A DNA stretch of 64,000 nucleotides from positions 1,188 to 65,187 of the forward strand of contig CAYGDO010000005.1 of NCBI GenBank assembly GCA_964348785.1, read 5' to 3'. The notes beneath the pieces are model-generated. The model had not been told where the DNA came from. It saw only the letters and a program-made list of their open reading frames with translations, and did not search any database. How positions within the stretch are numbered: position 1 is the first letter of the stretch; each line of letters opens with the position of its first letter. Shown in pieces: positions 1-64,000 of the stretch. The stretch comes from an uncultured Candidatus Saccharibacteria bacterium. Lineage in GTDB: Bacteria > Patescibacteriota > Minisyncoccia > Phycocordibacterales > 2-02-FULL-43-11. The position numbers and the translations under genes were made by a program.

Positions 1-282
1 ATCAATTGATAAATATGGCCAAAGGTTCGGTAGGCCGTATTCCTTTTCAAGTGTTTCTAAATATTTCCAATCAATTTTTGTGTTTTTGTATTCTTTTTGA
101 ATATCTTCATCTAAAATCAAAGAGCCGTATTTTATTTCTTGTTGTTTTTTTAAAAAATCATAGCCAGTTCGAAGGTAAACATAACCACAAAATTCATTTA
201 TACCGTGGTTTTTTTTTAATTCTATGGCGATTTTGTGAGCCACTGGAGTGAATCGTCTTTGGAATATTAAACAAGCTTTCAT
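1..282 (-). CDS. Hypothetical protein, N-terminal part only; the gene continues past the window start. ATG at 282-280 on the minus strand; reads MKACLIFQRRFTPVAHKIAIELKKNHG...
   Basis: Open reading frame on the minus strand running off the window edge. It is absent from the ORF track because no stop codon lies inside the window. The overlapping plus-strand ORF 6..251 looks spurious. No recognisable domain. Confidence 0.3.
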   Translation of the reverse strand, partial: MKACLIFQRRFTPVAHKIAIELKKNHGINEFCGYVYLRTGYDFLKKQQEIKYGSLILDEDIQKEYKNTKIDWKYLETLEKEYGLPNLWPYLSID

Positions 283-296
283 CGAGATGATATTTA

Positions 297-2159
297 TTGA
301 TTTATTGGGATAATAAATGTATATTAAATGATACTTACATATACTTAGTAAGTCAATTTATGATTAATTTAGGCGATATAATTGGGATTAATAAGATTTT
401 TAATTTACTTCGATTATTTAAAGGAGCTTTCGGTAAACACAAATTAGAACTGATTGTTATAGTCCTTTTGGGCTTAGTCAGCAGTTTTTTTGAGGGTGTA
501 GGCATTAGTGCCATAATTCCTATCTTTTCTTTTGTTGCTGGACAAGGTGTTTCTTCAACAGACTTTATTACGAAATTTATTGAAAGTGCTTTTAATTTCT
601 TTGGTATCGTTTATACATTTCGGACTTTAATTTATCTTATCGGTTTTTTGTTTGTCGCTAGGATATTTGCTTTATTTTTAATTCAGTACATCACAGCACG
701 AATTGTTTTTGGATATGAGAGAAATATGAGGAATGAATTGTTTCAGTCTACTGTTTCAGCTAAGTGGCCATTTTTGGTAAATCAGAAGGTGGGACATTTA
801 GATCAACTTCTTATAACAAACACTACCAATGTCTCTCAATTTTTTGGTTTTTTTGCGACCTTGATTATAGTTTCGTCTAAGACAATAGCCTATACTCTGA
901 TTGCTATAAATGTATCTTTTACTGTTGCGGTCTTAACTTTGCTAGTTGGGTTGTTGGCTTTTATACTTTTTCAACCACTTTTCACGAAGAATAAAAGAAT
1001 CTCTAGTGAGGCCGAGGAACAAAATAGATCAATTGCGCATTTCACTAGTCAACATGTGGGCGGGATGAAAGCTATAAAAATAATGTCCATTGAAGATGAG
1101 GTGGCAAAACGGGCCTCTGGTTTTTTTGAAAAAGTTAGACAGTTGTACGTTAATATGACTATTGTTAGAGGCACCACGGAAATGCTTATACGAATTGTTG
1201 GCCTTGCTTTTGTCGGGGGAGTTTTTGTTTTTATGTACAAAACGCCGGGATTTAATTTCGCCTCTTTTGCTGTGATTGTTTACGCTATAAACCAATTATT
1301 TAGTCAGATACAGGCAGCACAAACTCAATTCCATGCTATATCAGCCATGACCCCTTATCTTGATAGAACTATTTCTTATGTGAATGATTCAAAAAATATG
1401 AAAGAAGAAAGTAAGGGAGAAATAGCTTTTTCTTTTAATGAAAGTCTTAAATTAACAGATTTAAGTTTTGCCTACCCACAAAGAGGCGAGGTTATTTCAA
1501 AAGTAAATTTATCAATTAACAAAGGAGAAATGGTTGGAATTATCGGACCTTCCGGATCTGGTAAGACCACCATAATTGATTTGATACTTAGATTGTATAC
1601 CCCGACAGAGGGTTTGATACAAGTTGATGGGAAAAATGTAAAAGAGATTGAGTTAAAGAGGTGGAGAGATTATATCGGTTATGTTTCTCAGGATATATTT
1701 ATATTAAATGACACAATAAAAAATAATATTATTTTTTATGATAAGAATGTTAATGAAGGAGACGTTGTTGATTCGGCTAAATTAGTAAATATTGATGATT
1801 TTATAATGTCTTTACCAAATAAATACGACACAGTTATTGGTGATCGAGGTGTTTTGTTGTCTGGCGGACAAAGGCAGAGAATCATATTAGCGAGAATTTT
1901 AGCTAGAAAACCTAAATTACTTATTTTAGATGAAGCCACAAGTTCTTTAGATGGAGAATCTGAGGTTGTTATAAAAGAAGCTATCGATGATTTGAGAGGT
2001 AAAACTACAATTTTGATTGTGGCTCATAGGCTATCAACTATTTCTTCAGTTGATAAGTTGGTAGTTTTAGAAGGTGGAAAAGTGACAGAGGTGGGTAGGC
2101 CAGATGTTTTATTAAAGAATAAAGATTCTTATTTTTACAGATTAAATAATTTAAGTTAA
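297..2159 (+). CDS. ABC transporter, fused permease/ATP-binding protein (MsbA/exporter type). The likely true start is the ATG at 360.
   Basis: N-terminal multi-TM region; Walker A GPSGSGKTT, ABC signature LSGGQRQR, Walker B LLILDEATSSLD, H-loop VAHRL. The track start at 297 is a TTG; the in-frame ATG at 360 gives MINLGDIIG... Confidence 0.85.
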   Translation: MIYWDNKCILNDTYIYLVSQFMINLGDIIGINKIFNLLRLFKGAFGKHKLELIVIVLLGLVSSFFEGVGISAIIPIFSFVAGQGVSSTDFITKFIESAFNFFGIVYTFRTLIYLIGFLFVARIFALFLIQYITARIVFGYERNMRNELFQSTVSAKWPFLVNQKVGHLDQLLITNTTNVSQFFGFFATLIIVSSKTIAYTLIAINVSFTVAVLTLLVGLLAFILFQPLFTKNKRISSEAEEQNRSIAHFTSQHVGGMKAIKIMSIEDEVAKRASGFFEKVRQLYVNMTIVRGTTEMLIRIVGLAFVGGVFVFMYKTPGFNFASFAVIVYAINQLFSQIQAAQTQFHAISAMTPYLDRTISYVNDSKNMKEESKGEIAFSFNESLKLTDLSFAYPQRGEVISKVNLSINKGEMVGIIGPSGSGKTTIIDLILRLYTPTEGLIQVDGKNVKEIELKRWRDYIGYVSQDIFILNDTIKNNIIFYDKNVNEGDVVDSAKLVNIDDFIMSLPNKYDTVIGDRGVLLSGGQRQRIILARILARKPKLLILDEATSSLDGESEVVIKEAIDDLRGKTTILIVAHRLSTISSVDKLVVLEGGKVTEVGRPDVLLKNKDSYFYRLNNLS

Positions 2160-2162
2160 AAA

Positions 2163-3590
2163 ATGAATTTGTTTATTATTGGTCTTGCTCATATTAGACC
2201 TGAGCAGGTTGATGTTGTAAGAGGTCTTTCAAAAAAACATCAGATTTCTTATTGGGTCCGGATGGAGCATTTGTTCGAAATAGATAAGAGCGAATTTCCT
2301 AATACTATTTTTCATGATTATCGATCGGCTTTGGATGGCAAGTCGGCAAACGGAGTGGATGATTCAAGTTTTGAACCGTTATCTGAAGAACTTTTAATAA
2401 AGTTTTCTGAAACTGAGGCAGAAATTTTGACGATGATGGAAAAGAAATTTGAGTCTTGGGGGGTAAATCAGAGACGAGATTTTTATTTTGATTTAATGAG
2501 ATATTGGAAGGGTGTTTTTGAAAAATTTAAACCAGAATTAATTATTTTTTCTGATGTGCCACACGAAGTTTATTCTTTTGTTGTTTATGCTCTTGCTAAA
2601 CATTATGGTGTAAAAACTATAATGTTTGAAAACATTTTTGATTATGGAAGGCTGATGATTTTTAATGACTATAAATTTGGAAATAATCTTTTGGCAAAAG
2701 AAAGTAAAAATAATTTTCCCGATAATTATAGTTTAAAAGATTTAAGCGATTACACTAGAGCTTATTATGAAAAACAAACTTCTGGTAAAGATGAGACCCC
2801 GGTTTATGTGGCCAGTTACAATAAAGAACATAGTGGTTGGAGGAAATTTGCAAGAATGTCTCATGCCATCTGGCCTTTTATTAAAGATGGTTCAATCTTT
2901 GAGCGTGCCACAAGGTATTTTTTTAAACTTTTTAAATCTAATGTGATTAGAGATTATAAAAGATTAGAAATTACACCTGATTTTGATAAAAAATTTATTT
3001 ATGTGACCCTTCATCTCCAGCCAGAAAGAACGACTTCACCTCAAGGGGGTTATTTTGTTGATCAGTTGTTGATGATAAAAACTCTTTCATCAGCTCTTCC
3101 TAAAGATTGGCTTTTGTATGTAAAAGAACACCCAAGTCAGTGGAAGGCACACGGTAAGAGTTACACAGGTTACAGATACCCGGGTTTTTATGAAGAAATT
3201 GTTAAATTAAAAAATGCCAGGATCATTCCTATTACAACTAACAATTATAAATTAATTAAATCTTGTAAGGCAGTCGCAACTATTACAGGTATTCCAGGAT
3301 GGGAGGCCACTTTAAGAGGAAAGCCCGCCCTAATTTTTGGTTATTCATGGTTTATGTATGCTCCTGGGGTTTTTAGAGTTAAAAGCGTAGCCGATTGTAG
3401 GGAAGTTTTAAAAAAAATAGAAGTTGGCTACAAGGCAGATATGCAAAAAATGCTCAACTATACGGCTCTTTTAGATCGTGTCAGTTTTGAGGGTTTTAAT
3501 GATCATTCTGGTAGAAGGATGACAAAAATCCCTGATGAAGAAAATGCGAGCAATATGTTAAAAGCTATTCTTGGCGAATTGGAATCTTAG
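2163..3590 (+). CDS. Capsule-polysaccharide-biosynthesis (KpsC/KpsS, PF05159-like) protein; putative (non)ulosonic-acid glycosyltransferase.
   Basis: Motifs VTLHLQPERTTSPQGG...LLYVKEHPSQ and ITGIPGWEATLRGKPALIFG resemble the Capsule_synth family (Kdo-transferase-type retaining GT). It sits between an ABC exporter and a nonulosonic-acid pathway. The assignment is recalled from memory, not aligned. Confidence 0.45.
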   Translation: MNLFIIGLAHIRPEQVDVVRGLSKKHQISYWVRMEHLFEIDKSEFPNTIFHDYRSALDGKSANGVDDSSFEPLSEELLIKFSETEAEILTMMEKKFESWGVNQRRDFYFDLMRYWKGVFEKFKPELIIFSDVPHEVYSFVVYALAKHYGVKTIMFENIFDYGRLMIFNDYKFGNNLLAKESKNNFPDNYSLKDLSDYTRAYYEKQTSGKDETPVYVASYNKEHSGWRKFARMSHAIWPFIKDGSIFERATRYFFKLFKSNVIRDYKRLEITPDFDKKFIYVTLHLQPERTTSPQGGYFVDQLLMIKTLSSALPKDWLLYVKEHPSQWKAHGKSYTGYRYPGFYEEIVKLKNARIIPITTNNYKLIKSCKAVATITGIPGWEATLRGKPALIFGYSWFMYAPGVFRVKSVADCREVLKKIEVGYKADMQKMLNYTALLDRVSFEGFNDHSGRRMTKIPDEENASNMLKAILGELES

Positions 3591-3629
3591 CTTGATTTTG
3601 TGTCTATTTTTTGAGATTATTCATCCACT

Positions 3630-4640
3630 ATGGATATATTCAAAAATAAGACAATTTTGATTACTGGGGGCACTGGATCTTTCGGTAGGAATTTTGCTAA
3701 ATATCTTTTAGAAAATGCTCCGCTTAAAAAACTCATTATTTTCAGTCGTGATGAATTTAAACAGATGCAACTTGCAGATGAGATTGGAGATGATAAAAGA
3801 GTCAGATTTTTTATAGGCGATATAAGAGATAGAGAAAGATTAGCAAGAGCTTTTGAAGGAGTGGATATTATTGTTCATGCTGCCGCTTTAAAACAGGTTC
3901 CGACTCTTGAGTTTAATCCTTTTGAAGCTGTTAAAACAAACATTAACGGTAGTCAAAATATTATCGAAGAAGCTATAAATCAAGGAGTTGATAAAGTCCT
4001 TCTTATTTCTACAGATAAAGCTGCCCAACCTGCCAACCTTTATGGAGCAACAAAACTTTGTGCTGAAAAACTTTTTGTGGCTGGCAATGTTTATTCTGCT
4101 GGTAGAACAAAATTTAGCGCTGTTAGATATGGCAATGTTATGGGCAGTCGAGGTAGTATCATAGAAAAAGTTTTAAAGAATAAAAATTTAGATCTTGTTC
4201 ATATTACTCATGAGGAGATGACAAGGTTTTGGATTAATTTAAATCAAAGTTTTGAACTTGTACTTTTTGCTTTAAAGAATATGAATGGGGGAGAGATATT
4301 TATACCAAAAATTGAAAGCATGAAGATCGTTGATTTGTTTGATGTCATTGCTCCCGGAATTAACAGAAAGGTTATTGGTATTAGGCCAGGAGAGAAATTG
4401 CACGAAGTTTTACTCACAAAAGATGAATCAAGACATGCTCTAGAATTGAAAAATTATTTTGCTATTTTACCTGAACATGAGGAATTTTTTAATAACAAAA
4501 AAAGATATGCCAATTTGTTTAAAATTGGCAAAAAAGTTGAGGATGGCTTTGAGTTTACTAGTGATACAAATAAAGATTGGTTAACAAAAGAAAAATTTAA
4601 AGAAATAGTTAATCTTGTAAAAAAACAAATAGGGGCCTAG
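3630..4640 (+). CDS. pseB: UDP-N-acetylglucosamine 4,6-dehydratase (inverting), PseB/FlaA1/CapD family.
   Basis: N-terminal Rossmann motif ILITGGTGSFG; downstream IIFSRDEFKQ, VHAAALKQVP, LYGATKLCAEKLF (YxxxK), VRYGNVMGSRGS and IGIRPGEKLHE. These are near-colinear with H. pylori PseB, and the 336-aa size fits. Confidence 0.8.
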   Translation: MDIFKNKTILITGGTGSFGRNFAKYLLENAPLKKLIIFSRDEFKQMQLADEIGDDKRVRFFIGDIRDRERLARAFEGVDIIVHAAALKQVPTLEFNPFEAVKTNINGSQNIIEEAINQGVDKVLLISTDKAAQPANLYGATKLCAEKLFVAGNVYSAGRTKFSAVRYGNVMGSRGSIIEKVLKNKNLDLVHITHEEMTRFWINLNQSFELVLFALKNMNGGEIFIPKIESMKIVDLFDVIAPGINRKVIGIRPGEKLHEVLLTKDESRHALELKNYFAILPEHEEFFNNKKRYANLFKIGKKVEDGFEFTSDTNKDWLTKEKFKEIVNLVKKQIGA

Positions 4641-4650
4641 TTTTAATTTT

Positions 4651-5724
4651 ATGAATAAAATTAAAAAATTTTCTAAAGTTTTTAAAGTAGGAAAAAGATT
4701 GGTTGGAGAAGGTGCTCCGGCTTTAATCATTGCTGATATTGGTGCTAATTTTGATGGTGATCTTGAGAAAGCCAAAAAATTGGCTCTAGCTGTAAAACAA
4801 TCAGGGGGTGATGTTGTTAAAATTCAAAGTTTTAAAGCAGATAAGATTGTTTCGGGTAGGGCGTTTTCCTCAATGAAATTGAAGGGGGTTCACGGCAGTT
4901 GGAATAAACCAATTGATGAGGTTTTTAAGTCAGCAGAATTTAGAAGAGAGTGGCATAAAGAATTTTTTGATTATTGTAAAAAAATTGGTATCGAAGTTTC
5001 TTCTTCTCCTTATGATTTTGAAGCGGTTGATTTGATGGAAAAGATTGGTGTCAATTTTTATAAAATTGGTTCAGGAGATATTACTTGGCATGAGATGCTT
5101 CGATATATTGGAGGTAAGGGAAAGCCTGTCATTTTAGCAACTGGCGCTAGTGATTTAGCTGAAGTTAGCGAAGCTGTCGAAGTTATTAGAAGTACTGGCA
5201 ATATGGATTTTGCTTTACTTCAATGTATTACAAATTATCCTTCAAGAATTGAAAGTGCCAATTTAAAAGTGTTGTCGGTTTATGAAAAAGTTTTTGATGT
5301 TATTACTGGTTATTCAGACCATACTCCTGGAGATACGGTAGTTTTGGGCGCTGTTGCTCTTGGTGCAAAAGTAATCGAAAAACATTTCACTTTAAATAAA
5401 AAAGATGCGGGACCTGATCATCCACATTCAATGGAACCAGAAGAGTTTTCTCTTATGGTCAAACATATTCGTGATATGGAAAGAGCTCTTGGTGATGGAG
5501 TTAAAAAAGTGGAGGAAGAAGAGAGTGAAACAGTTATTGTTCAAAGAAGGGGACTTTGCGTAAATAAAAAAATAAAATTAGGAGAGGTCTTCAAGAAAGA
5601 TAATGTAATTGAACTTCGACCGGCTCTTGGAATCTTGCCTAAATATAAGGAAGTTGTGATTGGTCATAAAGCTAAAAAAGACATGGAGGCCGGTAGCCCA
5701 ATAAAGTGGGAAGATTTGGCTTAA
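4651..5724 (+). CDS. Nonulosonic acid synthase, NeuB/PseI/LegI family (sialic-acid-synthase fold plus C-terminal SAF domain).
   Basis: ALIIADIGANFDGDLEKAKKLALAVKQSGGDVVKIQSF matches the NeuB N-terminal TIM-barrel signature. The C-terminal SAF-like segment is GLCVNKKIKLGEVFKKDNVIELRP. Confidence 0.8.
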   Translation: MNKIKKFSKVFKVGKRLVGEGAPALIIADIGANFDGDLEKAKKLALAVKQSGGDVVKIQSFKADKIVSGRAFSSMKLKGVHGSWNKPIDEVFKSAEFRREWHKEFFDYCKKIGIEVSSSPYDFEAVDLMEKIGVNFYKIGSGDITWHEMLRYIGGKGKPVILATGASDLAEVSEAVEVIRSTGNMDFALLQCITNYPSRIESANLKVLSVYEKVFDVITGYSDHTPGDTVVLGAVALGAKVIEKHFTLNKKDAGPDHPHSMEPEEFSLMVKHIRDMERALGDGVKKVEEEESETVIVQRRGLCVNKKIKLGEVFKKDNVIELRPALGILPKYKEVVIGHKAKKDMEAGSPIKWEDLA

Positions 5725-5727
5725 AAT

Positions 5728-6318
5728 ATGTCACTTTCAGAAAGAGAAAAATTTATTGCCTTAGTTAGTAATGACACTCTAAAAAAGTCTGATGCCATCG
5801 TTATCCTTGAAGGTGATGGCTTTAATCGAATTTCTCACGGGGCTTTTTTATTTAAGAATGGTTGGGCACCACTTATTGTTATCTCTGGGGGGATAGACAA
5901 GCCACCGCATAGTTTACCGGCAAAAGTTATGTTACCTGAACTTTTAAAGTTGGGTATAAAAGAGAGCTCTGTTTTGTTGGAAGAGAAATCAATGAACACC
6001 AGAGAGCAGGCTGTGGAGATTATGAAAATGGTTAAAGAGAAAAATTGGAAAAGTATTATAATTGTAGCGTCACATTATCATCAATATCGAGCTTACCTTA
6101 CGTTTTTAAAAGGTATGAAGGAAGCTGGTTTGGATATTTTGATTATCAATTCTCCAGCAAGAGATTTAAAATGGTTTGAAGATGATGAGAAAGCTAGTGG
6201 AAAAAGAGTAGATGTTTTGGAGAGAGAATTTGAAAAAATAGAGGAGTACAGTTTAAAAGGCCATATTGCTAGTTTTGAAGATGTCATTCTATATCAAATT
6301 TGGAAAGAAGCCCAATAA
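5728..6318 (+). CDS. DUF218 (YdcF/SanA/ElyC-like) domain protein.
   Basis: SDAIVILEGDGFNRISHGAFLFKNGWAPLIVISGG is typical of the DUF218 core. Confidence 0.55.
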   Translation: MSLSEREKFIALVSNDTLKKSDAIVILEGDGFNRISHGAFLFKNGWAPLIVISGGIDKPPHSLPAKVMLPELLKLGIKESSVLLEEKSMNTREQAVEIMKMVKEKNWKSIIIVASHYHQYRAYLTFLKGMKEAGLDILIINSPARDLKWFEDDEKASGKRVDVLEREFEKIEEYSLKGHIASFEDVILYQIWKEAQ

Positions 6319-6325
6319 AAATAAC

Positions 6326-6961
6326 ATGAAAAATGATGATGCAAAAAAAATAATGGGAGAAAATTTTATTGGATATGATGAAATCATTTCTATTTCTAAT
6401 GATTTGAATTTGGAAAAAATAGACATAGGCAGTGTTCCAGAAATTCCTTTTTCTGAAAAAGTTTTAAATGACAATAAAGATAACATTTTGATTTTGGGTG
6501 TTTCAAAACATAAAGATGGTTCGCCTCTAACTTTAAATAGTTTAAGAAATTTATTTGGACTGGATCCTGAAAAAAAAGAGCCCTGTTTTTACAACCAGGA
6601 TTGGTATTTGAAACAAGGTTTTGCCAACGAATCTTTGGAATCCAAATGGTATTTGGTAAAGAAAAATATAGAAGAAAAAACCAGGGGAGAGGAGCCTCAA
6701 AAAATAATTAGTGAATTAGATAACGGTGAATCTTTACCAAAAGCTGTAGTTACTGCTTATGTCTTTTTTGCAAATTATCTACTCAATAAAGAAATTTTGT
6801 GGGAGGGTGATTTTATCTGGTGTTCTGATTTGGATGATAATGGGGACAGGATTTATACAGGTAGATACATTGATCCATCAGGAAAAAATAAAAAAGGGTT
6901 TAACATCCATCGCCATTTAAGCATTCGTCCTTGTTATGGGGCCATTTTAGAAATAAAATAA
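6326..6961 (+). CDS. Hypothetical protein. Track ORF 6266..6961 starts at a TTG; the ATG at 6326 avoids overlap with the upstream gene.
   Basis: Long ORF with coding-like composition inside the glycan operon. No recognisable motif. Confidence 0.4.
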   Translation: MKNDDAKKIMGENFIGYDEIISISNDLNLEKIDIGSVPEIPFSEKVLNDNKDNILILGVSKHKDGSPLTLNSLRNLFGLDPEKKEPCFYNQDWYLKQGFANESLESKWYLVKKNIEEKTRGEEPQKIISELDNGESLPKAVVTAYVFFANYLLNKEILWEGDFIWCSDLDDNGDRIYTGRYIDPSGKNKKGFNIHRHLSIRPCYGAILEIK

Positions 6962-6963
6962 AA

Positions 6964-7281
6964 ATGGAAAACAATAATTTTAATTTAATAGACAGTGAGG
7001 AGAAGAGTTTGGTAGGTCTTCTTTATAACCACATTTCTTTTGGGACAACAATGGAGATGTTTAATGAGCTTGGCGAGGGGGGCTTAGCAAGATTAAATAA
7101 TTTAAGAAATGTTTTCCGTAAGTTGGTTTCCAAATATAATTTAACATCACAATTTAGCAGTCAGGATTTTTTGTTGTTAGGACTAATTGATTTTGTCAGT
7201 GATGAGGATTTAAAATATTTTAAGGAAAGTGGTAACAATCATTTAAAAAATCGAGTTTTGTATTTTACTAAGAGTAAATAA
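6964..7281 (+). CDS. Hypothetical small protein. Track ORF 6931..7281 starts at a TTG; ATG at 6964.
   Basis: ORF packed tightly between neighbours. No recognisable motif. Confidence 0.3.
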   Translation: MENNNFNLIDSEEKSLVGLLYNHISFGTTMEMFNELGEGGLARLNNLRNVFRKLVSKYNLTSQFSSQDFLLLGLIDFVSDEDLKYFKESGNNHLKNRVLYFTKSK

Positions 7282-7290
7282 TTAAACAAT

Positions 7291-8514
7291 ATGGCCAAAA
7301 AACAAAAAAAAATCCTTCGGGTGGGCAAAAAAGAAAGAGCTTATGTTGAAGAGGTTTTGAAGACTGAGTTTCGATCTTCAAAAGGTTGCAATATGCTTCG
7401 TCGATTTGAAGACGCCTTTTCAAAGAGATTTGGTGTTAAATATTCTGTGGGTCACACAAATGGTACAGCAACACTTCATTCTGCTTTGTTTGCGGTTGGG
7501 GTAAGAGCCGGGGATGAAGTAATTGTCCCGCCTCTTACAATGTCAGCAACAACTATGGCTGTTCTTCACGCTGACGCTGTGCCTGTTTTTGCTGATGTTC
7601 TAGAAGATACTTATCAAATTAATCCAAAATCAATTGAGAAATTAATTACTCCTAGAACAAAAGCAATTATTACAGTTGCTCTTTATGGTTTGTCACCTCA
7701 AATGGACGAAATAAAGAAAATTGCTAAGAAAAATAATATTAAAGTTATTGAAGATGATGCCCAGTGTTTTCTAGGAGAATATAAAGGAAAGTTAGTTGGC
7801 ACTTTGGGTGATGTTTCAAGTTTTAGTTTTCAAAGCAGTAAACACATGACAGCAGGAGAAGGTGGAATGGTTTGTACTGACGATTTAGAAATTGCTGATA
7901 AGGTTAGAAGATTTTCTGTTTTAGGTTATGCGAGCGTTTCTGCTAAAGTGGGGAAAATTACAAAAAATGATATTCAAAATCCAAATTACGACAGACATTC
8001 TGAAATGGGATTTAATTATAGAATGTCAGAACTTTGTGCCGCAGTCTCTTTTGGTCAGTTAGAAAGATTGGATGAATTGGTACAAAGGAGAATAGATGTT
8101 GCTAATTTGTTTATTAAAACAATAGGTAATTGTAAATGGCTTAAGGTCCAAAAGACTCCAGATGACTGCAAACACTCATATTGGGCCTTGCCAGTAAGGA
8201 TGCTTCATCCAACTATTTCTTGGGCAGATTTTAGAAAGAAATTTATGGAATTTGGTGGCGATGGAATTTATGCCACTTGGAAGTTGACTTATTTGGAACC
8301 AATGTTTAAGACCTTAAATTTTTCTGGAAAGGAAACCGTGATCAAGGCTACGTACAAAGGCACAATGCAAAAGTTTGAAAAAGGTCTTTGTCCTGTTGCC
8401 GAAAAACTTCAAAAAGAAATTTTAGCTTTTAAGACAAATTATTGGGATTGGGGTAGGGCTTTGAAACAAGCAGAAATTTTAAAAAAGACTATAGAGTTTT
8501 ATGATAAAAAATAA
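7291..8514 (+). CDS. DegT/DnrJ/EryC1/StrS-family PLP-dependent sugar aminotransferase (PseC/ArnB-like).
   Basis: Conserved PLP-lysine context SFSFQSSKHMTAGEGGMVCTDD; N-terminal GVKYSVGHTNGTATLHSALFAVG; family-typical length. Confidence 0.85.
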   Translation: MAKKQKKILRVGKKERAYVEEVLKTEFRSSKGCNMLRRFEDAFSKRFGVKYSVGHTNGTATLHSALFAVGVRAGDEVIVPPLTMSATTMAVLHADAVPVFADVLEDTYQINPKSIEKLITPRTKAIITVALYGLSPQMDEIKKIAKKNNIKVIEDDAQCFLGEYKGKLVGTLGDVSSFSFQSSKHMTAGEGGMVCTDDLEIADKVRRFSVLGYASVSAKVGKITKNDIQNPNYDRHSEMGFNYRMSELCAAVSFGQLERLDELVQRRIDVANLFIKTIGNCKWLKVQKTPDDCKHSYWALPVRMLHPTISWADFRKKFMEFGGDGIYATWKLTYLEPMFKTLNFSGKETVIKATYKGTMQKFEKGLCPVAEKLQKEILAFKTNYWDWGRALKQAEILKKTIEFYDKK

Positions 8515-9253
8515 AAGAGTTATTGCAACTATTCAAGTAAGATTGACCTCTTCTCGTTTGCCGGGAAAAGCCATGTTGCCTCTTGCTGGAAAACCGGTCA
8601 TAGAGCATATGATTGAAAGGCATCGAAAAAGTAAGTACACAGACGAAGTTGTCGTTGCAACCACCACAAACAAAACTGATGATCCGATTGCTGAATTTTG
8701 TAAAAAAATATCTTGTCCTTGTTGGAGAGGAAGTGAAGAAGATGTTTTATCTCGTGTGACTGACGCTGCCAGAAGTCAAAAAGCAGATATTGTGGTCCAA
8801 GGAATGGCAGACAGCCCTCTTGTTGATTTTAGGATTGTAGACAGACTTTTGGAGATGTTGATAGATAGTGAGACTGAATACGTAAGCAATGAAATAGAAG
8901 AATCTTTTCCTGTTGGCTTTGATGCTAGGGCTTTTTTGTTTAGTGCTATCGAAAAAAGTGAACGTGTTGGGAAAGACCAAATGTATCGCGAGCACGCAGG
9001 ATATTATATTTTTTCTCATCCAAAAGAATTTAAGCAAATTAATTGGAAAGCTGAAGGTGAGATGTTTTGGCCAAAACTTAGACTGACTTTAGATACTAAG
9101 GAAGATTATGAATTGATCAGTGCAGTTTACGATGCTCTGTATCCTAAAAATAATGACTTTTCTTCTTTAGATGTGGTAAAGTTCTTGAGACAGCATCCTG
9201 AATTGGTCGCAATTAATAGTGATGTCCTGCAGAAAAAACCAACTAATAATTAA
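8501..9253 (+). CDS. Acylneuraminate/pseudaminate cytidylyltransferase-family protein (CTP_transf_3; NeuA/PseF/SpsF-like).
   Basis: N-terminus IATIQVRLTSSRLPGKAMLPLAGKPVIEH matches the cytidylyltransferase P-loop-like motif. It overlaps the aminotransferase gene end, which suggests an operon. Confidence 0.7.
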   Translation: MIKNKRVIATIQVRLTSSRLPGKAMLPLAGKPVIEHMIERHRKSKYTDEVVVATTTNKTDDPIAEFCKKISCPCWRGSEEDVLSRVTDAARSQKADIVVQGMADSPLVDFRIVDRLLEMLIDSETEYVSNEIEESFPVGFDARAFLFSAIEKSERVGKDQMYREHAGYYIFSHPKEFKQINWKAEGEMFWPKLRLTLDTKEDYELISAVYDALYPKNNDFSSLDVVKFLRQHPELVAINSDVLQKKPTNN

Positions 9254-9259
9254 AAAATT

Positions 9260-10120
9260 ATGAAAATTATTAAAAAGATTAGTATCGAAGAATTACCAAA
9301 GTGGTCTTCATGGCCAGCAAGAATTTTTGGATTGAAAGAATGGAAAAATGTCCAAAGAGGAGTAGGGAAGGTGGAACAAGAATATAATAAAGAAAAATAT
9401 GCTGAGTGCTTGGAATTGTATAGGAAAGCTACAAAAAAACCGTCAGTTGGGGAAATAAAAAAATTTGAATATAGAGATTTTGCTGGAAAAGTTTGTATTT
9501 CTTTCCGAAATAAACTTGTAATTGTAAAAGCTGAGGATGCTCTTAAAGAGTATTATGAAATGATTTTAAAGACCCTTACACCTCTTATAAAAGATGGTGA
9601 TGCAGTTTTAGAACTTGGTGCAGGTTATGGATATAATCTGGATCTCCTCCGAAAGAAAATAAAAAAAGATGTGAAGTTTTATGGTGGTGAATATTCAGAG
9701 AATGCCGTTACTTTAGGAAATGAAATTTTTAAAAATGATAAAAACCCAATCAATTTGGAAGTTTTTAATTTCTATGATGAGGAATATAAAATTTTAGAGA
9801 AAATTGATAGGCCTGTTGTTTTGTTTACAGCTCATGCTATTGAACAGATTCCTGATATCAGCAATATGTTTAAGGCCTTGAAGAAGTATAAAAATAAAAT
9901 TAAAGCAGTTGTTCATTTTGAACCAGTCTATGAACTCCATGACGATTCTTTACTTGGGATGATGAGAAAGGCTTACGCAAACGCCGTTGATTATAGTAGA
10001 AATTTGATGAGTGAATTAAAGAAAAATGAAGATATAAAGGTGCTTTCTGTTAAGCCAGATTTTCTTGGTTATAATCCTCTGAATTCAACTTCGGTCATAA
10101 AGTGGCAGTATAAAAAATAG
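9260..10120 (+). CDS. Class I SAM-dependent methyltransferase (putative sugar-modifying).
   Basis: Motif I-like VLELGAGYGYNLDLL; last gene of the glycan operon before the high-GC island. Confidence 0.5.
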   Translation: MKIIKKISIEELPKWSSWPARIFGLKEWKNVQRGVGKVEQEYNKEKYAECLELYRKATKKPSVGEIKKFEYRDFAGKVCISFRNKLVIVKAEDALKEYYEMILKTLTPLIKDGDAVLELGAGYGYNLDLLRKKIKKDVKFYGGEYSENAVTLGNEIFKNDKNPINLEVFNFYDEEYKILEKIDRPVVLFTAHAIEQIPDISNMFKALKKYKNKIKAVVHFEPVYELHDDSLLGMMRKAYANAVDYSRNLMSELKKNEDIKVLSVKPDFLGYNPLNSTSVIKWQYKK

Positions 10121-10271
10121 GGAACCTGGCGGATGCTTTCTGAGTAGCTTCTGCTATTCGTCTGCCGGTGTTTAAGAAAGAGACCTCTATTGCACATAAT
10201 GAATTATTGTGTTATTATTTAAAATGGTAGTTTTTTGAATTTGAACAGGCAACAATCAACTTAACACAGAC

Positions 10272-11096
10272 ATGAATACACGAGAAAGTGCGGAAAAGGC
10301 TCTTCGGACGTTCAGCTTCAGTGGCCAGGCACGGCAGATTTCTGTTCCCATTGCTACGGCAACTCAGGGGATGATGCTCGGGTTTCAACCTTTCGGCGTC
10401 GTTTCTTGTTCGTTGGAAGATGGCCGGGACCTTCTGGTCGTTTCGGCCTACTACGAGTCGGCGGTGTGCCTCGCTAAAGTTCGGGTGATTGGCGAGTACC
10501 TCGATTTCGATGTGGAATGGGTCCGTGGTGCCAAGAACACTGTCCGGCTTTTCCCCAACCTCGACCCGGTCGTCGGCGGTAATCGTTGTTACGTCGCTTA
10601 CATCGACAATGATGGGAACATTGTTGTCGGTCGCGGGGAACGCAAGCTCTATGTGCTCGAACGGAGCGCCGAAGGTTGGGAGTACAACGGCAAGATGATT
10701 CAACTGCCGGATCACGACAGTGGCGAGTACTTCTACGTGGTTTACGCGAACGAGGTCGAGCCGGGGGTCATTGAGACCAACGAGCATGATGCTCGCGCGC
10801 GTTGGCAGATGCGACGTTATGGTCTACGGAAGACAGGCCTTTGGGAGGTGATAACTGATATCGACCTTCCCCAGTTTTGTCATCGGTGTGCTCCCCGGGA
10901 GGATATCCTTTCGGTTTTCGATCGAAGGGTAATTTCTCGGTCTGGAATAAGCGGGAAAACGTTTGAAGTTTCAGGCACTGGCGTGGCACCACTTTCAAGC
11001 GGCGGTCACGTCGTTGTCGACTACGGTCAATACGAACCCTCAAGTCCCTTCAATGGGGCGCCTGGTTCGCTCACCTACATTCCTCCGGCTTCGTAG
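10272..11096 (+). CDS. Hypothetical protein encoded in a high-GC (about 55-58% GC) island. Strand and frame are uncertain.
   Basis: Longest ORF (274 aa) within a compositionally foreign roughly 1 kb segment. Several overlapping ORFs are open on both strands, as expected for GC-rich DNA. No recognisable domain. An AT-rich promoter-like stretch lies immediately upstream. Confidence 0.4.
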   Translation: MNTRESAEKALRTFSFSGQARQISVPIATATQGMMLGFQPFGVVSCSLEDGRDLLVVSAYYESAVCLAKVRVIGEYLDFDVEWVRGAKNTVRLFPNLDPVVGGNRCYVAYIDNDGNIVVGRGERKLYVLERSAEGWEYNGKMIQLPDHDSGEYFYVVYANEVEPGVIETNEHDARARWQMRRYGLRKTGLWEVITDIDLPQFCHRCAPREDILSVFDRRVISRSGISGKTFEVSGTGVAPLSSGGHVVVDYGQYEPSSPFNGAPGSLTYIPPAS

Positions 11097-11163
11097 CTGG
11101 CTATCGGTTCTTTCAGCCCTGTCGCTTCTCGCGTCGGGGCTTTTTTATTGTTACTATTTTAAA

Positions 11164-11994
11164 ATGTTTGGTTTTATTTTGGCAATTTCTGGAAGTTTGT
11201 TTAATGAATTATCTGACACGATAGGCAAGAAAAAGATTGAAGATAAAAAAGTAGGTGTTTACACAATTGGTTTTTTGACTGTTATTTTCGGTTTTGTTTT
11301 TTATGCTGTTTCTGCTTACTTTAGAAATTCTTTTGTTTTTTCTTTAGATTCTTTGCCGACTTTTGTCGTGAGAATGATTGCAGAAACTATTTTAAATTAT
11401 GTTGTTATAAACGCTTTAGCAAAAGCCGATCGTAGCACTTTTGGCTTTGTAAGATCTCTTACAATCCCGCTTCTTTTGATTACTGATTTGTTTATGGGTT
11501 ATTCCATATCAAACACTAAGTTGTTGGGCATTTTTATAATTTTTGTTTCTATTTTTTTTATCTTTTTCTCTAAGGACATAAATAAAAAAGGTATAGGTTT
11601 ACTTGTGACTGGTTCGATTTTAGCTGTTATTACTTTGTCTATTTATAAGTATGATATTAAGCATTTTAATTCTGTTGAAGGAGAACAAATGATGGCTTCA
11701 TTGATAAACATCATTTTCTTTTTCTTGATGGCAAAATTTAAGGATAAAGAAAATCCATTCATTTTTCTTAAAAAACCAATTTTCCTTGCGCAAGCAATTT
11801 TTAGTGGGTTTTCTTCTGTTTTGGGAGGTTTTGCTTATCTTTTTGGTTCGCCGTCCGTTATTGTTACGACTTTAAGAGGAAGCGCCATATTATTTTCTAC
11901 TTTGTCAGGAGATTTTTATTTTAAAGAAAAGAAACTATCTACGAAATTGGCACTATCTTTTTCTATTGTTATTGGTTTGATTTTTTTAATCTAA
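11164..11994 (+). CDS. Multi-pass membrane protein (EamA/DMT-like topology). Track ORF 10963..11994 is a 5' over-extension into the high-GC island.
   Basis: Starting at the ATG at 11164 (MFGFILAISG...) gives roughly 8-10 hydrophobic helices. The upstream ORF part lies in foreign-composition DNA. Confidence 0.5.
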   Translation: MFGFILAISGSLFNELSDTIGKKKIEDKKVGVYTIGFLTVIFGFVFYAVSAYFRNSFVFSLDSLPTFVVRMIAETILNYVVINALAKADRSTFGFVRSLTIPLLLITDLFMGYSISNTKLLGIFIIFVSIFFIFFSKDINKKGIGLLVTGSILAVITLSIYKYDIKHFNSVEGEQMMASLINIIFFFLMAKFKDKENPFIFLKKPIFLAQAIFSGFSSVLGGFAYLFGSPSVIVTTLRGSAILFSTLSGDFYFKEKKLSTKLALSFSIVIGLIFLI

Positions 11995-12033
11995 ATATTG
12001 CTTTATTTCTTAAGGCGTAAGATAATCTTTCTT

Positions 12034-14283
12034 ATGGAAAATTTTTTAAGAAAATCAATAATTGGACTTTTGTTTTTATCAGTTTTGACACCTTTTATAG
12101 TGGCGGAAACAATGTTTTTCCCATTTATAACAGGCAAGAATTTCTTTTTTAGAATCCTGACTGAGATTGCCTTTTTTTTGTGGTTATCTTTGATGTTGTA
12201 TAAACCTCAATTTAGGCCAAGATTTTCTTTTATTTCTGTTGCTTTGGTGATATTTACGACTATTGTGTTGATTGCCGATATTTTTGCTGAAAATCCAGCT
12301 AAAGCTTTTTGGAGCAATTTTGAAAGAATGGAAGGATTTGTGACTATGATTCATCTTCTGGCTTATTTTATAGTCATCGGTTCAGTATTTAACACAAAAA
12401 AGCTATGGATGTGGTTTGCAAGAGCTTATGTTAGCAGTAGTTTTTTGATGAGTCTTTTCTCAAGCGGACAATTGTTCTTCAATTCTAGTTTCTATAAAAA
12501 TAGTATAAGTGGCAGTTTGGGAGAGTCCACAGCAAAATTTTTAGGAGATTTTTTTGTAATCAATCAAGGAGGTGTTCGTGTTGATGGTAGGTTAGGTAAT
12601 GCAGCATATCTTGCAGGTTTTCTTTTGATTAGCTTTTTTGTAGCCTTGTTTTTGGTTTATAAAGACAAAATAAGAAATTGGAGAATTTTTTATATTATTG
12701 CTTTATTGCTAAATCTTTTTGTTTTGTATAGCACGGCGACAAGAGGGGCGATTCTTGGACTGTTTGGTGGATTATGCGCTACGGGTATTTTAATTTTGAT
12801 TTTTGAAAAAAAGGATATTTTGATAAGAAAAATATCAATGATAGCGCTTGGTATTGTAATCGTGTCAGGACTTTTTGTTTTTGTGGCTAAGGATTCTGAT
12901 TTTGTAAAACAAAATCCTACTCTGTCGCGCCTCTCAACGATTTCTATAAAAAGCGGTGACGCCCAAGCTCGTTTTATGATTTGGAATATGGCATTTGAAG
13001 GTTTTAAAGAGAGGCCAATTTTGGGTTGGGGACAAGAAGGTTTTAATTTTGTCTTCAATAAATATTTTGACCCTAAAATGCACAATAGGGAACAGTGGTT
13101 TGATAGGACTCATAATATCTTTTTTGACTGGTTAATTTCCGCTGGTATCTTTGGTCTTTTGTCTTATCTATCACTTTTAGTTTTGATTTTTGTTTATATT
13201 TGGAAAGTTAAAGGTTTACCGGAATCCAAGTTTGGTTTTTCTATATCAGAGAAAGCCATTCTCACTGGTTTAGTGTTGGCTTATGCTTTTCATAACATCT
13301 TTGTTTTTGACAACATTGTGAGTTATCTAATGTTCTTCTCTTTGTTGGCTTTTTTCCATCACGATCGATCTTCAGAGTTTAAGAAAATTGATTATAAAAA
13401 CGAAGTTGCCGTTGGAGACATAAAAAGTTTCTACGGGCCAATATTTTTGGTGTTGTTTTTGCTAACCGTTTATTTTGTTAATGGAAAAGCATTTATGGCA
13501 TCAGGTGATTTGATTAAAGCTTTGAAATCTCAAAAAGAGGGTGTAAATAAAAATTTAGATATTTTGGAAAAGGCTCTAAGTCACAATTCTTTTGCTAATC
13601 AGGAAATTAGAGAGCAAATGTATCAGATGGCTGTTACCATTAATTCACCGAACATAAATATTGATGGAGCTATAAAATCTAGATCTCTCGCCTTGGCAGA
13701 AAAAGAGTTACGAAAACAAGTAGTGGAGACACCAACAGACGCTAGGGGGTATGTATTTTTGGGATCTCTTCTATCATTTGTTGGCAATAGAACTGATGCA
13801 GTTAATTTTATGGAGACTGCTTTAAAACTTTCTCCAAAGAAACAGGTGATTAAGCTGGCGTTAGCTGAAAATTATTTAAAATTAGGAGATGGTGAAAAAT
13901 CTTTCACACAAGCAAGGGAAGCATATGAGCTCGCTCCACAGTTTAGAGATTTGGCTACTAATTTTAGTATTTTTGCTATTTATACAGGAAAACTCGATGA
14001 GGCTAAAAAGGTGCTTATTAAAGAGTATGGTACAGAGTTTCCTTTAGAACCTAGAATTTTGAAAGCCTACTCTGACATTGGTTATAGACAAAAAGTTCTT
14101 GATGCTATTAGACAAAATATAACTAAAACTCCAGATAATACTGAATTATACATACTGTTGGCACAGATATATTTAGACGGTGGGATGAAGCAGGGTGCTA
14201 TAGATGCCCTAAGAAGCGGTATAAAAAATGTCCCTTCTTTTAAGGACCAAGGAGAGCAATATATTAAACAAATTAGTTCGTAA
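12034..14283 (+). CDS. O-antigen ligase-like (Wzy_C) polytopic membrane protein with a C-terminal TPR repeat domain.
   Basis: Many TM helices; the YSTATRGAILGLFGG region resembles the Wzy_C/O-antigen ligase loop. The C-terminal roughly 250 aa are TPR-like (LALAENYLKLGDGEKSFTQAREAYELAP...). The track start at 11998 is a TTG; ATG at 12034. Confidence 0.65.
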   Translation: MENFLRKSIIGLLFLSVLTPFIVAETMFFPFITGKNFFFRILTEIAFFLWLSLMLYKPQFRPRFSFISVALVIFTTIVLIADIFAENPAKAFWSNFERMEGFVTMIHLLAYFIVIGSVFNTKKLWMWFARAYVSSSFLMSLFSSGQLFFNSSFYKNSISGSLGESTAKFLGDFFVINQGGVRVDGRLGNAAYLAGFLLISFFVALFLVYKDKIRNWRIFYIIALLLNLFVLYSTATRGAILGLFGGLCATGILILIFEKKDILIRKISMIALGIVIVSGLFVFVAKDSDFVKQNPTLSRLSTISIKSGDAQARFMIWNMAFEGFKERPILGWGQEGFNFVFNKYFDPKMHNREQWFDRTHNIFFDWLISAGIFGLLSYLSLLVLIFVYIWKVKGLPESKFGFSISEKAILTGLVLAYAFHNIFVFDNIVSYLMFFSLLAFFHHDRSSEFKKIDYKNEVAVGDIKSFYGPIFLVLFLLTVYFVNGKAFMASGDLIKALKSQKEGVNKNLDILEKALSHNSFANQEIREQMYQMAVTINSPNINIDGAIKSRSLALAEKELRKQVVETPTDARGYVFLGSLLSFVGNRTDAVNFMETALKLSPKKQVIKLALAENYLKLGDGEKSFTQAREAYELAPQFRDLATNFSIFAIYTGKLDEAKKVLIKEYGTEFPLEPRILKAYSDIGYRQKVLDAIRQNITKTPDNTELYILLAQIYLDGGMKQGAIDALRSGIKNVPSFKDQGEQYIKQISS

Positions 14284-14446
14284 AGTTTTGACTATTTTTC
14301 GGTTTTTTGTTTGACCTTTATTTAGAACATAAATTAGGGCGGACTTTGGCTTGTGTTGTATAATCTTTATAAGTTTGACTGGCCAATTACTAAACTGGTT
14401 GTGGGGTCTGTTAAATTATTTTTTCTAACAATATCTAAATATCAAA

Positions 14447-15871
14447 ATGCTCGTAGAAGAAAAAGTTTCCTTAAAAGAGTTGACTACTATGAAAACTGGG
14501 GGAGAGGCCAAGTATTTTTGTGTTGTTAGAAAAAAGAATGACGTAATTGAGGCGATCTCTTTTTCAAAGAAAAATAACACTCCATTTTTTATTTTGGGTG
14601 GAGGGTCTAATATAGTTGTTTCTGATAGTGGATTTTCTGGTTTGGTTATTAAAAATATGATAAGGGGTTTGGATTTTGAAGACCAGGATGGAGGTTTCGT
14701 GAAAGTTAAAGCCGGGGCTGGTGAAAATTGGGATAATTTTGTATCTCAGGTGGTGGACGATGGTTTGTGGGGATTAGAAAATCTATCAGGTATTCCTGGA
14801 ACAGTTGGCGCATCCCCAGTCCAAAATATTGGTGCTTATGGTAGTGATGTTTCTAGTATTATTCATTCTGTTGAAATTTTTGATCCGGCAGTTATGGATT
14901 TTAGAATTATTTCTAAGGATCAATGTCGTTTTGGTTACAGAGATAGTATTTTTAAGAGACCGGAAGGAAAAAATTTTGTAGTGGTTAATGTTTTTTTTAA
15001 ACTTTGGAGGAAGGAACAATCAAATCTCGAGTATAAAGACTTAAAAGAGTATTTTAAAGATAGCAAGCCAAATCTCTTAGAAATTAGACAGGCTGTTTTA
15101 AAAATTAGAGCTGAAAAATTTCCGCCACTTCATCTTTACGGCACAGCGGGTTCTTTTTTTAAAAACCCAATAGTTGGTTTATCGGAACTCAGTTTGTTAA
15201 AAGACAAGTTTCCAGAAATTCCATCTTTCCCGCAAGGAAAGAATTTATTTAAAATCCCACTGGCTTGGATTTTGGATAAAGTGTGTGGATTTAGAGGTTT
15301 AAAAATGGAAAATGTTGGTCTGTATGATAAACAGCCATTAGTGTTGGTCAATTTTGGAGAGGCGACATTTCATGAAATTTTTGTTTTTGCTGAAAAGGTG
15401 AGGGAAGAGGTAAAAAGATTGACTGGTGTAAATATTGAGCGAGAGGTGGAATATATTGGTAAGGACGATTTGCCGAAAGAATACCAAAGTTGGTTTTGGA
15501 AGAACCTGTATAGTTTTTGGCCAAAATTAGTTTTTTCAGTACAACGTTTAGGTATTCATAAATTTAAACAGAATTATTTAATTGGTTTTCTAAAAGATGG
15601 TTGTAGACCCGAAGATTTTGCCAAATTTTTGCACGATCATGGATATTCGAAGGCCTATATGGCATGGAAAGATCCGGGAGAAATTTTAAGTATGAGAAAA
15701 ATTGTTAGATCTGTTTTTCAATATCATATTAGACTTTTTAATGACGGAGAAATTAGAGGGCATTATGAATATACTCCAGAAGCAAATCCTGTCGGTCACT
15801 TATTGGAATCAATTTTTACTTTCCCTAAAATTTATTTTGATCATTTATTATATAAATTCTTAAAAAAATAA
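14447..15871 (+). CDS. murB: UDP-N-acetylenolpyruvoylglucosamine reductase (MurB) with an uncharacterised roughly 170-aa C-terminal extension.
   Basis: FAD-binding N-terminus LKELTTMKTGGEAKYFCVVRKKNDVIEAISFSKKNNTPFFILGGGSNIVVSD. MurB is normally about 300 aa; this ORF is 474 aa. Confidence 0.75.
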   Translation: MLVEEKVSLKELTTMKTGGEAKYFCVVRKKNDVIEAISFSKKNNTPFFILGGGSNIVVSDSGFSGLVIKNMIRGLDFEDQDGGFVKVKAGAGENWDNFVSQVVDDGLWGLENLSGIPGTVGASPVQNIGAYGSDVSSIIHSVEIFDPAVMDFRIISKDQCRFGYRDSIFKRPEGKNFVVVNVFFKLWRKEQSNLEYKDLKEYFKDSKPNLLEIRQAVLKIRAEKFPPLHLYGTAGSFFKNPIVGLSELSLLKDKFPEIPSFPQGKNLFKIPLAWILDKVCGFRGLKMENVGLYDKQPLVLVNFGEATFHEIFVFAEKVREEVKRLTGVNIEREVEYIGKDDLPKEYQSWFWKNLYSFWPKLVFSVQRLGIHKFKQNYLIGFLKDGCRPEDFAKFLHDHGYSKAYMAWKDPGEILSMRKIVRSVFQYHIRLFNDGEIRGHYEYTPEANPVGHLLESIFTFPKIYFDHLLYKFLKK

Positions 15872-16016
15872 TTTTTGATCATTTACTATCAAAAAAAGTT
15901 ATCCACTTCTTTCAAATTATTTTTTTTGGACTATAATTAAGTTAATAGTCGTTTTGAATTTTTTTCTATTTCGTATTAGGAAAATTTTCAAGTTTTATCA
16001 ACCAATCTATTTCCAA

Positions 16017-16088
16017 ATGGCAAAGAAGAAAACGACAAAGAGAAAGACTACCAAGAAGACTAAGAAGAGCAAATCAAAGAAACGATAG
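16017..16088 (+). CDS. Possible micro-ORF encoding a 23-aa lysine-rich peptide (MAKKKTTKRKTTKKTKKSKSKKR).
   Basis: ATG...TAG in the secA upstream intergenic region, followed 18 nt later by a strong terminator hairpin. No obvious SD. It may instead be part of a small RNA. Confidence 0.2.
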   Translation: MAKKKTTKRKTTKKTKKSKSKKR

Positions 16089-16106
16089 TCTTTTATCTTT
16101 TTCTCC

Positions 16107-16137
16107 GCAAAAACCACTGACACTCAGTGGTTTTTGC
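16107..16137 (+). terminator. Rho-independent terminator, probably bidirectional.
   Basis: GCAAAAACCACTGA-CAC-TCAGTGGTTTTTGC: a 14-bp perfect stem, 3-nt loop, T-tract downstream and A-tract upstream. Confidence 0.7.
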
Positions 16138-16199
16138 TTTTAATTTTTGACTAACGGTCTGTGACCTTTGAGGTTAAAAAAATATGATTTTATGATAAT

Positions 16200-18686
16200 A
16201 TGGTTCTTATGTTTGAAGCTGTGAAGAATTTTTTCGGAGATAGTAATGTTAAAAAACTTAAGCCATTTGAGGTTATTTTGGCTAAAGTTAACTCTTTTGA
16301 GGACAGTGTCTCTAAGCTATCTGATGATGGTATAAAAGAAAAAACATTGGAATTTAAAAAGAGACTAAAGGAAGGCGAAAATGTCAATGATATTGCAGTT
16401 GAGGCTTTTGCTTTGGTTCGTGAAGTGGCCAATAGGACTTTGAAACAGAGACATTTTGACGTTCAGATTTTGGGAGGTCTGGTATTGAATAGTGGGGCTA
16501 TCGCCGAAATGAGGACAGGAGAAGGAAAAACTCAGGTTGCAACCCTTCCTGTTTATTTGAATGCTTTAACTGGAAAAGGAGTACACGTTGTAACTGTGAA
16601 CGATTACTTATCAAGAAGAGATGCTGTTTGGATGGGTCAAATTTATTCTGCTCTTGGTTTGTCTGTTGGAGTTATCAATCACGAGACCTCATTTATTTAT
16701 GATCCTAATCATCAAAACTTAGATAAAGAAAGAGATGATGTAGGCTCATTTAAAGTTGTCCATGAATTTTTGAGACCTTGTACGAGACGTGAAGCCTATG
16801 AAGCGGATATTACTTATGGAACAAATAATGAATTCGGTTTTGATTATTTGAGAGATAATCTTGAATATGAATCAGGCTCTTTGAGGCAGAGGGGACATCA
16901 CTTTGCTATTGTGGATGAAGTGGATTCTATTTTAATTGATGAAGCGAGAACTCCTCTTATTATTTCCGCTCCAACTGTTGAATCTGAAGATTTATATAAA
17001 GTTTTTGCAAAAATTGCCGACAAGCTTAAAAAAGATGAGGATTTTACAGTTGATGAAAAATGGAAATCTATCGCTCTTAAAGATTCTGGAATAGAGAAAG
17101 CGGAGAAATCTTTAGGCGTAGATAATATTTATACGGACAAAGGTATTAAATATGTTCATCACTTAGAAACCGCCATTCGCGCTAAGGCACTTTTTGAAAA
17201 GGACAAAGAATATGTTGTAAAAGACGATGAGATTGTCATAGTAGATGAATTTACAGGAAGACTTCAGCCAGGGAGGCGTTGGAGTGAAGGACTTCACCAA
17301 GCCATAGAAGCCAAAGAAGGCGTTAGGATTCAGAAAGAATCTAGAACTTTTGCTTCTATCACATTCCAAAATTATTTTAGGTTGTATGAAAAATTGTCTG
17401 GTATGACAGGAACTGGACTTACTTCATCTGAAGAATTTTTTAAAGTCTATGGTTTAGACGTCATGTCCATTCCTACAAATAAACCTTTAACTAGAAAAGA
17501 TTCTCAAGATCAAATTTTCCAAACAGAAAAGGGGAAATTTATGGCCATTGCGAGAAAAGTTAAAGAATTAAATAAAAACGGACAGCCGGTGCTCATTGGT
17601 ACAGTCTCAATAGAAAAAAATGAACTTTTGTCCGAGTATTTAAAAAGAGAAGGGGTAGAGCATACAGTTTTGAATGCAAAAAATCATGAAAGAGAGGGAG
17701 AGATTATTGCTCAAGCCGGTAAAGTTGGGGCCGTCACTATAGCTACGAATATGGCAGGTCGTGGAGTCGATATAAAACTTGGAGGGAATCCTTCAACTCC
17801 AGCTCTTTATGAAGAAATAAAATCTATAGGAGGTCTTTTTGTTCTTGGTACTGAAAGACATGAAGCAAGAAGAATTGATAATCAGCTTAGAGGTAGATCT
17901 GGAAGACAGGGTGATCCTGGAGAAACTCAGTTTTTTGTTTCTATGGAGGATTCTTTGATGAGAATTTTTGCTGCCGATATGATTAAAAAGATGATAGGTT
18001 CTTTTGGTATGCCTGAAGATATGCCAATAGAGCATTCTGTTATTACTAGATCATTAGAAACTGCTCAGACAAAAATAGAGGGTTTCAACTTTGATGCCAG
18101 AAAACAAGTTTTGGAATTTGATGATGTTTTAAATCATCAGAGAAAAATAATTTACGAAAAAAGAAGGCAGGTTTTAACTGGTTCAAATCAAGATATTGAG
18201 AATAGATTGATTGAGATGGGTGGAGGTAACGCTGATGTGTCAAAAACTATTGAAGAAAGGAAAAAGGAAATTGGCGAAGAAAATTTCTTTAATATGGCAC
18301 GAGGTCTCATTTTGCAGGTCAATGATTTATTCTGGGTGGATCATTTGGAACTGATGGAATATGCAAGAGGTAGTGTAAATCTAAGAGCTTATGGCCAAAG
18401 AGATCCTTTAGTTGAATACAAAAAAGAAGGTTTAAGATTGTTTAAAGAAATGGAGCAAGGTGTGGCCGATAAAGTTTTGAGCATTCTCCCTTCTCTTGGA
18501 GGAACAGTCTCAAAGATTAATGTTGATGAAAAAAGAAAATTAGAGGAAGTTCATGAAAATGCTCGAATGATAGGAGGAGAAAGCGATACGAAGAGCAATG
18601 TCGGTTCTTCTTCTAATAAAGTTGGCCGAAACGATCCTTGCCCTTGTGGTAGTGGCAAGAAATATAAAAAATGTCACGGGGCGTAA
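16200..18686 (+). CDS. secA: Preprotein translocase ATPase SecA.
   Basis: Canonical SecA DEAD-motor motifs (LGGLVLNSGAIAEMRTGEGKT, VVTVNDYLSRRDA, FAIVDEVDSILIDEARTPLIIS, MTGTG, TNMAGRGVDIKLGG) and the C-terminal zinc finger CPCGSGKKYKKCHG. The start may be the ATG at 16209. Confidence 0.95.
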   Translation: MVLMFEAVKNFFGDSNVKKLKPFEVILAKVNSFEDSVSKLSDDGIKEKTLEFKKRLKEGENVNDIAVEAFALVREVANRTLKQRHFDVQILGGLVLNSGAIAEMRTGEGKTQVATLPVYLNALTGKGVHVVTVNDYLSRRDAVWMGQIYSALGLSVGVINHETSFIYDPNHQNLDKERDDVGSFKVVHEFLRPCTRREAYEADITYGTNNEFGFDYLRDNLEYESGSLRQRGHHFAIVDEVDSILIDEARTPLIISAPTVESEDLYKVFAKIADKLKKDEDFTVDEKWKSIALKDSGIEKAEKSLGVDNIYTDKGIKYVHHLETAIRAKALFEKDKEYVVKDDEIVIVDEFTGRLQPGRRWSEGLHQAIEAKEGVRIQKESRTFASITFQNYFRLYEKLSGMTGTGLTSSEEFFKVYGLDVMSIPTNKPLTRKDSQDQIFQTEKGKFMAIARKVKELNKNGQPVLIGTVSIEKNELLSEYLKREGVEHTVLNAKNHEREGEIIAQAGKVGAVTIATNMAGRGVDIKLGGNPSTPALYEEIKSIGGLFVLGTERHEARRIDNQLRGRSGRQGDPGETQFFVSMEDSLMRIFAADMIKKMIGSFGMPEDMPIEHSVITRSLETAQTKIEGFNFDARKQVLEFDDVLNHQRKIIYEKRRQVLTGSNQDIENRLIEMGGGNADVSKTIEERKKEIGEENFFNMARGLILQVNDLFWVDHLELMEYARGSVNLRAYGQRDPLVEYKKEGLRLFKEMEQGVADKVLSILPSLGGTVSKINVDEKRKLEEVHENARMIGGESDTKSNVGSSSNKVGRNDPCPCGSGKKYKKCHGA

Positions 18687-18691
18687 AGATT

Positions 18692-19216
18692 ATGAAAATT
18701 AATATTGCCTCACAAAATCCAGCAAAAGTGGGAGCATTAAAAGAGTTGATTCAAGATTATTCTTGTTTGAAAAACTCTAAGATTATTTCTACAGATGTGT
18801 CTTCCGGGGTGGATAATCAGCCTAAGTCTTTGGTGGAAACTATAAAGGGGGCGATGGGCAGGTCTTTAAATGCATACGGTGATTGCGATTATAGTTTCGG
18901 TATAGAATCAGGTTTGATGGAGGTGCCATATACTAAGACGGGTTACATGGATGTTTGTGTTTGTGCTATTTTTGATGGTAAGGAGTACCACTTAGGTCTT
19001 TCCTCTGCATGGGAGGTGCCGGAAAAGGTAGCTAAATATATTCTGAATGAAGGACTGGATATGAATGTTGCGGCTCACAAGGCTGGTTTAACCAGAAATA
19101 TCAAGGTAGGATCAGCGGAAGGATTAGTCGGTATAATGACCAAAGGAAGATTGACGAGAAAAGAATATACAAAAGAAGCAATTAGGATGGCTTTAATTCA
19201 TATTGATACAGAATGA
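18692..19216 (+). CDS. Non-canonical purine NTP phosphatase, YjjX/DUF84-like (inosine/xanthosine triphosphatase family).
   Basis: N-terminus MKINIASQNPAKVGALKE parallels YjjX MHQVVCATTNPAKIQA. About 175 aa. The in-frame upstream ATG at 18671 would overlap the secA stop. Confidence 0.5.
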   Translation: MKINIASQNPAKVGALKELIQDYSCLKNSKIISTDVSSGVDNQPKSLVETIKGAMGRSLNAYGDCDYSFGIESGLMEVPYTKTGYMDVCVCAIFDGKEYHLGLSSAWEVPEKVAKYILNEGLDMNVAAHKAGLTRNIKVGSAEGLVGIMTKGRLTRKEYTKEAIRMALIHIDTE

Positions 19217-19671
19217 ACTATAAGGAGCGTTACAAATTAATTCCCGAGGTTTTCCTTCTTCTGATCGACGGAGATAAAATTTTGCTTTCGAGGCGTTTTC
19301 AAACTGGCTATGAAGACGGGAATTATGGATTGCCTGCAGGTCACGGTGAGGACGGGGAAACCATGCGTCAAGGTGTGGTAAGAGAAGCTAAAGAAGAAAT
19401 TGGTATAGATATAAAAATTGATGATTTAGATTTCGCTCTGGTTCAACATCGATGGAGTTCGGATAAAAATAATCCACATGCTCGAGTTGGATTTTATTTT
19501 ACTGCCAGACAATATGGCGGCGAACCAATAAATAATGAGTTAGATAAATGTGACGATTTACAATGGTTTTTTCTTGATAAGTTGCCAATAAACACCATTG
19601 GCCATGTTCGTGTCGCCATTGAATGTTATATCAAAGGTCAGAAATATTCAGAGTTTGGGTGGGACAATTAA
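19213..19671 (+). CDS. NUDIX hydrolase.
   Basis: Nudix box GHGEDGETMRQGVVREAKEEIGI (GX5EX7REUXEEXGU). Confidence 0.8.
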   Translation: MNYKERYKLIPEVFLLLIDGDKILLSRRFQTGYEDGNYGLPAGHGEDGETMRQGVVREAKEEIGIDIKIDDLDFALVQHRWSSDKNNPHARVGFYFTARQYGGEPINNELDKCDDLQWFFLDKLPINTIGHVRVAIECYIKGQKYSEFGWDN

Positions 19672-19697
19672 ACCGTATAAAAAATAGTGGAAAATCT

Positions 19698-20129
19698 ATG
19701 ATTTGTTTATTTTGTGAAAATACAGAAATACAGGAAAGAATTATATACGAGGATGATTTAGTTAAGATTTTTCCTACAAATATTCCTATTACTAGAGGAC
19801 ACATTTTAGTGTTACCAAAAAGGCATATTTCAAAAATTGATGAATTGAGTCAAGAGGAACTGTTTGCTATAAAAGATTGGATTGTAAAGATAAAAAATGT
19901 TTTGAAACAAACATTTGGTGCTGAAGGTTTTAATGTAGCTTTCAATGAAGGTGAATCAGCTGGGCAAAGCGTTCCACATCTACATATTCACATTGTGCCA
20001 AGAAAGAAAGGCGATACTGGAATTTATGAGTATGATCCTAGAAAGTTTTTATATAGACCTGGTTCACGGGCTGAATCGGAAGTCAAAGAACTTGAAGACG
20101 TCGCTACTTTAGTAAAAAATAATCTTTAA
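19698..20129 (+). CDS. HIT-family nucleotide hydrolase/transferase.
   Basis: Histidine triad VPHLHIHIVPR. N-terminal MICLFCEN... contains the zinc-binding CxxC typical of Hint proteins. The track start at 19623 is upstream; ATG at 19698. Confidence 0.8.
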   Translation: MICLFCENTEIQERIIYEDDLVKIFPTNIPITRGHILVLPKRHISKIDELSQEELFAIKDWIVKIKNVLKQTFGAEGFNVAFNEGESAGQSVPHLHIHIVPRKKGDTGIYEYDPRKFLYRPGSRAESEVKELEDVATLVKNNL

Positions 20130-20143
20130 CTGGACAAATAAAT

Positions 20144-20569
20144 ATGGAAAAGGAAAGACCAAAGGTTGGAACGGGAGTGATGATTAAGAGAGGTAATGAA
20201 GTACTTCTTGGTTTGAGAAAAAACTCTATGGGAGCAGGCGAATGGACTTTCCCAGGAGGCCATCTTGAAAATTTTGAGTCAATAGAAGATTGCGTGAAAA
20301 GGGAGGCGTTGGAAGAGTGTGGTGTTAAGATAAAAAATGTTAAATTTCAGTGCGTGGCCAATATTAGAAAATATCAAAAACATTACCTTATGATCGGTTT
20401 TGTCTCAGATTTGAAATCTGGAGACCCAAAACTTTTAGAACCGGACAAGTTTGAAAAATGGCAATGGTTTAATCTAAATAAATTACCAAAAAATCTTTTT
20501 GGTGGGACAAGTTATATTTTAAAATCTTATAAAGATAAAAAAATTTACTTTGATGGCAAGGGAATCTAA
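20144..20569 (+). CDS. NUDIX hydrolase.
   Basis: Nudix box GGHLENFESIEDCVKREALEECGV. Confidence 0.8.
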   Translation: MEKERPKVGTGVMIKRGNEVLLGLRKNSMGAGEWTFPGGHLENFESIEDCVKREALEECGVKIKNVKFQCVANIRKYQKHYLMIGFVSDLKSGDPKLLEPDKFEKWQWFNLNKLPKNLFGGTSYILKSYKDKKIYFDGKGI

Positions 20570-20858
20570 ATTGATTAGAGATAGAATTCTAGAAATCATT
20601 TTGAAAAAAGGTGGAAAGTGTTCTTTTCATATTGCCGATAAAAGAGAGTTTGAAAAAAGATTAAAGGATAAATTAAAAGAGGAGGTGGGTGAATTGTGTG
20701 AAAAATTAGATAAAGAAGAAATAGCAGATGTTTTTGAGGTTTTGGATACTATTTTAAAATTCAAAAAATACAAAAAAATAGATATTTTAAAAATTCAGCA
20801 GAAGAAAAGGAAGGAAAAAGGTGGTTTTGACAGGGGGATAGTTTTAGATAAATATTAG
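20553..20858 (+). CDS. MazG-like nucleoside triphosphate pyrophosphohydrolase (small all-alpha NTP-PPase).
   Basis: LKEEVGELCEKLDKEEIADVFEVLDTIL matches the MazG EExxE...E..D metal-binding helix pattern. About 100 aa. Confidence 0.5.
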   Translation: MARESKLIRDRILEIILKKGGKCSFHIADKREFEKRLKDKLKEEVGELCEKLDKEEIADVFEVLDTILKFKKYKKIDILKIQQKKRKEKGGFDRGIVLDKY

Positions 20859-20914
20859 CCTTATTGATTGATGATTGCAGATGGGTGACATCTCCAACGT
20901 TTAATCGTATTTAT

Positions 20915-21391
20915 ATGCATTTAGAAAAGGGAAAAAGAAAAGTTACTACTCTTGTGATGGTAAAAGATGGCAATAAACTTCTTTTGGGTATGAAAAAGAG
21001 AGGTTTTGGTAATGGAAAATGGAATGGTTTTGGTGGAAAAGTGGAAGTGGGAGAAAGCGTTGAAGAGGGCGCAAAGAGGGAACTTTTTGAGGAGTCAGGA
21101 CTTCGGGCAAAAAATTTAGTAAAAATTGGCGTCAATGAATTTTCGTGGAAAGGTAACGAGGATGCAATTTTAGAAGTTAATATTTTTAAAACAACAGATG
21201 TTGAGGGAAATTTGATTGAAACAGAGGAAATGTTACCCAAGTGGTTTTTTCTAGATGAGATTCCTTTTAAAGAGATGTGGATTGATGATATGTATTGGGT
21301 GCCATTATTTCTTGAAGGTAAAAATTTTAAAGGCAAATTTATTTTTGATGAGAATGATAAGATTTTGAGTTATTCTCTAAAAGAGGTGTAA
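20915..21391 (+). CDS. NUDIX hydrolase (MutT/8-oxo-dGTPase-like).
   Basis: Nudix box GGKVEVGESVEEGAKRELFEESGL. The track start at 20864 is a TTG; ATG at 20915. Confidence 0.8.
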   Translation: MHLEKGKRKVTTLVMVKDGNKLLLGMKKRGFGNGKWNGFGGKVEVGESVEEGAKRELFEESGLRAKNLVKIGVNEFSWKGNEDAILEVNIFKTTDVEGNLIETEEMLPKWFFLDEIPFKEMWIDDMYWVPLFLEGKNFKGKFIFDENDKILSYSLKEV

Positions 21392-21478
21392 ATTTTTATT
21401 GACTCTTTTATTATTGTTGTGCAAAATAGCTTGTATCAATTAATTTTTGATTTTTAATATTTAATTTTCCCTTTTCCT

Positions 21479-22693
21479 ATGTACCAACCACCAAAGAAAA
21501 TTTTAGAGAGATATGCTGATATTTTAGTCAATTACGCTCTTGGTGGTGGTAAGGGGATTAAAAAGGGTGAGGTTGTTCATTTGATAGCTTATGAGGTAGC
21601 TAAACCGCTTTATAGAGAACTAAAAATCGCTATTTTAAAGGCTGGTGGGCATGTTATAGGCGATTATAGGCCTGATAGTGGTGATAGATTTCCATTGGAT
21701 AGGGATTTTTTTGTAAACGCGAAAGATCACCAACTTGATTTTTTTCCAGAAAAATATGCTAAAGGATTAGTTGACCAGGTTGATCACAGTATTTTCGTTA
21801 TAAGTGAAGTAGATAAGCATGAGCTTGAAGATATTGATCCAAGAAAAATTATGAGAAGAGGGCTTGCTTGGAAGCCATATATGGATTGGAGGAATGAAAA
21901 AGAAAACAAAGGACGATACACCTGGACGCTTGCTCTTTATGGTACAGAAGCTGAAGCTAAAGAAGCAGGCCTTTCTTTTAAAGAATATTGGGGTCAGATT
22001 ATAAAAGCTTGTTTTTTGGACAAGGAAAATCCTATTGGTGAATGGAAAAAGGTTTATAAAGATTTAGAGAAAACCAGAGTTAAACTTAATAATTTGCCTA
22101 TAGAGAAATTGCACGTAAAAGGACCAGATGTTGATTTGTGGGTACATTTAGGAAATAAAAGAAGGTGGATGGGCGGTAGTGGCAGAAATATTCCAAGTTT
22201 TGAGTTATTTACTTCACCGGATTGGAGAGGGACAAATGGCTGGATTAGGTTTAATCAGCCGTTGTATAGATATGGTTCGCTTATAGAAGGCATAGAACTT
22301 CATTTTAAAGATGGTAAGGTTATTAAATCATCAGCCAAGAAAAATGAAAAAGTTCTTAAGGAAATGATACGGACCGCACATGCTGACAAAATAGGCGAAT
22401 TTTCTTTGACTGATAGGAGGTTTTCAAGGATTACAAAATTTATGGCTGAAACTTTGTTTGATGAAAATATTGGGGGTCCAAATGGCAATACTCATATAGC
22501 TCTTGGCAATTCTTATCATGATTGTTATATGGGAGATCCCGGAGAATTGTCTCCTGAAGATTGGGCAGAGTTAGGTTTCAATAATTCCTCAGTTCATACA
22601 GATATTATTTCTACTGCCCCTAGAGAAGTGACCGCTTATATGAAAGACGGCACGTCAAAAGTGATATATAAAGGTGGTTGTTTTTTACTTTAA
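21479..22693 (+). CDS. Aminopeptidase, M29 family (AmpS/PepS/aminopeptidase T-like).
   Basis: N-terminus LERYADILVNYALGGGKGIKKGEVVHLIAYEVAKPLYRELKIAILKAGGHVI is the typical M29 start. About 404 aa. Confidence 0.7.
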   Translation: MYQPPKKILERYADILVNYALGGGKGIKKGEVVHLIAYEVAKPLYRELKIAILKAGGHVIGDYRPDSGDRFPLDRDFFVNAKDHQLDFFPEKYAKGLVDQVDHSIFVISEVDKHELEDIDPRKIMRRGLAWKPYMDWRNEKENKGRYTWTLALYGTEAEAKEAGLSFKEYWGQIIKACFLDKENPIGEWKKVYKDLEKTRVKLNNLPIEKLHVKGPDVDLWVHLGNKRRWMGGSGRNIPSFELFTSPDWRGTNGWIRFNQPLYRYGSLIEGIELHFKDGKVIKSSAKKNEKVLKEMIRTAHADKIGEFSLTDRRFSRITKFMAETLFDENIGGPNGNTHIALGNSYHDCYMGDPGELSPEDWAELGFNNSSVHTDIISTAPREVTAYMKDGTSKVIYKGGCFLL

Positions 22694-22699
22694 ATTTTT

Positions 22700-23131
22700 A
22701 TGAAAATCGCTATTTGTGGTAGTTTGTCGTTTGCGGATAATATGGGAAAAGCTGGTGACTATTTAGAAACAATAGGTCATGAAGTTTTTGTACCTTTTAG
22801 CGCTGAAAAAATTTTGAAAGGTGAGTATTCTTTATCTGATATTGAAGACAAAAAGAATAGTGGTAATTTTAGCGCTATGGTTATTGAAAATGACGCTATA
22901 AGAAAATGGTTTGGGGTTATAAAAAATTCTGATTCTGTTTTGGTTTTAAATTATGATAAAAAAGGAATTAAAAATTACGTAGGAGGCAACGCTTTTTTAG
23001 AGATAGGGTTTGCTCATGTTTTAAATAAGAAAATTTTTCTTTTGAACCCCATACCGGAAATTTCATACAGAGATGAAATTTTGTCTATGAAACCTTTTAT
23101 TTTAAATGGTAATTTGGATTTGATATCGTGA
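22700..23131 (+). CDS. Nucleoside 2-deoxyribosyltransferase-like protein (PF05014-like).
   Basis: MKIAICGSLSF...GNAFLEIGFAHVLNKKIFLL resembles the NDT fold, with a C-terminal catalytic Glu in the ElG context. Assignment recalled from memory. Confidence 0.45.
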   Translation: MKIAICGSLSFADNMGKAGDYLETIGHEVFVPFSAEKILKGEYSLSDIEDKKNSGNFSAMVIENDAIRKWFGVIKNSDSVLVLNYDKKGIKNYVGGNAFLEIGFAHVLNKKIFLLNPIPEISYRDEILSMKPFILNGNLDLIS

Positions 23132-23135
23132 TTTT

Positions 23136-23567
23136 ATGTCTAAGGGTAATCAATCAATAAATATTGCTATCATATATTTTTGTCATGACGGGGCGGGTAA
23201 TTATTTATTTAATAAAAGAAGTAAAAATTGTAGAGATGAGGTTGGGCGATGGGATTGTGGCGGTGGCAAATTGGAATTTGGTGAACGGGTTGAGGACTGC
23301 CTCAGGAAAGAATTGAGTGAAGAATATTGTATAAAACCAATTAAATCCGAATTTTTAGGGTTTAGAGACGTGCATAGAAAAAATAGAGGTTTGAAAACTC
23401 ATTGGGTGGCTTTGGATTTTAGAGTTTTGGTAGATAGAAATAAGGTCAAAAATGGTGAACCACATAAATTTGATGAGATATGCTGGTTTAAGATAAATAA
23501 ATTGCCTAAAAAATTACACTCCCAAGTGCCTCTAAGCTTAAAAAAATATAGGAGAATATTGAAATAG
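23136..23567 (+). CDS. NUDIX hydrolase.
   Basis: Nudix-like box CGGGKLEFGERVEDCLRKELSEEYCI. Confidence 0.7.
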   Translation: MSKGNQSINIAIIYFCHDGAGNYLFNKRSKNCRDEVGRWDCGGGKLEFGERVEDCLRKELSEEYCIKPIKSEFLGFRDVHRKNRGLKTHWVALDFRVLVDRNKVKNGEPHKFDEICWFKINKLPKKLHSQVPLSLKKYRRILK

Positions 23568-23630
23568 TACTATTTGTTGTTTTGTGTTTAGTCGTTTAAT
23601 ATAGAGCTATAAACTAATTATATTTACTTT

Positions 23631-24011
23631 ATGAAGAAACTATTAAGCTTTTTTGATAAATTAGAAGACCACGTAAGGGGATTTTTAAGTCACTATCCAA
23701 TGCTTTACGCCATTATAGGAGGATTTGCCATAGTTATATTTTGGAGAGGTGTTTGGGAGACAGCTGATATTATGCATTTGTCAGCTCCGTGGTCAATTGT
23801 AGGTAGTTCTCTGGTTATGATGGTTACAGGTCTTTTTGTTTCCTTTTTCATTGGAGATCGGGTGATTCTTTCAGGCTTAAAAAATGAAAAGAAAGCTATA
23901 GAAAGAACTGGAGAAGAAGTTGAGGAAGAGGAAACTTTGATTAAGAAAGTTCTAAGTAAATTAGAAAAAATGGAAAATGAGTTGTCCGAGATAAAAAGTA
24001 AGATTAAATGA
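23631..24011 (+). CDS. Small membrane protein with a C-terminal coiled-coil/acidic tail.
   Basis: Two predicted TM helices (YAIIGGFAIVIFW; VGSSLVMMVTGLFVSFFIG), then a charged helical tail. Confidence 0.45.
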   Translation: MKKLLSFFDKLEDHVRGFLSHYPMLYAIIGGFAIVIFWRGVWETADIMHLSAPWSIVGSSLVMMVTGLFVSFFIGDRVILSGLKNEKKAIERTGEEVEEEETLIKKVLSKLEKMENELSEIKSKIK

Positions 24012-24544
24012 TTTCTGAAAAAGTAAAAATTAGTATTGTGCTTGGAACAGGTAGGCAGGGCAGATTTTCTGAAAAAGTTTTTAAATTTGTATTTGACGAA
24101 GTCTCTAAAGATAAGCGTTTTGAAGTTCAATCTGTGGACGTCCGGGATTTTGTTTTTGGTGTTACTGATGATTCTAAAAAGAGTGATTTAGCTTTGAAGT
24201 GGAAAAATATTGTTTTGTCTTCTCATGCTTTTTTGTTTGTATCTCCAGAATATAACAGAAGTTATCCTGGAGAATTAAAAATATTGATTGATTCTTTATT
24301 TGAGGAATATAAAGGGAAGGTGGCGGGTATTTGTGGAGTATCTTCTGGTGGTTTTGGAGGAGTAAGGATGGTTGAAAAATTAAAATCGCTGTTTTTGGTT
24401 TTAGGCATAAGGCCGGTTTCAACAGATATAAATATCTCTTTTGTAGAAAAAGAATTTGGCGAGAACGATATTCCTAATAATGCTTCTCTTTATTCTAAAA
24501 AAATAAATGACACTCTTGACGAGATTGTGGAAATTTTAAATTGA
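24008..24544 (+). CDS. NADPH-dependent FMN reductase-like flavoprotein (flavodoxin-like fold).
   Basis: KISIVLGTGRQGRFSEKV... and FVSPEYNRSYPGELK resemble PF03358. Confidence 0.5.
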   Translation: MISEKVKISIVLGTGRQGRFSEKVFKFVFDEVSKDKRFEVQSVDVRDFVFGVTDDSKKSDLALKWKNIVLSSHAFLFVSPEYNRSYPGELKILIDSLFEEYKGKVAGICGVSSGGFGGVRMVEKLKSLFLVLGIRPVSTDINISFVEKEFGENDIPNNASLYSKKINDTLDEIVEILN

Positions 24545-24549
24545 ATTTT

Positions 24550-25440
24550 ATGAAGAAAATTATTACTCATAATGGTAAGTTTCATTCTGACGATGTTTTT
24601 GCTGTTGCCACTATCTCCATTTTCTTTGGCGCTGATAGTATTGAAATAATTAGAACTAGAGATGAAAAAGTAATTGAGCAAGGGGATATTATTGCTGATG
24701 TTGGAGGTAAATATGATGGAGAAAGATTTTTTGATCATCATCAAAAAGGTGGTGCCGGAATAAGGGAAAACGGCATACCCTACGCTTCTTTTGGTTTGGT
24801 TTGGAAAAGATTTGGTGAACAAATCTGTAATTCAAAATCAGTGTTTAATTTTATTGATAGCAATTTGGTGCAATTTATTGATGCCGGAGACTCCGGTTTA
24901 GGAGAAGCGAAACCGTTTTTCAAAGAAGTGGTTCCTTTTTCCGTGGTTGACGCGATTAATATTTTGAACCAAGAGAGAACATCTAAAGATGAGGACGATT
25001 TAATCGTTTTTGAGGATGCTGTATCGTTCGCTGGAAGGATATTAAGAGATCTAATTAGGTATGCTACAAAATTTTTTGAAGATAAAAAGACTGTAATTGA
25101 AATTTATGAAAAAACCGAAGATAAACGATTGTTGGTTTTTGAAGATAATTACGACTGGCAAGAAGTTCTTGGCGACTATAAGGAAGTTTTGTATGTTGTT
25201 GAGCCGGATGATAAAAAATTACCAAATCATAATTGGCGACTGAGTTGTGTGAGAGCTCAAAAGAATTCTTTTATTAATCGGAAAGATTTACCGAAAGAAT
25301 GGGCGGGTCTCCGAGATGAGGATTTGGCAAAAGCATCTGGAGTTTCGGATGCTGTCTTCTGTCACAATATGCTTTTTATGGCTATAGCCAAAAGTAAGGA
25401 TGGAATTTTAAAAATGGCGGAAAAGGCATTATTGCGTTAA
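24550..25440 (+). CDS. MYG1/UPF0160-family metal-dependent hydrolase.
   Basis: N-terminus ITHNGKFHSDDVFA matches the conserved MYG1 start (THxGxFHADE). The track start at 24541 is a TTG. Confidence 0.65.
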   Translation: MKKIITHNGKFHSDDVFAVATISIFFGADSIEIIRTRDEKVIEQGDIIADVGGKYDGERFFDHHQKGGAGIRENGIPYASFGLVWKRFGEQICNSKSVFNFIDSNLVQFIDAGDSGLGEAKPFFKEVVPFSVVDAINILNQERTSKDEDDLIVFEDAVSFAGRILRDLIRYATKFFEDKKTVIEIYEKTEDKRLLVFEDNYDWQEVLGDYKEVLYVVEPDDKKLPNHNWRLSCVRAQKNSFINRKDLPKEWAGLRDEDLAKASGVSDAVFCHNMLFMAIAKSKDGILKMAEKALLR

Positions 25441-25451
25441 AGTGTTAAATA

Positions 25452-26423
25452 ATGTTAATAGATGAAGTAATAATAAATTTAACCTCTGGTAAGGGTGGAG
25501 ATGGGGTGGTCAGGTGGCTTCATGAGAAGGGCAAGGAATTTTCTGGTCCAGCTGGGGGTAATGGTGGTAAGGGTGGAAATGTTTTTATAACTGCCATTAG
25601 GGATATAAGCGCACTTTCTCGTTTTAGGGCTGAGAAAAAATTTGAAGCAGGAAGGGGTGATGAGGGTGGCAGTTTCGGAATGCACGGAAAAGATGGCAGT
25701 GATTTGCTTATTAAAGTTCCGATTGGTTCAATTGTAACTAATTCGGATACTGGAAAGGTTTACGAATTTTTAAAAGAGGAGGATAAAATTTTGGCTATAC
25801 CTGGAGGATTGGGAGGAAAGGGAAATAAAAATTTTAAGAGCGCTACCAATACTCGTCCCGAGGAATCTACAAAAGGAAAGCCTGGTTACAGTGCTGATTT
25901 TAAAATTGAACTTCGTCTGATTGCTGACGTGGGTTTTATCGGATTACCAAATGCTGGTAAAACTAGTTTATTAAATGCTCTTACAAATTCTAAGGCTCGT
26001 GTTGCCGATTATCCATTTACGACACTCGAACCAAATCTTGGTAGTTTGTACGGTATGATTTTGGCTGATATCCCAGGCCTTATTGAAGGAGCTTCAGAAG
26101 GGAAAGGTATCGGAGATAAGTTTTTAAGACACATCAGCAGAACCAGTTTAATTGTCCACTGTATTGCTTTAGATAGTGGAGACCTTTTTGGTGATTATGA
26201 AGTCATTCGTAAAGAATTACTTGATTACGATAAAACCCTTTGTGATAAAGAAGAAATTATCGTTTTAACGAAAACTGACAAGGTTTCTTCGGATGTAATC
26301 AAAAACGCTATAAAATTGTTTAAAAAAACAAAGAATAAAGTATTAACAGTATCGATCCTTGAGGACGGATCTATCAAAGAGTTGTCTGACTATTTATCAT
26401 CAGAGTTTAGTAAAAAGATTTAA
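25452..26423 (+). CDS. obg: GTPase Obg/CgtA.
   Basis: Gly-rich Obg fold GKGGDGVVRWLHEKGKEFSGPAGGNGGKGGNV. G-domain G1 GLPNAGKTSL, G2 YPFTTLEPNLG, G3 DIPGLIEG, G4 TKTD. Confidence 0.9.
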   Translation: MLIDEVIINLTSGKGGDGVVRWLHEKGKEFSGPAGGNGGKGGNVFITAIRDISALSRFRAEKKFEAGRGDEGGSFGMHGKDGSDLLIKVPIGSIVTNSDTGKVYEFLKEEDKILAIPGGLGGKGNKNFKSATNTRPEESTKGKPGYSADFKIELRLIADVGFIGLPNAGKTSLLNALTNSKARVADYPFTTLEPNLGSLYGMILADIPGLIEGASEGKGIGDKFLRHISRTSLIVHCIALDSGDLFGDYEVIRKELLDYDKTLCDKEEIIVLTKTDKVSSDVIKNAIKLFKKTKNKVLTVSILEDGSIKELSDYLSSEFSKKI

Positions 26424-26472
26424 ACATTCTATTCCTTGATTAAGCTATAAAAATTGTTAAACTTTTTAAGTT

Positions 26473-27879
26473 ATGGGGTATAAACCAACTATTGGGCTCG
26501 AAATACATGCGGAGTTAAAAACATCATCAAAGATGTTTTGTTCTTGTAAGAATGACCCTTTTAATAGCGAACCGAATGCAAATATTTGCCCAATTTGTAC
26601 TGGTCATCCGGGCACGCTACCTGTCGCTAATATGGAAGCCATAAGAAGTGTTTTAAAAGTTGGAGTTGCAATAGACGGTAAATTGGCTGATTTTAGTGAG
26701 TTTGATAGGAAAAATTATTTTTATCCGGACATACCAAAAGGTTATCAGATTAGTCAGTATAAATATCCTCTTGTTTCCGGCGGTTCAATAAATGGTATTC
26801 AAATAACTAGAATTCATATTGAAGAAGACACAGGTACATCACTTCATGAAGAGGGAGATTATTCTCTAGTTGATTTTAATAGAGCGGGTGTTCCTCTTAT
26901 GGAACTTGTTACCGAACCAGTGATTCACAGCGCTGAAGACGCTTCATCTTTTGCAAAAGAATTACAACTGATATTGCGCTATCTTGGTGTATCAGATGCC
27001 AATATGGAAAAAGGGGAGATGAGAGTAGAAGCAAATATTTCCATTAGCGACACAGATAAGTTTGGCACCAAAGTTGAAGTAAAAAATTTAAATTCTTTTA
27101 AAGCTGTAGAAAAAGCTATCCAGTATGAATTAAAAAGACAAGAAGAAGTTTTGGAAGCGGGGGAGAAGGTTGTTCAGGAAACAAGAGGATGGGATGAAAA
27201 TAAACAAAGAACTTTTTCTCAAAGAAAGAAAGAAGAATCTCACGACTATAGATATTTTCCAGAACCAGATTTACCCAAATTAAAACTTAGTGAGTTGGAG
27301 TGGGCCAGTCCTGAAAATTTGAAAAAAGAATTACCTGAATTACCAAAAGAAAAAAGAGATCGTTACACCAAAAATTTTGGAATTAAAATTGAAGATGTAG
27401 ATTTTTATATTAACGATTCTAGTCTATCAAAAGTTTTTGAAGAGGGAGTTAATAATTTAAAAACTAAAGAAGAATTTTCTTTATTATCAAATTATATAAT
27501 TTCCGATCTTGCTGGTTTGTTAAAAAATGGAGCAAGTCTCGATAAAATTTCTGGCAAAAAAATGTCCGAAATTGTTAGGATGATAGGCGAGGGTAAATTG
27601 TCTTCAAGGGGTGCAAAGGACGTACTTTCTAAGATGGTTTTGGATGGTAAAGAACCTGAAGAAATTGCGAAAGATTTGGGGGTTATACAGGTCTCTGATG
27701 AGGGAGCAATTAAGGCAATTGTGGCGAAGGTTTTAGATGCTAATAAAAAGGTGGTTGAGGATTATAAGTCTGGAAAAGGTCCGGCTCTTCAGTACCTAAT
27801 CGGGCAGGTTATGAAAGAGTCTAAAGGATCTGCAAAACCAGATTTGGTAAAGAATATAATCACCAGTTTGCTATCTTAA
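26473..27879 (+). CDS. gatB: Aspartyl/glutamyl-tRNA(Asn/Gln) amidotransferase subunit B.
   Basis: N-terminus YKPTIGLEIHAELKTSSKMFCSC...NANICPICTGHPG and the C-terminal GatB/YqeY domain. Confidence 0.92.
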   Translation: MGYKPTIGLEIHAELKTSSKMFCSCKNDPFNSEPNANICPICTGHPGTLPVANMEAIRSVLKVGVAIDGKLADFSEFDRKNYFYPDIPKGYQISQYKYPLVSGGSINGIQITRIHIEEDTGTSLHEEGDYSLVDFNRAGVPLMELVTEPVIHSAEDASSFAKELQLILRYLGVSDANMEKGEMRVEANISISDTDKFGTKVEVKNLNSFKAVEKAIQYELKRQEEVLEAGEKVVQETRGWDENKQRTFSQRKKEESHDYRYFPEPDLPKLKLSELEWASPENLKKELPELPKEKRDRYTKNFGIKIEDVDFYINDSSLSKVFEEGVNNLKTKEEFSLLSNYIISDLAGLLKNGASLDKISGKKMSEIVRMIGEGKLSSRGAKDVLSKMVLDGKEPEEIAKDLGVIQVSDEGAIKAIVAKVLDANKKVVEDYKSGKGPALQYLIGQVMKESKGSAKPDLVKNIITSLLS

Positions 27880-27906
27880 ATTTATATTAACGTTTTTTAG
27901 GTTTTT

Positions 27907-27937
27907 AAAAAGCTAGGTTGTGAAACCTAGCTTTTTA
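27907..27937 (+). terminator. Rho-independent terminator after gatB.
   Basis: AAAAAGCTAGGTT-GTGA-AACCTAGCTTTTT: a 9-bp stem with flanking A/T tracts, probably bidirectional. Confidence 0.7.
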
Positions 27938-27958
27938 ATATTTAATTCAATTAAGATG

Positions 27959-27997
27959 CTAGCCGAGATGCCTTGTTAAATAAGGCTATCTCGGCTA
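27959..27997. repeat. Nested perfect inverted repeat (TAGCCGAGAT-GCCTTgttaaatAAGGC-ATCTCGGCTA) with no T-tract.
   Basis: A 10-bp outer stem encloses a 5-bp inner stem. It lies in the 690-bp non-coding region upstream of the giant gene. Confidence 0.4.
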
Positions 27998-28574
27998 TGA
28001 AACATATATCTTTTAAGGATTTATATTTTGGGTTTCATACAAAAGGAGGAAAAGTTTTTAAATTTATCTCATGAATCCAAAGGTGCTTTTTCTGTTTTAT
28101 TATCGATGTTATTCAAACACCTTCCTCCGGAACTATTTTTAAATTGATAAAGTCTAAATAGCACCAACCTTTAATTTTGTAGGCCGTAAAACCACGCATA
28201 ATGCCTCAAGATGGCCTTTTCGAATGTGTTTATGGATCCGTTTTGGCTTACCGGTAGAGAGTTATCGCAATCCTTTGTTTTTAATGCCCCGAAACTTTAG
28301 CTATCGTTAGAATTAAGGCCTGTTTTTTTATGGGTTTTAGGACTTATGGGGTAACTGTTTGGGGTAATTAATTTTTTGCTAAAAAATATGAATTTTTGGC
28401 TCATTTTTGGTCTAGTTTTTTGGGGGCGTGCTACGAGTTTGTAATTTTCAATTTATTGACAATATCGGATATCCGAGATGGCCTTATTTATACACAGTTT
28501 TGCTATTAATCTCGGGCTCTATAAGAGGTATAATTTATGTACTTAAGAAATCTTTTTCCAATATATAAATAATA

Positions 28575-31500
28575 ATGTCTGCTGGATTGAAAATTGAAGA
28601 TAGAAAATTTATACCCTCGAAGGATGCTTCGAAGTTATCTGGTTATGCTCCGGATTATATTGGTCAGCTTTGTAGAGGTGGAAAACTTGAATGTAGAAGG
28701 GTAGGCAGATCCTGGTTTGTTGAAGAAACCTCTTTGGTTAAACATTGCCAAATTAACGGCAATGATAAACCTCTAACTCAGGAGTCGGTACCGGGTTATA
28801 AGTCTTCCGGTTTTGAAATTGAGGACAAAGACAGGGTTTATGTGGCTTCGGACTTTAAAGTTGAGAATAAACAAGAGAATGAAAAAACAGCTCTCCCAAA
28901 GGTTGAGGAAATAAAATCCCTTTCTAACGTTGTCATTTTAGAAAACTCAAAAATTAGCCCATCTTCTTCCGGTGCATTGAGTTTAAAGAACAACCTAAAG
29001 ACCAGTCTTTTGAAATTGCCAAAGTTCCCAAAGATTGATCCTGACTTTTTGCATAAAATTTATTCACTCACTGTTTCAGTCGCTGTCGTTACTTTTGTCT
29101 TTTTTGCTAGAGGTTCTTCTTTTACCGAAACAGTTTCTTTATTTGCAAAAAATTCTTTTGATAACTTGAATTCTGGTTTTGTGGCTTTGGTTCAAGATTT
29201 TAGTAATTTGACCCCAAAGGTTTTGGCCAATAATTTTGCTTACGGTTTTGAAAATAAAATAGACAAAAAAGAATCCGGATTGATTTCTAGTTTTGTGAAT
29301 CATCAAGTATTCAATTTTGGGAAAAAAGCTTCTCTTGTTTTTAATACAACTAAATTTGCTTCTTTGGAGTTTAAAGATAATCCTATCGGTTTTGGTAAAA
29401 ATACCGCTTTAGTAATTTTTGAAAATAGTTCAAACAAGGTTTCAGGTTTGGCAAAAAATATTTCTGGTATGCCAGATAGATTTGCTTTTTACTTGTCTAG
29501 TCAAAAAGTTTTAATTAATGATTTGATGGTTGTTACGGCTTCAATTTCTGAAAGTCTTAAACAAGATCCTCTTTTCCCAATTAAAGAATTTGCTAAGAAC
29601 GTAAATTTGGAAACAGATAAGTACATTAACAATGGCAAAAATTTTGTTTTGAGTTTGTTTGATAGAAGCAAATTACCAAATCAATTTATCGTGGTTTATA
29701 AAGTTGATGGAACTAAAAAATTACAAAAGACTCCTGCTTCACAGATTTACATTGAAGGACCAAGACAGGTTGTGCAAAACGTAACGCAACAAATAAAAGT
29801 TTCTGGAGTGACAAAGGAAGAAGTCGAATCAATGCTTGCTTCTTTAAATACAAAACTTTCAAGTGAAATTTATAAAATATCAAGTGCCACAAATAGTAAT
29901 GGCGTTTATATAAATAATGTTTACAATACTGTTTCTCATACAAACAAAATAGATAAATTGGGTTCTATTGAAATCTCTAATTCCACAATTACCGGTTCAA
30001 CATTTAGCGGAACAACTGGAGTTTTCTCTGAATCAGTTTCTATCGGTGGAACATTGGCAGTAACTGGATCTTCAACTTTCTCAGGTAATACAAATTTTGA
30101 TTCTGGAGTTTTATATATTGATTCTGTAAATAACAGAGTTGGAATTTCAACCACAACTCCGGGATTTACTCTTGATGTTGATGGAACAATTAATGCGACA
30201 GCTTTGTATGTTAATGGTTCTCCTTACATAGGCAGTCAATGGACAACTTCTGGCACTGATGTTTATTACAACGGTGGAAATGTTGGCATCGGCACATCTT
30301 CCCCTTATGGGTTGCTTTCTGTCGTCGGTGAAATTATTGCAGAAAAATTTACAGCCACTTCAACTACAGCAACAAGCACTTTTGGAGGAGGTTTGTCGGT
30401 TTTGGGCAATATAAATTTTAATGGAGAGCTTCTTCAAGACAATGCTCCATTTGTTGGTAGTCAATGGACTAGCACTTCAACTGGAGTTTATTACAATTCT
30501 GGTAACGTTGGAGTAGGTACAACTTCTCCAACTGATTTGTTTTCAGTCGGTGGAGTAGTTTATATTGCTTCAACCACTTCACCATCTGTAGCTACTAACA
30601 GACTTTATAATTCCTTTGGAGATTTATATTGGAATGGAAATCTTTTGAGTTCTGGATCAATTGGCACTTGGACATCTTCTGGTGGAAATGTTTATCGTGG
30701 TTCAGGATTTGTCGGAATTGGTAGCACAACTCCTTTTGTGACATTAGCTGTTGGTGGTGATGCTTATGTTGACGGCAATTTAACTGCTTCAAACATAACA
30801 GCAACTGGCACTGCAACATTTAGAAATATTTTGGCAACATCTTCTACCACCCTCCAAAACTTCACTTTCCAAAATGCTACAGGTACACAAGCAACTACAA
30901 CTAATTTCTTCTCTTCAATCTTTAACGGCATCACAGGAATCTTTTCTTCTTTAACTTCTGGTTCTGCCACTTTCGGTTCGTTAACGGCAACATCTTCAGT
31001 AAATCTTTCTTATGCTGGCGCTGGTAATAACATGCTCCTCACCACAGATGGATCAGGAAATGTTGTTGGAAGTTCTACTCCACAAGTGGCTTCGATTAAT
31101 GCGACAAGTACGACGGCGACTTCCACATTTACAAATTTATTTGCTAATCAATCAATTCTTGGGACTATTATTGGCGGCACTTGGAACGGTTCTACGATCG
31201 CTCAATCTTATGGTGGTACAGGATTTAGTTCATACACCGCTGGAGATGTTTTGTATGCAAATGGTTCTGGCAATTTAACAAAACTTCCAATTGGAGCTGA
31301 TGGTTTGGTTTTGAAAATCACTGGCGGTCTTCCAGATTGGCAGGCAGATGTGACTAATAGCGGAGCGGCGGGATTGTGGGCAACATCAACTGACAGTCTA
31401 GTTCTTTATCCTACTGATTCGGCAGACGTTTTAGTTTTAGGAGGAACTGCTACCACTACAACTGGAAATATTTTAGAAGTTATTGGTAATTCAAGATTAG

Positions 31501-34500
31501 GTGGCACAGTTTCTGTCGGAGCCACAACAACACCTTCCGCTTCTTTGTCTATAAACGCTTTGGCCGGGCAAGATTCATTCTCTATTGGCTCTTCAACTTC
31601 TTCGTATTTCTTGGTTAACAAGAGTGGAAATGTTGGAATTGGGACAACTAGTCCTGTAACTAAACTAGCAATTACCACATCTACAGGTGCTGATGGTCTT
31701 ATTGCTGGAAATTCTTTTGTTGGTAACTGGAATGATATATCAACATACGCCGTTTTTTCTCACAGTAATTTCAGAGTAAATGGTTCTACAAACAATTATG
31801 CCTTAATTCAGGATTCTACTGGCGAGACATATTTAAATGCAGCTTCTGGAAAGGAAATTCGTTTTGCTTTGGCTGGAACGAGAGCAATGGTATTGGATGA
31901 TAACGGCAATCTTGGAATAGCAAGTAATACCCCTTATGCAAAATTATCTGTAACTAACACGGGAACAAACCCGTCATTTTTGGTGGAAGATTCAACTTCA
32001 TCAGACTCAACGCCATTTATTATTGATGCGAGTGGAAATGTTGGTGTCGGCACCACTACTCCAAATTGGAAATTATCAGTAGCAGGGATCGGATCATTTG
32101 ATGATTATATTAGAGCCTCATATTTTACTGCGACTTCAACTTTAAGAGCTTCAACTTTTCCATATGCATCAACAACCGCTCTTTCGGTTTCTGAAAATGC
32201 ATATTTTCCAAATAATGGAATTTGGAATGAAAATGGCGATCTTGGTGTAGGGACGACCTCACCTTCTTCAAATTTTTCTGTTTCTGGAAATGCTTATATA
32301 ACTTCGACTTTAGGCATTGGCACAAACGATGTGCCACAAGGACAATTAAGGGTGGCTGGGGATACTCAAGGTTTATTGTATGTTTCTCAACTTGGAGCAG
32401 CGGATGATGAGAAGAACTGGTATTTTGACGCAGAAGGAGGTGATTTATATTGGGGAATAAACAACGATGCTTTTTCTGGAGGTGCTAATTATGCAAGAAT
32501 TTCTAGGACGGGAGTAAGCATTGATGCTTTTGAAGTGATGTATGGTTATAACAACCAAGCATGGTTTAAGCAGGAAGTGGCGGGTATTCAACCTTATACT
32601 AACTCTCCAACAGCTCGTTGGCATATAAGAGCGGGTTCAACCGCTGCAAGTAGCGCCCCTCTCAAAATAGATTCCGGTCCATTGATGACCAGTCCTGAAA
32701 TCGGAGCTATAGAATTTTTGACTGATAAGTGGTATGGAACTATTACTACCGGCACATCAAGAAAAGAATTTACGTTAAATGACCAAGTTTTGACTTCGGG
32801 TAGAGTTCCTTTTGCAACAACCAATGGTAGATTGACTGATGATACGGATTTAGTTTTCACAGGCTCTAATCTTGGAATTGGAACTTCTACTCCTTACGCA
32901 ATGTTGTCTGTTGCTGGAGAAGTTGTGGCTCAAAACTTTACTGCCACTTCTACAACCGCCACATCAACATTTGCGGGAGGTATTACAGGACCAGGAAGTT
33001 TTACTGTTCAATCTTCAAGTGGAAGAGTTGGAGTTGGTACAACTTCTCCTTATGCTTTGCTTTCGGTTCATGGGCTTGGAGCTTTTGATTACATCAATGT
33101 TAATGCCACAACTTCCACTTCAACTATCTCTGGTGGTTTAAGTGTTGGAGGAGGTGCTTTAAATTACGATTTTTCTTCAGGAGTTACTTCAATAAATGCC
33201 TTAGAAATGGGGGCTTTGAATTTTGAAGCAGATGCTGGGCAGGTAAGCTGGGCTGATCTAACAGTTACATCAGCTTCAGTTGCCGGTTTAGCTCAAAGTT
33301 ATTCAGCGCAAATAAATAGCAATCCAATTTTGACAATTTTTGGTGAGGCAGATGGGGCAGGTGGAGTCAGAAATACTTTGGCCGTTGGTATCGGCACCAC
33401 ATCTCCACTTCATCAGTTAGATATTTTGGCTGGTTCAACAACTGATTTTACAACAGGAAAAACTGCTAATTATTATGGTATTAACGTAAGCAATCAAGCG
33501 ACCTCTTCAACAGCATCAATTATAAAATCAGGTATCAATATTACTTCTACGGGTAGTTGGTCGGGCACTTCCGCTTCAAATATTGGATTGTATGTTTCTT
33601 CTGTCACTGGAGGTACAAATAATTATGACGCCATATTTAATGGTGGTGGAAATGTTGGAATTGGCACGACTTCACCTTTTGCTAAATTATCGGTTGCAGG
33701 AGCTTCACTTTCAACTTCACCGGTCTTTGCAGTTTCTACTTCAACCGCCTCAGCAACTTCAACCGCCTTCATCATTGATTCAAACGGAAAGGTAGGAATC
33801 GGCACTTCCACTCCGTCTCAACAACTATCAGTTCAAGGTAACGGTTACTTCACCGGCAACTTAATTGCTAACACTCTTCAGTTCTTAGGTATTGGAAACA
33901 ATATGATGCTTGTTACTGATGATTCAGGAAATGTTGTTGGAAGTTCAACTCCACAAGTGGCTTCGATTAATGCAACAAGTACAACGGCAACTTCCACCTT
34001 CGCCGGCAACCTCTCAGTCGGAGGAAATTTGAATTTCAACGGAGCATTTTTGCAAAACGGTTCTCCGTTTGTTGGTAGTCAGTGGACAACAAGTGGTTCA
34101 AATATTTACTACAATACTGGCAACGTCGGCATCTCATCATCAACTCCAGTAAACACTCTTGATGTCGGTGGTTGGATCGGTGTTGCAACTGCTTACGGAT
34201 TTAAACAAGGCACCACAACCGCCCTCATCGCCTCATCAACCACTTACGGAACATTTGTCGGAGGTAACGCTGGAAAATCAACAAACTCCACAGGACTATA
34301 CAACACAGCAGTTGGATACAACTCTGCATTTACAAACACTACTGGAAGCTCCAACACATCTTTGGGATACAACTCACTCTTCACCAACACAGGTGACTCA
34401 AACGTAGCACTCGGTGAAAACACACTTTATCTAAACGGAACTGGTTCATACAACACAGCTGTCGGTACTCGTTCTCTATATACTAATAGTACAGGTGCCA

Positions 34501-37500
34501 ACAACACCGCTCTTGGTTTCGGTGCTCTCTATACCAACACTGCTTCAAACAACGTAGCTCTAGGTATGCACTCTCTCTACTACAACTCATCAGGTGCTGA
34601 CAATATTTCTATTGGTTATCAATCTTCATACTCAAACGACACAGGAGGAAAAAACACAGTCATTGGTACTCAAGCTCTCTACACCAACTTCTCTGGAGCT
34701 AACAACACAATCTTAGGATACAAATCAGGTTATGCCGTAGACACAGGAGCCAACAATATATTGTTAGGTTATCAAGCTGGTGATGCTATTACATCAGGAT
34801 CAAACAACATTGTCTTAGGTTATGACATTGACGCTCCTTCAAACACAGACAGCAATCAATTGAACATCGGTAACATAATCTTTGGTACATCTATTGATGG
34901 AACAGGGACAACCATTTCATCAGGCAACATCGGCATCGGTACAACATCTCCTGGTCAAAAACTTTCTGTCGCCGGTGACATTCTTGGAAACAATATTATT
35001 GGTCAATACTTTACTGCGACTTCTTCAAGTGCAACCAGCACTTTCGCAGGAGGTATCACAGGGCCTGGAAGTTTTACTGTTCAATCTTCAAGTGGAAGAT
35101 TGGGAGTGGGGACTACATCGCCTTACGCTTTTCTATCAGTTAATTCAAATGGTTTAACTGGTCCAGCTTTTAACATTGGTTCATCAACGCAAACCAATTT
35201 TGAGATATCAAATGTGGGAAGTATGACTGTAAGAAACACACAATTTGGTGCAACACATAATATCATCGCGAGAGATCTTACTTATAGTTTTACTGATGGT
35301 TCGGGTAGTGGTCTTGGAATTGGTACAGGTATGTATTTAGCACCAGGTCAAATTAGATTGGGAACCAGTGTTATTAATTGGACAGGAGACCCAGCAGTGG
35401 TTGGCAACAGTAATAGTATAGGTCTTGCTTATCAAGCCAAGGGATTTTTGAGAGTTACAGATGGCAGCTCGGGTTTTGGTAATTTAATTTCAAATGCTAT
35501 CGGGGTGAGTACAACATCACCTTGGGCTGTTCTTTCTGTCGCCGCTTCTTCTACAAATTCAAACAGCATTCCTTTATTTGCAGTTTCGACTTCTACCGCC
35601 TCCGCCACTTCTACCGCTTTCATTATTGACGCAAACGGAAAAGTTGGAATCGGAACAACAACTCCGTATACACAACTTGCTGTACAAGGTGGAATTGCAG
35701 GAGACTATTTGAATATTAATGCCACAACTTCCACTTCAACTATCTCTGGTGGTTTGAGTGTTGGGGGAGGCTCTTTGGTTTATGATTATTCTTCAGCTTT
35801 GACTTCGATTAATGGACTTCAGATTAGTGGAACTTTGAAGTTTGATACTGATGCAGGTGTAATAAATTGGATAGATTTACCAATTTCTGCCGCTGCAAAT
35901 AATGCGCCACAAAGCTACTCAGCCAACATCGGTTCAACCGAAGTTTTCACAGTCTACGGCGAAGCAGACGGATCAGGAAACTCCAAAAACCTAAGAGTTG
36001 GAATCGGCTCTACCACTCCTATGGCAAAACTCTCTGTCTCTGGAACAACCACTTCTTCAACAAGTTGGGCATTTGCTGTTGCTGATGTAGCTTCATCAAC
36101 TAAATTCATAATAAGAGACGATGGGGTAATAGGTGTTGCCACAACCACACCTTGGGGACTCTTTGCAATCAATCCAAATGGTGTCACAGGCCCTTCATTT
36201 GTTGTCGGCTCTTCAACTAGAACTGACTTTGTTGTGAACAATGATGGAAAAGTTGGAGTTGGTGGAACAACGACACCTTGGACCGCTCTTGCTATTAATG
36301 CACAAGCTGGCACTGATTCATTTGCCATCGGTTCTTCCACCTCTTCATACTTTATTGTTAACAAGAGTGGAAATGTTGGAGTAGGAACATCAACACCTTC
36401 TGTCGGTCTTCATGTTTATAAAAATTTTCAGACATATCAGCAATTGGCATCAACAATGGTTTTAGATTCTGATTCGTATACGGGTTTAGTTTTGTCAGAA
36501 GGTGGTAATTCAAAATGGGCAATTAGGACTCAGTCAAATTCTAATAGTGATTTGATCTTTCTAAGAAATAGCGGTACATCAGCCTCTCCTTCTTGGGATA
36601 CAGACAATTTAGTTTTTCAAAGGTCAACTGGTAATATTGGTATTGGCACCACATCTCCTGGTCAGACATTGTCTGTCGCCGGTGACATTCTTGGAAATAA
36701 CATTATCGGTCAATACTTCACTGCAACTTCTTCAAGTGCCACTTCAACATTTGCTGGGGGAATTACTGGGCCTAATAGTTTTACTGTTCAATCTTCAAGT
36801 GGAAGATTGGGAATTGGCACTTCTTCTCCATGGACATCATTAGCCATTGAAGCAACAGCGGGTCAGGATTCTTTCTCTATCGGCTCTTCAACATCGTCAC
36901 ATTTTACGATTAATAAGAGTGGGGTTGTGAATATAAACAATGGGCCTATTAGTGCAACGAATGTGCCATTGATAGTTAGAGATACAACTAATGATGGGGC
37001 CTCTTCGATTAAAGTTACATCTAATAATAATAGCCAGATTGCATTAATTGGACCTACTGCATTTAGTTCTAATACTGTTTTGACCATTAGTGCAACAGGC
37101 GGCGGGGCACTTCAACTCCAGAATTATAGTACTGGACCTGTAACCATTGGTACTAACGGGGGCACAGAGAGATTTAGAGTTAATAGTGCCGGGCTTGTTG
37201 GTATTGGTGCATCATCTACTCCATGGGCGTTACTTTCTGTTAATCCTAATGCTCACACATCTGGCCCTTCATTTGTTATTGGTTCTTCAACTAAAACTGA
37301 TTTTGTTGTTGCTAATGATGGTAAAGTTGGAATAGGTACGACTTCACCTTCTCAAGAATTATCGGTTCAAGGCAACGGATATTTTTCAGGTAACGTCATT
37401 ACATCTGGTTCTCTCACAATAAATGATTGGTTAAATCTTCCAGCAGGTTATGGTATTAAACAAGGCACCACCACAGCCCTCATCGCTTCATCAACCACCT

Positions 37501-40500
37501 ACGGAACATTTGTCGGAGGTAACGCTGGAAAATCAACAAACTCCACAGGACTATACAACACAGCAGTTGGATACAACTCTGCATTTACAAACACTACTGG
37601 AAGCTCCAACACATCTTTGGGATACAACTCACTCTTCACCAACACAGGTGACTCAAACGTAGCACTCGGTGAAAACACACTTTATCTAAACGGAACTGGT
37701 TCATACAACACAGCTGTCGGTACTCGTTCTCTATATACTAATAGTACAGGTGCCAACAACACCGCTCTTGGTTTCGGTGCTCTCTATACCAACACTGCTT
37801 CAAACAACGTAGCTCTAGGTATGCACTCTCTCTACTACAACTCATCAGGTGCTGACAATATTTCTATTGGTTATCAATCTTCATACTCAAACGACACAGG
37901 AGGAAAAAACACAGTCATTGGTACTCAAGCTCTCTACACCAACTTCTCTGGAGCTAACAACACAATCTTAGGATACAAATCAGGTTATGCCGTAGACACA
38001 GGAGCTAACAACACACTCTTAGGTTATCAAGCAGGTGACGCTATCACATCAGGATCAAACAACATTGTCTTAGGTTATGACATTGATGCTCCTTCAAACA
38101 CAGACAGCAATCAATTGAACATCGGTAACATAATCTTTGGCACAAACATTAGTGGAACTGGCACCACTATTTCAACAGGTAACATTGGTATCGGCACAAC
38201 ATCACCAGGTCAAAAACTTTCAGTTGCTGGAGATATTCTTGGAAACAATATTATTGGTCAATACTTTACTGCGACATCGACTACTGCGACGAGTACGTTT
38301 GCGGGGGGTATCACAGGACCAGGAAGTTTTACTGTTCAATCAGACAGTGGGAGATTGGGTGTGGGCACGACTTCACCTTCAGCTTTACTTTCTGTTAACG
38401 CTTCCGCCGGTAATGATTCCTTCTCTATCGGCTCATCAACTTCTTCATATTTCATTGTTAACAAGAGTGGGAATGTGGGAGTGGGTACGACTTCGCCTTC
38501 TGCAAAATTGTCAGTTAAAGGTGATGGGACAACAACGGGCAGAGCCTTTGCCATTTCAAATTCATCTGGAGCAGAAAAGTTTACTGTATTAGACAGTGGA
38601 AACGTCAGACTTGGCGTTGGTGCTAATGCTGCTGCTACAAAATTGGAGATAATCGGTTCGGATTCTTCATCTTCAGTGGGGACAGAGGATGAGATTAAAT
38701 TGATTCGCCCACTATTATCATTGGAATATCCAAAAGTTGCATCATTTAAACTTGGTAAATGGGACCCTGGCAATTTAACTTCAAGTTCTAGACTCGATAT
38801 AGCATTAAAAAATGGAGCCAACGGAACTTATGATGCTGATACGACAGTTATGTCTTTTCTTTCAAGCGGTAATATTGGTATTGGTACAACATCTCCATAT
38901 GCAATGCTTTCTGTTGCTGGTGAAGTCGTGGCTAAAAATTTCACTGCCACATCTACAACTGCTACATCAACATTCGCTGGCGGAATAACTGGACCAAATA
39001 GTTTTACTGTTCAGTCTTCAAGTGGAAGGTTGGGTGTTGGCACATCTTCTCCGTGGACATCATTAGCTATTGAAGCGACAGCAGGTCAAGATTCTCTTGC
39101 TATTGGTTCCTCAACTTCTTCATATTTTGTGGTTGATAAGAGTGGAAATGTGGGTATTGGAACTAGTAGTCCTATGTATAAACTTAATTTGAAAACAGCT
39201 ACAGCTAATTATGGTTTTATGCATACTGATGGTTCTGTAGAGTTAGGTACTTTCGTATGGAATACAGGCAGTCTTCCGGGTGGATGGATTGGAACAAAAT
39301 CTAATCATGATTTACATCTTTTCACTAATAATAGTAATCCTTTAGCAACTCTTGATACTTCTGGAGATTTTGGTATAGGTACCACTTCTCCATACGCAAA
39401 ATTATCCGTAACAAACACAGGCACAGAACCATCATTTTTGGTGGAAGACTCAACTTCTCCAGACTCAACACCGTTTATTATTGATGCTTCAGGACAAATG
39501 GCACTTGGGACTTCAACCACTCTTGAAAAGTTTACTCAGTCGGGTGGGTATTTCCGACTTACTTCTGGAGCAACCAATGGTGATGGGGTAAATAATGGAA
39601 CGTATTTTACTGATTCAACTGGTAATAATGAACTTATGCAAGCAACAGGGGGTAAGCCAACTTATTCATCAGGATATAAAGTTACTCCAGCAGGAACAGC
39701 GGCCACTATTCAATTAAATACCGCCACTGCTTTTAATTGGTATATACCAACTGGATTAAGCGCAGGCTCAACATCTGGTGATTTAACTGGAATAACTACA
39801 AATACAATGGTGTTTAACAGTTCAGGAAGATTGGGTATTGGCACCACTACGCCATATGCCAGACTTTCTATAAACGGAGCTTCAACTGGAACAGACAATT
39901 TATTTTTGGTAGCCACTTCTACCGCTTCTGCCACCTCAACCGCATTCATCATTGATTCAAACGGAAAAGTGGGAGTTGGTACAACTTCTCCTTATGCACA
40001 ACTTTCAGTTCAAGGAATAATCGCAGGACAAAGTTTTAATGCTGATAATGCTTCCGCTACCAGTACTTTTGCTGGAGGTTTCAATGTTGGTAACGGTTCA
40101 ATATTGTATGATTGGAATTCAGGCACAACTTCTATTCCTTATCTTGAAATTGGTGCACAAAATTTTGCCGCTGATTCTGGTATTGTCTCTTGGACTGATT
40201 TACCAATAACCTCTTCTTCTGCTAATAATTCTGTACAAAGCTACTCTGCCAACATCGGTTCGACCGAAGTTCTAACAGTCTACGGCGAAGCCGACGGATC
40301 AGGTAATTCCAAAAACCTAAGAGTCGGAATTGGTTCAACCACTCCTATGGCAAAACTTTCTGTCTCTGGTACAACAACATCATCAACAAGTTGGGCGTTT
40401 GCAGTAGCTGATGTTTCCTCATCAACCAAATTCATAATTAGAGATGACGGAGTAATAGGAGTCGCTACCACCACTCCTTGGGGACTCTTTGCAATCAATC

Positions 40501-42782
40501 CAAATGGTGTAACAGGCCCTTCATTTGTTATTGGTTCTTCAACTAAAACTGATTTTGTTGTGAACAATGATGGGAATGTTGGTGTCGGTACCACTTCTCC
40601 ATATGCAAAACTTTCTGTAACCAACACAGGCACAGGGCCATCATTTTTGGTGGAAGATTCAACTTCTCCAGATTCAACACCTTTTGTTATTGCAGATGAT
40701 GGTGATATTGGTATAGGAACTAGCACTTCAAATCTTGGTTCTTATAGATTATTTATTGATTCTCCAAATTCACAAACTTTAGGAATAAAAAATTCAGTAA
40801 CCACCAACCAACCTGAAATGCTGACAATGACTGCTTCAGACAACTCTGTTTTAGCTATTAGATATAACGAAGCTGCTCCAACTAACGCTGTCCCCGCAGA
40901 TGTTTGGGAATATAGATCAGGAGGTTCAGGAAGAAAGCAAGTTTTTTCTTACTTTAGTCTTTATCCAACATTGACAGTAGACACTGCGGCTTCAAGAGGT
41001 GGTATCGGTATTGGTACTACTACTCTAGGTTCTAAACTTTCTGTTGCTGGTTGGTCTGATGATACTGCCGGAACTGCTTTAATGTTGATTTCAACTTCTA
41101 CTGCTTCTGCTACTTCTACTGCTTTCGTAGTTGATTCAAACGGAAAAGTTGGAATTGGTTTAAATAATCCTCAGTCGCAACTTCACATATCAGGCAATGT
41201 ACTTTTAAATAACGGACAAGCGTTCCAGGTAGTAGATAGTGCCGGTACTAATAGAAGCGTCTTAACGATGTCATCGGCAGATAACGTCACTTTAGCTGGC
41301 AGGTCAGGGGTGTCAGATATAAATATAATAAGTTCCACTACTTTTATAGTTAAGTCTTCAGGTGCTATTGGTATCAACGATACTACTCCTGATTTCAAAT
41401 TTGAATTAAACGGGCAAACTGGAAGTGGATATTTTGGTATAACACAAGCTGTCGATGGAGATGTGTTTCAAGTTGGAGCTAACGGATTAGTGGGTATTGG
41501 AACATCAACTCCTTTCGCCAAATTATCAGTTTCGGGAACTTCACTTTCAACTTCACCGGTCTTTGCAGTTTCCACCTCCACAGCCTCAGCAACTTCAACC
41601 GCCTTTATTATTGATTCAAACGGTAAGGTTGGAATCGGAACAACTTCACCTTGGACCACCTTCTCTGTAAATGGCGGAGTTGCGATGCCAAGTTTGACCG
41701 CTGAAAGTACTTCAGGAAGCGCTGTTTGTTTGGATGCGGGAGGGGAGCTCCAAGTAAACACAGGTCTTCAAACTTGCACAGTGTCATCTATTAGGTATAA
41801 GACAGATATAAATAATAATACTGGTGGTCTAAGTACGATTCTTGCTCTTAAACCTTCCGCCTTCAAATATAAAGATGGTGACGGAAAAGAAAGAATTGGA
41901 TTTGTAGCCGAAGATGTTGAAAAGATTGACCCAAGACTTATTGCTTTAGGAAGAGACGGTTTACCTCAAGGTGTTCGCTATGAAGATATCACCGCGGTTC
42001 TCACAAAGTCCACTCAAGATATTGCTTTTATACTTTCTTTGGCTTCAAGCACGGATGGCACATTTAGATCAGTTCGTTTGGATGATTTGGAAAAGAGAGT
42101 TTCTGATTTGGAAAATAGAAATGTTGCCAATGTGAGCTCTTCCGGCTCTAATATTTCTTTGCAAGGTGCAGTTGATGCAGTCGTTACATACTTTGAATCA
42201 TTGGGTGTAAAAATCTCAAACGGTGTCGCTGAATTTAAGAAAATTATTACTGAAAACTTTGAAGTGGGAAGTTCCGCAAGACCGGCAGGTATCACTTTGT
42301 ATGATGAGGAAACAAAAAATCCTTATTGTTTTAAGATTTTAGGTGGCGTGGCCACAAGCACTCCTGGCTCTTGTGATTCTATTGTTCCAATTGATTCTGC
42401 TACAAGCACTCCTTCAACTCCGGGGGATGTCGCTTCAAGTACCGCCGATGTAATTCCTCCAGTTATTACTTTGCTTGGCAATAATCCAGCAGAGATTGCC
42501 AAAGGAACTTCCTATGTTGATGTTGGTGCAACCGCAACTGATAATTCTGGAATGAGTATCATGCCAGATATTATTGAAAATACAGTTGATACTTCTGTTG
42601 TCGGCGAATACCGAGTTGTTTATAGCGCTCACGATGCCTTGATGAATATTTCAACAAGTACTCGTATTGTGAAAGTTTTTGATCCGTACGCTCCGATTGT
42701 TCCTGTAGAACCACCAGTTACAACAACTGAACCAATTATTGATAATACTGTATCAACAAGTACAGCAACCAGCACAGAATAG
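28575..42782 (+). CDS. Giant (4735 aa) membrane-anchored surface fibre protein. Order: N-terminal excisionase-type HTH; single TM; long β-helix/β-roll-like repeat region; C-terminal peptidase-S74 intramolecular-chaperone domain; terminal Ig-like (DUF5011-type) domain.
   Basis: One uninterrupted 14.2 kb ORF. Residues about 20-55, YAPDYIGQLCRGGKLECRRVGRSWFV, are HTH_17-like. TM helix IYSLTVSVAVVTFVFFA at about aa 160-180. More than 40 copies of the GNVGIGTTSPxxKLSV(A/S)G motif, plus 16-17-residue N..G.. repeats (NTAVGYNSAFTNTTGSS...). C-terminus SIRYKTDI...LKPSAFKYKDGDGKERIGFVAEDVEKIDPRLIA...GVRYEDITAVL...LEKRVSDLENR matches the phage tail-fibre/endosialidase S74 chaperone. Final PPVITLLGNNPAEIAKGTSYVDVGATATD... 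is DUF5011-like. Confidence 0.85.
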   Translation: MSAGLKIEDRKFIPSKDASKLSGYAPDYIGQLCRGGKLECRRVGRSWFVEETSLVKHCQINGNDKPLTQESVPGYKSSGFEIEDKDRVYVASDFKVENKQENEKTALPKVEEIKSLSNVVILENSKISPSSSGALSLKNNLKTSLLKLPKFPKIDPDFLHKIYSLTVSVAVVTFVFFARGSSFTETVSLFAKNSFDNLNSGFVALVQDFSNLTPKVLANNFAYGFENKIDKKESGLISSFVNHQVFNFGKKASLVFNTTKFASLEFKDNPIGFGKNTALVIFENSSNKVSGLAKNISGMPDRFAFYLSSQKVLINDLMVVTASISESLKQDPLFPIKEFAKNVNLETDKYINNGKNFVLSLFDRSKLPNQFIVVYKVDGTKKLQKTPASQIYIEGPRQVVQNVTQQIKVSGVTKEEVESMLASLNTKLSSEIYKISSATNSNGVYINNVYNTVSHTNKIDKLGSIEISNSTITGSTFSGTTGVFSESVSIGGTLAVTGSSTFSGNTNFDSGVLYIDSVNNRVGISTTTPGFTLDVDGTINATALYVNGSPYIGSQWTTSGTDVYYNGGNVGIGTSSPYGLLSVVGEIIAEKFTATSTTATSTFGGGLSVLGNINFNGELLQDNAPFVGSQWTSTSTGVYYNSGNVGVGTTSPTDLFSVGGVVYIASTTSPSVATNRLYNSFGDLYWNGNLLSSGSIGTWTSSGGNVYRGSGFVGIGSTTPFVTLAVGGDAYVDGNLTASNITATGTATFRNILATSSTTLQNFTFQNATGTQATTTNFFSSIFNGITGIFSSLTSGSATFGSLTATSSVNLSYAGAGNNMLLTTDGSGNVVGSSTPQVASINATSTTATSTFTNLFANQSILGTIIGGTWNGSTIAQSYGGTGFSSYTAGDVLYANGSGNLTKLPIGADGLVLKITGGLPDWQADVTNSGAAGLWATSTDSLVLYPTDSADVLVLGGTATTTTGNILEVIGNSRLGGTVSVGATTTPSASLSINALAGQDSFSIGSSTSSYFLVNKSGNVGIGTTSPVTKLAITTSTGADGLIAGNSFVGNWNDISTYAVFSHSNFRVNGSTNNYALIQDSTGETYLNAASGKEIRFALAGTRAMVLDDNGNLGIASNTPYAKLSVTNTGTNPSFLVEDSTSSDSTPFIIDASGNVGVGTTTPNWKLSVAGIGSFDDYIRASYFTATSTLRASTFPYASTTALSVSENAYFPNNGIWNENGDLGVGTTSPSSNFSVSGNAYITSTLGIGTNDVPQGQLRVAGDTQGLLYVSQLGAADDEKNWYFDAEGGDLYWGINNDAFSGGANYARISRTGVSIDAFEVMYGYNNQAWFKQEVAGIQPYTNSPTARWHIRAGSTAASSAPLKIDSGPLMTSPEIGAIEFLTDKWYGTITTGTSRKEFTLNDQVLTSGRVPFATTNGRLTDDTDLVFTGSNLGIGTSTPYAMLSVAGEVVAQNFTATSTTATSTFAGGITGPGSFTVQSSSGRVGVGTTSPYALLSVHGLGAFDYINVNATTSTSTISGGLSVGGGALNYDFSSGVTSINALEMGALNFEADAGQVSWADLTVTSASVAGLAQSYSAQINSNPILTIFGEADGAGGVRNTLAVGIGTTSPLHQLDILAGSTTDFTTGKTANYYGINVSNQATSSTASIIKSGINITSTGSWSGTSASNIGLYVSSVTGGTNNYDAIFNGGGNVGIGTTSPFAKLSVAGASLSTSPVFAVSTSTASATSTAFIIDSNGKVGIGTSTPSQQLSVQGNGYFTGNLIANTLQFLGIGNNMMLVTDDSGNVVGSSTPQVASINATSTTATSTFAGNLSVGGNLNFNGAFLQNGSPFVGSQWTTSGSNIYYNTGNVGISSSTPVNTLDVGGWIGVATAYGFKQGTTTALIASSTTYGTFVGGNAGKSTNSTGLYNTAVGYNSAFTNTTGSSNTSLGYNSLFTNTGDSNVALGENTLYLNGTGSYNTAVGTRSLYTNSTGANNTALGFGALYTNTASNNVALGMHSLYYNSSGADNISIGYQSSYSNDTGGKNTVIGTQALYTNFSGANNTILGYKSGYAVDTGANNILLGYQAGDAITSGSNNIVLGYDIDAPSNTDSNQLNIGNIIFGTSIDGTGTTISSGNIGIGTTSPGQKLSVAGDILGNNIIGQYFTATSSSATSTFAGGITGPGSFTVQSSSGRLGVGTTSPYAFLSVNSNGLTGPAFNIGSSTQTNFEISNVGSMTVRNTQFGATHNIIARDLTYSFTDGSGSGLGIGTGMYLAPGQIRLGTSVINWTGDPAVVGNSNSIGLAYQAKGFLRVTDGSSGFGNLISNAIGVSTTSPWAVLSVAASSTNSNSIPLFAVSTSTASATSTAFIIDANGKVGIGTTTPYTQLAVQGGIAGDYLNINATTSTSTISGGLSVGGGSLVYDYSSALTSINGLQISGTLKFDTDAGVINWIDLPISAAANNAPQSYSANIGSTEVFTVYGEADGSGNSKNLRVGIGSTTPMAKLSVSGTTTSSTSWAFAVADVASSTKFIIRDDGVIGVATTTPWGLFAINPNGVTGPSFVVGSSTRTDFVVNNDGKVGVGGTTTPWTALAINAQAGTDSFAIGSSTSSYFIVNKSGNVGVGTSTPSVGLHVYKNFQTYQQLASTMVLDSDSYTGLVLSEGGNSKWAIRTQSNSNSDLIFLRNSGTSASPSWDTDNLVFQRSTGNIGIGTTSPGQTLSVAGDILGNNIIGQYFTATSSSATSTFAGGITGPNSFTVQSSSGRLGIGTSSPWTSLAIEATAGQDSFSIGSSTSSHFTINKSGVVNINNGPISATNVPLIVRDTTNDGASSIKVTSNNNSQIALIGPTAFSSNTVLTISATGGGALQLQNYSTGPVTIGTNGGTERFRVNSAGLVGIGASSTPWALLSVNPNAHTSGPSFVIGSSTKTDFVVANDGKVGIGTTSPSQELSVQGNGYFSGNVITSGSLTINDWLNLPAGYGIKQGTTTALIASSTTYGTFVGGNAGKSTNSTGLYNTAVGYNSAFTNTTGSSNTSLGYNSLFTNTGDSNVALGENTLYLNGTGSYNTAVGTRSLYTNSTGANNTALGFGALYTNTASNNVALGMHSLYYNSSGADNISIGYQSSYSNDTGGKNTVIGTQALYTNFSGANNTILGYKSGYAVDTGANNTLLGYQAGDAITSGSNNIVLGYDIDAPSNTDSNQLNIGNIIFGTNISGTGTTISTGNIGIGTTSPGQKLSVAGDILGNNIIGQYFTATSTTATSTFAGGITGPGSFTVQSDSGRLGVGTTSPSALLSVNASAGNDSFSIGSSTSSYFIVNKSGNVGVGTTSPSAKLSVKGDGTTTGRAFAISNSSGAEKFTVLDSGNVRLGVGANAAATKLEIIGSDSSSSVGTEDEIKLIRPLLSLEYPKVASFKLGKWDPGNLTSSSRLDIALKNGANGTYDADTTVMSFLSSGNIGIGTTSPYAMLSVAGEVVAKNFTATSTTATSTFAGGITGPNSFTVQSSSGRLGVGTSSPWTSLAIEATAGQDSLAIGSSTSSYFVVDKSGNVGIGTSSPMYKLNLKTATANYGFMHTDGSVELGTFVWNTGSLPGGWIGTKSNHDLHLFTNNSNPLATLDTSGDFGIGTTSPYAKLSVTNTGTEPSFLVEDSTSPDSTPFIIDASGQMALGTSTTLEKFTQSGGYFRLTSGATNGDGVNNGTYFTDSTGNNELMQATGGKPTYSSGYKVTPAGTAATIQLNTATAFNWYIPTGLSAGSTSGDLTGITTNTMVFNSSGRLGIGTTTPYARLSINGASTGTDNLFLVATSTASATSTAFIIDSNGKVGVGTTSPYAQLSVQGIIAGQSFNADNASATSTFAGGFNVGNGSILYDWNSGTTSIPYLEIGAQNFAADSGIVSWTDLPITSSSANNSVQSYSANIGSTEVLTVYGEADGSGNSKNLRVGIGSTTPMAKLSVSGTTTSSTSWAFAVADVSSSTKFIIRDDGVIGVATTTPWGLFAINPNGVTGPSFVIGSSTKTDFVVNNDGNVGVGTTSPYAKLSVTNTGTGPSFLVEDSTSPDSTPFVIADDGDIGIGTSTSNLGSYRLFIDSPNSQTLGIKNSVTTNQPEMLTMTASDNSVLAIRYNEAAPTNAVPADVWEYRSGGSGRKQVFSYFSLYPTLTVDTAASRGGIGIGTTTLGSKLSVAGWSDDTAGTALMLISTSTASATSTAFVVDSNGKVGIGLNNPQSQLHISGNVLLNNGQAFQVVDSAGTNRSVLTMSSADNVTLAGRSGVSDINIISSTTFIVKSSGAIGINDTTPDFKFELNGQTGSGYFGITQAVDGDVFQVGANGLVGIGTSTPFAKLSVSGTSLSTSPVFAVSTSTASATSTAFIIDSNGKVGIGTTSPWTTFSVNGGVAMPSLTAESTSGSAVCLDAGGELQVNTGLQTCTVSSIRYKTDINNNTGGLSTILALKPSAFKYKDGDGKERIGFVAEDVEKIDPRLIALGRDGLPQGVRYEDITAVLTKSTQDIAFILSLASSTDGTFRSVRLDDLEKRVSDLENRNVANVSSSGSNISLQGAVDAVVTYFESLGVKISNGVAEFKKIITENFEVGSSARPAGITLYDEETKNPYCFKILGGVATSTPGSCDSIVPIDSATSTPSTPGDVASSTADVIPPVITLLGNNPAEIAKGTSYVDVGATATDNSGMSIMPDIIENTVDTSVVGEYRVVYSAHDALMNISTSTRIVKVFDPYAPIVPVEPPVTTTEPIIDNTVSTSTATSTE

Positions 42783-42803
42783 TTTTTTGATTTAAGATAA
42801 GAT

Positions 42804-43322
42804 ATGAAAAACAAACCAAACAATTATGCGTTCATAGACAGTCAGAATGTTCACAAGGGAATTAAACATCTTGGTTGGGATATAGATTGGTACAGATTTT
42901 TGGTGTATCTAAAAGAAAAATATAAAGTAAGTGCAATATATTTATTTATTGGTTTTGTGCAAGAGAATCAAAAACTATACGAATATCTTCAAAAGTGTGG
43001 CTATATATTAATTTTCAAACCAATTATATTTGATGGTGAAGGGAAAGTTAAAGGGAATTGTGATGCTGATTTAGTATTACACACTCTCTTGAAAATTAAT
43101 GAATATGAAAAAGCGGTAATTGTTACGAGCGATGGTGATTTTTACTCACTTGTTAGACATTTATATGAGCAGAAAAAACTTGAAATGGTGTTAAGTTCAT
43201 ACGTTAAGACTTGTTCAAAACTTTTAAAAAAGGAGGCAAAAGAGAAGATAAATTATATGGATAATCTTAGGAACAAAATAGGCAGAAATGAAAATGCACC
43301 GCATAAGGACGGAACCTTATGA
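42804..43322 (+). CDS. NYN-domain (LabA-like) putative RNase.
   Basis: YAFIDSQNVHKG...NCDADLVLHTL...AVIVTSDGDFYSLVRHL matches NYN/PIN-like conserved Asp positions. Confidence 0.65.
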   Translation: MKNKPNNYAFIDSQNVHKGIKHLGWDIDWYRFLVYLKEKYKVSAIYLFIGFVQENQKLYEYLQKCGYILIFKPIIFDGEGKVKGNCDADLVLHTLLKINEYEKAVIVTSDGDFYSLVRHLYEQKKLEMVLSSYVKTCSKLLKKEAKEKINYMDNLRNKIGRNENAPHKDGTL

Positions 43323-43399
43323 AGTGCATTTTCTTATGGATAAGCATTATGTTAGTAAATATTTATGGGTAAGTCAATGTTTGATATTTAGATAAAAAA

Positions 43400-45610
43400 A
43401 TGAAAATCGCTTACAAAAATACGTTAGAAAATAAGGACAAAATTAAGGTCGTTATATCAAGGTCGAACCTTGATATCAAGGTTCGACCTTGGACAAAATT
43501 GATATTTTTATTATTTTTTATCTTTTGTTTTTTTGGTATTTTTAGTTTTGCTGATGCTGTCGTGGTTAATACTACAAATAAAGACACTTTAAGAAACGGC
43601 TTAGTTGGCCACTGGACCATGGACGGTAAAGACGTAGTAAGCGGAGTACTCCAAGACAAAAGTGGAAATGGAAACAGTGGTCGATTGGTAAACATTGCCA
43701 CTTCTACTTTCTATACCTTGGGCAAAATTGGTCAGGCGTTTAGGTTTAGTAAGAATCTTAGTCAATACGTTACTATTCCTGATAATTCATCTTTTGATAA
43801 CACTTCAACATTGTCATTTGGAGGTTGGTTTTATCTTGATAGTTTGGTTTCTTTTAATACCATAATATGTAAAAGGGTGGGTAGTTCTGATAATCATTCT
43901 TTTTGTGTGTTTGCCGATAGCTCTGGGAAATTAAATATTGATATTGACGGTTTTGGAGATAGATTTACTAGTACCGCAACCTTATCTCCGAAGAAATGGT
44001 ATCAATTTATGGTGGTTTATGATGGAAATTTGGTCTCAACTGAGCGCGCTAAATTGTATATCAACGGAACACTTGATAGGAGTGCTACCGAAACGAGTTC
44101 TTCAGTACCAAATTACACTTCCACCCTAAGGTTTGGTGAGTTGCAGGGAAATAGTGCAGGGTATATGGGTGGAAAGATTGATGATATTCGTATCTACAAC
44201 CGCGCTCTATCAGCTTCAGAAATTACTCAACTATATAACCAAAGCGCGGGTGACAAAATTAACTCCACTCCAAAAGGCATACCAGCGAGCGGTCTTAACT
44301 CCGGCCTCGTCGGCTGGTGGACAATGGATGGTAAAGACGTAGTCAACGGAGTACTCCAAGACAAAAGTGGAAATGGAAACACGGGAAATTTGGTAAACAT
44401 TGCCACTTCTACTTTCTATACTTTAGGTAAGATAGGTCAGGCGGGGAAGTTTGATGGGAGTGATGATGTTATCGTCGCATCTAGTGATCTTGTCGGTACA
44501 GGAGCAGATTCTATCTGCGCGTGGATTAAACCATCGGGTTGGGGTGAGGGTGGTTTCGGTAGATTGTTTGATAATAGCGTAATGTGGTTTTATTTAGTTC
44601 AGACAGGTCAATCTTTACGCTTTACATCAAACCAATCCAGTGGTTTCTATTTTGATACCACTTCAAGCAGTATCAAGCTAAACCAGTGGCAACATGTATG
44701 TGCGGTCAGAGATGCATCAGGAAGTGGTATTGTTTATATTAATGCTGTTTCTAATAATACTGGCAATACAGGCACTCCCGCAGCTGGTTCCACTTCGTAT
44801 ATAGGTAATCGCGCCGCCGGCGATAGGGCGTTTAATGGATTAATCGACGACGTTCGCATCTACAACCGTGTACTTTCCGCATCAGAAATTACTCAACTAT
44901 ACAACCAAGGAGCTGGCGACAAAGTAAACTCCACCCCCAAAGGTGTTGCAACCCAAGGTCTCAACTCCGGCCTCGTCGGCCACTGGACCATGGATGGTAA
45001 AGACGTAGTCAATGGAGTACTTCAAGATAAAAGTGGAAATGGAAACAGTGGTCAGTTGGTAAACATCGCCACCTCTACTTTCTATACCTTAGGCAAGATC
45101 GGTCAGGCGTTTAAGTTTGATGGGGTCAATGATTATGTAAATTCAAATTACAAGTTTAATTTTGGCACATCGCCTTTTGCGGTTTCGTTTTGGATTAACA
45201 CAAAAATAGCGGTTGCGTTCCGTCCCATCATTGGAGAAGTGCATAACACTCTTGCCTCTTGGACGGTTACCTTTTCTAATCTGACAACAGGCACTCTAAG
45301 TATGCAAATTTATGATGGTTCAGGAACCGATACTGCAACAACAAATGGAACAACAAAAATCAACGATGGAAAATGGCATCACATTGTAGCGTTTCGTAAT
45401 GGTTCAACACTTAATATTTATGTTGACGGGCGTTTGGAAGTTACCCCGGCAACTGACAATCAGAGAAATTATGGCACAAATGCTAATTTTGCAATGATGG
45501 CAAGAGCTGATTCGTTCCTTCCTAATGGTGGAAAATTAGACGACGTTCGTCTTTACAACCGTGTGCTTTCTGCTTCTGAAATTACACAGTTATATAATTT
45601 AGGCCGTTAA
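43400..45610 (+). CDS. Secreted/membrane-anchored protein with three tandem LamG-like (concanavalin A-like lectin/glucanase, PF13385-type) domains; paralog 1 of 4.
   Basis: An N-terminal hydrophobic signal/anchor (LIFLLFFIFCFFGIFSFADA). Three repeats each begin LVGHWTMDGKDVV..DKSGNGN.G.LVNIATSTFYT.GKIGQA.KFDG and end DD(I/V)RIYNR.LSASEITQLYNQ, the LamG_3 hallmark. The 5' coding region contains the REP palindrome. Confidence 0.8.
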   Translation: MKIAYKNTLENKDKIKVVISRSNLDIKVRPWTKLIFLLFFIFCFFGIFSFADAVVVNTTNKDTLRNGLVGHWTMDGKDVVSGVLQDKSGNGNSGRLVNIATSTFYTLGKIGQAFRFSKNLSQYVTIPDNSSFDNTSTLSFGGWFYLDSLVSFNTIICKRVGSSDNHSFCVFADSSGKLNIDIDGFGDRFTSTATLSPKKWYQFMVVYDGNLVSTERAKLYINGTLDRSATETSSSVPNYTSTLRFGELQGNSAGYMGGKIDDIRIYNRALSASEITQLYNQSAGDKINSTPKGIPASGLNSGLVGWWTMDGKDVVNGVLQDKSGNGNTGNLVNIATSTFYTLGKIGQAGKFDGSDDVIVASSDLVGTGADSICAWIKPSGWGEGGFGRLFDNSVMWFYLVQTGQSLRFTSNQSSGFYFDTTSSSIKLNQWQHVCAVRDASGSGIVYINAVSNNTGNTGTPAAGSTSYIGNRAAGDRAFNGLIDDVRIYNRVLSASEITQLYNQGAGDKVNSTPKGVATQGLNSGLVGHWTMDGKDVVNGVLQDKSGNGNSGQLVNIATSTFYTLGKIGQAFKFDGVNDYVNSNYKFNFGTSPFAVSFWINTKIAVAFRPIIGEVHNTLASWTVTFSNLTTGTLSMQIYDGSGTDTATTNGTTKINDGKWHHIVAFRNGSTLNIYVDGRLEVTPATDNQRNYGTNANFAMMARADSFLPNGGKLDDVRLYNRVLSASEITQLYNLGR
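43454..43490. repeat. REP-like nested palindrome, copy 1 (TATCAAGGTCGAACCTTGATATCAAGGTTCGACCTTG), inside the 5' coding region of the LamG gene.
   Basis: The 19-bp unit ATCAAGGTCGAACCTTGAT is followed by its reverse complement. The same element is found at 46131, 50652, 52927 (half copy) and 53617. Confidence 0.75.
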
Positions 45611-45716
45611 CCCCGTTAGAGATTTAACATCATTAAGTTTTGTAACGTAACTACTAATTAGAGTAACCCATGTATAATTTAGTAACATATAAAAAGTAAA
45701 TGAATCTCTAACGGGG
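45611..45716. repeat. 14-bp perfect inverted repeat pair (CCCCGTTAGAGATT ... AATCTCTAACGGGG) enclosing a 78-bp AT-rich segment with a TGTATAAT -10-like box, directly upstream of the GIY-YIG gene.
   Basis: Arms at 45611-45624 and 45703-45716 match exactly as reverse complements. TATAAT at 45673-45678. Confidence 0.5.
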
Positions 45717-45727
45717 TAGATAAAACT

Positions 45728-45988
45728 ATGATTTATACTTACATACTAAAAAGCGATAAAGATGGAATGTTATATACAGGTTGCACGTCAGATTTACGGA
45801 AGCGTTTTAAGGAGCATAATGCTAACAAGGTTGTTGCGACTAAATCTCGGGGGCCGTTTACTATTATCTATTACGAAGCTTGTATAGATGATCATGACGG
45901 TTTTACTAGAGAGAAATATTTGAAAACGGGTATGGGTAAAAGATATTTAAAAAATCGTTTAAAACGCTTCCTTACTCTAACGGTCTAA
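45728..45988 (+). CDS. Small GIY-YIG nuclease-superfamily protein (UPF0213/YhbQ-like).
   Basis: IYTYILKSDKDGMLYTGCTSDLRKRFKEHN matches the GIY-(10-11)-YIG motif plus conserved Arg and Glu. 86 aa. Confidence 0.75.
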   Translation: MIYTYILKSDKDGMLYTGCTSDLRKRFKEHNANKVVATKSRGPFTIIYYEACIDDHDGFTREKYLKTGMGKRYLKNRLKRFLTLTV

Positions 45989-46036
45989 AGGAAGATAAGA
46001 AGATAAATCAAAAATGAAAAATCAAATATCATAAAT

Positions 46037-48322
46037 ATGAAGATAAAAAAGCCAATTTTAATAAATAATGAAATAATGAAAATTACTTACAAAAATACGT
46101 TAGAAAATAAGGACAAAATCAATGTCGTCATATCAAGGTCGAACCTTGATATCAAGGTTCGACCTTGGACAAATTTGATATTTTTATTATTTTTTATCTT
46201 TTGTTTTTTGGGTGTTTTTCAAAAAGCAGAAGCTGTAATCGTAACTCCTGGAGTTGGTTTTGGTTCTACCACATCATCACTTTATAACGGACTTGTTGGC
46301 TGGTGGACTTTTGATAATCAAGACATGTTAAACGGCGCGGTAAGAGATAAAAGTGGAAATGGAAATACTGGGAATTTGGTAAACATTGCCACATCCACTT
46401 TTTACACTCAAGGAAAATTGGGTCAAGCGTTTAAGTTTGATGGGGTGAATGATTATGTGCAAATAAATAACGGTGCAAATGCGCTGAGCGGTTTAAATAA
46501 CACAGCTCTGTCAGTTTGGTTTAATGGCACAGCAAATGGTTTTCCAGCTGTAGTTAATAGCGCGGTATCAGATTTAACGTGGGGGATCGAGTTTAATAAT
46601 AGTGGGACATCTCTGTTTTTGTGGCGAGGTGGTTCGTACCGAACATATACAATCAGTATAAATCTTTTAGATAAAAAATGGCATCATGTTGTTGTTAATT
46701 ACACAGGGAGTGGTGATAGTGCTAGTTTATATGTTGATGGACAACTACAGTCTAGTTTCACTGGGTCTATTGCTGGTATGCGCACAGAAACAGGTAATAT
46801 TGAGATTGGTAGATACCGCACGGGTATAAATTATTTTAAAGGTTCGATTGATGACGTCCGCATCTACAACCGCGCTCTCTCCGCCTCCGAAATCTCCCAA
46901 CTATACAAACAAGGTCAAGCTATAGTTGGAGCCACTCAAAATCCAAAATCAACTGTTAGTTCACTTGATTCAGGGCTGGTAGGTTATTGGACTTTCAACA
47001 ATCAAGATATGTTAAACGGCGCGGTAAAAGACAAAAGTGGAAATGGGAACACAGGAAATTTGGTGAACATTGCCACTTCCACTTTTTACACGCGAGGCAA
47101 ATTAGGACAAGGGTTTAAGTTTGATGGGGCTAATGATTATATGACTACTGCCAGCACTTTTACTCCAACCACAACTTTCACGGTTTCTGCTTGGGTATAC
47201 CCTATTCGTTATGGTATCGTATCTTTTAGGGCTGCATTCGCTACCAGAACCTACGATAGTACTGATAACTTTGGTGTTTGGTTAAGAGATAACGGCTTAT
47301 ATTATATTCAGGTGCACGGTAACGGTACTGATGTCGCTGCGAATACTGTTGCTTATTCAGATAAGAAATGGGACCATATAATTTTGGTTAAAAATACTAG
47401 TAGTCCATATGTAAAATTTTACGTTAATGGAGTATTGAGATATTCTTCCACTTCCAATCCTGACACACTAACCAGCAGGCAACTTGACGTGGGAAGTTAT
47501 TCGAACACAACTGGTCCGTTTTTGGGTACAATTGATGATGTCCGCATCTACAACCGTGCCCTATCCGACTTTGAAGTCACCCAACTCTACAAACAAGGTC
47601 AAGTCACAATCGGCGCCACTCAAAATCCAAAACCAACTATCAATTCACTTGATTCAGGATTGGTAGGTTATTGGACATTTAATAATCAAGACATGCTAAA
47701 TGGTGCGGTGAAAGATAAAAGTGGAAATGGCAACACGGGGAGTTTGATAAACATCGCCACTTCCACTTTCTATACGCAAGGGAAATTGGGGCAAGGGTTT
47801 AAGTTTGATGGGGCGGATGATTATGTGAATCTAGGTTCAGCCGCTATTTTAACTGCTGGCAGTCCGTTTAGTATAAGCTGGTGGGAAAAAATAAATAGCA
47901 ATACAAATAATTTTCCATCTCGTTTTAACTTAAAAATGAATGGTACTAGCAATTATTTTGCTGTGGCTCGGGCTAAATCTTCAGCCAGTTATCAAACAAT
48001 TACGTGGGGTAGGGCACCAAATACGAATTTAGGTATTAGATCATCTGCTGCACCTTCTGTTGCTTCAAGTGTCAAAATTTGGAGGCATTTTGTTATTACA
48101 GGAAGTGATCCCAATAGTACTACTCCTGGAGATTATTCTATATATGCGGATGGTGTTTCGTATGCGACAATTCAAGCTGGTACTTTTTCTACAGATACAA
48201 GAAATAGTATTGGGAAAAGTGGTGTGGACAATGGTGCTGATGCTGTCATTGACGATGTCCGTGTATATAATCGTGCCCTCTCTGCCACTGAAATTCGTCA
48301 GTTGTATAATCAGGGAAGATAA
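46037..48322 (+). CDS. Three-LamG-domain secreted protein, paralog 2. An alternative start is the ATG at 46076.
   Basis: The N-terminus from the second Met, MKITYKNTLENKDKINVVISRSNLDIKVRPWTNLIFLLFFIFCF, is near-identical to paralog 1 including the REP. Three LamG modules each end DDVRIYNRALS(A/D).E(I/V).QLY.QG. Confidence 0.8.
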   Translation: MKIKKPILINNEIMKITYKNTLENKDKINVVISRSNLDIKVRPWTNLIFLLFFIFCFLGVFQKAEAVIVTPGVGFGSTTSSLYNGLVGWWTFDNQDMLNGAVRDKSGNGNTGNLVNIATSTFYTQGKLGQAFKFDGVNDYVQINNGANALSGLNNTALSVWFNGTANGFPAVVNSAVSDLTWGIEFNNSGTSLFLWRGGSYRTYTISINLLDKKWHHVVVNYTGSGDSASLYVDGQLQSSFTGSIAGMRTETGNIEIGRYRTGINYFKGSIDDVRIYNRALSASEISQLYKQGQAIVGATQNPKSTVSSLDSGLVGYWTFNNQDMLNGAVKDKSGNGNTGNLVNIATSTFYTRGKLGQGFKFDGANDYMTTASTFTPTTTFTVSAWVYPIRYGIVSFRAAFATRTYDSTDNFGVWLRDNGLYYIQVHGNGTDVAANTVAYSDKKWDHIILVKNTSSPYVKFYVNGVLRYSSTSNPDTLTSRQLDVGSYSNTTGPFLGTIDDVRIYNRALSDFEVTQLYKQGQVTIGATQNPKPTINSLDSGLVGYWTFNNQDMLNGAVKDKSGNGNTGSLINIATSTFYTQGKLGQGFKFDGADDYVNLGSAAILTAGSPFSISWWEKINSNTNNFPSRFNLKMNGTSNYFAVARAKSSASYQTITWGRAPNTNLGIRSSAAPSVASSVKIWRHFVITGSDPNSTTPGDYSIYADGVSYATIQAGTFSTDTRNSIGKSGVDNGADAVIDDVRVYNRALSATEIRQLYNQGR
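46131..46167. repeat. REP-like nested palindrome, copy 2 (inside the paralog 2 5' coding region).
   Basis: Same sequence as copy 1. Confidence 0.75.
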
Positions 48323-48334
48323 AAAGATAAATCA

Positions 48335-48352
48335 ATCCGCCAGCTGGCGGAT
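48335..48352. repeat. 18-bp perfect palindrome ATCCGCCAGCTGGCGGAT just after the paralog 2 stop; possible terminator or protein-binding site.
   Basis: Perfect dyad symmetry and GC-rich relative to surroundings, flanked by A/T-rich sequence. Confidence 0.4.
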
Positions 48353-48431
48353 AAAAATCAAATATTAAAAATATGAAGATAAAAATGACCAGTTTTCAAT
48401 TTAAGAAAGACAAAATGCAAAAAATAAAAAA

Positions 48432-50537
48432 ATGAAAGATAAATTGAAAAACAAAAAAATATTTACTAAATTTTACAAAGTCACTTTTATCGTTTTTTGT
48501 TTTTTTGGTGTTTTTAATTTTGCTAACGCATTGATTATAAATTCCAATACTCTAAACGCCGGAGGGGATACTCTTAAAAACGGTCTCGTCGGCCATTGGA
48601 CATTTGACGGAGCGGATTTAGTTTCAAATGTGGTGGATAAAAGTGGAAACGGAAATACCGGTAATATGGTAAATATGGCCACAAGTTCCGCAAAGGCGGG
48701 AGGTGTTTTGGGTCAAGCGCTCAAGTTTGATGGGGTGAATGATTATATACGTGTCCCGCATTCTACTTCGTACAAAAGCAACAATCAGGCGATTTCTTTT
48801 TGGATGTACCCCTTACAAATACCTTCTTCTGGCTATGATGGTGTATTAGGTATGATAACAAACGACTCGAATGCGTTTGAGGTTTTTATGGATAACAGCA
48901 CTAGCGTTTTGTCAGCGGGTAGTTATCCTTGGCAATTAACTTATACTATTCCTAAAAAAAATGTTTGGTACCATGTATACGTTGAGACTGTTAGCGGTGT
49001 AGGTAAAATTTATATTAACGGGGTGTTGCAGGATACTGGAAATGTGGCTTACGGAGGTGCGTCAAATACTGCCGATTTTTATATTGGAAGTCGTAACACA
49101 ACTTATTTTTTTCCAGGATATTTAGATGACGTCCGCGTCTACAACCGTGCTCTCTCTGCTTCTGAAATAAAACAACAATACAACCAAGGTGGAAGTAAAT
49201 TAAATTCTCAAACCTTGAACGCCGGAGGCGACATGCTTAAGCAAGGATTGGTCAGTTGGTGGACATTTGACGGCGCTGATTTAGTTTCAAATGTGGTGGA
49301 CAGGGGTAGTGCGGGTAATACTGGGAATTTGGTCAATATGTCCACTTCAACAGCAAAAGTGCCAGGAGCACTTGGCCAAGCTTTGAAGTTTGATGGAAGT
49401 GATGATTATGTTGATATTGCAGACGTTGATGCTTCTCTAGCATCAAACTCGTCAATTTCTGTTTGGATTAATCCGCGCAGTGTCTCAGTAAGTCACAGGA
49501 TATTTGGAGGGCGTACTAACTCAGCTCCCGTTGTAGGTATTTATCCTTCGCCATATGGAATTATTGCGAGTGGTGCAACACAAGGTAATCAGAGGACTGG
49601 TTCAACAAGTACTATCAAATTAAACGCTTGGAATCATCTTGTGGTTACATATGGTGCAACAAGCATACCGACTATTTATGTAAATGGCGTAGAGGTGACT
49701 TATACTGCTTCAACTTATTGGGGTGCTACAAATTCAACTATAGGAAAGGCGGGAGGAAATACTTTTCAAGGGATCATTGATGATGTTCGTCTTTATAGCC
49801 GCGTTCTTACTTCTAAAGAAATTAAACAACTATACAACCAAGGCGGTAGCAAAATAACTTCTCAAACCCCAAATGCCGGAGGCGATAGTTTAAAATCTGG
49901 TCTTGTTGCTCATTGGACTTTTGATGGAGCCGATTTGGTTTCAAACGTAGCTGACAAAAGTGGTAATGGAAACAATGGTAATTTGGTAGGATTTACTTCT
50001 ACAACTACTGCAAAAACGGGAGGTGTTTTGGGTCAGGCGTTGAAGTTTGATGGGGTGGATGATTATGTATCGATTCCAAATAACCTATCCTCTTATTTTA
50101 CTAATCAAGAAGCAACTTTTAATGTATGGTTAAAAAAAATGCAGCACACTCCTTCTTCATCAGGTAATACAGGATCTTGGTATTTTAATGCTTCAGATGC
50201 TAACAATCATTATGTTTGGACAGACGGATCTATTTATGACGGTACTTTTAAAACAACCAGAGATAATGTCGGTGCCGGTCTTATAAGTAATAGAAAAAAT
50301 TGGCATATGGTAACCATTACTAGAAAAGCCGGAGCTAATGGTTGGAATTATTATCAAAATGGGCGACTCGCATATTCTACAAGCGGTGGAACTTGGGATT
50401 TTGCTACTTCAAATTATAAAATTGGTGAGTCGGCAAGTAACACTTATAATTTTTTTGGTGTGATGGATGATGTGAGATTATACAACCGTGTGCTTTCTGC
50501 TTCTGAAATCCAAAAGCTTTATAATATGGGAAGATAA
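48432..50537 (+). CDS. Three-LamG-domain secreted protein, paralog 3 (no REP in the 5' end).
   Basis: Signal peptide-like FTKFYKVTFIVFCFFGVFNFANA. Junction blocks LVGHWTFDGADLVSNVVDKSGNGNTGN and DDVRVYNRALSASEIKQQYNQGGSK repeated three times. Confidence 0.8.
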   Translation: MKDKLKNKKIFTKFYKVTFIVFCFFGVFNFANALIINSNTLNAGGDTLKNGLVGHWTFDGADLVSNVVDKSGNGNTGNMVNMATSSAKAGGVLGQALKFDGVNDYIRVPHSTSYKSNNQAISFWMYPLQIPSSGYDGVLGMITNDSNAFEVFMDNSTSVLSAGSYPWQLTYTIPKKNVWYHVYVETVSGVGKIYINGVLQDTGNVAYGGASNTADFYIGSRNTTYFFPGYLDDVRVYNRALSASEIKQQYNQGGSKLNSQTLNAGGDMLKQGLVSWWTFDGADLVSNVVDRGSAGNTGNLVNMSTSTAKVPGALGQALKFDGSDDYVDIADVDASLASNSSISVWINPRSVSVSHRIFGGRTNSAPVVGIYPSPYGIIASGATQGNQRTGSTSTIKLNAWNHLVVTYGATSIPTIYVNGVEVTYTASTYWGATNSTIGKAGGNTFQGIIDDVRLYSRVLTSKEIKQLYNQGGSKITSQTPNAGGDSLKSGLVAHWTFDGADLVSNVADKSGNGNNGNLVGFTSTTTAKTGGVLGQALKFDGVDDYVSIPNNLSSYFTNQEATFNVWLKKMQHTPSSSGNTGSWYFNASDANNHYVWTDGSIYDGTFKTTRDNVGAGLISNRKNWHMVTITRKAGANGWNYYQNGRLAYSTSGGTWDFATSNYKIGESASNTYNFFGVMDDVRLYNRVLSASEIQKLYNMGR

Positions 50538-50609
50538 AAATAAATTAAATATTAAAAAAACCAAAGAACATCCGTAGACATCCGACATCTACAGAATCAA
50601 AAATAAAAG

Positions 50610-52910
50610 ATGATCAACTTTCAAGAAAAACAAATAAAAAACAAAAAATTTTATCAAGGTCGAACCTTGATATCAAGGTTCGACCTTGATAAAAAGAAGA
50701 GCAATGTTTACACGATTGCGATTTTCTCTTTTTTATTTTTTGGCGTTTTTAATTTTGCTAACGCTATTACGGTTGGAGTTTCTCCAAACGCCGGAGGCGA
50801 CACTCTTAAAAACGGTCTTGTTGGCCACTGGACCTTCGACGGCGCAGATTTAGTTTCAAACGTAGCTGACAAAAGTGGAAATGGAAACAATGGAAATATG
50901 TCAGGATTCACTTCTACCAGTTCTGCAAAAGTTGTGGGGAAGTTAGGTCAGGCGTTGAAGTTTGATGGTGTGAATGATTATGTAAATAATCCTACAAATA
51001 TAGTTTTGACGGGAGATTACGCTATTTCTACCTGGTTTTTTAGTGAAAATGCTATCAATACAAACAAGAGGCTTATTAGTATTGGTGATTCTACTAATTC
51101 AATTTACGCCCATATTTCTACTAATCCATCCGCAGGGAATGCTATTGGACTTAAAAGTGTTCATTGTATACAGAACACTTTATCCGGAGGACTTTCTGTC
51201 GCTCGCTATGCTTTGGCTTCGTCAAATGCGTGGCATCACGTCATATGTAATTACAGTGGCGGGGTTCTGAATAGCATGTATGTTGATGGTGTAATAACAG
51301 CACTTGATGCTGGTAACGGAACATGGGCTAATGATGCTCATACTGGAATTAAGTTTGGTACAAGAGGTAGTTTGGCCACATTTTGGGCAGGAAGGTTGGA
51401 TGATACTCGCATTTACAGTCGTACCCTTTCCGCCTCAGAAATCCAAAAACTATACAATCAGGGCGGTAGCAAATTAAATTCTCAAACTCCAAACGCCGGT
51501 GGCGACACTCTAAAATCCGGCCTAGTCGGCCACTGGACTTTTGATGGAGCGGATTTGGTTTCAAACGTGGTGGACAAAAGTGGGAATGGAAATCATGGAA
51601 ATATGTCAGGATTCACTTCTACCAGTTCTGCAAAAGTTGTGGGGAAGTTAGGTCAGGCGTTAAAATTTGATGGGGTAGATGATTATATTAATGCAGGAGA
51701 TATAGAAAGTATTGATACTTCTACGGCTTTGTCAGGATGTGCATGGGTTAAACATACTACCATAACAAATGATGATGGTATTTTTGCTAAAATTACTGGG
51801 GGGAGTGGCGATGGATTTATTTTCTTTAGAGATGATGTGGGTGCAACAAGTGGGCGTACCGATGGGTATAACATTTATTTTGCTGATAGTGGTGATACAG
51901 ATACTGTGCGTATTGAAAGTGCCACAAATGCTTCACCTCTTAATAAATGGACACAAGTTTGTTTTACTTTCCAAACAGCTACAGCAAACGGTTTACATTT
52001 ATATGTAAATGGAGTTGAGGATGCTAATAGTCCTGTAAGTACAGCAAGTATTGGAGCTATCAATGCGGGAACGGCCATGCTTTCTATCGGAGAAAGATTG
52101 GATTTTTCTAACCCTTTTAATGGAACAATAGACGACGTCCGCATCTACAACCGCGCCCTTTCTGCCTCTGAAGTTAAACAACTGTACAATCTAGGTGGCA
52201 GTAAATTAAATTCTCAAATTCCAAACGCAGGAGGCGACACTCTAAAATCTGGCCTAGTCGGCCACTGGACCTTCGACGGCGCAGATTTAGTTTCAAACGT
52301 AACCGATAAGAGTGGAAATGGAAACAATGGAAATATGTCTGGATTTACCTCAACAAGTTCTGCAAAAGTTGTGGGGAAGTTGGGTCAGGCGCTTAAGTTT
52401 GATGGGGTGAATGATTATGTGAAGACTGGCCTCATCAATCCAAATTCTAATATTATTACTCTTACATATTGGGCAAAAAGACCTGTTAGTACAAGTGGTT
52501 TAGTAGAAATAGAACAAAGTGCAAATTTTAACAGTGTAGATCATTCCTTTTTATCCAATCCAGATGGTTCAAACAATAGATTTTCGGCAGCCATTCACGG
52601 TACGGGAGCCAGTTATAGGGCTGAGTATATTACTCTTCCACAGGCGAATACTTGGAATCATTACGCCATTGTCTTTGACCACAACGTTGCAAATTGTGAT
52701 ATTCGCATATACTTAAATGGAACTGAAAGTGCTACGACTATAACTAATGCAAACTGTGGCGGAGCTGCCGATTTTAGGACTGATAATATTTATATGATGT
52801 CGAGAGGTGGTTCAACTTTATATCAAAATGGCATCATGGACGATGTTCGCATCTACAACCGCACCCTATCCGCCACCGAAATTAAACAACTTTATAATTT
52901 GGGAAAGTAA
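50610..52910 (+). CDS. Three-LamG-domain secreted protein, paralog 4.
   Basis: Same junction blocks, with variable cores. Its 5' end carries a REP copy in a different reading frame (FYQGRTLISRFDLD). Confidence 0.8.
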   Translation: MINFQEKQIKNKKFYQGRTLISRFDLDKKKSNVYTIAIFSFLFFGVFNFANAITVGVSPNAGGDTLKNGLVGHWTFDGADLVSNVADKSGNGNNGNMSGFTSTSSAKVVGKLGQALKFDGVNDYVNNPTNIVLTGDYAISTWFFSENAINTNKRLISIGDSTNSIYAHISTNPSAGNAIGLKSVHCIQNTLSGGLSVARYALASSNAWHHVICNYSGGVLNSMYVDGVITALDAGNGTWANDAHTGIKFGTRGSLATFWAGRLDDTRIYSRTLSASEIQKLYNQGGSKLNSQTPNAGGDTLKSGLVGHWTFDGADLVSNVVDKSGNGNHGNMSGFTSTSSAKVVGKLGQALKFDGVDDYINAGDIESIDTSTALSGCAWVKHTTITNDDGIFAKITGGSGDGFIFFRDDVGATSGRTDGYNIYFADSGDTDTVRIESATNASPLNKWTQVCFTFQTATANGLHLYVNGVEDANSPVSTASIGAINAGTAMLSIGERLDFSNPFNGTIDDVRIYNRALSASEVKQLYNLGGSKLNSQIPNAGGDTLKSGLVGHWTFDGADLVSNVTDKSGNGNNGNMSGFTSTSSAKVVGKLGQALKFDGVNDYVKTGLINPNSNIITLTYWAKRPVSTSGLVEIEQSANFNSVDHSFLSNPDGSNNRFSAAIHGTGASYRAEYITLPQANTWNHYAIVFDHNVANCDIRIYLNGTESATTITNANCGGAADFRTDNIYMMSRGGSTLYQNGIMDDVRIYNRTLSATEIKQLYNLGK
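50652..50690. repeat. REP-like nested palindrome, copy 3 (inside the paralog 4 5' coding region, in a different frame from copies 1 and 2).
   Basis: TATCAAGGTCGAACCTTGATATCAAGGTTCGACCTTGAT. Confidence 0.75.
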
Positions 52911-52926
52911 AAATAGATTTATGTTT

Positions 52927-53657
52927 TATCAAGGTCGAACCTTGATAAAATTAAGTCGAAAAGGGCTTGTTGTTAAGCCATTCTGTGGTATGACTTTCAA
53001 AATCTTTAAAATTTTCAAAATATTGAGGCAAGGAATCTTTTTGTATTATTTTATTTTCAATTCTTTTTTCGCCAAGAAAATCGGAATAACTTGAATACCT
53101 ATATTTTTTTAAAAACAGCTCTGCTTGTTTTGGATTTTTTATACCTTTTTCTTTCCATTCTGGTTCAGTGAGTTTAATTGGATTTAAGTGAACGTATGAT
53201 ATTAAATATTTAAGATATCTATCTGTATCAAGATGAGTATCTTTAAATTTTCCTTGAAATAGGGCACCACTTCTTGCGTATTTTTTATTGAAATACATTG
53301 TATAGGCGGTAAGTAACTTTTGCATAAATTTACTAATGCCGTTTTCAATTTTTTCATGGAGTAGAAGATGAAAATGATTTGGCATGAGGCAGTAAGCCCC
53401 AATCTCAACTATTTTTTCTTTTATTTCTAGATTGAGAATATCATTTAGATTTTTTCCTTGGATTTGTATATGAACTTTATTTTTATTGTTGCATATATAT
53501 AAAAGAGAAAGAAACCTCTCATGATCTTTTTTGTCCAGAAAAATCTTTCTTTTTTCTGTGCCCCTGTTGTAAATATGGTAAAATTCTTCAAGAGAAATGT
53601 TTCGCATGACAAAATAATATCAAGGTCGAACCTTGATATCAAGGTTCGACCTTGATA
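52927..53657 (-). mobile_element. REP-RAYT unit: a REP-associated tyrosine transposase gene flanked by REP palindromes (half copy at 52927-52947, full copy at 53617-53657).
   Basis: The gene sits exactly between two copies of the palindrome that is dispersed in the neighbouring LamG genes. This is the classic tnpA_REP/REPIN arrangement. Confidence 0.7.
52951..53607 (-). CDS. IS200/IS605-type Y1 (HuH) transposase, RAYT/TnpA_REP-like.
   Basis: HuH motif in CLMPNHFHLLL; catalytic Tyr context LISYVHLNPIK; N-terminus YHIYNRGTEKRKIF. 218 aa. Confidence 0.8.
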   Translation of the reverse strand: MRNISLEEFYHIYNRGTEKRKIFLDKKDHERFLSLLYICNNKNKVHIQIQGKNLNDILNLEIKEKIVEIGAYCLMPNHFHLLLHEKIENGISKFMQKLLTAYTMYFNKKYARSGALFQGKFKDTHLDTDRYLKYLISYVHLNPIKLTEPEWKEKGIKNPKQAELFLKKYRYSSYSDFLGEKRIENKIIQKDSLPQYFENFKDFESHTTEWLNNKPFST

Positions 53658-53681
53658 TTTTTAGGTTTGCCTTTTGTGAAC

Positions 53682-53690
53682 TGATATAAT
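53682..53690 (+). promoter_or_regulatory. Extended -10 promoter element (TGATATAAT) upstream of gap.
   Basis: Matches the TGnTATAAT consensus. A weak -35-like TTGCCT lies about 17 bp upstream, and the site is 62 bp upstream of the gap ATG. Confidence 0.45.
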
Positions 53691-53752
53691 TACTTTGTTA
53701 GTAAAATTAGTTTAGATAGTTTTTTAAATATTTTATTTAAATTTAAAGTTTT

Positions 53753-54775
53753 ATGAAAAAAATTAAAGTAGCGGTAAATGGTTGCGGAAGAATTGGAAGA
53801 GCTTTTATTAAGTTGGCTTTTAAGAGAGAAGAAATTGAAGTGGTGGCGGTAAATGATTTGGGTGATATAAATAATATCGCTTATCTTTTAAAGTACGACT
53901 CTGCTTATGGAAAAAGTGATTTAGATGTTTTGGTCTCAAAAACTGGGAAGGAGCTGATTATAAATGGCAAGGAAGTTTTATTTTTTTCAGAAAAAGAGCC
54001 TGGCAATTTACCTTGGGGCAAATTGGATATTGATGTGGTTATTGAATCAACGGGATTTTTTACTTCATTTGAAGGGGCAGGGGAACATATAAAAGCGGGG
54101 GCTAAAAAAGTAATCATTACAGCTCCAGCTAAAGATGATCCAAGAAGTGAAAAGGAAGCAACAATTCTTTTGGGAGTTAATGAGGAAAAAAGAAAAGACG
54201 CGGTGATTATTTCTAATGCTTCTTGTACTACAAATGCTTCAAGTCCTATTATTGCAATTTTGGATGAGACGGTTGGTATTGAAAAAGCATTACTCAATAC
54301 TGTGCACGCTTATACCGCTAGTCAAAGTATTGTTGATGGGCCAAATAAAAAAGATTGGCGAGAGGGGAGAGCTGGAGGACAAAATATCGTTCCTTCATCA
54401 ACAGGTGCTGCAAAAGCTGTAGCAAAAGCGTTTCCAAAAATGGAGGGGATTTTTGATGGCATTTCTATTCGTGTGCCAGTTGTTGTCGGCTCTATTGCAG
54501 ATATTACTTTTATTTCAAAGAGAAATACTTCAGTTGAAGAAATAAATGAAATATTAGAAAAAGCTTCAACGGATGATAGATGGCAAGGCATTTTTACTGT
54601 GACAAAAGAACAGTTAACGTCCAGAGATATTATCGGGAGTACTTTTGCTTCAATGGCGGATTTATCTTTTACTAAAGTCGTTGGTGGCAATTTGGTGAAA
54701 GTTCTTGCTTGGTATGACAATGAAATGGGATATACAAATACGTTAGTGGAGCAAGTATTGAGATTGGAGTTATAA
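53753..54775 (+). CDS. gap: Glyceraldehyde-3-phosphate dehydrogenase, type I.
   Basis: NAD-binding VAVNGCGRIGRAF; active-site SNASCTTNA; typical 340-aa length. Confidence 0.92.
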   Translation: MKKIKVAVNGCGRIGRAFIKLAFKREEIEVVAVNDLGDINNIAYLLKYDSAYGKSDLDVLVSKTGKELIINGKEVLFFSEKEPGNLPWGKLDIDVVIESTGFFTSFEGAGEHIKAGAKKVIITAPAKDDPRSEKEATILLGVNEEKRKDAVIISNASCTTNASSPIIAILDETVGIEKALLNTVHAYTASQSIVDGPNKKDWREGRAGGQNIVPSSTGAAKAVAKAFPKMEGIFDGISIRVPVVVGSIADITFISKRNTSVEEINEILEKASTDDRWQGIFTVTKEQLTSRDIIGSTFASMADLSFTKVVGGNLVKVLAWYDNEMGYTNTLVEQVLRLEL

Positions 54776-54783
54776 TTGAAGGG

Positions 54784-55356
54784 ATGGGGATTTTTTCAAA
54801 AAATAATAAATTTTTTAATAAAAAAGCTTTCACTTTAGTGGAACTTTTGGTTGTTATATCAATAATCGGAATTCTATCATCAACCGTTTTTGCTAGTTTA
54901 AGTAGCGCAAGAAGTAGAGCGAGAGACGCAATAAGAAAATCTGATTTAGCGCAAATCGCTAAAGCTTTTAGGTTGTATTATGAGCAAAATGGAACTTACA
55001 GAATTCCTAATACGGGTTGGGTTGATGACACAGGTTATGCAACGGGGGTAGGACACTTTAATTATGATTATGACGCTGCTGGGCCAGTCGTCTCTGTTTC
55101 TCAAGGTTTGATAAATGCGGGATTGTTGCCTAAAGATATAAGAGATCCTTCTGGTTTGGCGTCGGGTTTTGGTAACATAGGTGCTGCCTATATGTTCTAT
55201 GCCCCTCTGATTGAACAATTTACTCTGTGGACGTCTTTGGAAAACCCTTCTACTTCTGATACTGATACTTTAAGTAATTGTTCTAGAAATGAATATGATG
55301 GATATAGTATTGCTTATCCAGCAAACAGAAGGACTAATTATTGTGTAAGTAACTAA
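54784..55356 (+). CDS. Type IV pilin-like/pseudopilin protein with an atypical long leader.
   Basis: N-terminal N-methylation-type motif FTLVELLVVISIIGILSS, preceded by a 23-residue leader ending KKA (Ala rather than Gly at -1). Confidence 0.6.
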   Translation: MGIFSKNNKFFNKKAFTLVELLVVISIIGILSSTVFASLSSARSRARDAIRKSDLAQIAKAFRLYYEQNGTYRIPNTGWVDDTGYATGVGHFNYDYDAAGPVVSVSQGLINAGLLPKDIRDPSGLASGFGNIGAAYMFYAPLIEQFTLWTSLENPSTSDTDTLSNCSRNEYDGYSIAYPANRRTNYCVSN

Positions 55357-55358
55357 GA

Positions 55359-55835
55359 ATGAAAATTTTGATTTCATCTGATCACGCCGGTTTTGAGTTA
55401 AAAGAAAAACTAAAAGCGTTTCTTAATGATTTGGGTTATAAGATTAAAGATTTTGGCGCATATATTTTTAATGAAAATGATGATTATCCGGATTTTGTAA
55501 AACCATTGGCAAAAGAAATTTCTGAGAATTCTGGTGATTTAGGTATAATTTTGGGTGGCTCTGGGCAAGGTGAAGCAATTTGTGCTAATAGATTTAAAGG
55601 CGTGAGAGCTGTTGTTTTTAATGGTCAGTATAAGCCAGTTGATGGTCGGGAAGTTCCCAATGAAATTGTTTTATCGAGAGAGCATAATAATGCTAACGTA
55701 CTTTCACTTGGTGCAAGATTTTTAAGTTTTGATGAAGCAAAAGAAGCGGTAATGCTATGGCTAAAAACCCCTTTTTCCGGTGATGGACGTCATGTGCGGA
55801 GAATTAATAAGATAGATTCTGTTAATAATGTCTAA
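55359..55835 (+). CDS. rpiB: Ribose-5-phosphate isomerase B (RpiB/LacAB family).
   Basis: N-terminus MKILISSDHAGFELKEKL is the RpiB signature. About 158 aa. Confidence 0.85.
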   Translation: MKILISSDHAGFELKEKLKAFLNDLGYKIKDFGAYIFNENDDYPDFVKPLAKEISENSGDLGIILGGSGQGEAICANRFKGVRAVVFNGQYKPVDGREVPNEIVLSREHNNANVLSLGARFLSFDEAKEAVMLWLKTPFSGDGRHVRRINKIDSVNNV

Positions 55836-55867
55836 TATCTAATTACCAATATCTAATTAAAACTTAA

Positions 55868-56236
55868 ATGCTAAATGGGGGAAAAAAGTATGATCTTGAA
55901 GAACGAACTGCGATATTTGGTGAGAATGTAGTAAAATTTACCAAGAAGGTTTTAAGAACAGTAATCACCATTCCTATTATCAGTCAGTTGGTCAGATCTG
56001 CAACAAGTATAGGTGCTAATTATTGTGAAGCGGATTGTGCGGAGACACGGAAAGATTTTGAACATAAAATTGGTTTGTGCAAAAAGGAGGCAAAAGAAAC
56101 TCGTCATTGGTTGCGAATGATTGCGGTCGCGGTACCCGAGTTGGAGCCGGATTCAAAGATTTTGTGGCAAGAAGCTCACGAGCTCCATTTAATATTTATC
56201 AGTATTGTTAGAAATTCTAGATTAAAAGAAGTTTAG
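55868..56236 (+). CDS. Four-helix-bundle protein of the 23S rRNA intervening-sequence protein family (PF05635/TIGR02436).
   Basis: SATSIGANYCEADCAETRKDFEHKIGLCKKEAKETRHWLRMI matches the family's conserved second half. Confidence 0.65.
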   Translation: MLNGGKKYDLEERTAIFGENVVKFTKKVLRTVITIPIISQLVRSATSIGANYCEADCAETRKDFEHKIGLCKKEAKETRHWLRMIAVAVPELEPDSKILWQEAHELHLIFISIVRNSRLKEV

Positions 56237-56274
56237 TTGTTTAGAAATTAAGTATTAGTAATTAGAAATTTTCT

Positions 56275-56940
56275 ATGGAAATCATACCCGCGGTCATACC
56301 AAAAAATTTTATAGATATTGAAGAAAAAGCTGAATTGGCAAAAGATTTTTTGTCTACCATTCAGATTGATGTTTGTGATGGGGGATTTGTTCAAAACAGA
56401 ACATGGCCTTTTGAAAATGATTTTGGTGAATTTGAAAAAATAAAGAGTGAAGAAATTGGCCTACCTTTTTGGGAAGATTTAGATTATGAAATTCATTTGA
56501 TGACTAGAACTCCGGAGGATGAAGTTGAGGATTGGGTGAAAGCTGGCGCGATGAGAATTTTTCTACATTTAGAATCTGCACAAGATTCATTTCTTAATAT
56601 TTTGGAAGAATGGGGGAAGGTTGTTGATATTGGTTTAGCAATAAAAATGGAAACACCGGTTACAAGTCTTACCGCTTATTTTGAAAAAGTTCAGTCAATA
56701 CAATTGATGGCTATAAATCGGATTGGTTTTCAAGGTGAAAAATTTGATGAAAAAATCTTTGAAAAAGTGAAAGAATTAAGGAAGCTAGGCTTTAATCATA
56801 GAATTTCTATTGATGGTGGGGTTGATCTAGAAAATGCAAAAATTTTTAAAGGATTAGGGGTTGACGCCGTGGTTATTGGTTCAGAAATATGGGGGAATGA
56901 TAACCCGCAGTATGCAATGATGGATTTTAAATCACTTTAG
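56275..56940 (+). CDS. Ribulose-phosphate 3-epimerase-like protein (divergent).
   Basis: IQIDVCDGGFVQNRTWPF parallels the Rpe HVDVMDGHFVPNITFG metal-binding segment. It has the size of a TIM-barrel protein and sits among pentose-phosphate genes. Confidence 0.55.
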   Translation: MEIIPAVIPKNFIDIEEKAELAKDFLSTIQIDVCDGGFVQNRTWPFENDFGEFEKIKSEEIGLPFWEDLDYEIHLMTRTPEDEVEDWVKAGAMRIFLHLESAQDSFLNILEEWGKVVDIGLAIKMETPVTSLTAYFEKVQSIQLMAINRIGFQGEKFDEKIFEKVKELRKLGFNHRISIDGGVDLENAKIFKGLGVDAVVIGSEIWGNDNPQYAMMDFKSL

Positions 56941-56964
56941 TTTGTTTATGTTAAAATAGTTTAA

Positions 56965-57258
56965 ATGAAGAAGGAGAATAAAAAAGATGTTTCTAACAAA
57001 GATTTGGGTAATATGATAGAAAGTTTAGCAGTTTCTACCGCTAATGGTTTTGAGGAAATGAAAGGATGGTTTAAAGATGTAAATAGGAGATTGGATATTC
57101 TTGAAAATAAGGTTGGAGGTGTAGAGATGGGTATATTTTCTTTATCTCAAAAAATTTCTGGGATTGACAGAAGAATGGATGATTTGTCTTTAAATAAGAT
57201 CAAGTATGAAGATTTTGATTTATTAAAAAAAGAGGTTGGAGTAATAAGTGGCATTTAA
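56965..57258 (+). CDS. Hypothetical small coiled-coil protein.
   Basis: ORF with coding-like composition. No recognisable domain. Confidence 0.35.
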   Translation: MKKENKKDVSNKDLGNMIESLAVSTANGFEEMKGWFKDVNRRLDILENKVGGVEMGIFSLSQKISGIDRRMDDLSLNKIKYEDFDLLKKEVGVISGI

Positions 57259-57279
57259 ATTTGAAAAATAAAAAAACCA

Positions 57280-58119
57280 ATGGTTCTAAATAGTGCAGAC
57301 AAAAAATTTTTGGAGCAAAAGGCAAAAGATATAAGAGTTTCAATCATAGAAATGCTTGTTGAAGCCAAATCGGGTCACACGGCGGGCCCGCTTGGAATGA
57401 CGGATATTTTTACAGCCCTTTATTTCAAAGTTTTGAATCATAAACCTGAAAATCCTAAATGGGAAGAACGGGATAGAGTTTTGCTTTCCAACGGTCATAT
57501 TTGCCCAGTTTTATATGCCACAATGGCACATTCTGGCTATTTTTTTGTTGATGAACTTAAAACTTTAAGAAAATTTAATTCCAGACTTCAAGGTCATCCG
57601 CATCGAGAGTTTTTGGAATATTTGGAAAATAGTTCAGGACCTCTTGGATCAGGTCTTTCTCAAGCAACGGGTATGGCAATTGCGGATAGAATGAATGGTG
57701 CAAAAGACAGATTTATTTATTGTATGATGAGTGATGGTGAGCTTGATTGTGGAAATACTTGGGAGGGTTCAATGCTCGCTGGAAAAGAAAAATTAGAAAA
57801 TTTAATTGCGGTTGTTGATAGAAATAATATTCAAATTGACGGTTTTACGGAAAATATAATGCCTCTTGAACCATTATCCGACAAATGGCAGTCATTTAAT
57901 TGGAGGACAATTGAGGTGAATGGTCATGATTTTGAATCTATTTTAAATGGGTTTGAAGAAGCTAAAACTCCGGTTGGAAAACCAACTGTTATTTTATCTA
58001 ACAATACTCCAGGAAAAGGTGTAAAGGATTGGGAAAATAAATGGCAATGGCATGGGAAAGCACCAACGAAAGAGGAGGGGGAGAAGGCGATAGAGGAGAT
58101 AAAAGGAAAAGGATATTAG
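57280..58119 (+). CDS. Transketolase, N-terminal (TPP-binding) subunit.
   Basis: GHTAGPLGMTDIFTALYF...NPKWEERDRVLLSNGHICPVLYA...DGELDCGNTWEG, the split-Tkt N-subunit motifs. Confidence 0.9.
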   Translation: MVLNSADKKFLEQKAKDIRVSIIEMLVEAKSGHTAGPLGMTDIFTALYFKVLNHKPENPKWEERDRVLLSNGHICPVLYATMAHSGYFFVDELKTLRKFNSRLQGHPHREFLEYLENSSGPLGSGLSQATGMAIADRMNGAKDRFIYCMMSDGELDCGNTWEGSMLAGKEKLENLIAVVDRNNIQIDGFTENIMPLEPLSDKWQSFNWRTIEVNGHDFESILNGFEEAKTPVGKPTVILSNNTPGKGVKDWENKWQWHGKAPTKEEGEKAIEEIKGKGY

Positions 58120-58231
58120 GTCCTAAGCACTAGGCATTAGGAAAAATAAAATGGAAAATGTAAATAAAAAAAATATTGGTTGAGAGGAGGAATTAATTGT
58201 TTATTTATGTTAAATATTAAATATTAAAAAT

Positions 58232-58576
58232 ATGAAATTTATGAAGGATTTGCTAATTAAATTTTTAGAATGGAAAAAGGATATTTATTGGGTCAGAGGT
58301 GTCAAAATTTTTTTAGTATTATTTGTATGTTTTTTATCGTTGCAAATTATCCCAGGTATTTTTGGTTTAGCATTTCTTTTTTTGTGGATTCCTTTTTTGT
58401 TTTTATCAGATTTGTTCGGAATTAGAGAAATTATTGCTAATCACCGTGAACCTATACCTGGGCCAAATGCATTAGGTTGGATTGCTTTTTTGATATTTTG
58501 CTTCGCTATAAGTGTATTTTTAGGTTGGCTTTACGGAAAAATTAAAAATAGGAAAAAACCACCCCTAAATACCTAA
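58232..58576 (+). CDS. Small membrane protein inserted between the two transketolase subunit genes.
   Basis: Three predicted TM helices. No recognisable domain. Confidence 0.4.
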   Translation: MKFMKDLLIKFLEWKKDIYWVRGVKIFLVLFVCFLSLQIIPGIFGLAFLFLWIPFLFLSDLFGIREIIANHREPIPGPNALGWIAFLIFCFAISVFLGWLYGKIKNRKKPPLNT

Positions 58577-58612
58577 AGCTTAATTACTAATGCCTAATTT
58601 ATCTAAAGCCTA

Positions 58613-59656
58613 GTGCCTAGAATCTATATGTTAAATTTAACACAAAAACTAAATACGAAAATTTTTGACAAAGACCTGCCTGCCGCGCCGGGTCGCGCGG
58701 CGCAGGCAGGTGTGGAACAGATACCAATTCGTAAGGGTTTTGGGGAAGGACTTTTGATATTGGGTGAAGAAAATAAAGATGTTGTAGGTTTGTGCGCTGA
58801 TCTTACCGACTCAACATATATGAATTTGTTTAGAGAAAAGTTTCCAGAAAGATTTGTTGAGATTGGTGTAGCGGAACAAAATTTAGCTACAGTTGCCAGT
58901 GGCATGTCTGCAATGGGTAAAATTCCTTTTATTTCTTCATATGCCACATTTTCTCCCGGCAGAAATTGGGAACAAATTAGGACAACAATTTGTTATAACA
59001 ATAGAAAGGTAATTATTATTGGAAGCCATGGTGGTGTTTCTGTTGGCCCCGATGGTGGAAGTCATCAAGCTTTGGAAGATATCGCCATTATGAGAGTTTT
59101 ACCCAATATGACGGTTATTTCTCCTTGTGATTACATAGAAGCAAGAAAGGCAACTGTTGCATCATTAAAATATCCTGGACCAGTTTATATTCGTTTGGCA
59201 AGAGAAAAAACTCCTGTGATTACCACAGAAGAAACATCTTTTGAAATAGGAAAAGCCCAAGTCTTTTATGAGCAAGAAGGGGAAAGTGAGGCTACGATTA
59301 TTGCAACAGGGGCTTTGGTTTATAGGGCTTTGAAGGTGGCAAAAAAATTAGATGAAATTGGAATTAAGATTGAAGTTGTTAATTTGCACACAATAAAACC
59401 TCTTGATGAAAATCTTTTATTAGAAAAAGCAAAAAAAAGTGGAGCGTTTGTAACTGTCGAAGAGCATCAGATTGCAGGCGGTATGGGAAGTGCGGTTTCT
59501 GAATTTGTTTCAAAAAATATCCCAATACCAATTGAATTTATTGGAGTTAAAGATAAATTTGGACAAACAGGAAAACCTGAAGAACTGATTTCTTTTTATG
59601 AAATGGACGAAGACGCCATAGAGAAAGCGGTTCGAAAGGTTATTAGCAGAAAATAG
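58613..59656 (+). CDS. Transketolase, C-terminal (pyrimidine-binding) subunit. The true start is probably downstream: ATG at 58628 or GTG at 58712.
   Basis: GFGEGLLILGEENKDVVGLCADL...GVAEQNLATVASGMSAMGKIPF...GSHGGVSVGPDGGSHQALEDIAIMRVLPNMTV matches the Tkt C-subunit. The first roughly 30 residues of the track ORF are an atypical extension spanning a GC-rich hairpin. Confidence 0.88.
   Translation: MPRIYMLNLTQKLNTKIFDKDLPAAPGRAAQAGVEQIPIRKGFGEGLLILGEENKDVVGLCADLTDSTYMNLFREKFPERFVEIGVAEQNLATVASGMSAMGKIPFISSYATFSPGRNWEQIRTTICYNNRKVIIIGSHGGVSVGPDGGSHQALEDIAIMRVLPNMTVISPCDYIEARKATVASLKYPGPVYIRLAREKTPVITTEETSFEIGKAQVFYEQEGESEATIIATGALVYRALKVAKKLDEIGIKIEVVNLHTIKPLDENLLLEKAKKSGAFVTVEEHQIAGGMGSAVSEFVSKNIPIPIEFIGVKDKFGQTGKPEELISFYEMDEDAIEKAVRKVISRK
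58675..58710. repeat. GC-rich near-perfect palindrome (CCTGCCTGCCGCGC-CGGGTC-GCGCGGcGCAGGCAGG) preceded by a TTGACA -35-like hexamer at 58665-58670.
   Basis: A roughly 15-bp stem with one bulged base, inside AT-rich DNA at the 5' end of the tkt C-subunit ORF. Confidence 0.5.
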
Positions 59657-59658
59657 TT

Positions 59659-60651
59659 TTAAATTTCTTTAGCCACGTAATTTTCTTTTGCGGTTTTGAG
59701 TTTTTCTTCTATTTTTTCTTTATTTAAAAGTCCTTTTTGGGCGCCAATAAACTGGATTACGGAATTGGCGTTTATTCCTGCAAGTTGAAGCCCTTCTTCT
59801 GGACTTTTTTGGAATAACAATATGGAACAAGCAAGAGTGGAGGTATAGGAATCACCAGCCCCCGTTCTTTCATAAGGCGGTTTTTCGTCTGGGTAGATTG
59901 GCATAAATAATTTTTTGGAACCGTCTGAAAAATAAGCTCCTTTTACACCATCTGTTATAAGAACCATTTTAGGTCCTAATTTGTGCAGATCATCAATTAA
60001 TTTTTTAAAATCTTCCTCTTTGTTTTTTAATACTTTTTGTGCCTCTCTTTTATTTACAGCAAAAAAATCTGTTCTTTTGTAAATTCTTTTTAATTTTTCA
60101 GTGCCCAGTTTGATTTGGAAGGTTCCTGGTTGGAAAATCAATTTAACATTTGGGTGATTTTCAAGATAATTTGCAATTTCTTCGTGATAATTTTCTGTGT
60201 TTTCTCCGATTGAACTCAAATAAATAGCTTTTGGTTCTTCAAAATTTGGTAATTTATATTCATAAGCATGATGTTTTACTAGTATGGTTCTATCGTCTTC
60301 AAACCACAAAACATAGTGATAATTACTTTCTTTTCCGTTTTGTTTTGATACAAAATCAATATCAACTTTTTCTTTTGTTAAATTTTTTAGACAATCTTCT
60401 CCGTATCTATCATCTCCAATGTTGCTTATTAAAGCGCATTTTAAACCCAGTCTTGATGCGCAAACGCTAGCGTTCGGGCTATTGCCAACGGAGGTGACGA
60501 CTTCAACAAATTGATAGGGAACTTTTTCACCATAATACATACACAATTCAAGATTTTGTCTGTCCATATGACAGTGAGCTCCTGGTTCTTCCATTCTTAT
60601 AAAGGCGTCTGTTGCCATATCTCCAATGGCTATTAAATCATATTCTTTCAT
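59659..60651 (-). CDS. PfkB-family carbohydrate kinase (ribokinase-like).
   Basis: N-terminal YDLIAIGDMATD and the C-terminal PfkB signature TGAGDSYTSTLA. Confidence 0.8.
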   Translation of the reverse strand: MKEYDLIAIGDMATDAFIRMEEPGAHCHMDRQNLELCMYYGEKVPYQFVEVVTSVGNSPNASVCASRLGLKCALISNIGDDRYGEDCLKNLTKEKVDIDFVSKQNGKESNYHYVLWFEDDRTILVKHHAYEYKLPNFEEPKAIYLSSIGENTENYHEEIANYLENHPNVKLIFQPGTFQIKLGTEKLKRIYKRTDFFAVNKREAQKVLKNKEEDFKKLIDDLHKLGPKMVLITDGVKGAYFSDGSKKLFMPIYPDEKPPYERTGAGDSYTSTLACSILLFQKSPEEGLQLAGINANSVIQFIGAQKGLLNKEKIEEKLKTAKENYVAKEI

Positions 60652-60702
60652 AACAAATATAATATCATAAAAAGAGTTTAAAATTATGGTATAATTGTAA
60701 AA

Positions 60703-61575
60703 ATGAGTAAAAAACTTATTGATTATATTGTTGAATCAAAAAATGCAGGGAAAGCTCTAGGTCATTTTAATTTTGGCAGTCTGGAGATGCTTTATGGAAT
60801 AATTGAAGCCGGTAAAGAGTTGAATTGTCCTATTATCGTTGGGTTATCTGAGGGGGAAAGGAATTTTTTGAATGGGAAGAGAATGGCAGATTTGGTTAAA
60901 AATATAAGAGAACAAGAAAATTATCCTATTTTTTTGAATGCAGATCATACTCATACTATTGAAAATGCAAAAAAAGCTATTGATGACGGTTTTGATAGCA
61001 TAGTTGCTGACGGTTCCAAATTGTCTTTTGAAGAAAATATTAAATTTGTAAAGGAGGTAAAAGACTATGCTAAAAAGGTAGGTTCAGAAATTTTAATAGA
61101 GGGAGAATTGGGTTTTATAGGGGATTCATCAAAAATTATAGATAGTCTGCCTGACAATTTTAAAGAAAATGATGATTATATGACTAAAATTGATGACGCT
61201 GTTGAATTTGTTAAACAAACAGGCGTTGATTTGTTTAGTCCTTCTGTCGGTACTGTTCACGGAATGTTTAAGGGAGGCAATGATCCACAAGTTTCCATAA
61301 AAAGGGTAGAGGAGATTTCAAATTCCGTTTCTTGTCCTTTAGTTCTTCATGGTGGTTCTGGGACTAAAGATGATGTTCTTGCCGAAGCTGTAAAATCGGG
61401 CATCGCTGTAGTGCATATTAGTACGGAACTCCGAGTGGCATTTAAAGATGGGTTGATTGTCGGGTTGGGTAGAGATGAAAATGAGATTACACCTAGTAAA
61501 TATATGACAGATAGTATAACTTTAGTTAAGGATTTAGTGTTTAAGAAATTGAAAATTTTTGGTTGGGGGTTATAA
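60703..61575 (+). CDS. Class II fructose/tagatose-bisphosphate aldolase.
   Basis: LGHFNFGSLEMLYGIIEAGKELNCPIIVGLSEGE, LNADHTHT, LVLHGGSG: class II FBA metal-binding motifs. Confidence 0.85.
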   Translation: MSKKLIDYIVESKNAGKALGHFNFGSLEMLYGIIEAGKELNCPIIVGLSEGERNFLNGKRMADLVKNIREQENYPIFLNADHTHTIENAKKAIDDGFDSIVADGSKLSFEENIKFVKEVKDYAKKVGSEILIEGELGFIGDSSKIIDSLPDNFKENDDYMTKIDDAVEFVKQTGVDLFSPSVGTVHGMFKGGNDPQVSIKRVEEISNSVSCPLVLHGGSGTKDDVLAEAVKSGIAVVHISTELRVAFKDGLIVGLGRDENEITPSKYMTDSITLVKDLVFKKLKIFGWGL

Positions 61576-61603
61576 TCAATTTATATAATAAAAATTATTT
61601 TTT

Positions 61604-61804
61604 ATGCCAGATGTTAGATTTGAAGAGGAAAATCAGTGGGAAGTGAGACGATTTGATAATCAAAATGATCAGTCATCTTTGGTTAAATTGATTATGAAAA
61701 CAGGCTTAGTTAAGGATCCGAAGAATGCAAATTATGTTTTGCTTGGTGTTGCAGGCATTTTTGTTTTAGTTACTATCATCGTTGTATTAAGTGTTTTAAA
61801 CTAA
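61604..61804 (+). CDS. Small hypothetical protein with a C-terminal TM helix.
   Basis: 66-aa ORF. The hydrophobic tail is VLLGVAGIFVLVTIIVVLSVL. Confidence 0.3.
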   Translation: MPDVRFEEENQWEVRRFDNQNDQSSLVKLIMKTGLVKDPKNANYVLLGVAGIFVLVTIIVVLSVLN

Positions 61805-61882
61805 TTTTTTTGTCTGGGTAGTAGTTATGGGATTTGATTGGGGTTGATTTTTTATTGTTTATGGTTATACTTTACGGCTAAT

Positions 61883-62563
61883 ATGGTTATAGAAATTAAA
61901 GCTGAAAAAAGGGATATAAAGGAGAAGCCTGATTTCATAAGAAAGTCTGGTTTTGTTCCAGCTGTTATTTATGGTAGAAAAACGGAAGCTTTTCATGTTA
62001 AGTTGTCCCAAATTGATTTTAAAAAGGTTTGGCAGAGGGCGGGTGAGTCATCAGTTGTTTCTGTGGTTTTGGGGACTGAAAATTTTGACTGTTTGATAAA
62101 AGAGGTTCAACTTGATCCAATAAAAGACGTGCCAGTTCATGCTGATTTTTATGCTCTAGAAAAAGGACAGAAGGTGAAGGTTAGAGTCCCTCTTGAATTT
62201 ATAGGCGTTTCCCCTGCGGTTAAGGATTTGGGCGCTGTTTTAGTTAAGGTTATGCATGATATTGAAATAGAAGCTGTGCCAAAAGATTTGCCTCATAGAG
62301 TTGAAATTGATATTTCCATGTTATCTAGTTTTGGTAGTCAAATTTTTGCGAAGGATGCAAAGTTACCAAACGGAGTAACTTTGGTTGAAAAAGCGGATGA
62401 CGTGGTTGCCTCGGTGTATGAACCTAAAGAAGAAAAAATTGAAGAGGCCCCTGTAGACTTGTCAGCGATAGAAGTTGAAAAGAAAGGTAAGAAAGAAGAA
62501 GAAGGGGTTACAGCAGAAGGAGCCGATTCTTCAAAAGCTCAAGGTGAACCAGCAAAAAAATAA
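61883..62563 (+). CDS. rplY: 50S ribosomal protein L25/general stress protein Ctc with a C-terminal acidic/lysine-rich extension.
   Basis: MVIEIKAEKRDIKEKPDFIRKSGFVPAVIYGRK matches the L25 N-terminus. The track ORF begins further upstream at 61838. Confidence 0.8.
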   Translation: MVIEIKAEKRDIKEKPDFIRKSGFVPAVIYGRKTEAFHVKLSQIDFKKVWQRAGESSVVSVVLGTENFDCLIKEVQLDPIKDVPVHADFYALEKGQKVKVRVPLEFIGVSPAVKDLGAVLVKVMHDIEIEAVPKDLPHRVEIDISMLSSFGSQIFAKDAKLPNGVTLVEKADDVVASVYEPKEEKIEEAPVDLSAIEVEKKGKKEEEGVTAEGADSSKAQGEPAKK

Positions 62564-62572
62564 TTTAAAAAA

Positions 62573-62595
62573 ACAGCCCCTCGGCTGTTTTTTTG
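62573..62595 (+). terminator. Rho-independent terminator after rplY.
   Basis: ACAGCC-CCTC-GGCTGT followed by TTTTTTT. Confidence 0.7.
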
Positions 62596-62626
62596 TGGTT
62601 CTTAATTTGTTATTATATTAAGTAAT

Positions 62627-63166
62627 ATGAAAAAGGGTTTTACTTTGGTTGAATTATTGGTGGTTATATCAATAATCGGTATTTTGTCTTCAATGGTTTT
62701 TGCTAGTTTGAGTTCTGGCCGGGCAAGGGCAAGAGACGCTAAGAGAAAAGTCGCTTTAAATCAGATAGCTAAAGCTATAGATTTATATACTGAAAGTACG
62801 GGCGCTAATCCTTTTGTTCAGGGTTATTTTTCTAATAGAGATGGGGGATTAGGTAATAGTAATATTAACGTTCTGTCTCCAACTTATTTTTCTTATGTTC
62901 CAGATGATCCACTCCATGTTTTAAATTCAAGCACTTGGTCATACATGTATCTTACAAAGAATTATGTAACTCCGTTACCTCATACACCAACTAGTATTGA
63001 TATTATTAACTGTCCATCTTTGGTTGTACAATCATCTAATAAGTGGTCTTTGTATGCTATGTTGGAGAATCCATCTTCATCTGATTTGGCAACAATACAG
63101 GCCGATACCTATGATGCTTGTATTAATCAGGTTATACCTAGATTTAATTATCGTGTTGGAAATTAA
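62627..63166 (+). CDS. Type IV pilin-like protein (class III signal peptide).
   Basis: Canonical MKKGFTLVELLVVISIIGILSS prepilin leader, with the N-methyl-Phe site and Glu+5. Confidence 0.75.
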   Translation: MKKGFTLVELLVVISIIGILSSMVFASLSSGRARARDAKRKVALNQIAKAIDLYTESTGANPFVQGYFSNRDGGLGNSNINVLSPTYFSYVPDDPLHVLNSSTWSYMYLTKNYVTPLPHTPTSIDIINCPSLVVQSSNKWSLYAMLENPSSSDLATIQADTYDACINQVIPRFNYRVGN

Positions 63167-63218
63167 TATTTTTAAGCAGAGGGTTTATTTATAAGGGTTT
63201 CTGTTATAATTAAACATT

Positions 63219-64000
63219 ATGAGAGGATTATTTAAGATCTCATTTTTTGTTTTTATAATTGTGGCTTTTTTACCTTTGTTGTCTAGTGCTCAACTGACTT
63301 CAGAACGCAGGGCGCAACTTGAAAGGGAATTAGCTGAATTACAGACACAAATTGATAATCAAAAAAAAATTTTGGAAAGTAAGCAAAGAGAAACTGTATC
63401 TTTAGAGAGAGATATAAGTATTTTGAATGCGAAAATTGAGAAAGCTAAATTAAATATTAAGGCTAGAACAATAGCGATTTCTCAGTTGAATTCTGATATT
63501 AATCAAAAGGAGAATAAAATAGGTTCTTTAAATGAGAAGATAAATCGTGAAAAGGATTCTTTAGCTTCAATTTTGAGACAAACAAACAAGTTGCAGAGTT
63601 ATACGCTATCTGAGGTGGTTTTAAATGATCAAAGCATTTCTGAGTTTTTTAGTGATATAGACTCTTTTGCACAGGTCAGGTACGCCCTCCGAGATTCTTT
63701 TGCTGATATAAAAGATGATACTGAAAAGACTAAAGCAGAAAAAGATGATCTGGAAGATAAAAAAGAAGAGCAGATAAATTTAAAAGCCATTCAGGAATTA
63801 GAAAAAAAGAGGATTGAGGAGCAAGAAGCAGAAAAAAAGAGAATTTTAAAAGCTTCAAAGGGAATAGAGGCAGAATATCAGAAAATAATAAAAACAAAAG
63901 AGACAGATGTCGTAAAAATAAAATCTGAACTTTTTAGTTTGACTGGATCATCTGCTATTCCTTTTGAAAAAGCTCTCCAGCTGGCAATAAAGGCTTTTGA
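63219..64000 (+). CDS. Secreted coiled-coil protein, partial (runs off the window end); EnvC/M23-activator-like N-terminal region.
   Basis: ATG at 63219. Signal peptide MRGLFKISFFVFIIVAFLPLLSSAQ, then heptad-rich charged coiled-coil sequence. No stop before the window end. Confidence 0.55.
   Translation, partial: MRGLFKISFFVFIIVAFLPLLSSAQLTSERRAQLERELAELQTQIDNQKKILESKQRETVSLERDISILNAKIEKAKLNIKARTIAISQLNSDINQKENKIGSLNEKINREKDSLASILRQTNKLQSYTLSEVVLNDQSISEFFSDIDSFAQVRYALRDSFADIKDDTEKTKAEKDDLEDKKEEQINLKAIQELEKKRIEEQEAEKKRILKASKGIEAEYQKIIKTKETDVVKIKSELFSLTGSSAIPFEKALQLAIKAF

Follow-up and report, generated by a model that had tools for sequence, protein, structure and literature searches.

LamG/concanavalin proteins of CPR/Patescibacteria-type episymbionts have been proposed to mediate host attachment (PMC11310336, PMC12911398), and the nanohaloarchaeon SVXNc has an operon in which large adhesin-like proteins are accompanied by three LamG proteins of up to five domains (PMC10266531). 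The proteins described here resemble those of CPR/Patescibacteria and DPANN episymbionts in that they are strain-specific, are predicted to be secreted or membrane-bound, contain several ConA-like/LamG domains and are encoded beside a very large adhesin-like protein; previous reports differ in that they list the domains only. Such proteins are routinely named as host-recognition candidates without further analysis, and in the literature searched we found no description of a fixed three-module format, gene-specific homogenised N-blocks, position-independent reassortment of cores, or a GC3 mosaic.

Recombination at conserved homology blocks is known from the domain cassettes of Plasmodium PfEMP1/var and from mosaic phage genes for tail fibres or receptor-binding proteins. 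The locus studied here is similar in having a conserved framework around divergent binding domains, in that genes and strains combine the same domain types differently, with apparent breakpoints in conserved segments, and, as regards phage fibres, in that the giant protein upstream has the S74 chaperone domain typical of them. It differs in that its members are paralogues on a bacterial chromosome and keep strictly to three domains; for these we infer recombination from comparative data. In Neisseria pilE/pilS, Borrelia vlsE and Anaplasma msp2, one expression site is supplied by silent promoterless cassettes with long near-identical flanks. Clustered related sequences, conserved flanks, variable centres and, apparently, short-tract gene conversion are common to those systems and to ours, but here there are four complete genes, the flanks are 52–90% identical, and an independent assembly of 4.5 kb of the array is identical.

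The features of the locus are collected in Table 1. The window, that is, the whole stretch of 64,000 nucleotides that was analysed, contains four consecutive LamG genes, g1 to g4, which were recovered as ORFs on the + strand with the lengths originally predicted. An alternative g2 start, the ATG at 46076, aligns with the start of g1 and would give a product of 748 aa. All four ORFs are complete, each with its own start codon and signal peptide; the N-termini are Lys-rich and continue with a hydrophobic stretch and an A-x-A site, from which Sec export is predicted. PF13385 (Laminin_G_3) matches each ORF three times (E = 1e-61 to 1e-76; 207–256 bits against a cut-off of 27.6), in agreement with the predicted architecture of a signal plus three LamG_3 domains per gene and 12 modules in all. 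A conserved 43-nt upstream element is common to g2 and g3. A promoter scan was uninformative, with 41 sites against 37 expected.

Table 1. Features of the LamG array and its surroundings (window coordinates).
Feature	Position	Strand	Description and evidence
Giant Ser/Thr/Gly-rich protein, 4735 aa	28575..42782	+	Pfam; homology to giant proteins of L003 and L005
g1	43400..45610	+	736-aa three-domain LamG_3 protein, predicted to be exported; ORF, three PF13385 matches, E = 1.5e-76
g1 modules	43598-44302, 44303-44968, 44969-45607	+	Module alignment
g1 cores	~43775-44176, 44480-44842, 45146-45535	+	
g1 junction 1 (C-block + linker + N-block)	44177..44479	+	Alignment; repeat families D1 and D3
g1 junction 2	44843..45145	+	Alignment; repeat families
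REPIN, two inverted 21-nt REPs	43454..43495	.	In frame in g1 signal-peptide n-region; 16-bp hairpin, -27.8 kcal/mol
GIY-YIG nuclease ORF, small	45728..45988	+	PF01541, E = 3e-15; between g1 and g2
g2	46037..48322	+	Three-domain LamG_3 protein, 761 aa counted from 46037; ORF, PF13385
g2 modules	46289-46972, 46973-47656, 47657-48319	+	Module alignment
g2 cores	~46466-46846, 47150-47530, 47834-48247	+	
g2 junction 1	46847..47149	+	Repeat D3 reference copy 46841-47140
g2 junction 2	47531..47833	+	84% identical to g2 junction 1 over 300 nt
REPIN	46130..46171	.	In g2 N-terminal coding region
g3	48432..50537	+	Three-domain LamG_3 protein, 701 aa; short ordinary signal peptide without REPIN
g3 modules	48582-49244, 49245-49898, 49899-50534	+	Module alignment
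g3 cores	~48759-49121, 49422-49775, 50076-50462	+	
g3 junction 1	49122..49421	+	Repeat D4
g3 junction 2	49776..50075	+	Repeat search, block alignment
g4	50610..52910	+	Three-domain LamG_3 protein, 766 aa; ORF, PF13385
g4 modules	50814-51518, 51519-52250, 52251-52907	+	Module alignment
g4 cores	~50991-51395, 51696-52127, 52428-52835	+	
g4 junction 1	51396..51695	+	Repeat search; includes 67-nt exact match
g4 junction 2	52128..52427	+	83% identical to g4 junction 1 over 284 nt
REPIN	50651..50692	.	In g4 N-terminal coding region; frame differs from g1 and g2
IS200-like Y1 (HUH) transposase gene, RAYT-like	52951..53607	-	PF01797, E = 1.7e-10, 41.5 bits against a cut-off of 23

Structure prediction, which had been suggested as a check, agrees with a LamG/ConA-like fold. 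The AlphaFold2 model of g4 (mean pLDDT 81) has three all-beta sandwiches separated by low-confidence linkers at residues 287–297 and 531–541, and Foldseek matches it to laminin LG1-3, clostridial-toxin Hc and the trans-sialidase lectin domain with a probability of 1.0, and to AbnA domain 4 (5hon_A) with a TM-score normalised to target length of 0.79 and an rmsd of 2.8. Judged from the model, the domains may bind carbohydrate or protein ligands, and lectin- or adhesin-type binding at the cell surface, together with the giant protein, is the likely role of g1 to g4. Membership in the TafC family was rejected: the curated TafC fimbrial model NF052521 (haloarchaeal Tat-fimbriae) scored 92–122 bits, far under its cut-off of 410, and aligned with the LamG part alone.

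The array was predicted to lie downstream of a giant surface protein, as it does, with a 172-aa NYN ORF between them. The giant protein has a hydrophobic segment near residue 170 and, in its C-terminal part, a Peptidase_S74 intramolecular-chaperone domain (4404–4455) and an Ig-like domain (4631–4701; Pfam). This gene neighbourhood is conserved, and synteny of giant protein and LamG array recurs in five loci. A giant or S74-domain protein is directly upstream of the LamG genes in L003, L087 (with a 4-nt overlap), L088 and L089, and is close by, not adjacent, in L005. L088 has the order of the window (giant protein, small ORF, LamG array and, further on, GAPDH, RpiB, Rpe and Tkt), with three additional ORFs separating the array from GAPDH. 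We propose the giant protein as a functional partner of the array.

Each junction block comprises the last strand and helix of one domain (the C-block, DDVRIYNRALSASEIxQLYNQG; strand 260–269 and helix 275–288 in the g4 model), a short, flexible linker, and the strands that open the following domain (the N-block, GLVGHWTFDG...KFDGxxDY); the core is the remaining ~120–140 residues of each sandwich. Nucleotide identity of N-blocks averages 0.81 within a gene (range 0.66–0.90), 0.71 between g1 and g2 or g3 and g4, which belong to the same subfamily (0.61–0.82), and 0.62 between the two subfamilies (0.52–0.68). One N-block, that of the third g3 module in g3 junction 2, is closer to the g4 N-blocks (0.77–0.82) than to the N-block of the second g3 module (0.66). 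C-blocks are 0.70–0.72 identical, equally within and between genes, and the cores only 0.38–0.39 in all comparisons, which is close to random. The eight internal junctions of ~300 nt are 83–84% identical within g2 and g4 and 63–77% between genes. The longest exact matches among blocks are 67, 42 and 35 nt, and most are ≤35 nt; the longest joins g4 junction 1 to the first g4 N-block (50890 / 51595). The predicted layout of conserved ends and variable cores is therefore real (N-block 0.62–0.81, C-block ~0.71, core 0.38–0.39), but the claim that blocks of ~200 bp are nearly invariant in DNA was too strong, and the consensus quoted for all modules fits only g3 and g4, g1 and g2 each having a flavour of their own.

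That the blocks are GC-richer than the cores holds at third codon positions, with GC3 values of 0.39 for N-blocks, 0.41 for C-blocks, 0.27 for cores and 0.25–0.28 for other genes of the window. The C-block owes its excess to C specifically (codons ending in C, 0.58 against 0.20–0.28; G at four-fold degenerate sites, 0.04), and L087 and L088 show no excess. For these two reasons GC-biased gene conversion was not accepted as its sole cause.

Could constraint on the protein alone have produced this layout? The genes would then be old tandem duplicates whose ends were kept by the fold while the cores drifted, with no recombination at the blocks. The modest DNA identity of the blocks, the wide spread of their pS (0.35–0.9) and the equal similarity of C-blocks within and between genes are what such a history would leave. 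The block motifs also belong to the whole family: both blocks reappear in the consensus of 89 homologues; relatives are encoded by at least 386 phage-contig stretches, found with patterns built from the block end motifs; and the motifs are generic ends of LamG_3 proteins, present in no fewer than 6,000 representative proteins and in phage homologues. Framework elements are conserved family-wide, mainly through selection on the fold.

Several patterns argue against constraint as the whole explanation. In the window genes the N-blocks are gene-specific, not position-specific, and the same is true of 42 three-domain homologues: N-block identity there is 0.73 inside one protein and 0.54 from protein to protein, whatever the position. 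Along the N-blocks, tracts of identity to different partners alternate, and a runs test supports this mosaic in g1 (p = 0.0046), g3 (p = 0.017) and g4 (p = 0.0014); in g2 it was not significant (p = 0.33), as constraint alone would have it. At identical residues, N-blocks within a gene use the same codon with a frequency of 0.53–0.75, against 0.42–0.46 expected from codon usage. Within a gene, N-block pS is 0.35–0.60, against 0.64–0.77 for orthologous cores and GAPDH compared with L002. Some cross-genome N-block pairs have a low pS too (0.38–0.49), and part of the N-block signal could be synonymous constraint rather than recent exchange. The block pS is also still high, which implies that conversions are short, old or rare.

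Core order in relatives is a further argument against constraint alone. L090 is a close relative with a GAPDH 94% identical in nucleotides. Its contig reads, in order, the second g3 core (97%), C-block (88%), linker (83–85%), N-block (74–77%), a core like the first of g3 (83%), stop and GAPDH, so that core order and location differ from those of the window, and the cores (83–97%) are better conserved than the junctions (64–88%). In L002 the last gene carries a core like the first of g1 (63% aa), a core without match in the window, and a core like the second of g3 (81% aa), while the penultimate gene ends with a core like the third of g3. Relatives thus carry the same cores at other positions and in other genes, and in the close relative junctions are less conserved than cores, which also speaks against constraint alone. 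Protein-level selection alone falls short of explaining the blocks, and we regard a history of constraint without recombination as unlikely.

The same independence of core and position is found across the family. The proteins of g1 to g4 are paralogues within a very large, mostly Patescibacteria family of three-domain ConA-like/LamG_3 proteins, with 87,567 matching representative proteins at E ≤ 1e-3 and 6,142 at E ≤ 1e-30, carrying 3 to ~25 modules. All named homologues are from Patescibacteria and are called 'LamG domain-containing protein' in related MAGs. The 629 cores sampled fall into 449 clusters, 22 of the 43 recurrent core types occupy more than one position, and 89 of 93 core-sharing protein pairs share one core only, shifted in position in 59 of those 89; these counts are biased, the homologues having been picked by similarity to the array proteins. 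The cores are old, distinct domain types. Orthologous cores have pN/pS values of 0.13/0.64 and 0.26/0.77, like GAPDH (0.23/0.72), and the three cores with an identifiable orthologue are, by this measure, under purifying selection and not hypermutating.

Based on these comparisons, the mosaic patterns, the homogeneity of N-blocks within proteins and the non-collinear cores are best read as traces of recombination at the junction blocks, with homologous recombination as the presumed mechanism. The framework blocks would double as homology: short-tract gene conversion would homogenise N-blocks inside a gene, and crossing-over where block meets core (at KFDGxxDY and DDVRIYNR, with exact matches of 23–29 nt persisting even between genes) would re-sort cores between positions, genes and genomes. 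The time-scale would be evolutionary, between strains, and each lineage would end up with a repertoire of its own, 12 different binding modules in the present case. We give this account as a whole (family membership, framework blocks serving as homology for recombination, and cores re-sorted over evolutionary time) a probability of about 0.6, counting the fold, family membership, block conservation, mosaicism, non-collinear cores in relatives and synteny as its observed parts. By this account the array is typical of its family, a large adhesin-like one whose evolution proceeds through block-mediated reassortment of modules.

The original prediction likened the array to recombination-driven antigenic or receptor-specificity variation. 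Its recombination half is supported by the mosaics, N-block homogeneity and reordered cores; a device for antigenic variation is not what we found. In a programmed high-frequency system, frequent exchange between expressed paralogues would create chimeric adhesins within a population, changing host specificity or escaping recognition, perhaps stimulated by the Y1 transposase and REPINs or by the GIY-YIG nuclease. The mosaic tracts with their 67-nt identical patch, the raised GC3 of the blocks, the re-ordering of modules even in a relative as close as L090, and the placement of REPINs at three 5′ ends, a RAYT-like gene at the array end and a GIY-YIG ORF inside would all suit such a system, although we know of no RAYT that catalyses such exchanges. 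Against it, every gene is complete and the array contains no silent, promoterless or truncated donor cassettes; the homology tracts are short and diverged, with no long near-identical flanking repeats; and no dedicated recombinase was found among the window ORFs scanned. No variant assemblies of the array were found: in the independent Logan contig L001, g3 is identical and 46180–50678 (4.5 kb) is 100% identical, and the g1 to g4 proteins are all singleton clusters among 15 billion sequences, with no near-identical variants. The purifying selection on orthologous cores points the same way. Programmed variation is thus quite improbable, and what we see looks like slow evolutionary shuffling without sign of a programmed switch.

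The reordering in relatives was read from two short metagenomic contigs, L090 and L002 (1.65 and 3.9 kb), for which mis-assembly is possible in principle: short-read assemblers might have joined modules through the repeated blocks, making both orders unreal. The inferred L090 crossover does fall in a repeated block, and L001 breaks at repeats. Yet the longest exact repeat inside L090 is only 24 nt and that inside L002 only 23 nt, both shorter than the final k-mer sizes usual in assemblers, and L090 would need two false joins (second core to first-like core, and the latter through the stop to GAPDH). In two independent samples, processed with two independent assemblers, a different core lies beside GAPDH, and core types are position-independent in many long contigs. 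We give little credence to an assembly artefact. Dedicated hypermutation of cores, for example by a diversity-generating retroelement, is rejected as very improbable: although DGRs occur widely in Patescibacteria, fusions with four-helix-bundle (Avd-like) PF05635 ORFs have been called for some family members and one PF05635 ORF lies at 55868–56236, no reverse transcriptase was found among the larger window ORFs scanned, the repeat search returned LamG junctions and REPs only and no template/variable repeat pair, the cores are too different (~20% identity) to be point-mutated copies, and orthologous cores are 63–97% conserved with low pN/pS.

The value of block-mediated reassortment as a reading lies in the family-level pattern, the array itself being unexceptional. 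This locus and its relatives suggest that the family is huge, that its fixed scaffold accommodates hundreds of interchangeable binding cores, that each core persists as a stable unit while being re-sorted, at conserved domain ends, between genes and strains, and that the LamG genes are consistently linked to giant fibre-like proteins; the pattern leads to testable hypotheses on host-range determination. A stronger form, which we advance tentatively and consider doubtful, would have the blocks kept as recombination handles of a combinatorial cassette system: hundreds of conserved binding cores would be shuffled continually among the three-slot scaffold genes tied to the giant fibre, and passed from one Patescibacteria lineage to another. 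If it were true, host or prey attachment could be retuned quickly, and this traffic would have left its footprints in the raised GC3, in the conservation of blocks at synonymous sites and in the low GC3 of cores, which is genome-independent. A search of GTDB genomes for the locus, made with g3, gave nothing but a spurious 31% match in Thomasclavelia, which implies that no close representative of the organism is present in that collection.

The 5′ ends of g1 and g2, described as near-identical over more than 120 bp, are indeed 95% identical over 120–135 nt (g1 from 43400, g2 from 46076), but 42 nt of this is a mobile palindromic REPIN and not LamG architecture. REP sequences gave 16 strand matches in the window against 0.01 expected, and three of the five REP/REPIN sites are in signal-peptide coding sequence (g1, g2 and g4). 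The g4 REPIN hairpin has a folding energy of -33 kcal/mol (z = -11.6). The leaders of g1 and g4 match in inverted orientation over 71 nt; this match was rejected as a separate element, being the palindromic REPIN with A/T-rich flanks. Terminator-like matches are mostly REPIN hairpins, and Rfam gave only a chance miRNA-model match, on a REPIN, in 42–57 kb.

The transposase, in which the HUH motif (PNHFHLLL) and Tyr region are visible, is encoded between a single REP (52926–52948) and a REPIN (53617–53658). It scores 45.9 bits with the curated RAYT equivalog model NF047646 (NCBIfam REP_Tyr_transpos), under the cut-off of 80, and appears to be at best a distant RAYT relative. In the REP/RAYT concept a Y1 transposase gene is accompanied by its own palindromic REPs and dispersed doublets (PMC3116915, PMC3337134). 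Here too a single Y1 transposase gene is flanked by its own REPs, with REP doublets dispersed nearby; the system differs in that classical REPs are extragenic and mainly from Proteobacteria, whereas these lie largely in signal-peptide coding sequence of a Patescibacteria-type genome, and in the low score of the transposase. Rickettsia palindromic elements are inserted in frame inside genes, and the REPIN copies here are likewise in frame within coding regions. An exact REPIN scan of 185,579 GTDB species genomes gave no match; a metagenome scan gave one, in L007, where the REPIN adjoins a 54% identical transposase homologue. For annotation and assembly, the practical rule is that junction blocks and REPINs break assemblies. 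A structured inverted repeat of 106 nt (45611–45716; fold z = -5.3) precedes the GIY-YIG ORF.

The LamG array comprises four tandem genes, g1 to g4 (coordinates in the table), whose encoded lengths agree exactly with those originally given. Each protein gives three matches to Laminin_G_3 (PF13385; E = 1e-61 to 1e-76), overlapped by weaker matches to other ConA-like lectin families (Pentaxin, sialidase N-terminal domain, toxin receptor-binding N-domain). Each N-terminus opens with a Lys-rich segment, continues with a hydrophobic stretch and has an A-x-A site; judged from sequence, this is probably a Sec-type signal peptide or signal anchor. Splitting the proteins at the anchors GLVGxW and DDxRxY yields 12 modules of 212–244 aa. 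As originally noted, g1 and g2 are closely similar at their 5′ ends, with 95% identity over 120–135 nt when g2 is counted from 46076. A 43-nt element (AAAAATCAAATATCATAAATATGAAGATAAAAA...) is conserved upstream of g2 (46017–46059), g3 (48353–48395) and a homologue on the related contig L002 (about 582–625). Its ATG is the start codon of the full-length LamG protein in L002; in g3 it opens a 20-codon uORF that ends, after A-rich runs, in ATGA, overlapping the g3 start.

Features of the LamG array and the adjoining transposase region (window coordinates)
Feature	Position	Strand	Length	Remark
g1 LamG ORF	43400–45610	+	736 aa	
g2 LamG ORF	46037–48322	+	761 aa	
g3 LamG ORF	48432–50537	+	701 aa	
g4 LamG ORF	50610–52910	+	766 aa	
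REPIN-bearing signal-peptide region of g1	43400–43560			
REPIN-bearing signal-peptide region of g2	46076–46236			
REPIN-bearing signal-peptide region of g4	50610–50765			
REPIN	43454–43495			in g1
REPIN	46130–46171			in g2
REPIN	50651–50692			in g4
Single REP	52926–52948			brackets transposase gene
IS200-like Y1 transposase gene	52951–53607	-		between single REP and REPIN
REPIN	53617–53658			brackets transposase gene

In a codon alignment of the 12 modules, every module was divided into N-block, core, C-block and linker. The N-block (GLVGHWTFDG...KFDGxxDY; 59 codons) has a mean nucleotide identity of 0.81 within a gene (range 0.66–0.90), 0.71 between g1 and g2 or g3 and g4, and 0.62 between these two subfamilies. 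The C-block (DDVRIYNRALSASEIxQLYNQG; 23 codons) averages about 0.71 everywhere, the linker spans about 20 codons, and the cores (about 120–140 aa) average 0.38–0.39 (21% aa), whichever gene is considered. Internal junctions of ~300 nt, in which C-block, linker and N-block join neighbouring modules, are 83–84% identical inside g2 and inside g4 and 63–77% identical across genes, and the longest exact matches in the array are 67, 42 and 35 nt. Given these identities and short exact matches, the proposal that the nucleotide blocks are nearly invariant does not hold; the consensus quoted for them fits g3 and g4 and no other gene of the array.

The conservation that is present is mostly ordinary protein-level constraint, because the LamG_3 family as a whole has these blocks as its end motifs, and the array is a typical member of it. 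Both blocks are recovered in the consensus of 89 three-domain members. Two homologue searches returned more than 1,290 and more than 1,851 relatives; nearly all listed homologues have either ~700–770 aa with three domains or ~1,150 aa with five, and those named belong to Lloyd-, Taylor- and Moranbacteria, Paceibacterota, Parcubacteria or the 'Patescibacteria group'. An exhaustive HMMER search of 1.84 billion representatives gave 87,567 matches at E ≤ 1e-3 (6,142 at E ≤ 1e-30) to this very large family, among them proteins about 7,000 aa long that contain about 25 modules, and patterns built from the block end motifs identified at least 386 stretches of phage contigs encoding relatives with 24–36% identity. 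In an AlphaFold2 model of g4 (mean pLDDT 81.3, linkers at low confidence), each beta-sandwich opens with strands from the N-block and closes with a last strand and a helix from the C-block. Foldseek matches were laminin LG1–3, clostridial neurotoxin Hc, the trans-sialidase lectin domain and a GH43 carbohydrate-binding domain.

Protein-level constraint does not account for the whole pattern. N-blocks of the array group by gene rather than by position, a trait shared across the family. Among 42 homologues, N-block identity is 0.73 within a protein versus 0.54 between proteins, where the same position (0.544) and different positions (0.543) score equally; cores within one protein are at 0.2–0.3. 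Synonymous differences in the g4 N-blocks are patchy, with module 1 equal to module 3 over codons 4–17 and to module 2 over codons 27–48, and an odd-one-out runs test on the N-blocks gave p = 0.0046 for g1, 0.33 for g2, 0.017 for g3 and 0.0014 for g4. Identical residues share the same codon at a frequency of 0.53–0.75 within a gene, as compared to 0.42–0.46 predicted from codon usage (0.52 between subfamilies), and pS is 0.35–0.60 in within-gene N-blocks versus 0.64–0.77 in orthologous cores and GAPDH (window against L002).

Base composition also distinguishes the blocks: GC3 is 0.39 in the N-block, 0.41 in the C-block, 0.27 in cores and 0.25–0.28 in other window genes, and it rises in the same direction in loci of other genomes, except L087 and L088. 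The C-block (DDVRIYNRALSASEI; e.g. window 46847–46915 and 52128–52196) strongly favours C-ending codons, with C/(C+T) of 0.58 versus 0.20–0.28 elsewhere and, at four-fold degenerate third positions, frequencies of 0.37 for C and 0.04 for G. This strand- and base-specific bias is also found in four other genomes. Since the excess is limited to C-ending codons, simple GC-biased conversion is not a sufficient explanation for it. Core GC3 stays at about 0.24–0.32 in most loci examined, including L004 (LamG gene at 10001–12223) and L005 (10001–14431), irrespective of neighbouring genes, whose GC3 ranges from 0.25 to 0.56; L087 (0.37) and L088 (0.48) depart from this. Block GC3 follows the local gene value or lies above it. 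The low core GC3 could mean that cores circulate out of an AT-rich pool, or that mutation or selection acts differently on them.

Comparisons with relatives support a model in which conserved domain ends would act as recombination points where divergent binding cores are re-sorted over evolutionary time. One comparison is with L090, a 1,652-bp contig of a close relative (JGI 3300037882) whose 5′ part of GAPDH has 94% nucleotide identity to the window. Its last LamG gene shows, in order, core 2 of g3 (97%), a C-block (88%), a linker (83–85%), an N-block 74–77% identical to any window N-block, and a core like core 1 of g3 (83%); the gene ends with a C-block and stop (64–73%), and GAPDH follows after about 100 nt. 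The order differs in the window, where g3 has cores 1, 2 and 3 in succession, with g4 and the transposase gene before GAPDH. Between these close relatives cores are thus better conserved than junctions, as expected if exchange happens at junctions. Within L090 the one internal repeat of ≥14 nt measures 24 nt, encodes KFDGSNDY and occurs at both N-block/core boundaries; a repeat this short argues against chimeric assembly and marks the likely crossover site. In L002, from the ERR14373517 population of a more distant relative (GAPDH 66% aa identity), the last gene combines a core like core 1 of g1 (63% aa), a core with no window match and one like core 2 of g3 (81% aa), while the final core of the penultimate LamG gene resembles core 3 of g3 (68% aa).

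Re-sorting is also apparent at a larger scale. The 629 cores of 210 family members form 449 clusters at ≥45% identity, and 22 of 43 recurrent core types occur at more than one position. Nearly all core-sharing protein pairs (89/93) share exactly one core, with its position shifted in 59 of the 89. The core-2 type of g4 (window 51696–52127) stands out by its wide distribution, being present in about 20 proteins from different metagenomes, at positions 1, 2 or 3 with 50–69% identity; most other array cores have no relative above 45% identity. Orthologous cores have pN/pS values of 0.13/0.64 and 0.26/0.77, similar to GAPDH (0.23/0.72), and the testable cores are conserved units, not hypervariable regions.

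The original idea of recombination-driven variation has comparative support as re-sorting on an evolutionary time-scale; a programmed switch of the antigenic-variation type is not supported. There are no silent cassettes in the array, because all four genes are complete; homology tracts between its blocks are short and diverged; neither a reverse transcriptase nor a site-specific recombinase was found among the larger window ORFs scanned; and an independent assembly, Logan contig L001, is 100% identical to window 46180–50678. At 90% clustering, each of the four proteins is the sole member of its cluster among about 15 billion sequences, though variants at low frequency may exist.

The array region also contains a REP/RAYT-type system, consisting of palindromes and an IS200-like Y1 transposase gene that resembles those of REP-associated tyrosine transposases (RAYT). 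The 21-nt palindrome (REP; TATCAAGGT-CGA-ACCTTGATA) is confined within the window to 43.4–53.7 kb, with 16 strand matches versus 0.01 expected, and every copy lies within 10 kb of the Y1 gene. The inverted doublets (REPINs) of g1, g2 and g4 keep the reading frame open and are translated, in one of two frames, into residues that separate the Lys-rich N-terminus from the signal-peptide hydrophobic core; they encode ..ISRSNLDIKVRPW.. in g1 and g2 and ..YQGRTLISRFDLD.. in g4, which has no alternative start codon downstream of its REPIN. This recalls the in-frame insertion of Rickettsia palindromic elements. Both g3 and the L002 homologue are without the insert. REPIN hairpins have 16–21 bp and -28 to -35 kcal/mol; in the mRNAs of g1, g2 and g4 the predicted hairpin would fall 40–55 nt past the start codon. 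An identical 36-nt REPIN is found in a more GC-rich metagenomic relative (L007, Ga0209542_10289768; 952–987), immediately 5′ of a 54% identical Y1 transposase and next to the GAPDH start. In L004, Y1 genes beside a LamG gene are accompanied by a different palindrome (21499–21519; 9-bp stem, 3-nt loop). No link between RAYT/REPIN and Patescibacteria was found in the literature searched. The ends of L001, which was assembled from the same population (window 46180 and 50678), lie just past one REPIN and inside another; it is apparently REPINs, and not LamG junction blocks, that restrict short-read assembly at this locus.

The window, whose source sample is run ERR3094302, is chromosomal and carries in order a nonulosonic-acid and O-antigen-ligase cluster, MurB, SecA, Obg, GatB, a giant 4735-aa protein, an NYN ORF, the LamG array, the Y1 transposase, GAPDH, a pilin-like ORF and pentose-phosphate genes. 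The giant protein (28575–42782) combines a hydrophobic segment near residue 170 with a body rich in Ser, Thr and Gly and ends in a Peptidase_S74 chaperone domain and an Ig-like domain. Its first ~60 residues, located ahead of the membrane segment, share 46% identity with the beginning of the L005 giant and look, by eye, like a small DNA-binding domain of the excisionase/MerR type. A giant or S74-domain protein lies directly upstream of LamG genes in L003, L087 (4-nt overlap), L088 and L089, and nearby in L005; L004 has no giant gene within 10 kb. In L088 the order is as in the window (giant protein, small ORF, LamG array and, further on, GAPDH, RpiB, Rpe and Tkt), with three extra ORFs separating array and GAPDH. 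This recurrent linkage supports, without proving, a joint surface function, and the array may serve in binding or attachment together with the giant protein.

The surface-glycan cluster (2163–14283), upstream of MurB and SecA, encodes a PseB-like dehydratase, NeuB (nonulosonic acid synthase), a DegT aminotransferase, a CMP-sugar cytidylyltransferase, a capsule-synthesis-like protein and an O-antigen-ligase/TPR protein. A prepilin-type (N_methyl) pilin-like ORF (54784–55356) and a 23S_rRNA_IVP four-helix-bundle ORF (55868–56236) are interleaved with GAPDH, RpiB and Rpe; syntenic L088 has neither. Like the RAYT, GIY-YIG and NYN ORFs, both appear to be small insertions that interrupt an otherwise conserved gene order. 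Ahead of the 86-aa GIY-YIG nuclease ORF (45728–45988), which interrupts the array between g1 and g2, lies a structured element (45611–45716; -31.9 kcal/mol, z = -5.3) closed by CCCCGTTAGAGATT / AATCTCTAACGGGG and with no match in Rfam. A GIY-YIG ORF is also located upstream of the S74–LamG pair of L087, and the family member P0053 is annotated as a fusion of LamG and GIY-YIG.

Follow-up and report, generated by a model that had tools for sequence, protein, structure and literature searches.

The 64,000-nt stretch of Patescibacteria DNA analysed here (the window, to which all positions refer) quite probably carries a REP-RAYT module ("REPtron") belonging to a family spread across the Patescibacteria, with hairpin doublets in neighbouring LamG genes as tolerated, translated passengers. 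The module comprises a gene for a protein of 218 residues, which by its motifs and modelled fold is a class-2 single-tyrosine HUH enzyme of the RAYT/TnpA_REP type, and a 19-nt hairpin, which is the predicted cognate REP of this protein. The locus adds a new example to a known kind of element and does not represent a new mechanism.

The RAYT-like protein

The gene is located at 52951–53607 on the minus strand, and its product contains the motifs HFHLLL (HFH at residues 78–80) and YVHLNP (residues 138–143), the latter with the catalytic tyrosine. Assignment of the open reading frame to the Y1/HUH enzymes, as proposed in the initial annotation, was borne out by these motifs, by the Pfam profile Y1_Tnp (PF01797; 41.5 bits, cut-off 23) and by the best fold match. 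The residues Y138-V-H-L-N-P143 were invariant across 33 aligned homologues and agree with Y---NP, the published tyrosine signature of class 2 (PMC6006769). The NCBIfam equivalog profile REP_Tyr_transpos (NF047646) gave 45.9 bits, below its cut-off of 80; thus, the protein is only distantly related to the proteobacterial enzyme and no equivalog of it. Searches of the PDB by sequence yielded no matches (phmmer with the RAYT protein) or marginal ones, to ISDra2 TnpA and 4ER8 (profile of the family), and therefore a fold search was needed. With the AF2 model of the protein (pLDDT 87.5) the top PDB match was 4ER8, i.e., E. coli TnpA_REP (E = 5e-4), followed by IS608 and ISDra2 TnpA. The NCBIfam score below cut-off, the empty or marginal PDB sequence searches, the missing GTAG/CGTC tetranucleotide and the very low copy number (see below) were counted against the REP-RAYT reading.

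The REP hairpin and its sites in the window

The REP unit is the 19-mer ATCAAGGTCGAACCTTGAT, with a stem of 8 bp and a loop of 3 nt. A search of the 64-kb window, allowing up to three mismatches, gave 16 strand-matches, which correspond to nine units at five sites; since 0.01 matches were expected by chance from shuffles, the palindrome noticed initially is a real repeat. A looser search with the 13-nt core (nine observed, about one expected) added no new copies. The sites are confined to 43.4–53.7 kb, with none in the rest of the window. One is a single unit; the other four are doublets without spacer, always in the order CGA-then-TCG, which fold as ssDNA with −17 to −22 kcal/mol. The flanks of the hairpins are T-rich on the 5' side and A-rich on the 3' side in the window and variable in other genomes; a GTAG or CGTC tetranucleotide at the foot of the hairpin was found neither in the window copies nor in copies elsewhere.

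The RAYT gene is bracketed by this one type of hairpin, at 52928–52946 (3') and 53619–53656 (5'). The 5' site, 12 nt upstream of the RAYT start codon, is a perfect doublet of a unit with loop CGA and a unit with loop TCG; its inverted-repeat arms are 25 nt long, and as ssDNA it folds with −22.2 kcal/mol (z = −12.9). It contains a promoter-like sequence, TTGATA-17 nt-TATTAT, facing the RAYT gene (10/12 with TG, a match to the consensus only). A palindrome followed by its reverse complement had been described for both sides of the gene; this holds for the 5' side, but the 3' site, between the convergent stops of LamG gene 4 (52910) and RAYT (52951), is a single unit (−5.8 kcal/mol as ssDNA hairpin, z about −5). 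Beyond the two flanks there are three sites (six units) in the window, all less than about 10 kb away. A decayed internal REP is discernible within the RAYT frame itself, at 53440–53463 on the minus strand (codons 49–56, ATCCAAGGAAAAAATCTAAATGAT, encoding IQGKNLND).

Homologous loci in Patescibacteria

In a protein search at least 7,939 of the 8,000 candidates scored had E ≤ 1e-5; judged from sequence similarity, the family is very large and Patescibacteria-wide, and it is annotated only as "transposase". Cognate hairpins were present on both flanks in 12 of 12 further homologue loci inspected (from Saccharibacteria, Nomurabacteria, Parcubacteria and other lineages), so that the suggested link between palindrome and Y1 gene recurs well beyond this window. 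The stems vary by lineage, while complementarity is kept (ATCAAGGT, CTACAAGGT, ACGGAGGT, ACAAAGGT and ACCAGGAC), and co-vary with the lineage of the RAYT protein in the inspected loci; both sides are changed in six of nine stem pairs, a count which is biased, since the hairpins were picked for pairing. The neighbourhoods of the RAYT genes differ between lineages. The upstream doublet was also present in loci L015, L039 and L042, and the equivalent of the single 3' unit was conserved in L042, a sister strain. An internal REP, exact or near-exact, occurs at the equivalent codon (about 50) in L015, L025, L026, L031, L035 and L039; at the protein level it is seen as QG[RS]TL, in 60 of the 120 best homologues; in L030 the flanking and internal hairpins share another, different sequence. 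What looked like REP indels among L036, L037 and L038 proved to be a scaffold gap of Ns.

At the locus itself, the RAYT cassette of about 750 bp sits between the last LamG gene and GAPDH. In the syntenic relative L044 the LamG stop is followed after 116 nt by the GAPDH start, with RAYT and REP absent between them, and the leader of its LamG protein P0134 (MKIKMTNFQFKK...), which is homologous to the gene 4 leader, is in frame and REP-free. Thus, both the cassette and the doublet in gene 4 are indels. At the same locus the sister strain L042 contains a C-terminal pseudo-fragment of RAYT with a variant REP, which suggests past recombination there.

Exact 19-nt units number at most seven per species-representative genome in other species. 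The term "REPIN-type" goes too far: although zero-spacer doublets make up four of the five sites, such doublets are rare and copy numbers are tiny. In other Patescibacteria, about half of the exact copies are located well within long ORFs, among them those for LeuRS, TopA, LigA, SMC, AtpD, AtpG, MurA and MurB. Hairpins inside genes might, with low probability, be under selection, for example in the RAYT ORF at its fixed codon and in LeuRS, where the copy is found at one same codon in two different classes.

The doublets in the LamG genes

The four neighbours of RAYT, all on the plus strand, encode three-domain Laminin_G_3 proteins: gene 1 (43400–45610; 736 aa, three Laminin_G_3 domains and a signal peptide), gene 2 (46037–48322; 761 aa counted from 46037, with 46076 as the counterpart of the gene 1 start), gene 3 (48432–50537; 701 aa) and gene 4 (50610–52910; 766 aa). 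Gene 3 is without REP. The presence of copies in the other three agrees with the initial annotation, but they begin at 43456, 46132 and 50653 rather than at 43454, 46131 and 50652. Gene 4 has a perfect doublet at 50653–50690 (codons 15–27, YQGRTLISRFDLD), ahead of the hydrophobic core of the signal peptide. The doublet of gene 1 is at 43456–43493 (codons 19–32, ISRSNLDIKVRPW) and that of gene 2, with two substitutions identical to gene 1, at 46132–46169. The two translations which had been given, VISRSNLDIKVRPW and YQGRTLISRFDLD, are both correct, and because the LamG copies, as drawn, are read in two frames, conservation at the level of DNA rather than protein was rightly proposed. In one of its frames the REP unit has a TGA. 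This would end translation in the second unit as read in genes 1 and 2, but both genes carry precisely the change that abolishes the stop (two positions of the second unit, TTGAT to TTGGA).

If the enzyme works like E. coli TnpA_REP and IS200/IS605, it would bind the hairpin in ssDNA, cut at its foot and rejoin the ends, a reaction by which single REPs or REP doublets may now and then be copied to sites nearby. The 38-nt doublet would have entered lysine-rich leaders, i.e., the n-regions of signal peptides, on at least two occasions, once in gene 4 and once in gene 1 or 2, with the copy then shared between genes 1 and 2 through gene conversion. The n-regions of these LamG proteins, upstream of AxA cleavage sites, have net charges between +4 and +6; 13 or 14 additional residues would be harmless there, since the leader is cleaved off, and insertions at other places in the gene would not have persisted. 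If insertions are tolerated in this way, the doublets are most likely translated passengers and not a designed switching device. Since the length of 38 nt is not divisible by three, a simple in-frame insertion requires a unit of 39 or 42 nt or a later indel.

Alternatively, LamG transcripts or starts could lie at or after the palindromes, and the REPs would be non-coding elements of the 5' leader, for example an operator to which RAYT binds or an RNA hairpin with an influence on stability or translation. We consider this rather unlikely, although several observations speak for it. An excess of intragenic REPs at the N-termini of ORFs has been published by Di Nocera et al. (PMC3733652), with the caveat that such REPs are mostly extragenic owing to mis-called starts. 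Most LamG homologues have n-regions of only 2–13 residues, and the homologous leader of gene 3 is a separate, out-of-frame uORF of 20 codons; hence, the coding status of the leader is not secure. Candidate TTG codons are also available, in gene 4 in frame inside the doublet (50667, with AAGGT before it) and in genes 1 and 2 after the doublet, at the first hydrophobic codon (43499 and 46175). On the other hand, the frame is open through all three doublets, including the stop-removing change in genes 1 and 2. A TTG start in these two genes, the only one there after the doublet, would give a signal peptide without charged n-region, and gene 4 has no in-frame start after its doublet. The leader of gene 4 is, as stated, homologous to the in-frame N-terminus of P0134. 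Use of Shine-Dalgarno sequences, which could favour an internal start, was not seen in the genome; its leaders are A-rich, as are the sequences upstream of the proposed LamG ATGs.

The doublet was rejected as a LamG promoter, since transcripts from the forward-strand matches would begin within the hydrophobic core and lack a start codon. Promoter-like matches were no commoner than in shuffles (41 against 36.8).

Clustering of REPs at the 5' ends of the LamG family, which had been envisaged, was not found: among the 120 best homologues of the gene 4 protein, a REP confirmed in the DNA was present in gene 4 only. The peptide QGSTL occurs in the LamG proteins P0184 and P0174; for P0184 it was rejected as REP-derived, the DNA holding no REP. 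A search with the N-terminal 116 residues of gene 1 returned six proteins, none with the REP peptide.

The tract shared by genes 1 and 2

A 5' module of 144 nt in gene 1 (43400–43543) is 94.4% identical, by pairwise alignment, to 46076–46219 of gene 2, both on the plus strand. In sliding windows of 144 nt, identity between the two genes was 0.944 in the tract and elsewhere 0.552 on average (sd 0.082, maximum 0.75). The tract has the doublet at its centre, with 56 nt to the left and 50 nt to the right of it, exceeds the gene-wide identity by 4.8 sd and likely represents gene conversion between genes 1 and 2.

It could be argued that nicking by RAYT at the leader doublets drives recombination or exchange of cassettes among the LamG genes, which would amount to programmed surface variation. 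The position of the tract around the doublet would fit, as would the location of all five REP sites within 10.3 kb of RAYT, with none in the other 53 kb, and the RAYT pseudo-fragment with its variant REP in L042. Yet there is a single tract, which ordinary gene conversion of tandem paralogues explains; gene 3 lacks a REP, gene 4 shows no mosaicism bounded by REPs, and the best homologues of gene 4 provide no further DNA-backed REP. This interpretation thus appears improbable. Swapping of promoters or N-termini mediated by RAYT had been suggested initially; the tract is in line with an exchange of N-termini, but nothing ties RAYT to it, and RAYT-driven swapping is unproven. The part concerning promoters was not upheld, since the promoter scan revealed no productive promoter reading into any LamG gene.

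A broader version, in which RAYT and REP are domesticated throughout the clade, hairpins inside genes are selected and nicking by RAYT drives LamG gene conversion, is decidedly improbable; if true, it would mean surface variation driven by a HUH nuclease in an episymbiont.

Unlikely alternatives: insertion sequence or regulatory site

It is highly unlikely that the locus is an autonomous insertion sequence of the IS200/IS605 type, with the hairpins as its ends and the isolated hairpins as footprints or MITE-like derivatives. The absence of the cassette from the syntenic site of L044 would suit such an element, as would the fold in common with IS608 and ISDra2 TnpA and the many homologues on contigs of 1–2 kb, which are expected when assemblies break at repeats. 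Judging from the fold matches, HUH/Y1 chemistry and recognition of DNA hairpins would be shared with IS608 and ISDra2 TnpA. However, none of the typical IS200/IS605 features (a class-1 tyrosine motif, distinct left and right ends, multiple copies and, often, tnpB) was seen here: the motif is Y---NP (class 2) and not Y---Q, the same hairpin stands at both flanks, the window contains one RAYT copy in 64 kb, and no TnpB partner of the gene was found. The homologue P0111 was present on 24 contigs, with identical neighbouring genes at the three places shown, and the plasmid and phage collections contained only relatives of less than 33% identity.

A host regulatory role of the palindrome, as a terminator or as the operator of a dimeric DNA-binding protein, with the Y1 gene nearby by accident, is very improbable, since the operator-like 8-3-8 geometry of the inverted repeat, the flagging of the doublets in a terminator-like scan and the single unit between convergent genes are outweighed by a hairpin which, in all lineages examined, borders the Y1 gene and changes in sequence along with it, by copies inside housekeeping ORFs of other genomes, by the lack of a T-run after the single unit and by an Rfam search of the whole window without matches. 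A function as intrinsic terminator was rejected, as three doublets are in 5' coding ends and one is between divergent genes, and the single unit has no T-run.

Comparison with known systems

Almost all work on REP-RAYT systems concerns Proteobacteria and a small number of other cultured phyla, and no paper was found in the literature linking them to the candidate phyla radiation (CPR). A large family of Patescibacteria, annotated merely as transposase, is now recognizable by its RAYT architecture, with a hairpin core which is unusually conserved and often tolerated inside essential genes. This should provide a tractable case for the co-evolution of RAYT and REP in tiny genomes and for a possible function of the copy inside the RAYT ORF. 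For annotation, 13-residue segments of the "SRSNLD / QGRTL" type in CPR proteins should be regarded as repeat-derived.

E. coli TnpA_REP with its REP/BIME sequences (4ER8; PMC3479197) has in common with the present system the single-tyrosine HUH fold, where it is the best structural match, and a gene bracketed by hairpins which are also scattered elsewhere, with one copy in the region examined. It differs in sequence, with an identity of about 12% and an NCBIfam score below the equivalog cut-off; the hairpin here is short, with a perfect stem of 8 bp, a loop of 3 nt and no GTAG tag, the protein of 218 aa has a C-terminal extension, the copy number is very low and the host is a Patescibacterium. 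As in the REPINs of Pseudomonas fluorescens SBW25 (PMC3116915), two inverted REPs make one long hairpin, and the doublet is commoner than the single unit in this window (four sites against one); in contrast to SBW25, the spacer is zero, there are four doublets and not hundreds, and three of the four are inside ORFs.

In-frame intragenic REPs had been regarded as unusual, but precedents are published (PMC3733652, PMC6006769), the latter for in-frame insertions within RAYT genes. TnpA_REP of class 2, subclass 2.4 (PMC6006769) likewise has Y---NP and a REP inside the transposase ORF which leaves the frame unbroken; there it lies between HUH and Y, whereas the internal copy here is N-terminal to HUH, near codon 50, a position which is constant within the family. 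Intragenic REPs and Rickettsia palindromic elements, RPEs (PMC3733652 and references therein), are similar as in-frame palindromic repeats in functional genes, with an excess at N-termini, in replication/repair and other housekeeping genes, and with doublets encoding about 13–30 residues. Repeat sequence and clade are others than here, RPEs are 100–150 bp long, compared to 19–38 bp in the present case, and insertion into the cleaved n-region of a signal peptide sets this locus apart.

Metagenomes and viral contigs

Metagenomes were queried with a 36-nt doublet, the last two bases being dropped so that the variant of genes 1 and 2 would also match. In the JGI metagenome collection one locus was found, which is itself another RAYT. 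Viral contigs gave two matches, both in one capsid-like gene.

Transposase and REP hairpins

The ORF at 52951-53607 (minus strand) encodes a protein of 218 amino acids containing PNHFHLLL and SYVHLNP. Its assignment to the Y1/HUH nucleases was borne out by the Pfam Y1_Tnp profile (41.5 bits, threshold 23); the NCBIfam model for REP-associated tyrosine transposases also matched (45.9 bits), but below its cut-off of 80. SYVHLNP is of the Y-x3-NP type, which is the signature of class 2 (TnpA_REP), whereas class 1 (IS200) and class 3 proteins possess Y-x3-Q-type motifs (Quentin et al., PMC6006769). PDB sequence searches with the protein were empty or marginal. An AlphaFold model based on 33 homologues was confident (pLDDT 87.5), and its top match among solved structures was 4ER8, E. 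coli TnpA_REP in complex with a REP hairpin (E=5e-4, TM 0.66 on target), which ranked ahead of IS608 and ISDra2 TnpA. The initial annotation was right in reading the locus as a REP element with its associated tyrosine transposase (RAYT).

The REP unit is a 19-mer, ATCAAGGTCGAACCTTGAT, with an 8-bp stem and the loop CGA, which becomes TCG in the reverse complement. Five sites were found in the window, all within 10.3 kb: a single unit at 52928-52946, a perfect head-to-head doublet with zero spacer at 53619-53656, another perfect doublet at 50653-50690, and two doublets with two base differences in the second unit (43456-43493 and 46132-46169). Since shuffles of the window yielded 0.01 matches, the palindrome reported previously is real, with copy coordinates corrected here by 1-2 nt; of the nested palindrome described on both sides of the ORF, a hairpin on each flank was confirmed, but the doublet is present on one side only. 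A looser search with a 13-nt core across the 64 kb gave zero copies beyond the five sites. The unit order was CGA, then TCG, in all four doublets, and around three independent copies T-rich/A-rich flanks lengthen each arm of the palindrome to 23-25 nt. Folding as single-stranded DNA gave -5.8 kcal/mol for the unit and -22.2 kcal/mol for the doublet, both far below shuffles.

A consensus match to a promoter, TTGATA-17 nt-TATTAT with an upstream TG, is formed by the middle and the border of the upstream doublet (53614-53642, minus strand). The candidate -10 element ends 7 nt ahead of the RAYT ATG; the RAYT mRNA would be leaderless or nearly so, if this promoter were used. TATAAT-like boxes, likewise consensus matches, occur between REP and ATG at four other loci (L015, L026, L035, L036).

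REP-RAYT association in Patescibacteria

The exact 19-mer was present in 29 stretches of species-representative genomes, 27 of them from several classes of Patescibacteria (Saccharibacteria, Nomura-, Adler-, Vogel- and Doudnabacteria, Paceibacterota); by our own arithmetic, with equal base frequencies assumed, about 4 occurrences would be expected by chance in the whole 596-Gb collection. RAYT homologues are abundant: of 8,000 candidates scored, 7,939 had E<=1e-5. Where names were given, these were "transposase" or "putative transposase", with "hypothetical protein" in one entry, and named sources included Paceibacterota, Taylorbacteria, Yanofskybacteria and Minisyncoccia. The gene was bracketed by hairpins at all 12 further homologue loci with readable DNA, and the stop codon of many homologues is part of the 3' REP (..KVEP*). 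The association of gene and hairpin is thus general in Patescibacteria.

RAYT proteins with 44-73% mutual identity often had the identical 19-mer in common. Other lineages contained variant stems with both halves changed together: CTACAAGGT...ACCTTGTAG, ACGGAGGT...ACCTCCGT, ACAAAGGT...ACCTTTGT and, in locus L030, ACCAGGAC...GTCCTGGT. Changes on both sides were seen in six of nine stem pairs, a count from 28 hairpins that is biased, since these were selected by pairing.

A third REP copy was found within the RAYT ORF near codon 50 at six loci (L015, L025, L026, L031, L035, L039). Its position is fixed across the family, at about codon 50-56, N-terminal of the HUH motif, and it encodes QGRTL or QGSTL, depending on the loop orientation (R or S codon); these peptides occurred in 60 of the 120 best RAYT homologues (36 and 24, respectively). 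The internal copy of L030 is of the L030 type, matching the different flanking hairpin of that lineage, and has therefore changed together with the flanks. This co-variation and the fixed position suggest a cis-acting role, such as autoregulation. In subclass 2.4 tnpA_REP genes an internal REP is known between HUH and Y, whereas here it precedes HUH. The internal site of the window RAYT has decayed (IQGKNLND, 53440-53463).

The window element is a CPR-wide REP-RAYT of an already known type; in our literature search, neither Patescibacteria nor the candidate phyla radiation was linked by any paper to RAYT, REPIN or REP. What makes the element interesting is the short untagged hairpin with a core conserved across classes, the zero-spacer doublets, the fixed copy inside the RAYT ORF and the frequent, tolerated intragenic copies.

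Intragenic REP sequences in other genomes

Of the exact 19-mers found in other Patescibacteria, about half were situated deep within long ORFs, which were identified by eye as LeuRS (four genomes, two sites), topoisomerase I, NAD-ligase, SMC, ATP synthase beta and gamma, MurA, MurB, asparagine synthase, a reverse transcriptase and a phage capsid protein. This is in line with published intragenic REPs, which are biased toward replication/repair genes and N-termini (PMC3733652), and most of the unusualness claimed initially for intragenic copies is therefore gone.

At one LeuRS site the exact 19-mer occurs in the same orientation at the same codon (..TFKISRSNLDVKVFTTRPDT) in L010 (1095, reverse strand) and L027 (5919), the hosts being one Nomurabacterium and one Saccharibacterium. 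The genes are 67-73% identical in the 300 nt on either side, and the probability of 19/19 identity under neutral decay would be about 0.001 (own arithmetic), which suggests that selection, gene transfer, a targeting hot spot or conversion from a master copy has been at work. The second LeuRS site carries REPs in L002 and L023. In an ATP synthase beta gene (L009, 4936), the REP encodes NQGRTLI in a conserved beta-hairpin without net insertion; the E. coli counterpart, NGNERLV, is of equal length. Two viral contigs from IMG/VR (L040, 8833; L041, 1882) contain the exact 19-mer in an apparent major-capsid-like ORF (..EQAFNQGSTLMETP..); these could be CPR phages carrying a REP taken from the host.

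REP copies in the LamG genes

Three of the doublets lie in tandem LamG surface-protein genes, namely genes 1 (43400-45610), 2 (46037-48322) and 4 (50610-52910). In one of its frames the unit is ATC AAG GTC GAA CCT TGA, and thus only two frames are open. We consider it likely that the copies are translated. The view that they are not could draw on the short n-regions of most LamG homologues (2-13 residues), on the length of 38 nt, which is not divisible by three, and on gene 3 (48432-50537), where the homologous leader is a separate uORF of 20 codons (48373-48435, MKIKMTSFQFKKDKMQKIKK*) overlapping the gene start as ATGA. However, gene 4 reads through its perfect doublet in the sole open frame, and genes 1 and 2, which use the frame where the second unit would stop, have exactly TGA changed to TGG. 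Apart from ATG 50610, the only in-frame start of gene 4 is a TTG within the doublet; genes 1 and 2 could otherwise start only at a TTG that coincides with the first hydrophobic residue, and no charged n-region would then remain. Genes in the window are without Shine-Dalgarno sequences, and their starts follow A-rich leaders, as do the proposed upstream ATGs of the LamG genes. From these starts, n-regions of 32-33 residues with a net charge of +4 to +6 result; a hydrophobic core and an AxA site come next. Translated or not, the REP segment would be lost when the signal peptide is cleaved off, which explains the survival of insertions there.

Sequences homologous to the uORF are the N-terminus of P0134, a LamG protein of a related genome, where the segment is in frame, and the start of the long ORF of gene 2 (ATGAAGATAAAAA at 46037). 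LamG leaders are rich in A6-A7 runs, and frame changes by slippage are therefore conceivable.

Recombination and insertion

Identity between genes 1 and 2 is 42% for the proteins and 58% for the aligned DNA. Over the first 144 nt (43400-43543 and 46076-46219) they show 8 differences (94.4% identity), compared to a mean of 55% (sd 8%, maximum 75%) for all other 144-nt windows. This tract begins at the start codon, extends to where the hydrophobic core ends and is roughly centred on the doublet; it has the clear appearance of a gene-conversion or module-copy event, by which both genes would have obtained the same two substitutions. REP is absent from gene 3, no mosaic boundary was found at the REP of gene 4, and among the 120 best homologues of gene 4 a REP peptide was confirmed by DNA only in gene 4 itself; REPs at LamG 5' ends are hence a feature of the locus, not of the family. 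The proposed RAYT-driven swapping of N-termini has the one conversion tract behind it, which palindrome or RAYT may or may not have triggered, and is a hypothesis of low probability.

L044, a Logan contig of 3.9 kb that comes from a related genome, contains, in this order, a LamG fragment, the LamG gene for P0134 (43% identical to gene 4) and GAPDH (67% nucleotide identity to 53753-54723). From the LamG stop to the GAPDH start there are 116 nt, versus 842 nt in the window, and this interval of L044 has neither a Y1 gene nor a hairpin. P0134 begins with MKIKMTNFQFKKDKMQKSKIKYQIYFLQNFKKIILFSFFTFGVFNFANA and gene 4 with MINFQEKQIKNKKF[YQGRTLISRFDLD]KKKSNVYTIAIFSFLFFGVFNFANA; the two thus share a lysine-rich leader that is in frame in each, with the doublet as an extra in gene 4. 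By comparison with L044, the RAYT cassette and the gene-4 doublet are indels.

In a sister strain (L042), RAYT is 83% identical, and the upstream doublet and downstream single unit are retained. Between RAYT with its REPs and the convergent LamG 3' end, a 75-nt pseudo-fragment of a RAYT C-terminus (..YFENFKDFETHTAEWLNYNN..) is followed by a variant REP, TATACAAAGGTCGAACCTTTGTATA (together at 720-830); a RAYT that was there earlier, or a different one, may have left this trace at the locus.

Surrounding genes

Hairpins unrelated to REP and richer in GC are located just past the stops of LamG genes 2 and 3 (48335-48352, ATCCGCCAGCTGGCGGAT; 50571-50595, TCCGTAGACATCCGACATCTACGGA); T-runs are absent, and they are probably transcript-end structures.

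A stand-alone GIY-YIG ORF of 86 amino acids (45728-45988) is present between genes 1 and 2. Ahead of it lies an inverted repeat with perfect 15-bp arms, ACCCCGTTAGAGATT / AATCTCTAACGGGGT (45610-45624 and 45703-45717), whose first arm starts at the last base of the gene 1 stop codon, and the motif CTCTAACGG recurs at its 3' end. The region 45610-45990 has the look of a small mobile cassette in its own right. Elsewhere, LamG homologues were called as fusions with GIY-YIG (PF01541) or 23S-rRNA-IVP (PF05635).

The neighbourhood of RAYT is a surface-protein cluster (28575-42782, 42804-43322, 54784-55356), comprising a 4735-aa ORF with a C-terminal surface Ig-like domain and a Peptidase_S74 domain, an NYN-domain ORF and, after GAPDH, a pilin-like N_methyl protein. 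RAYT homologues at two other loci (L033 and L035) also adjoin pseudopilin/T2SS-like genes.
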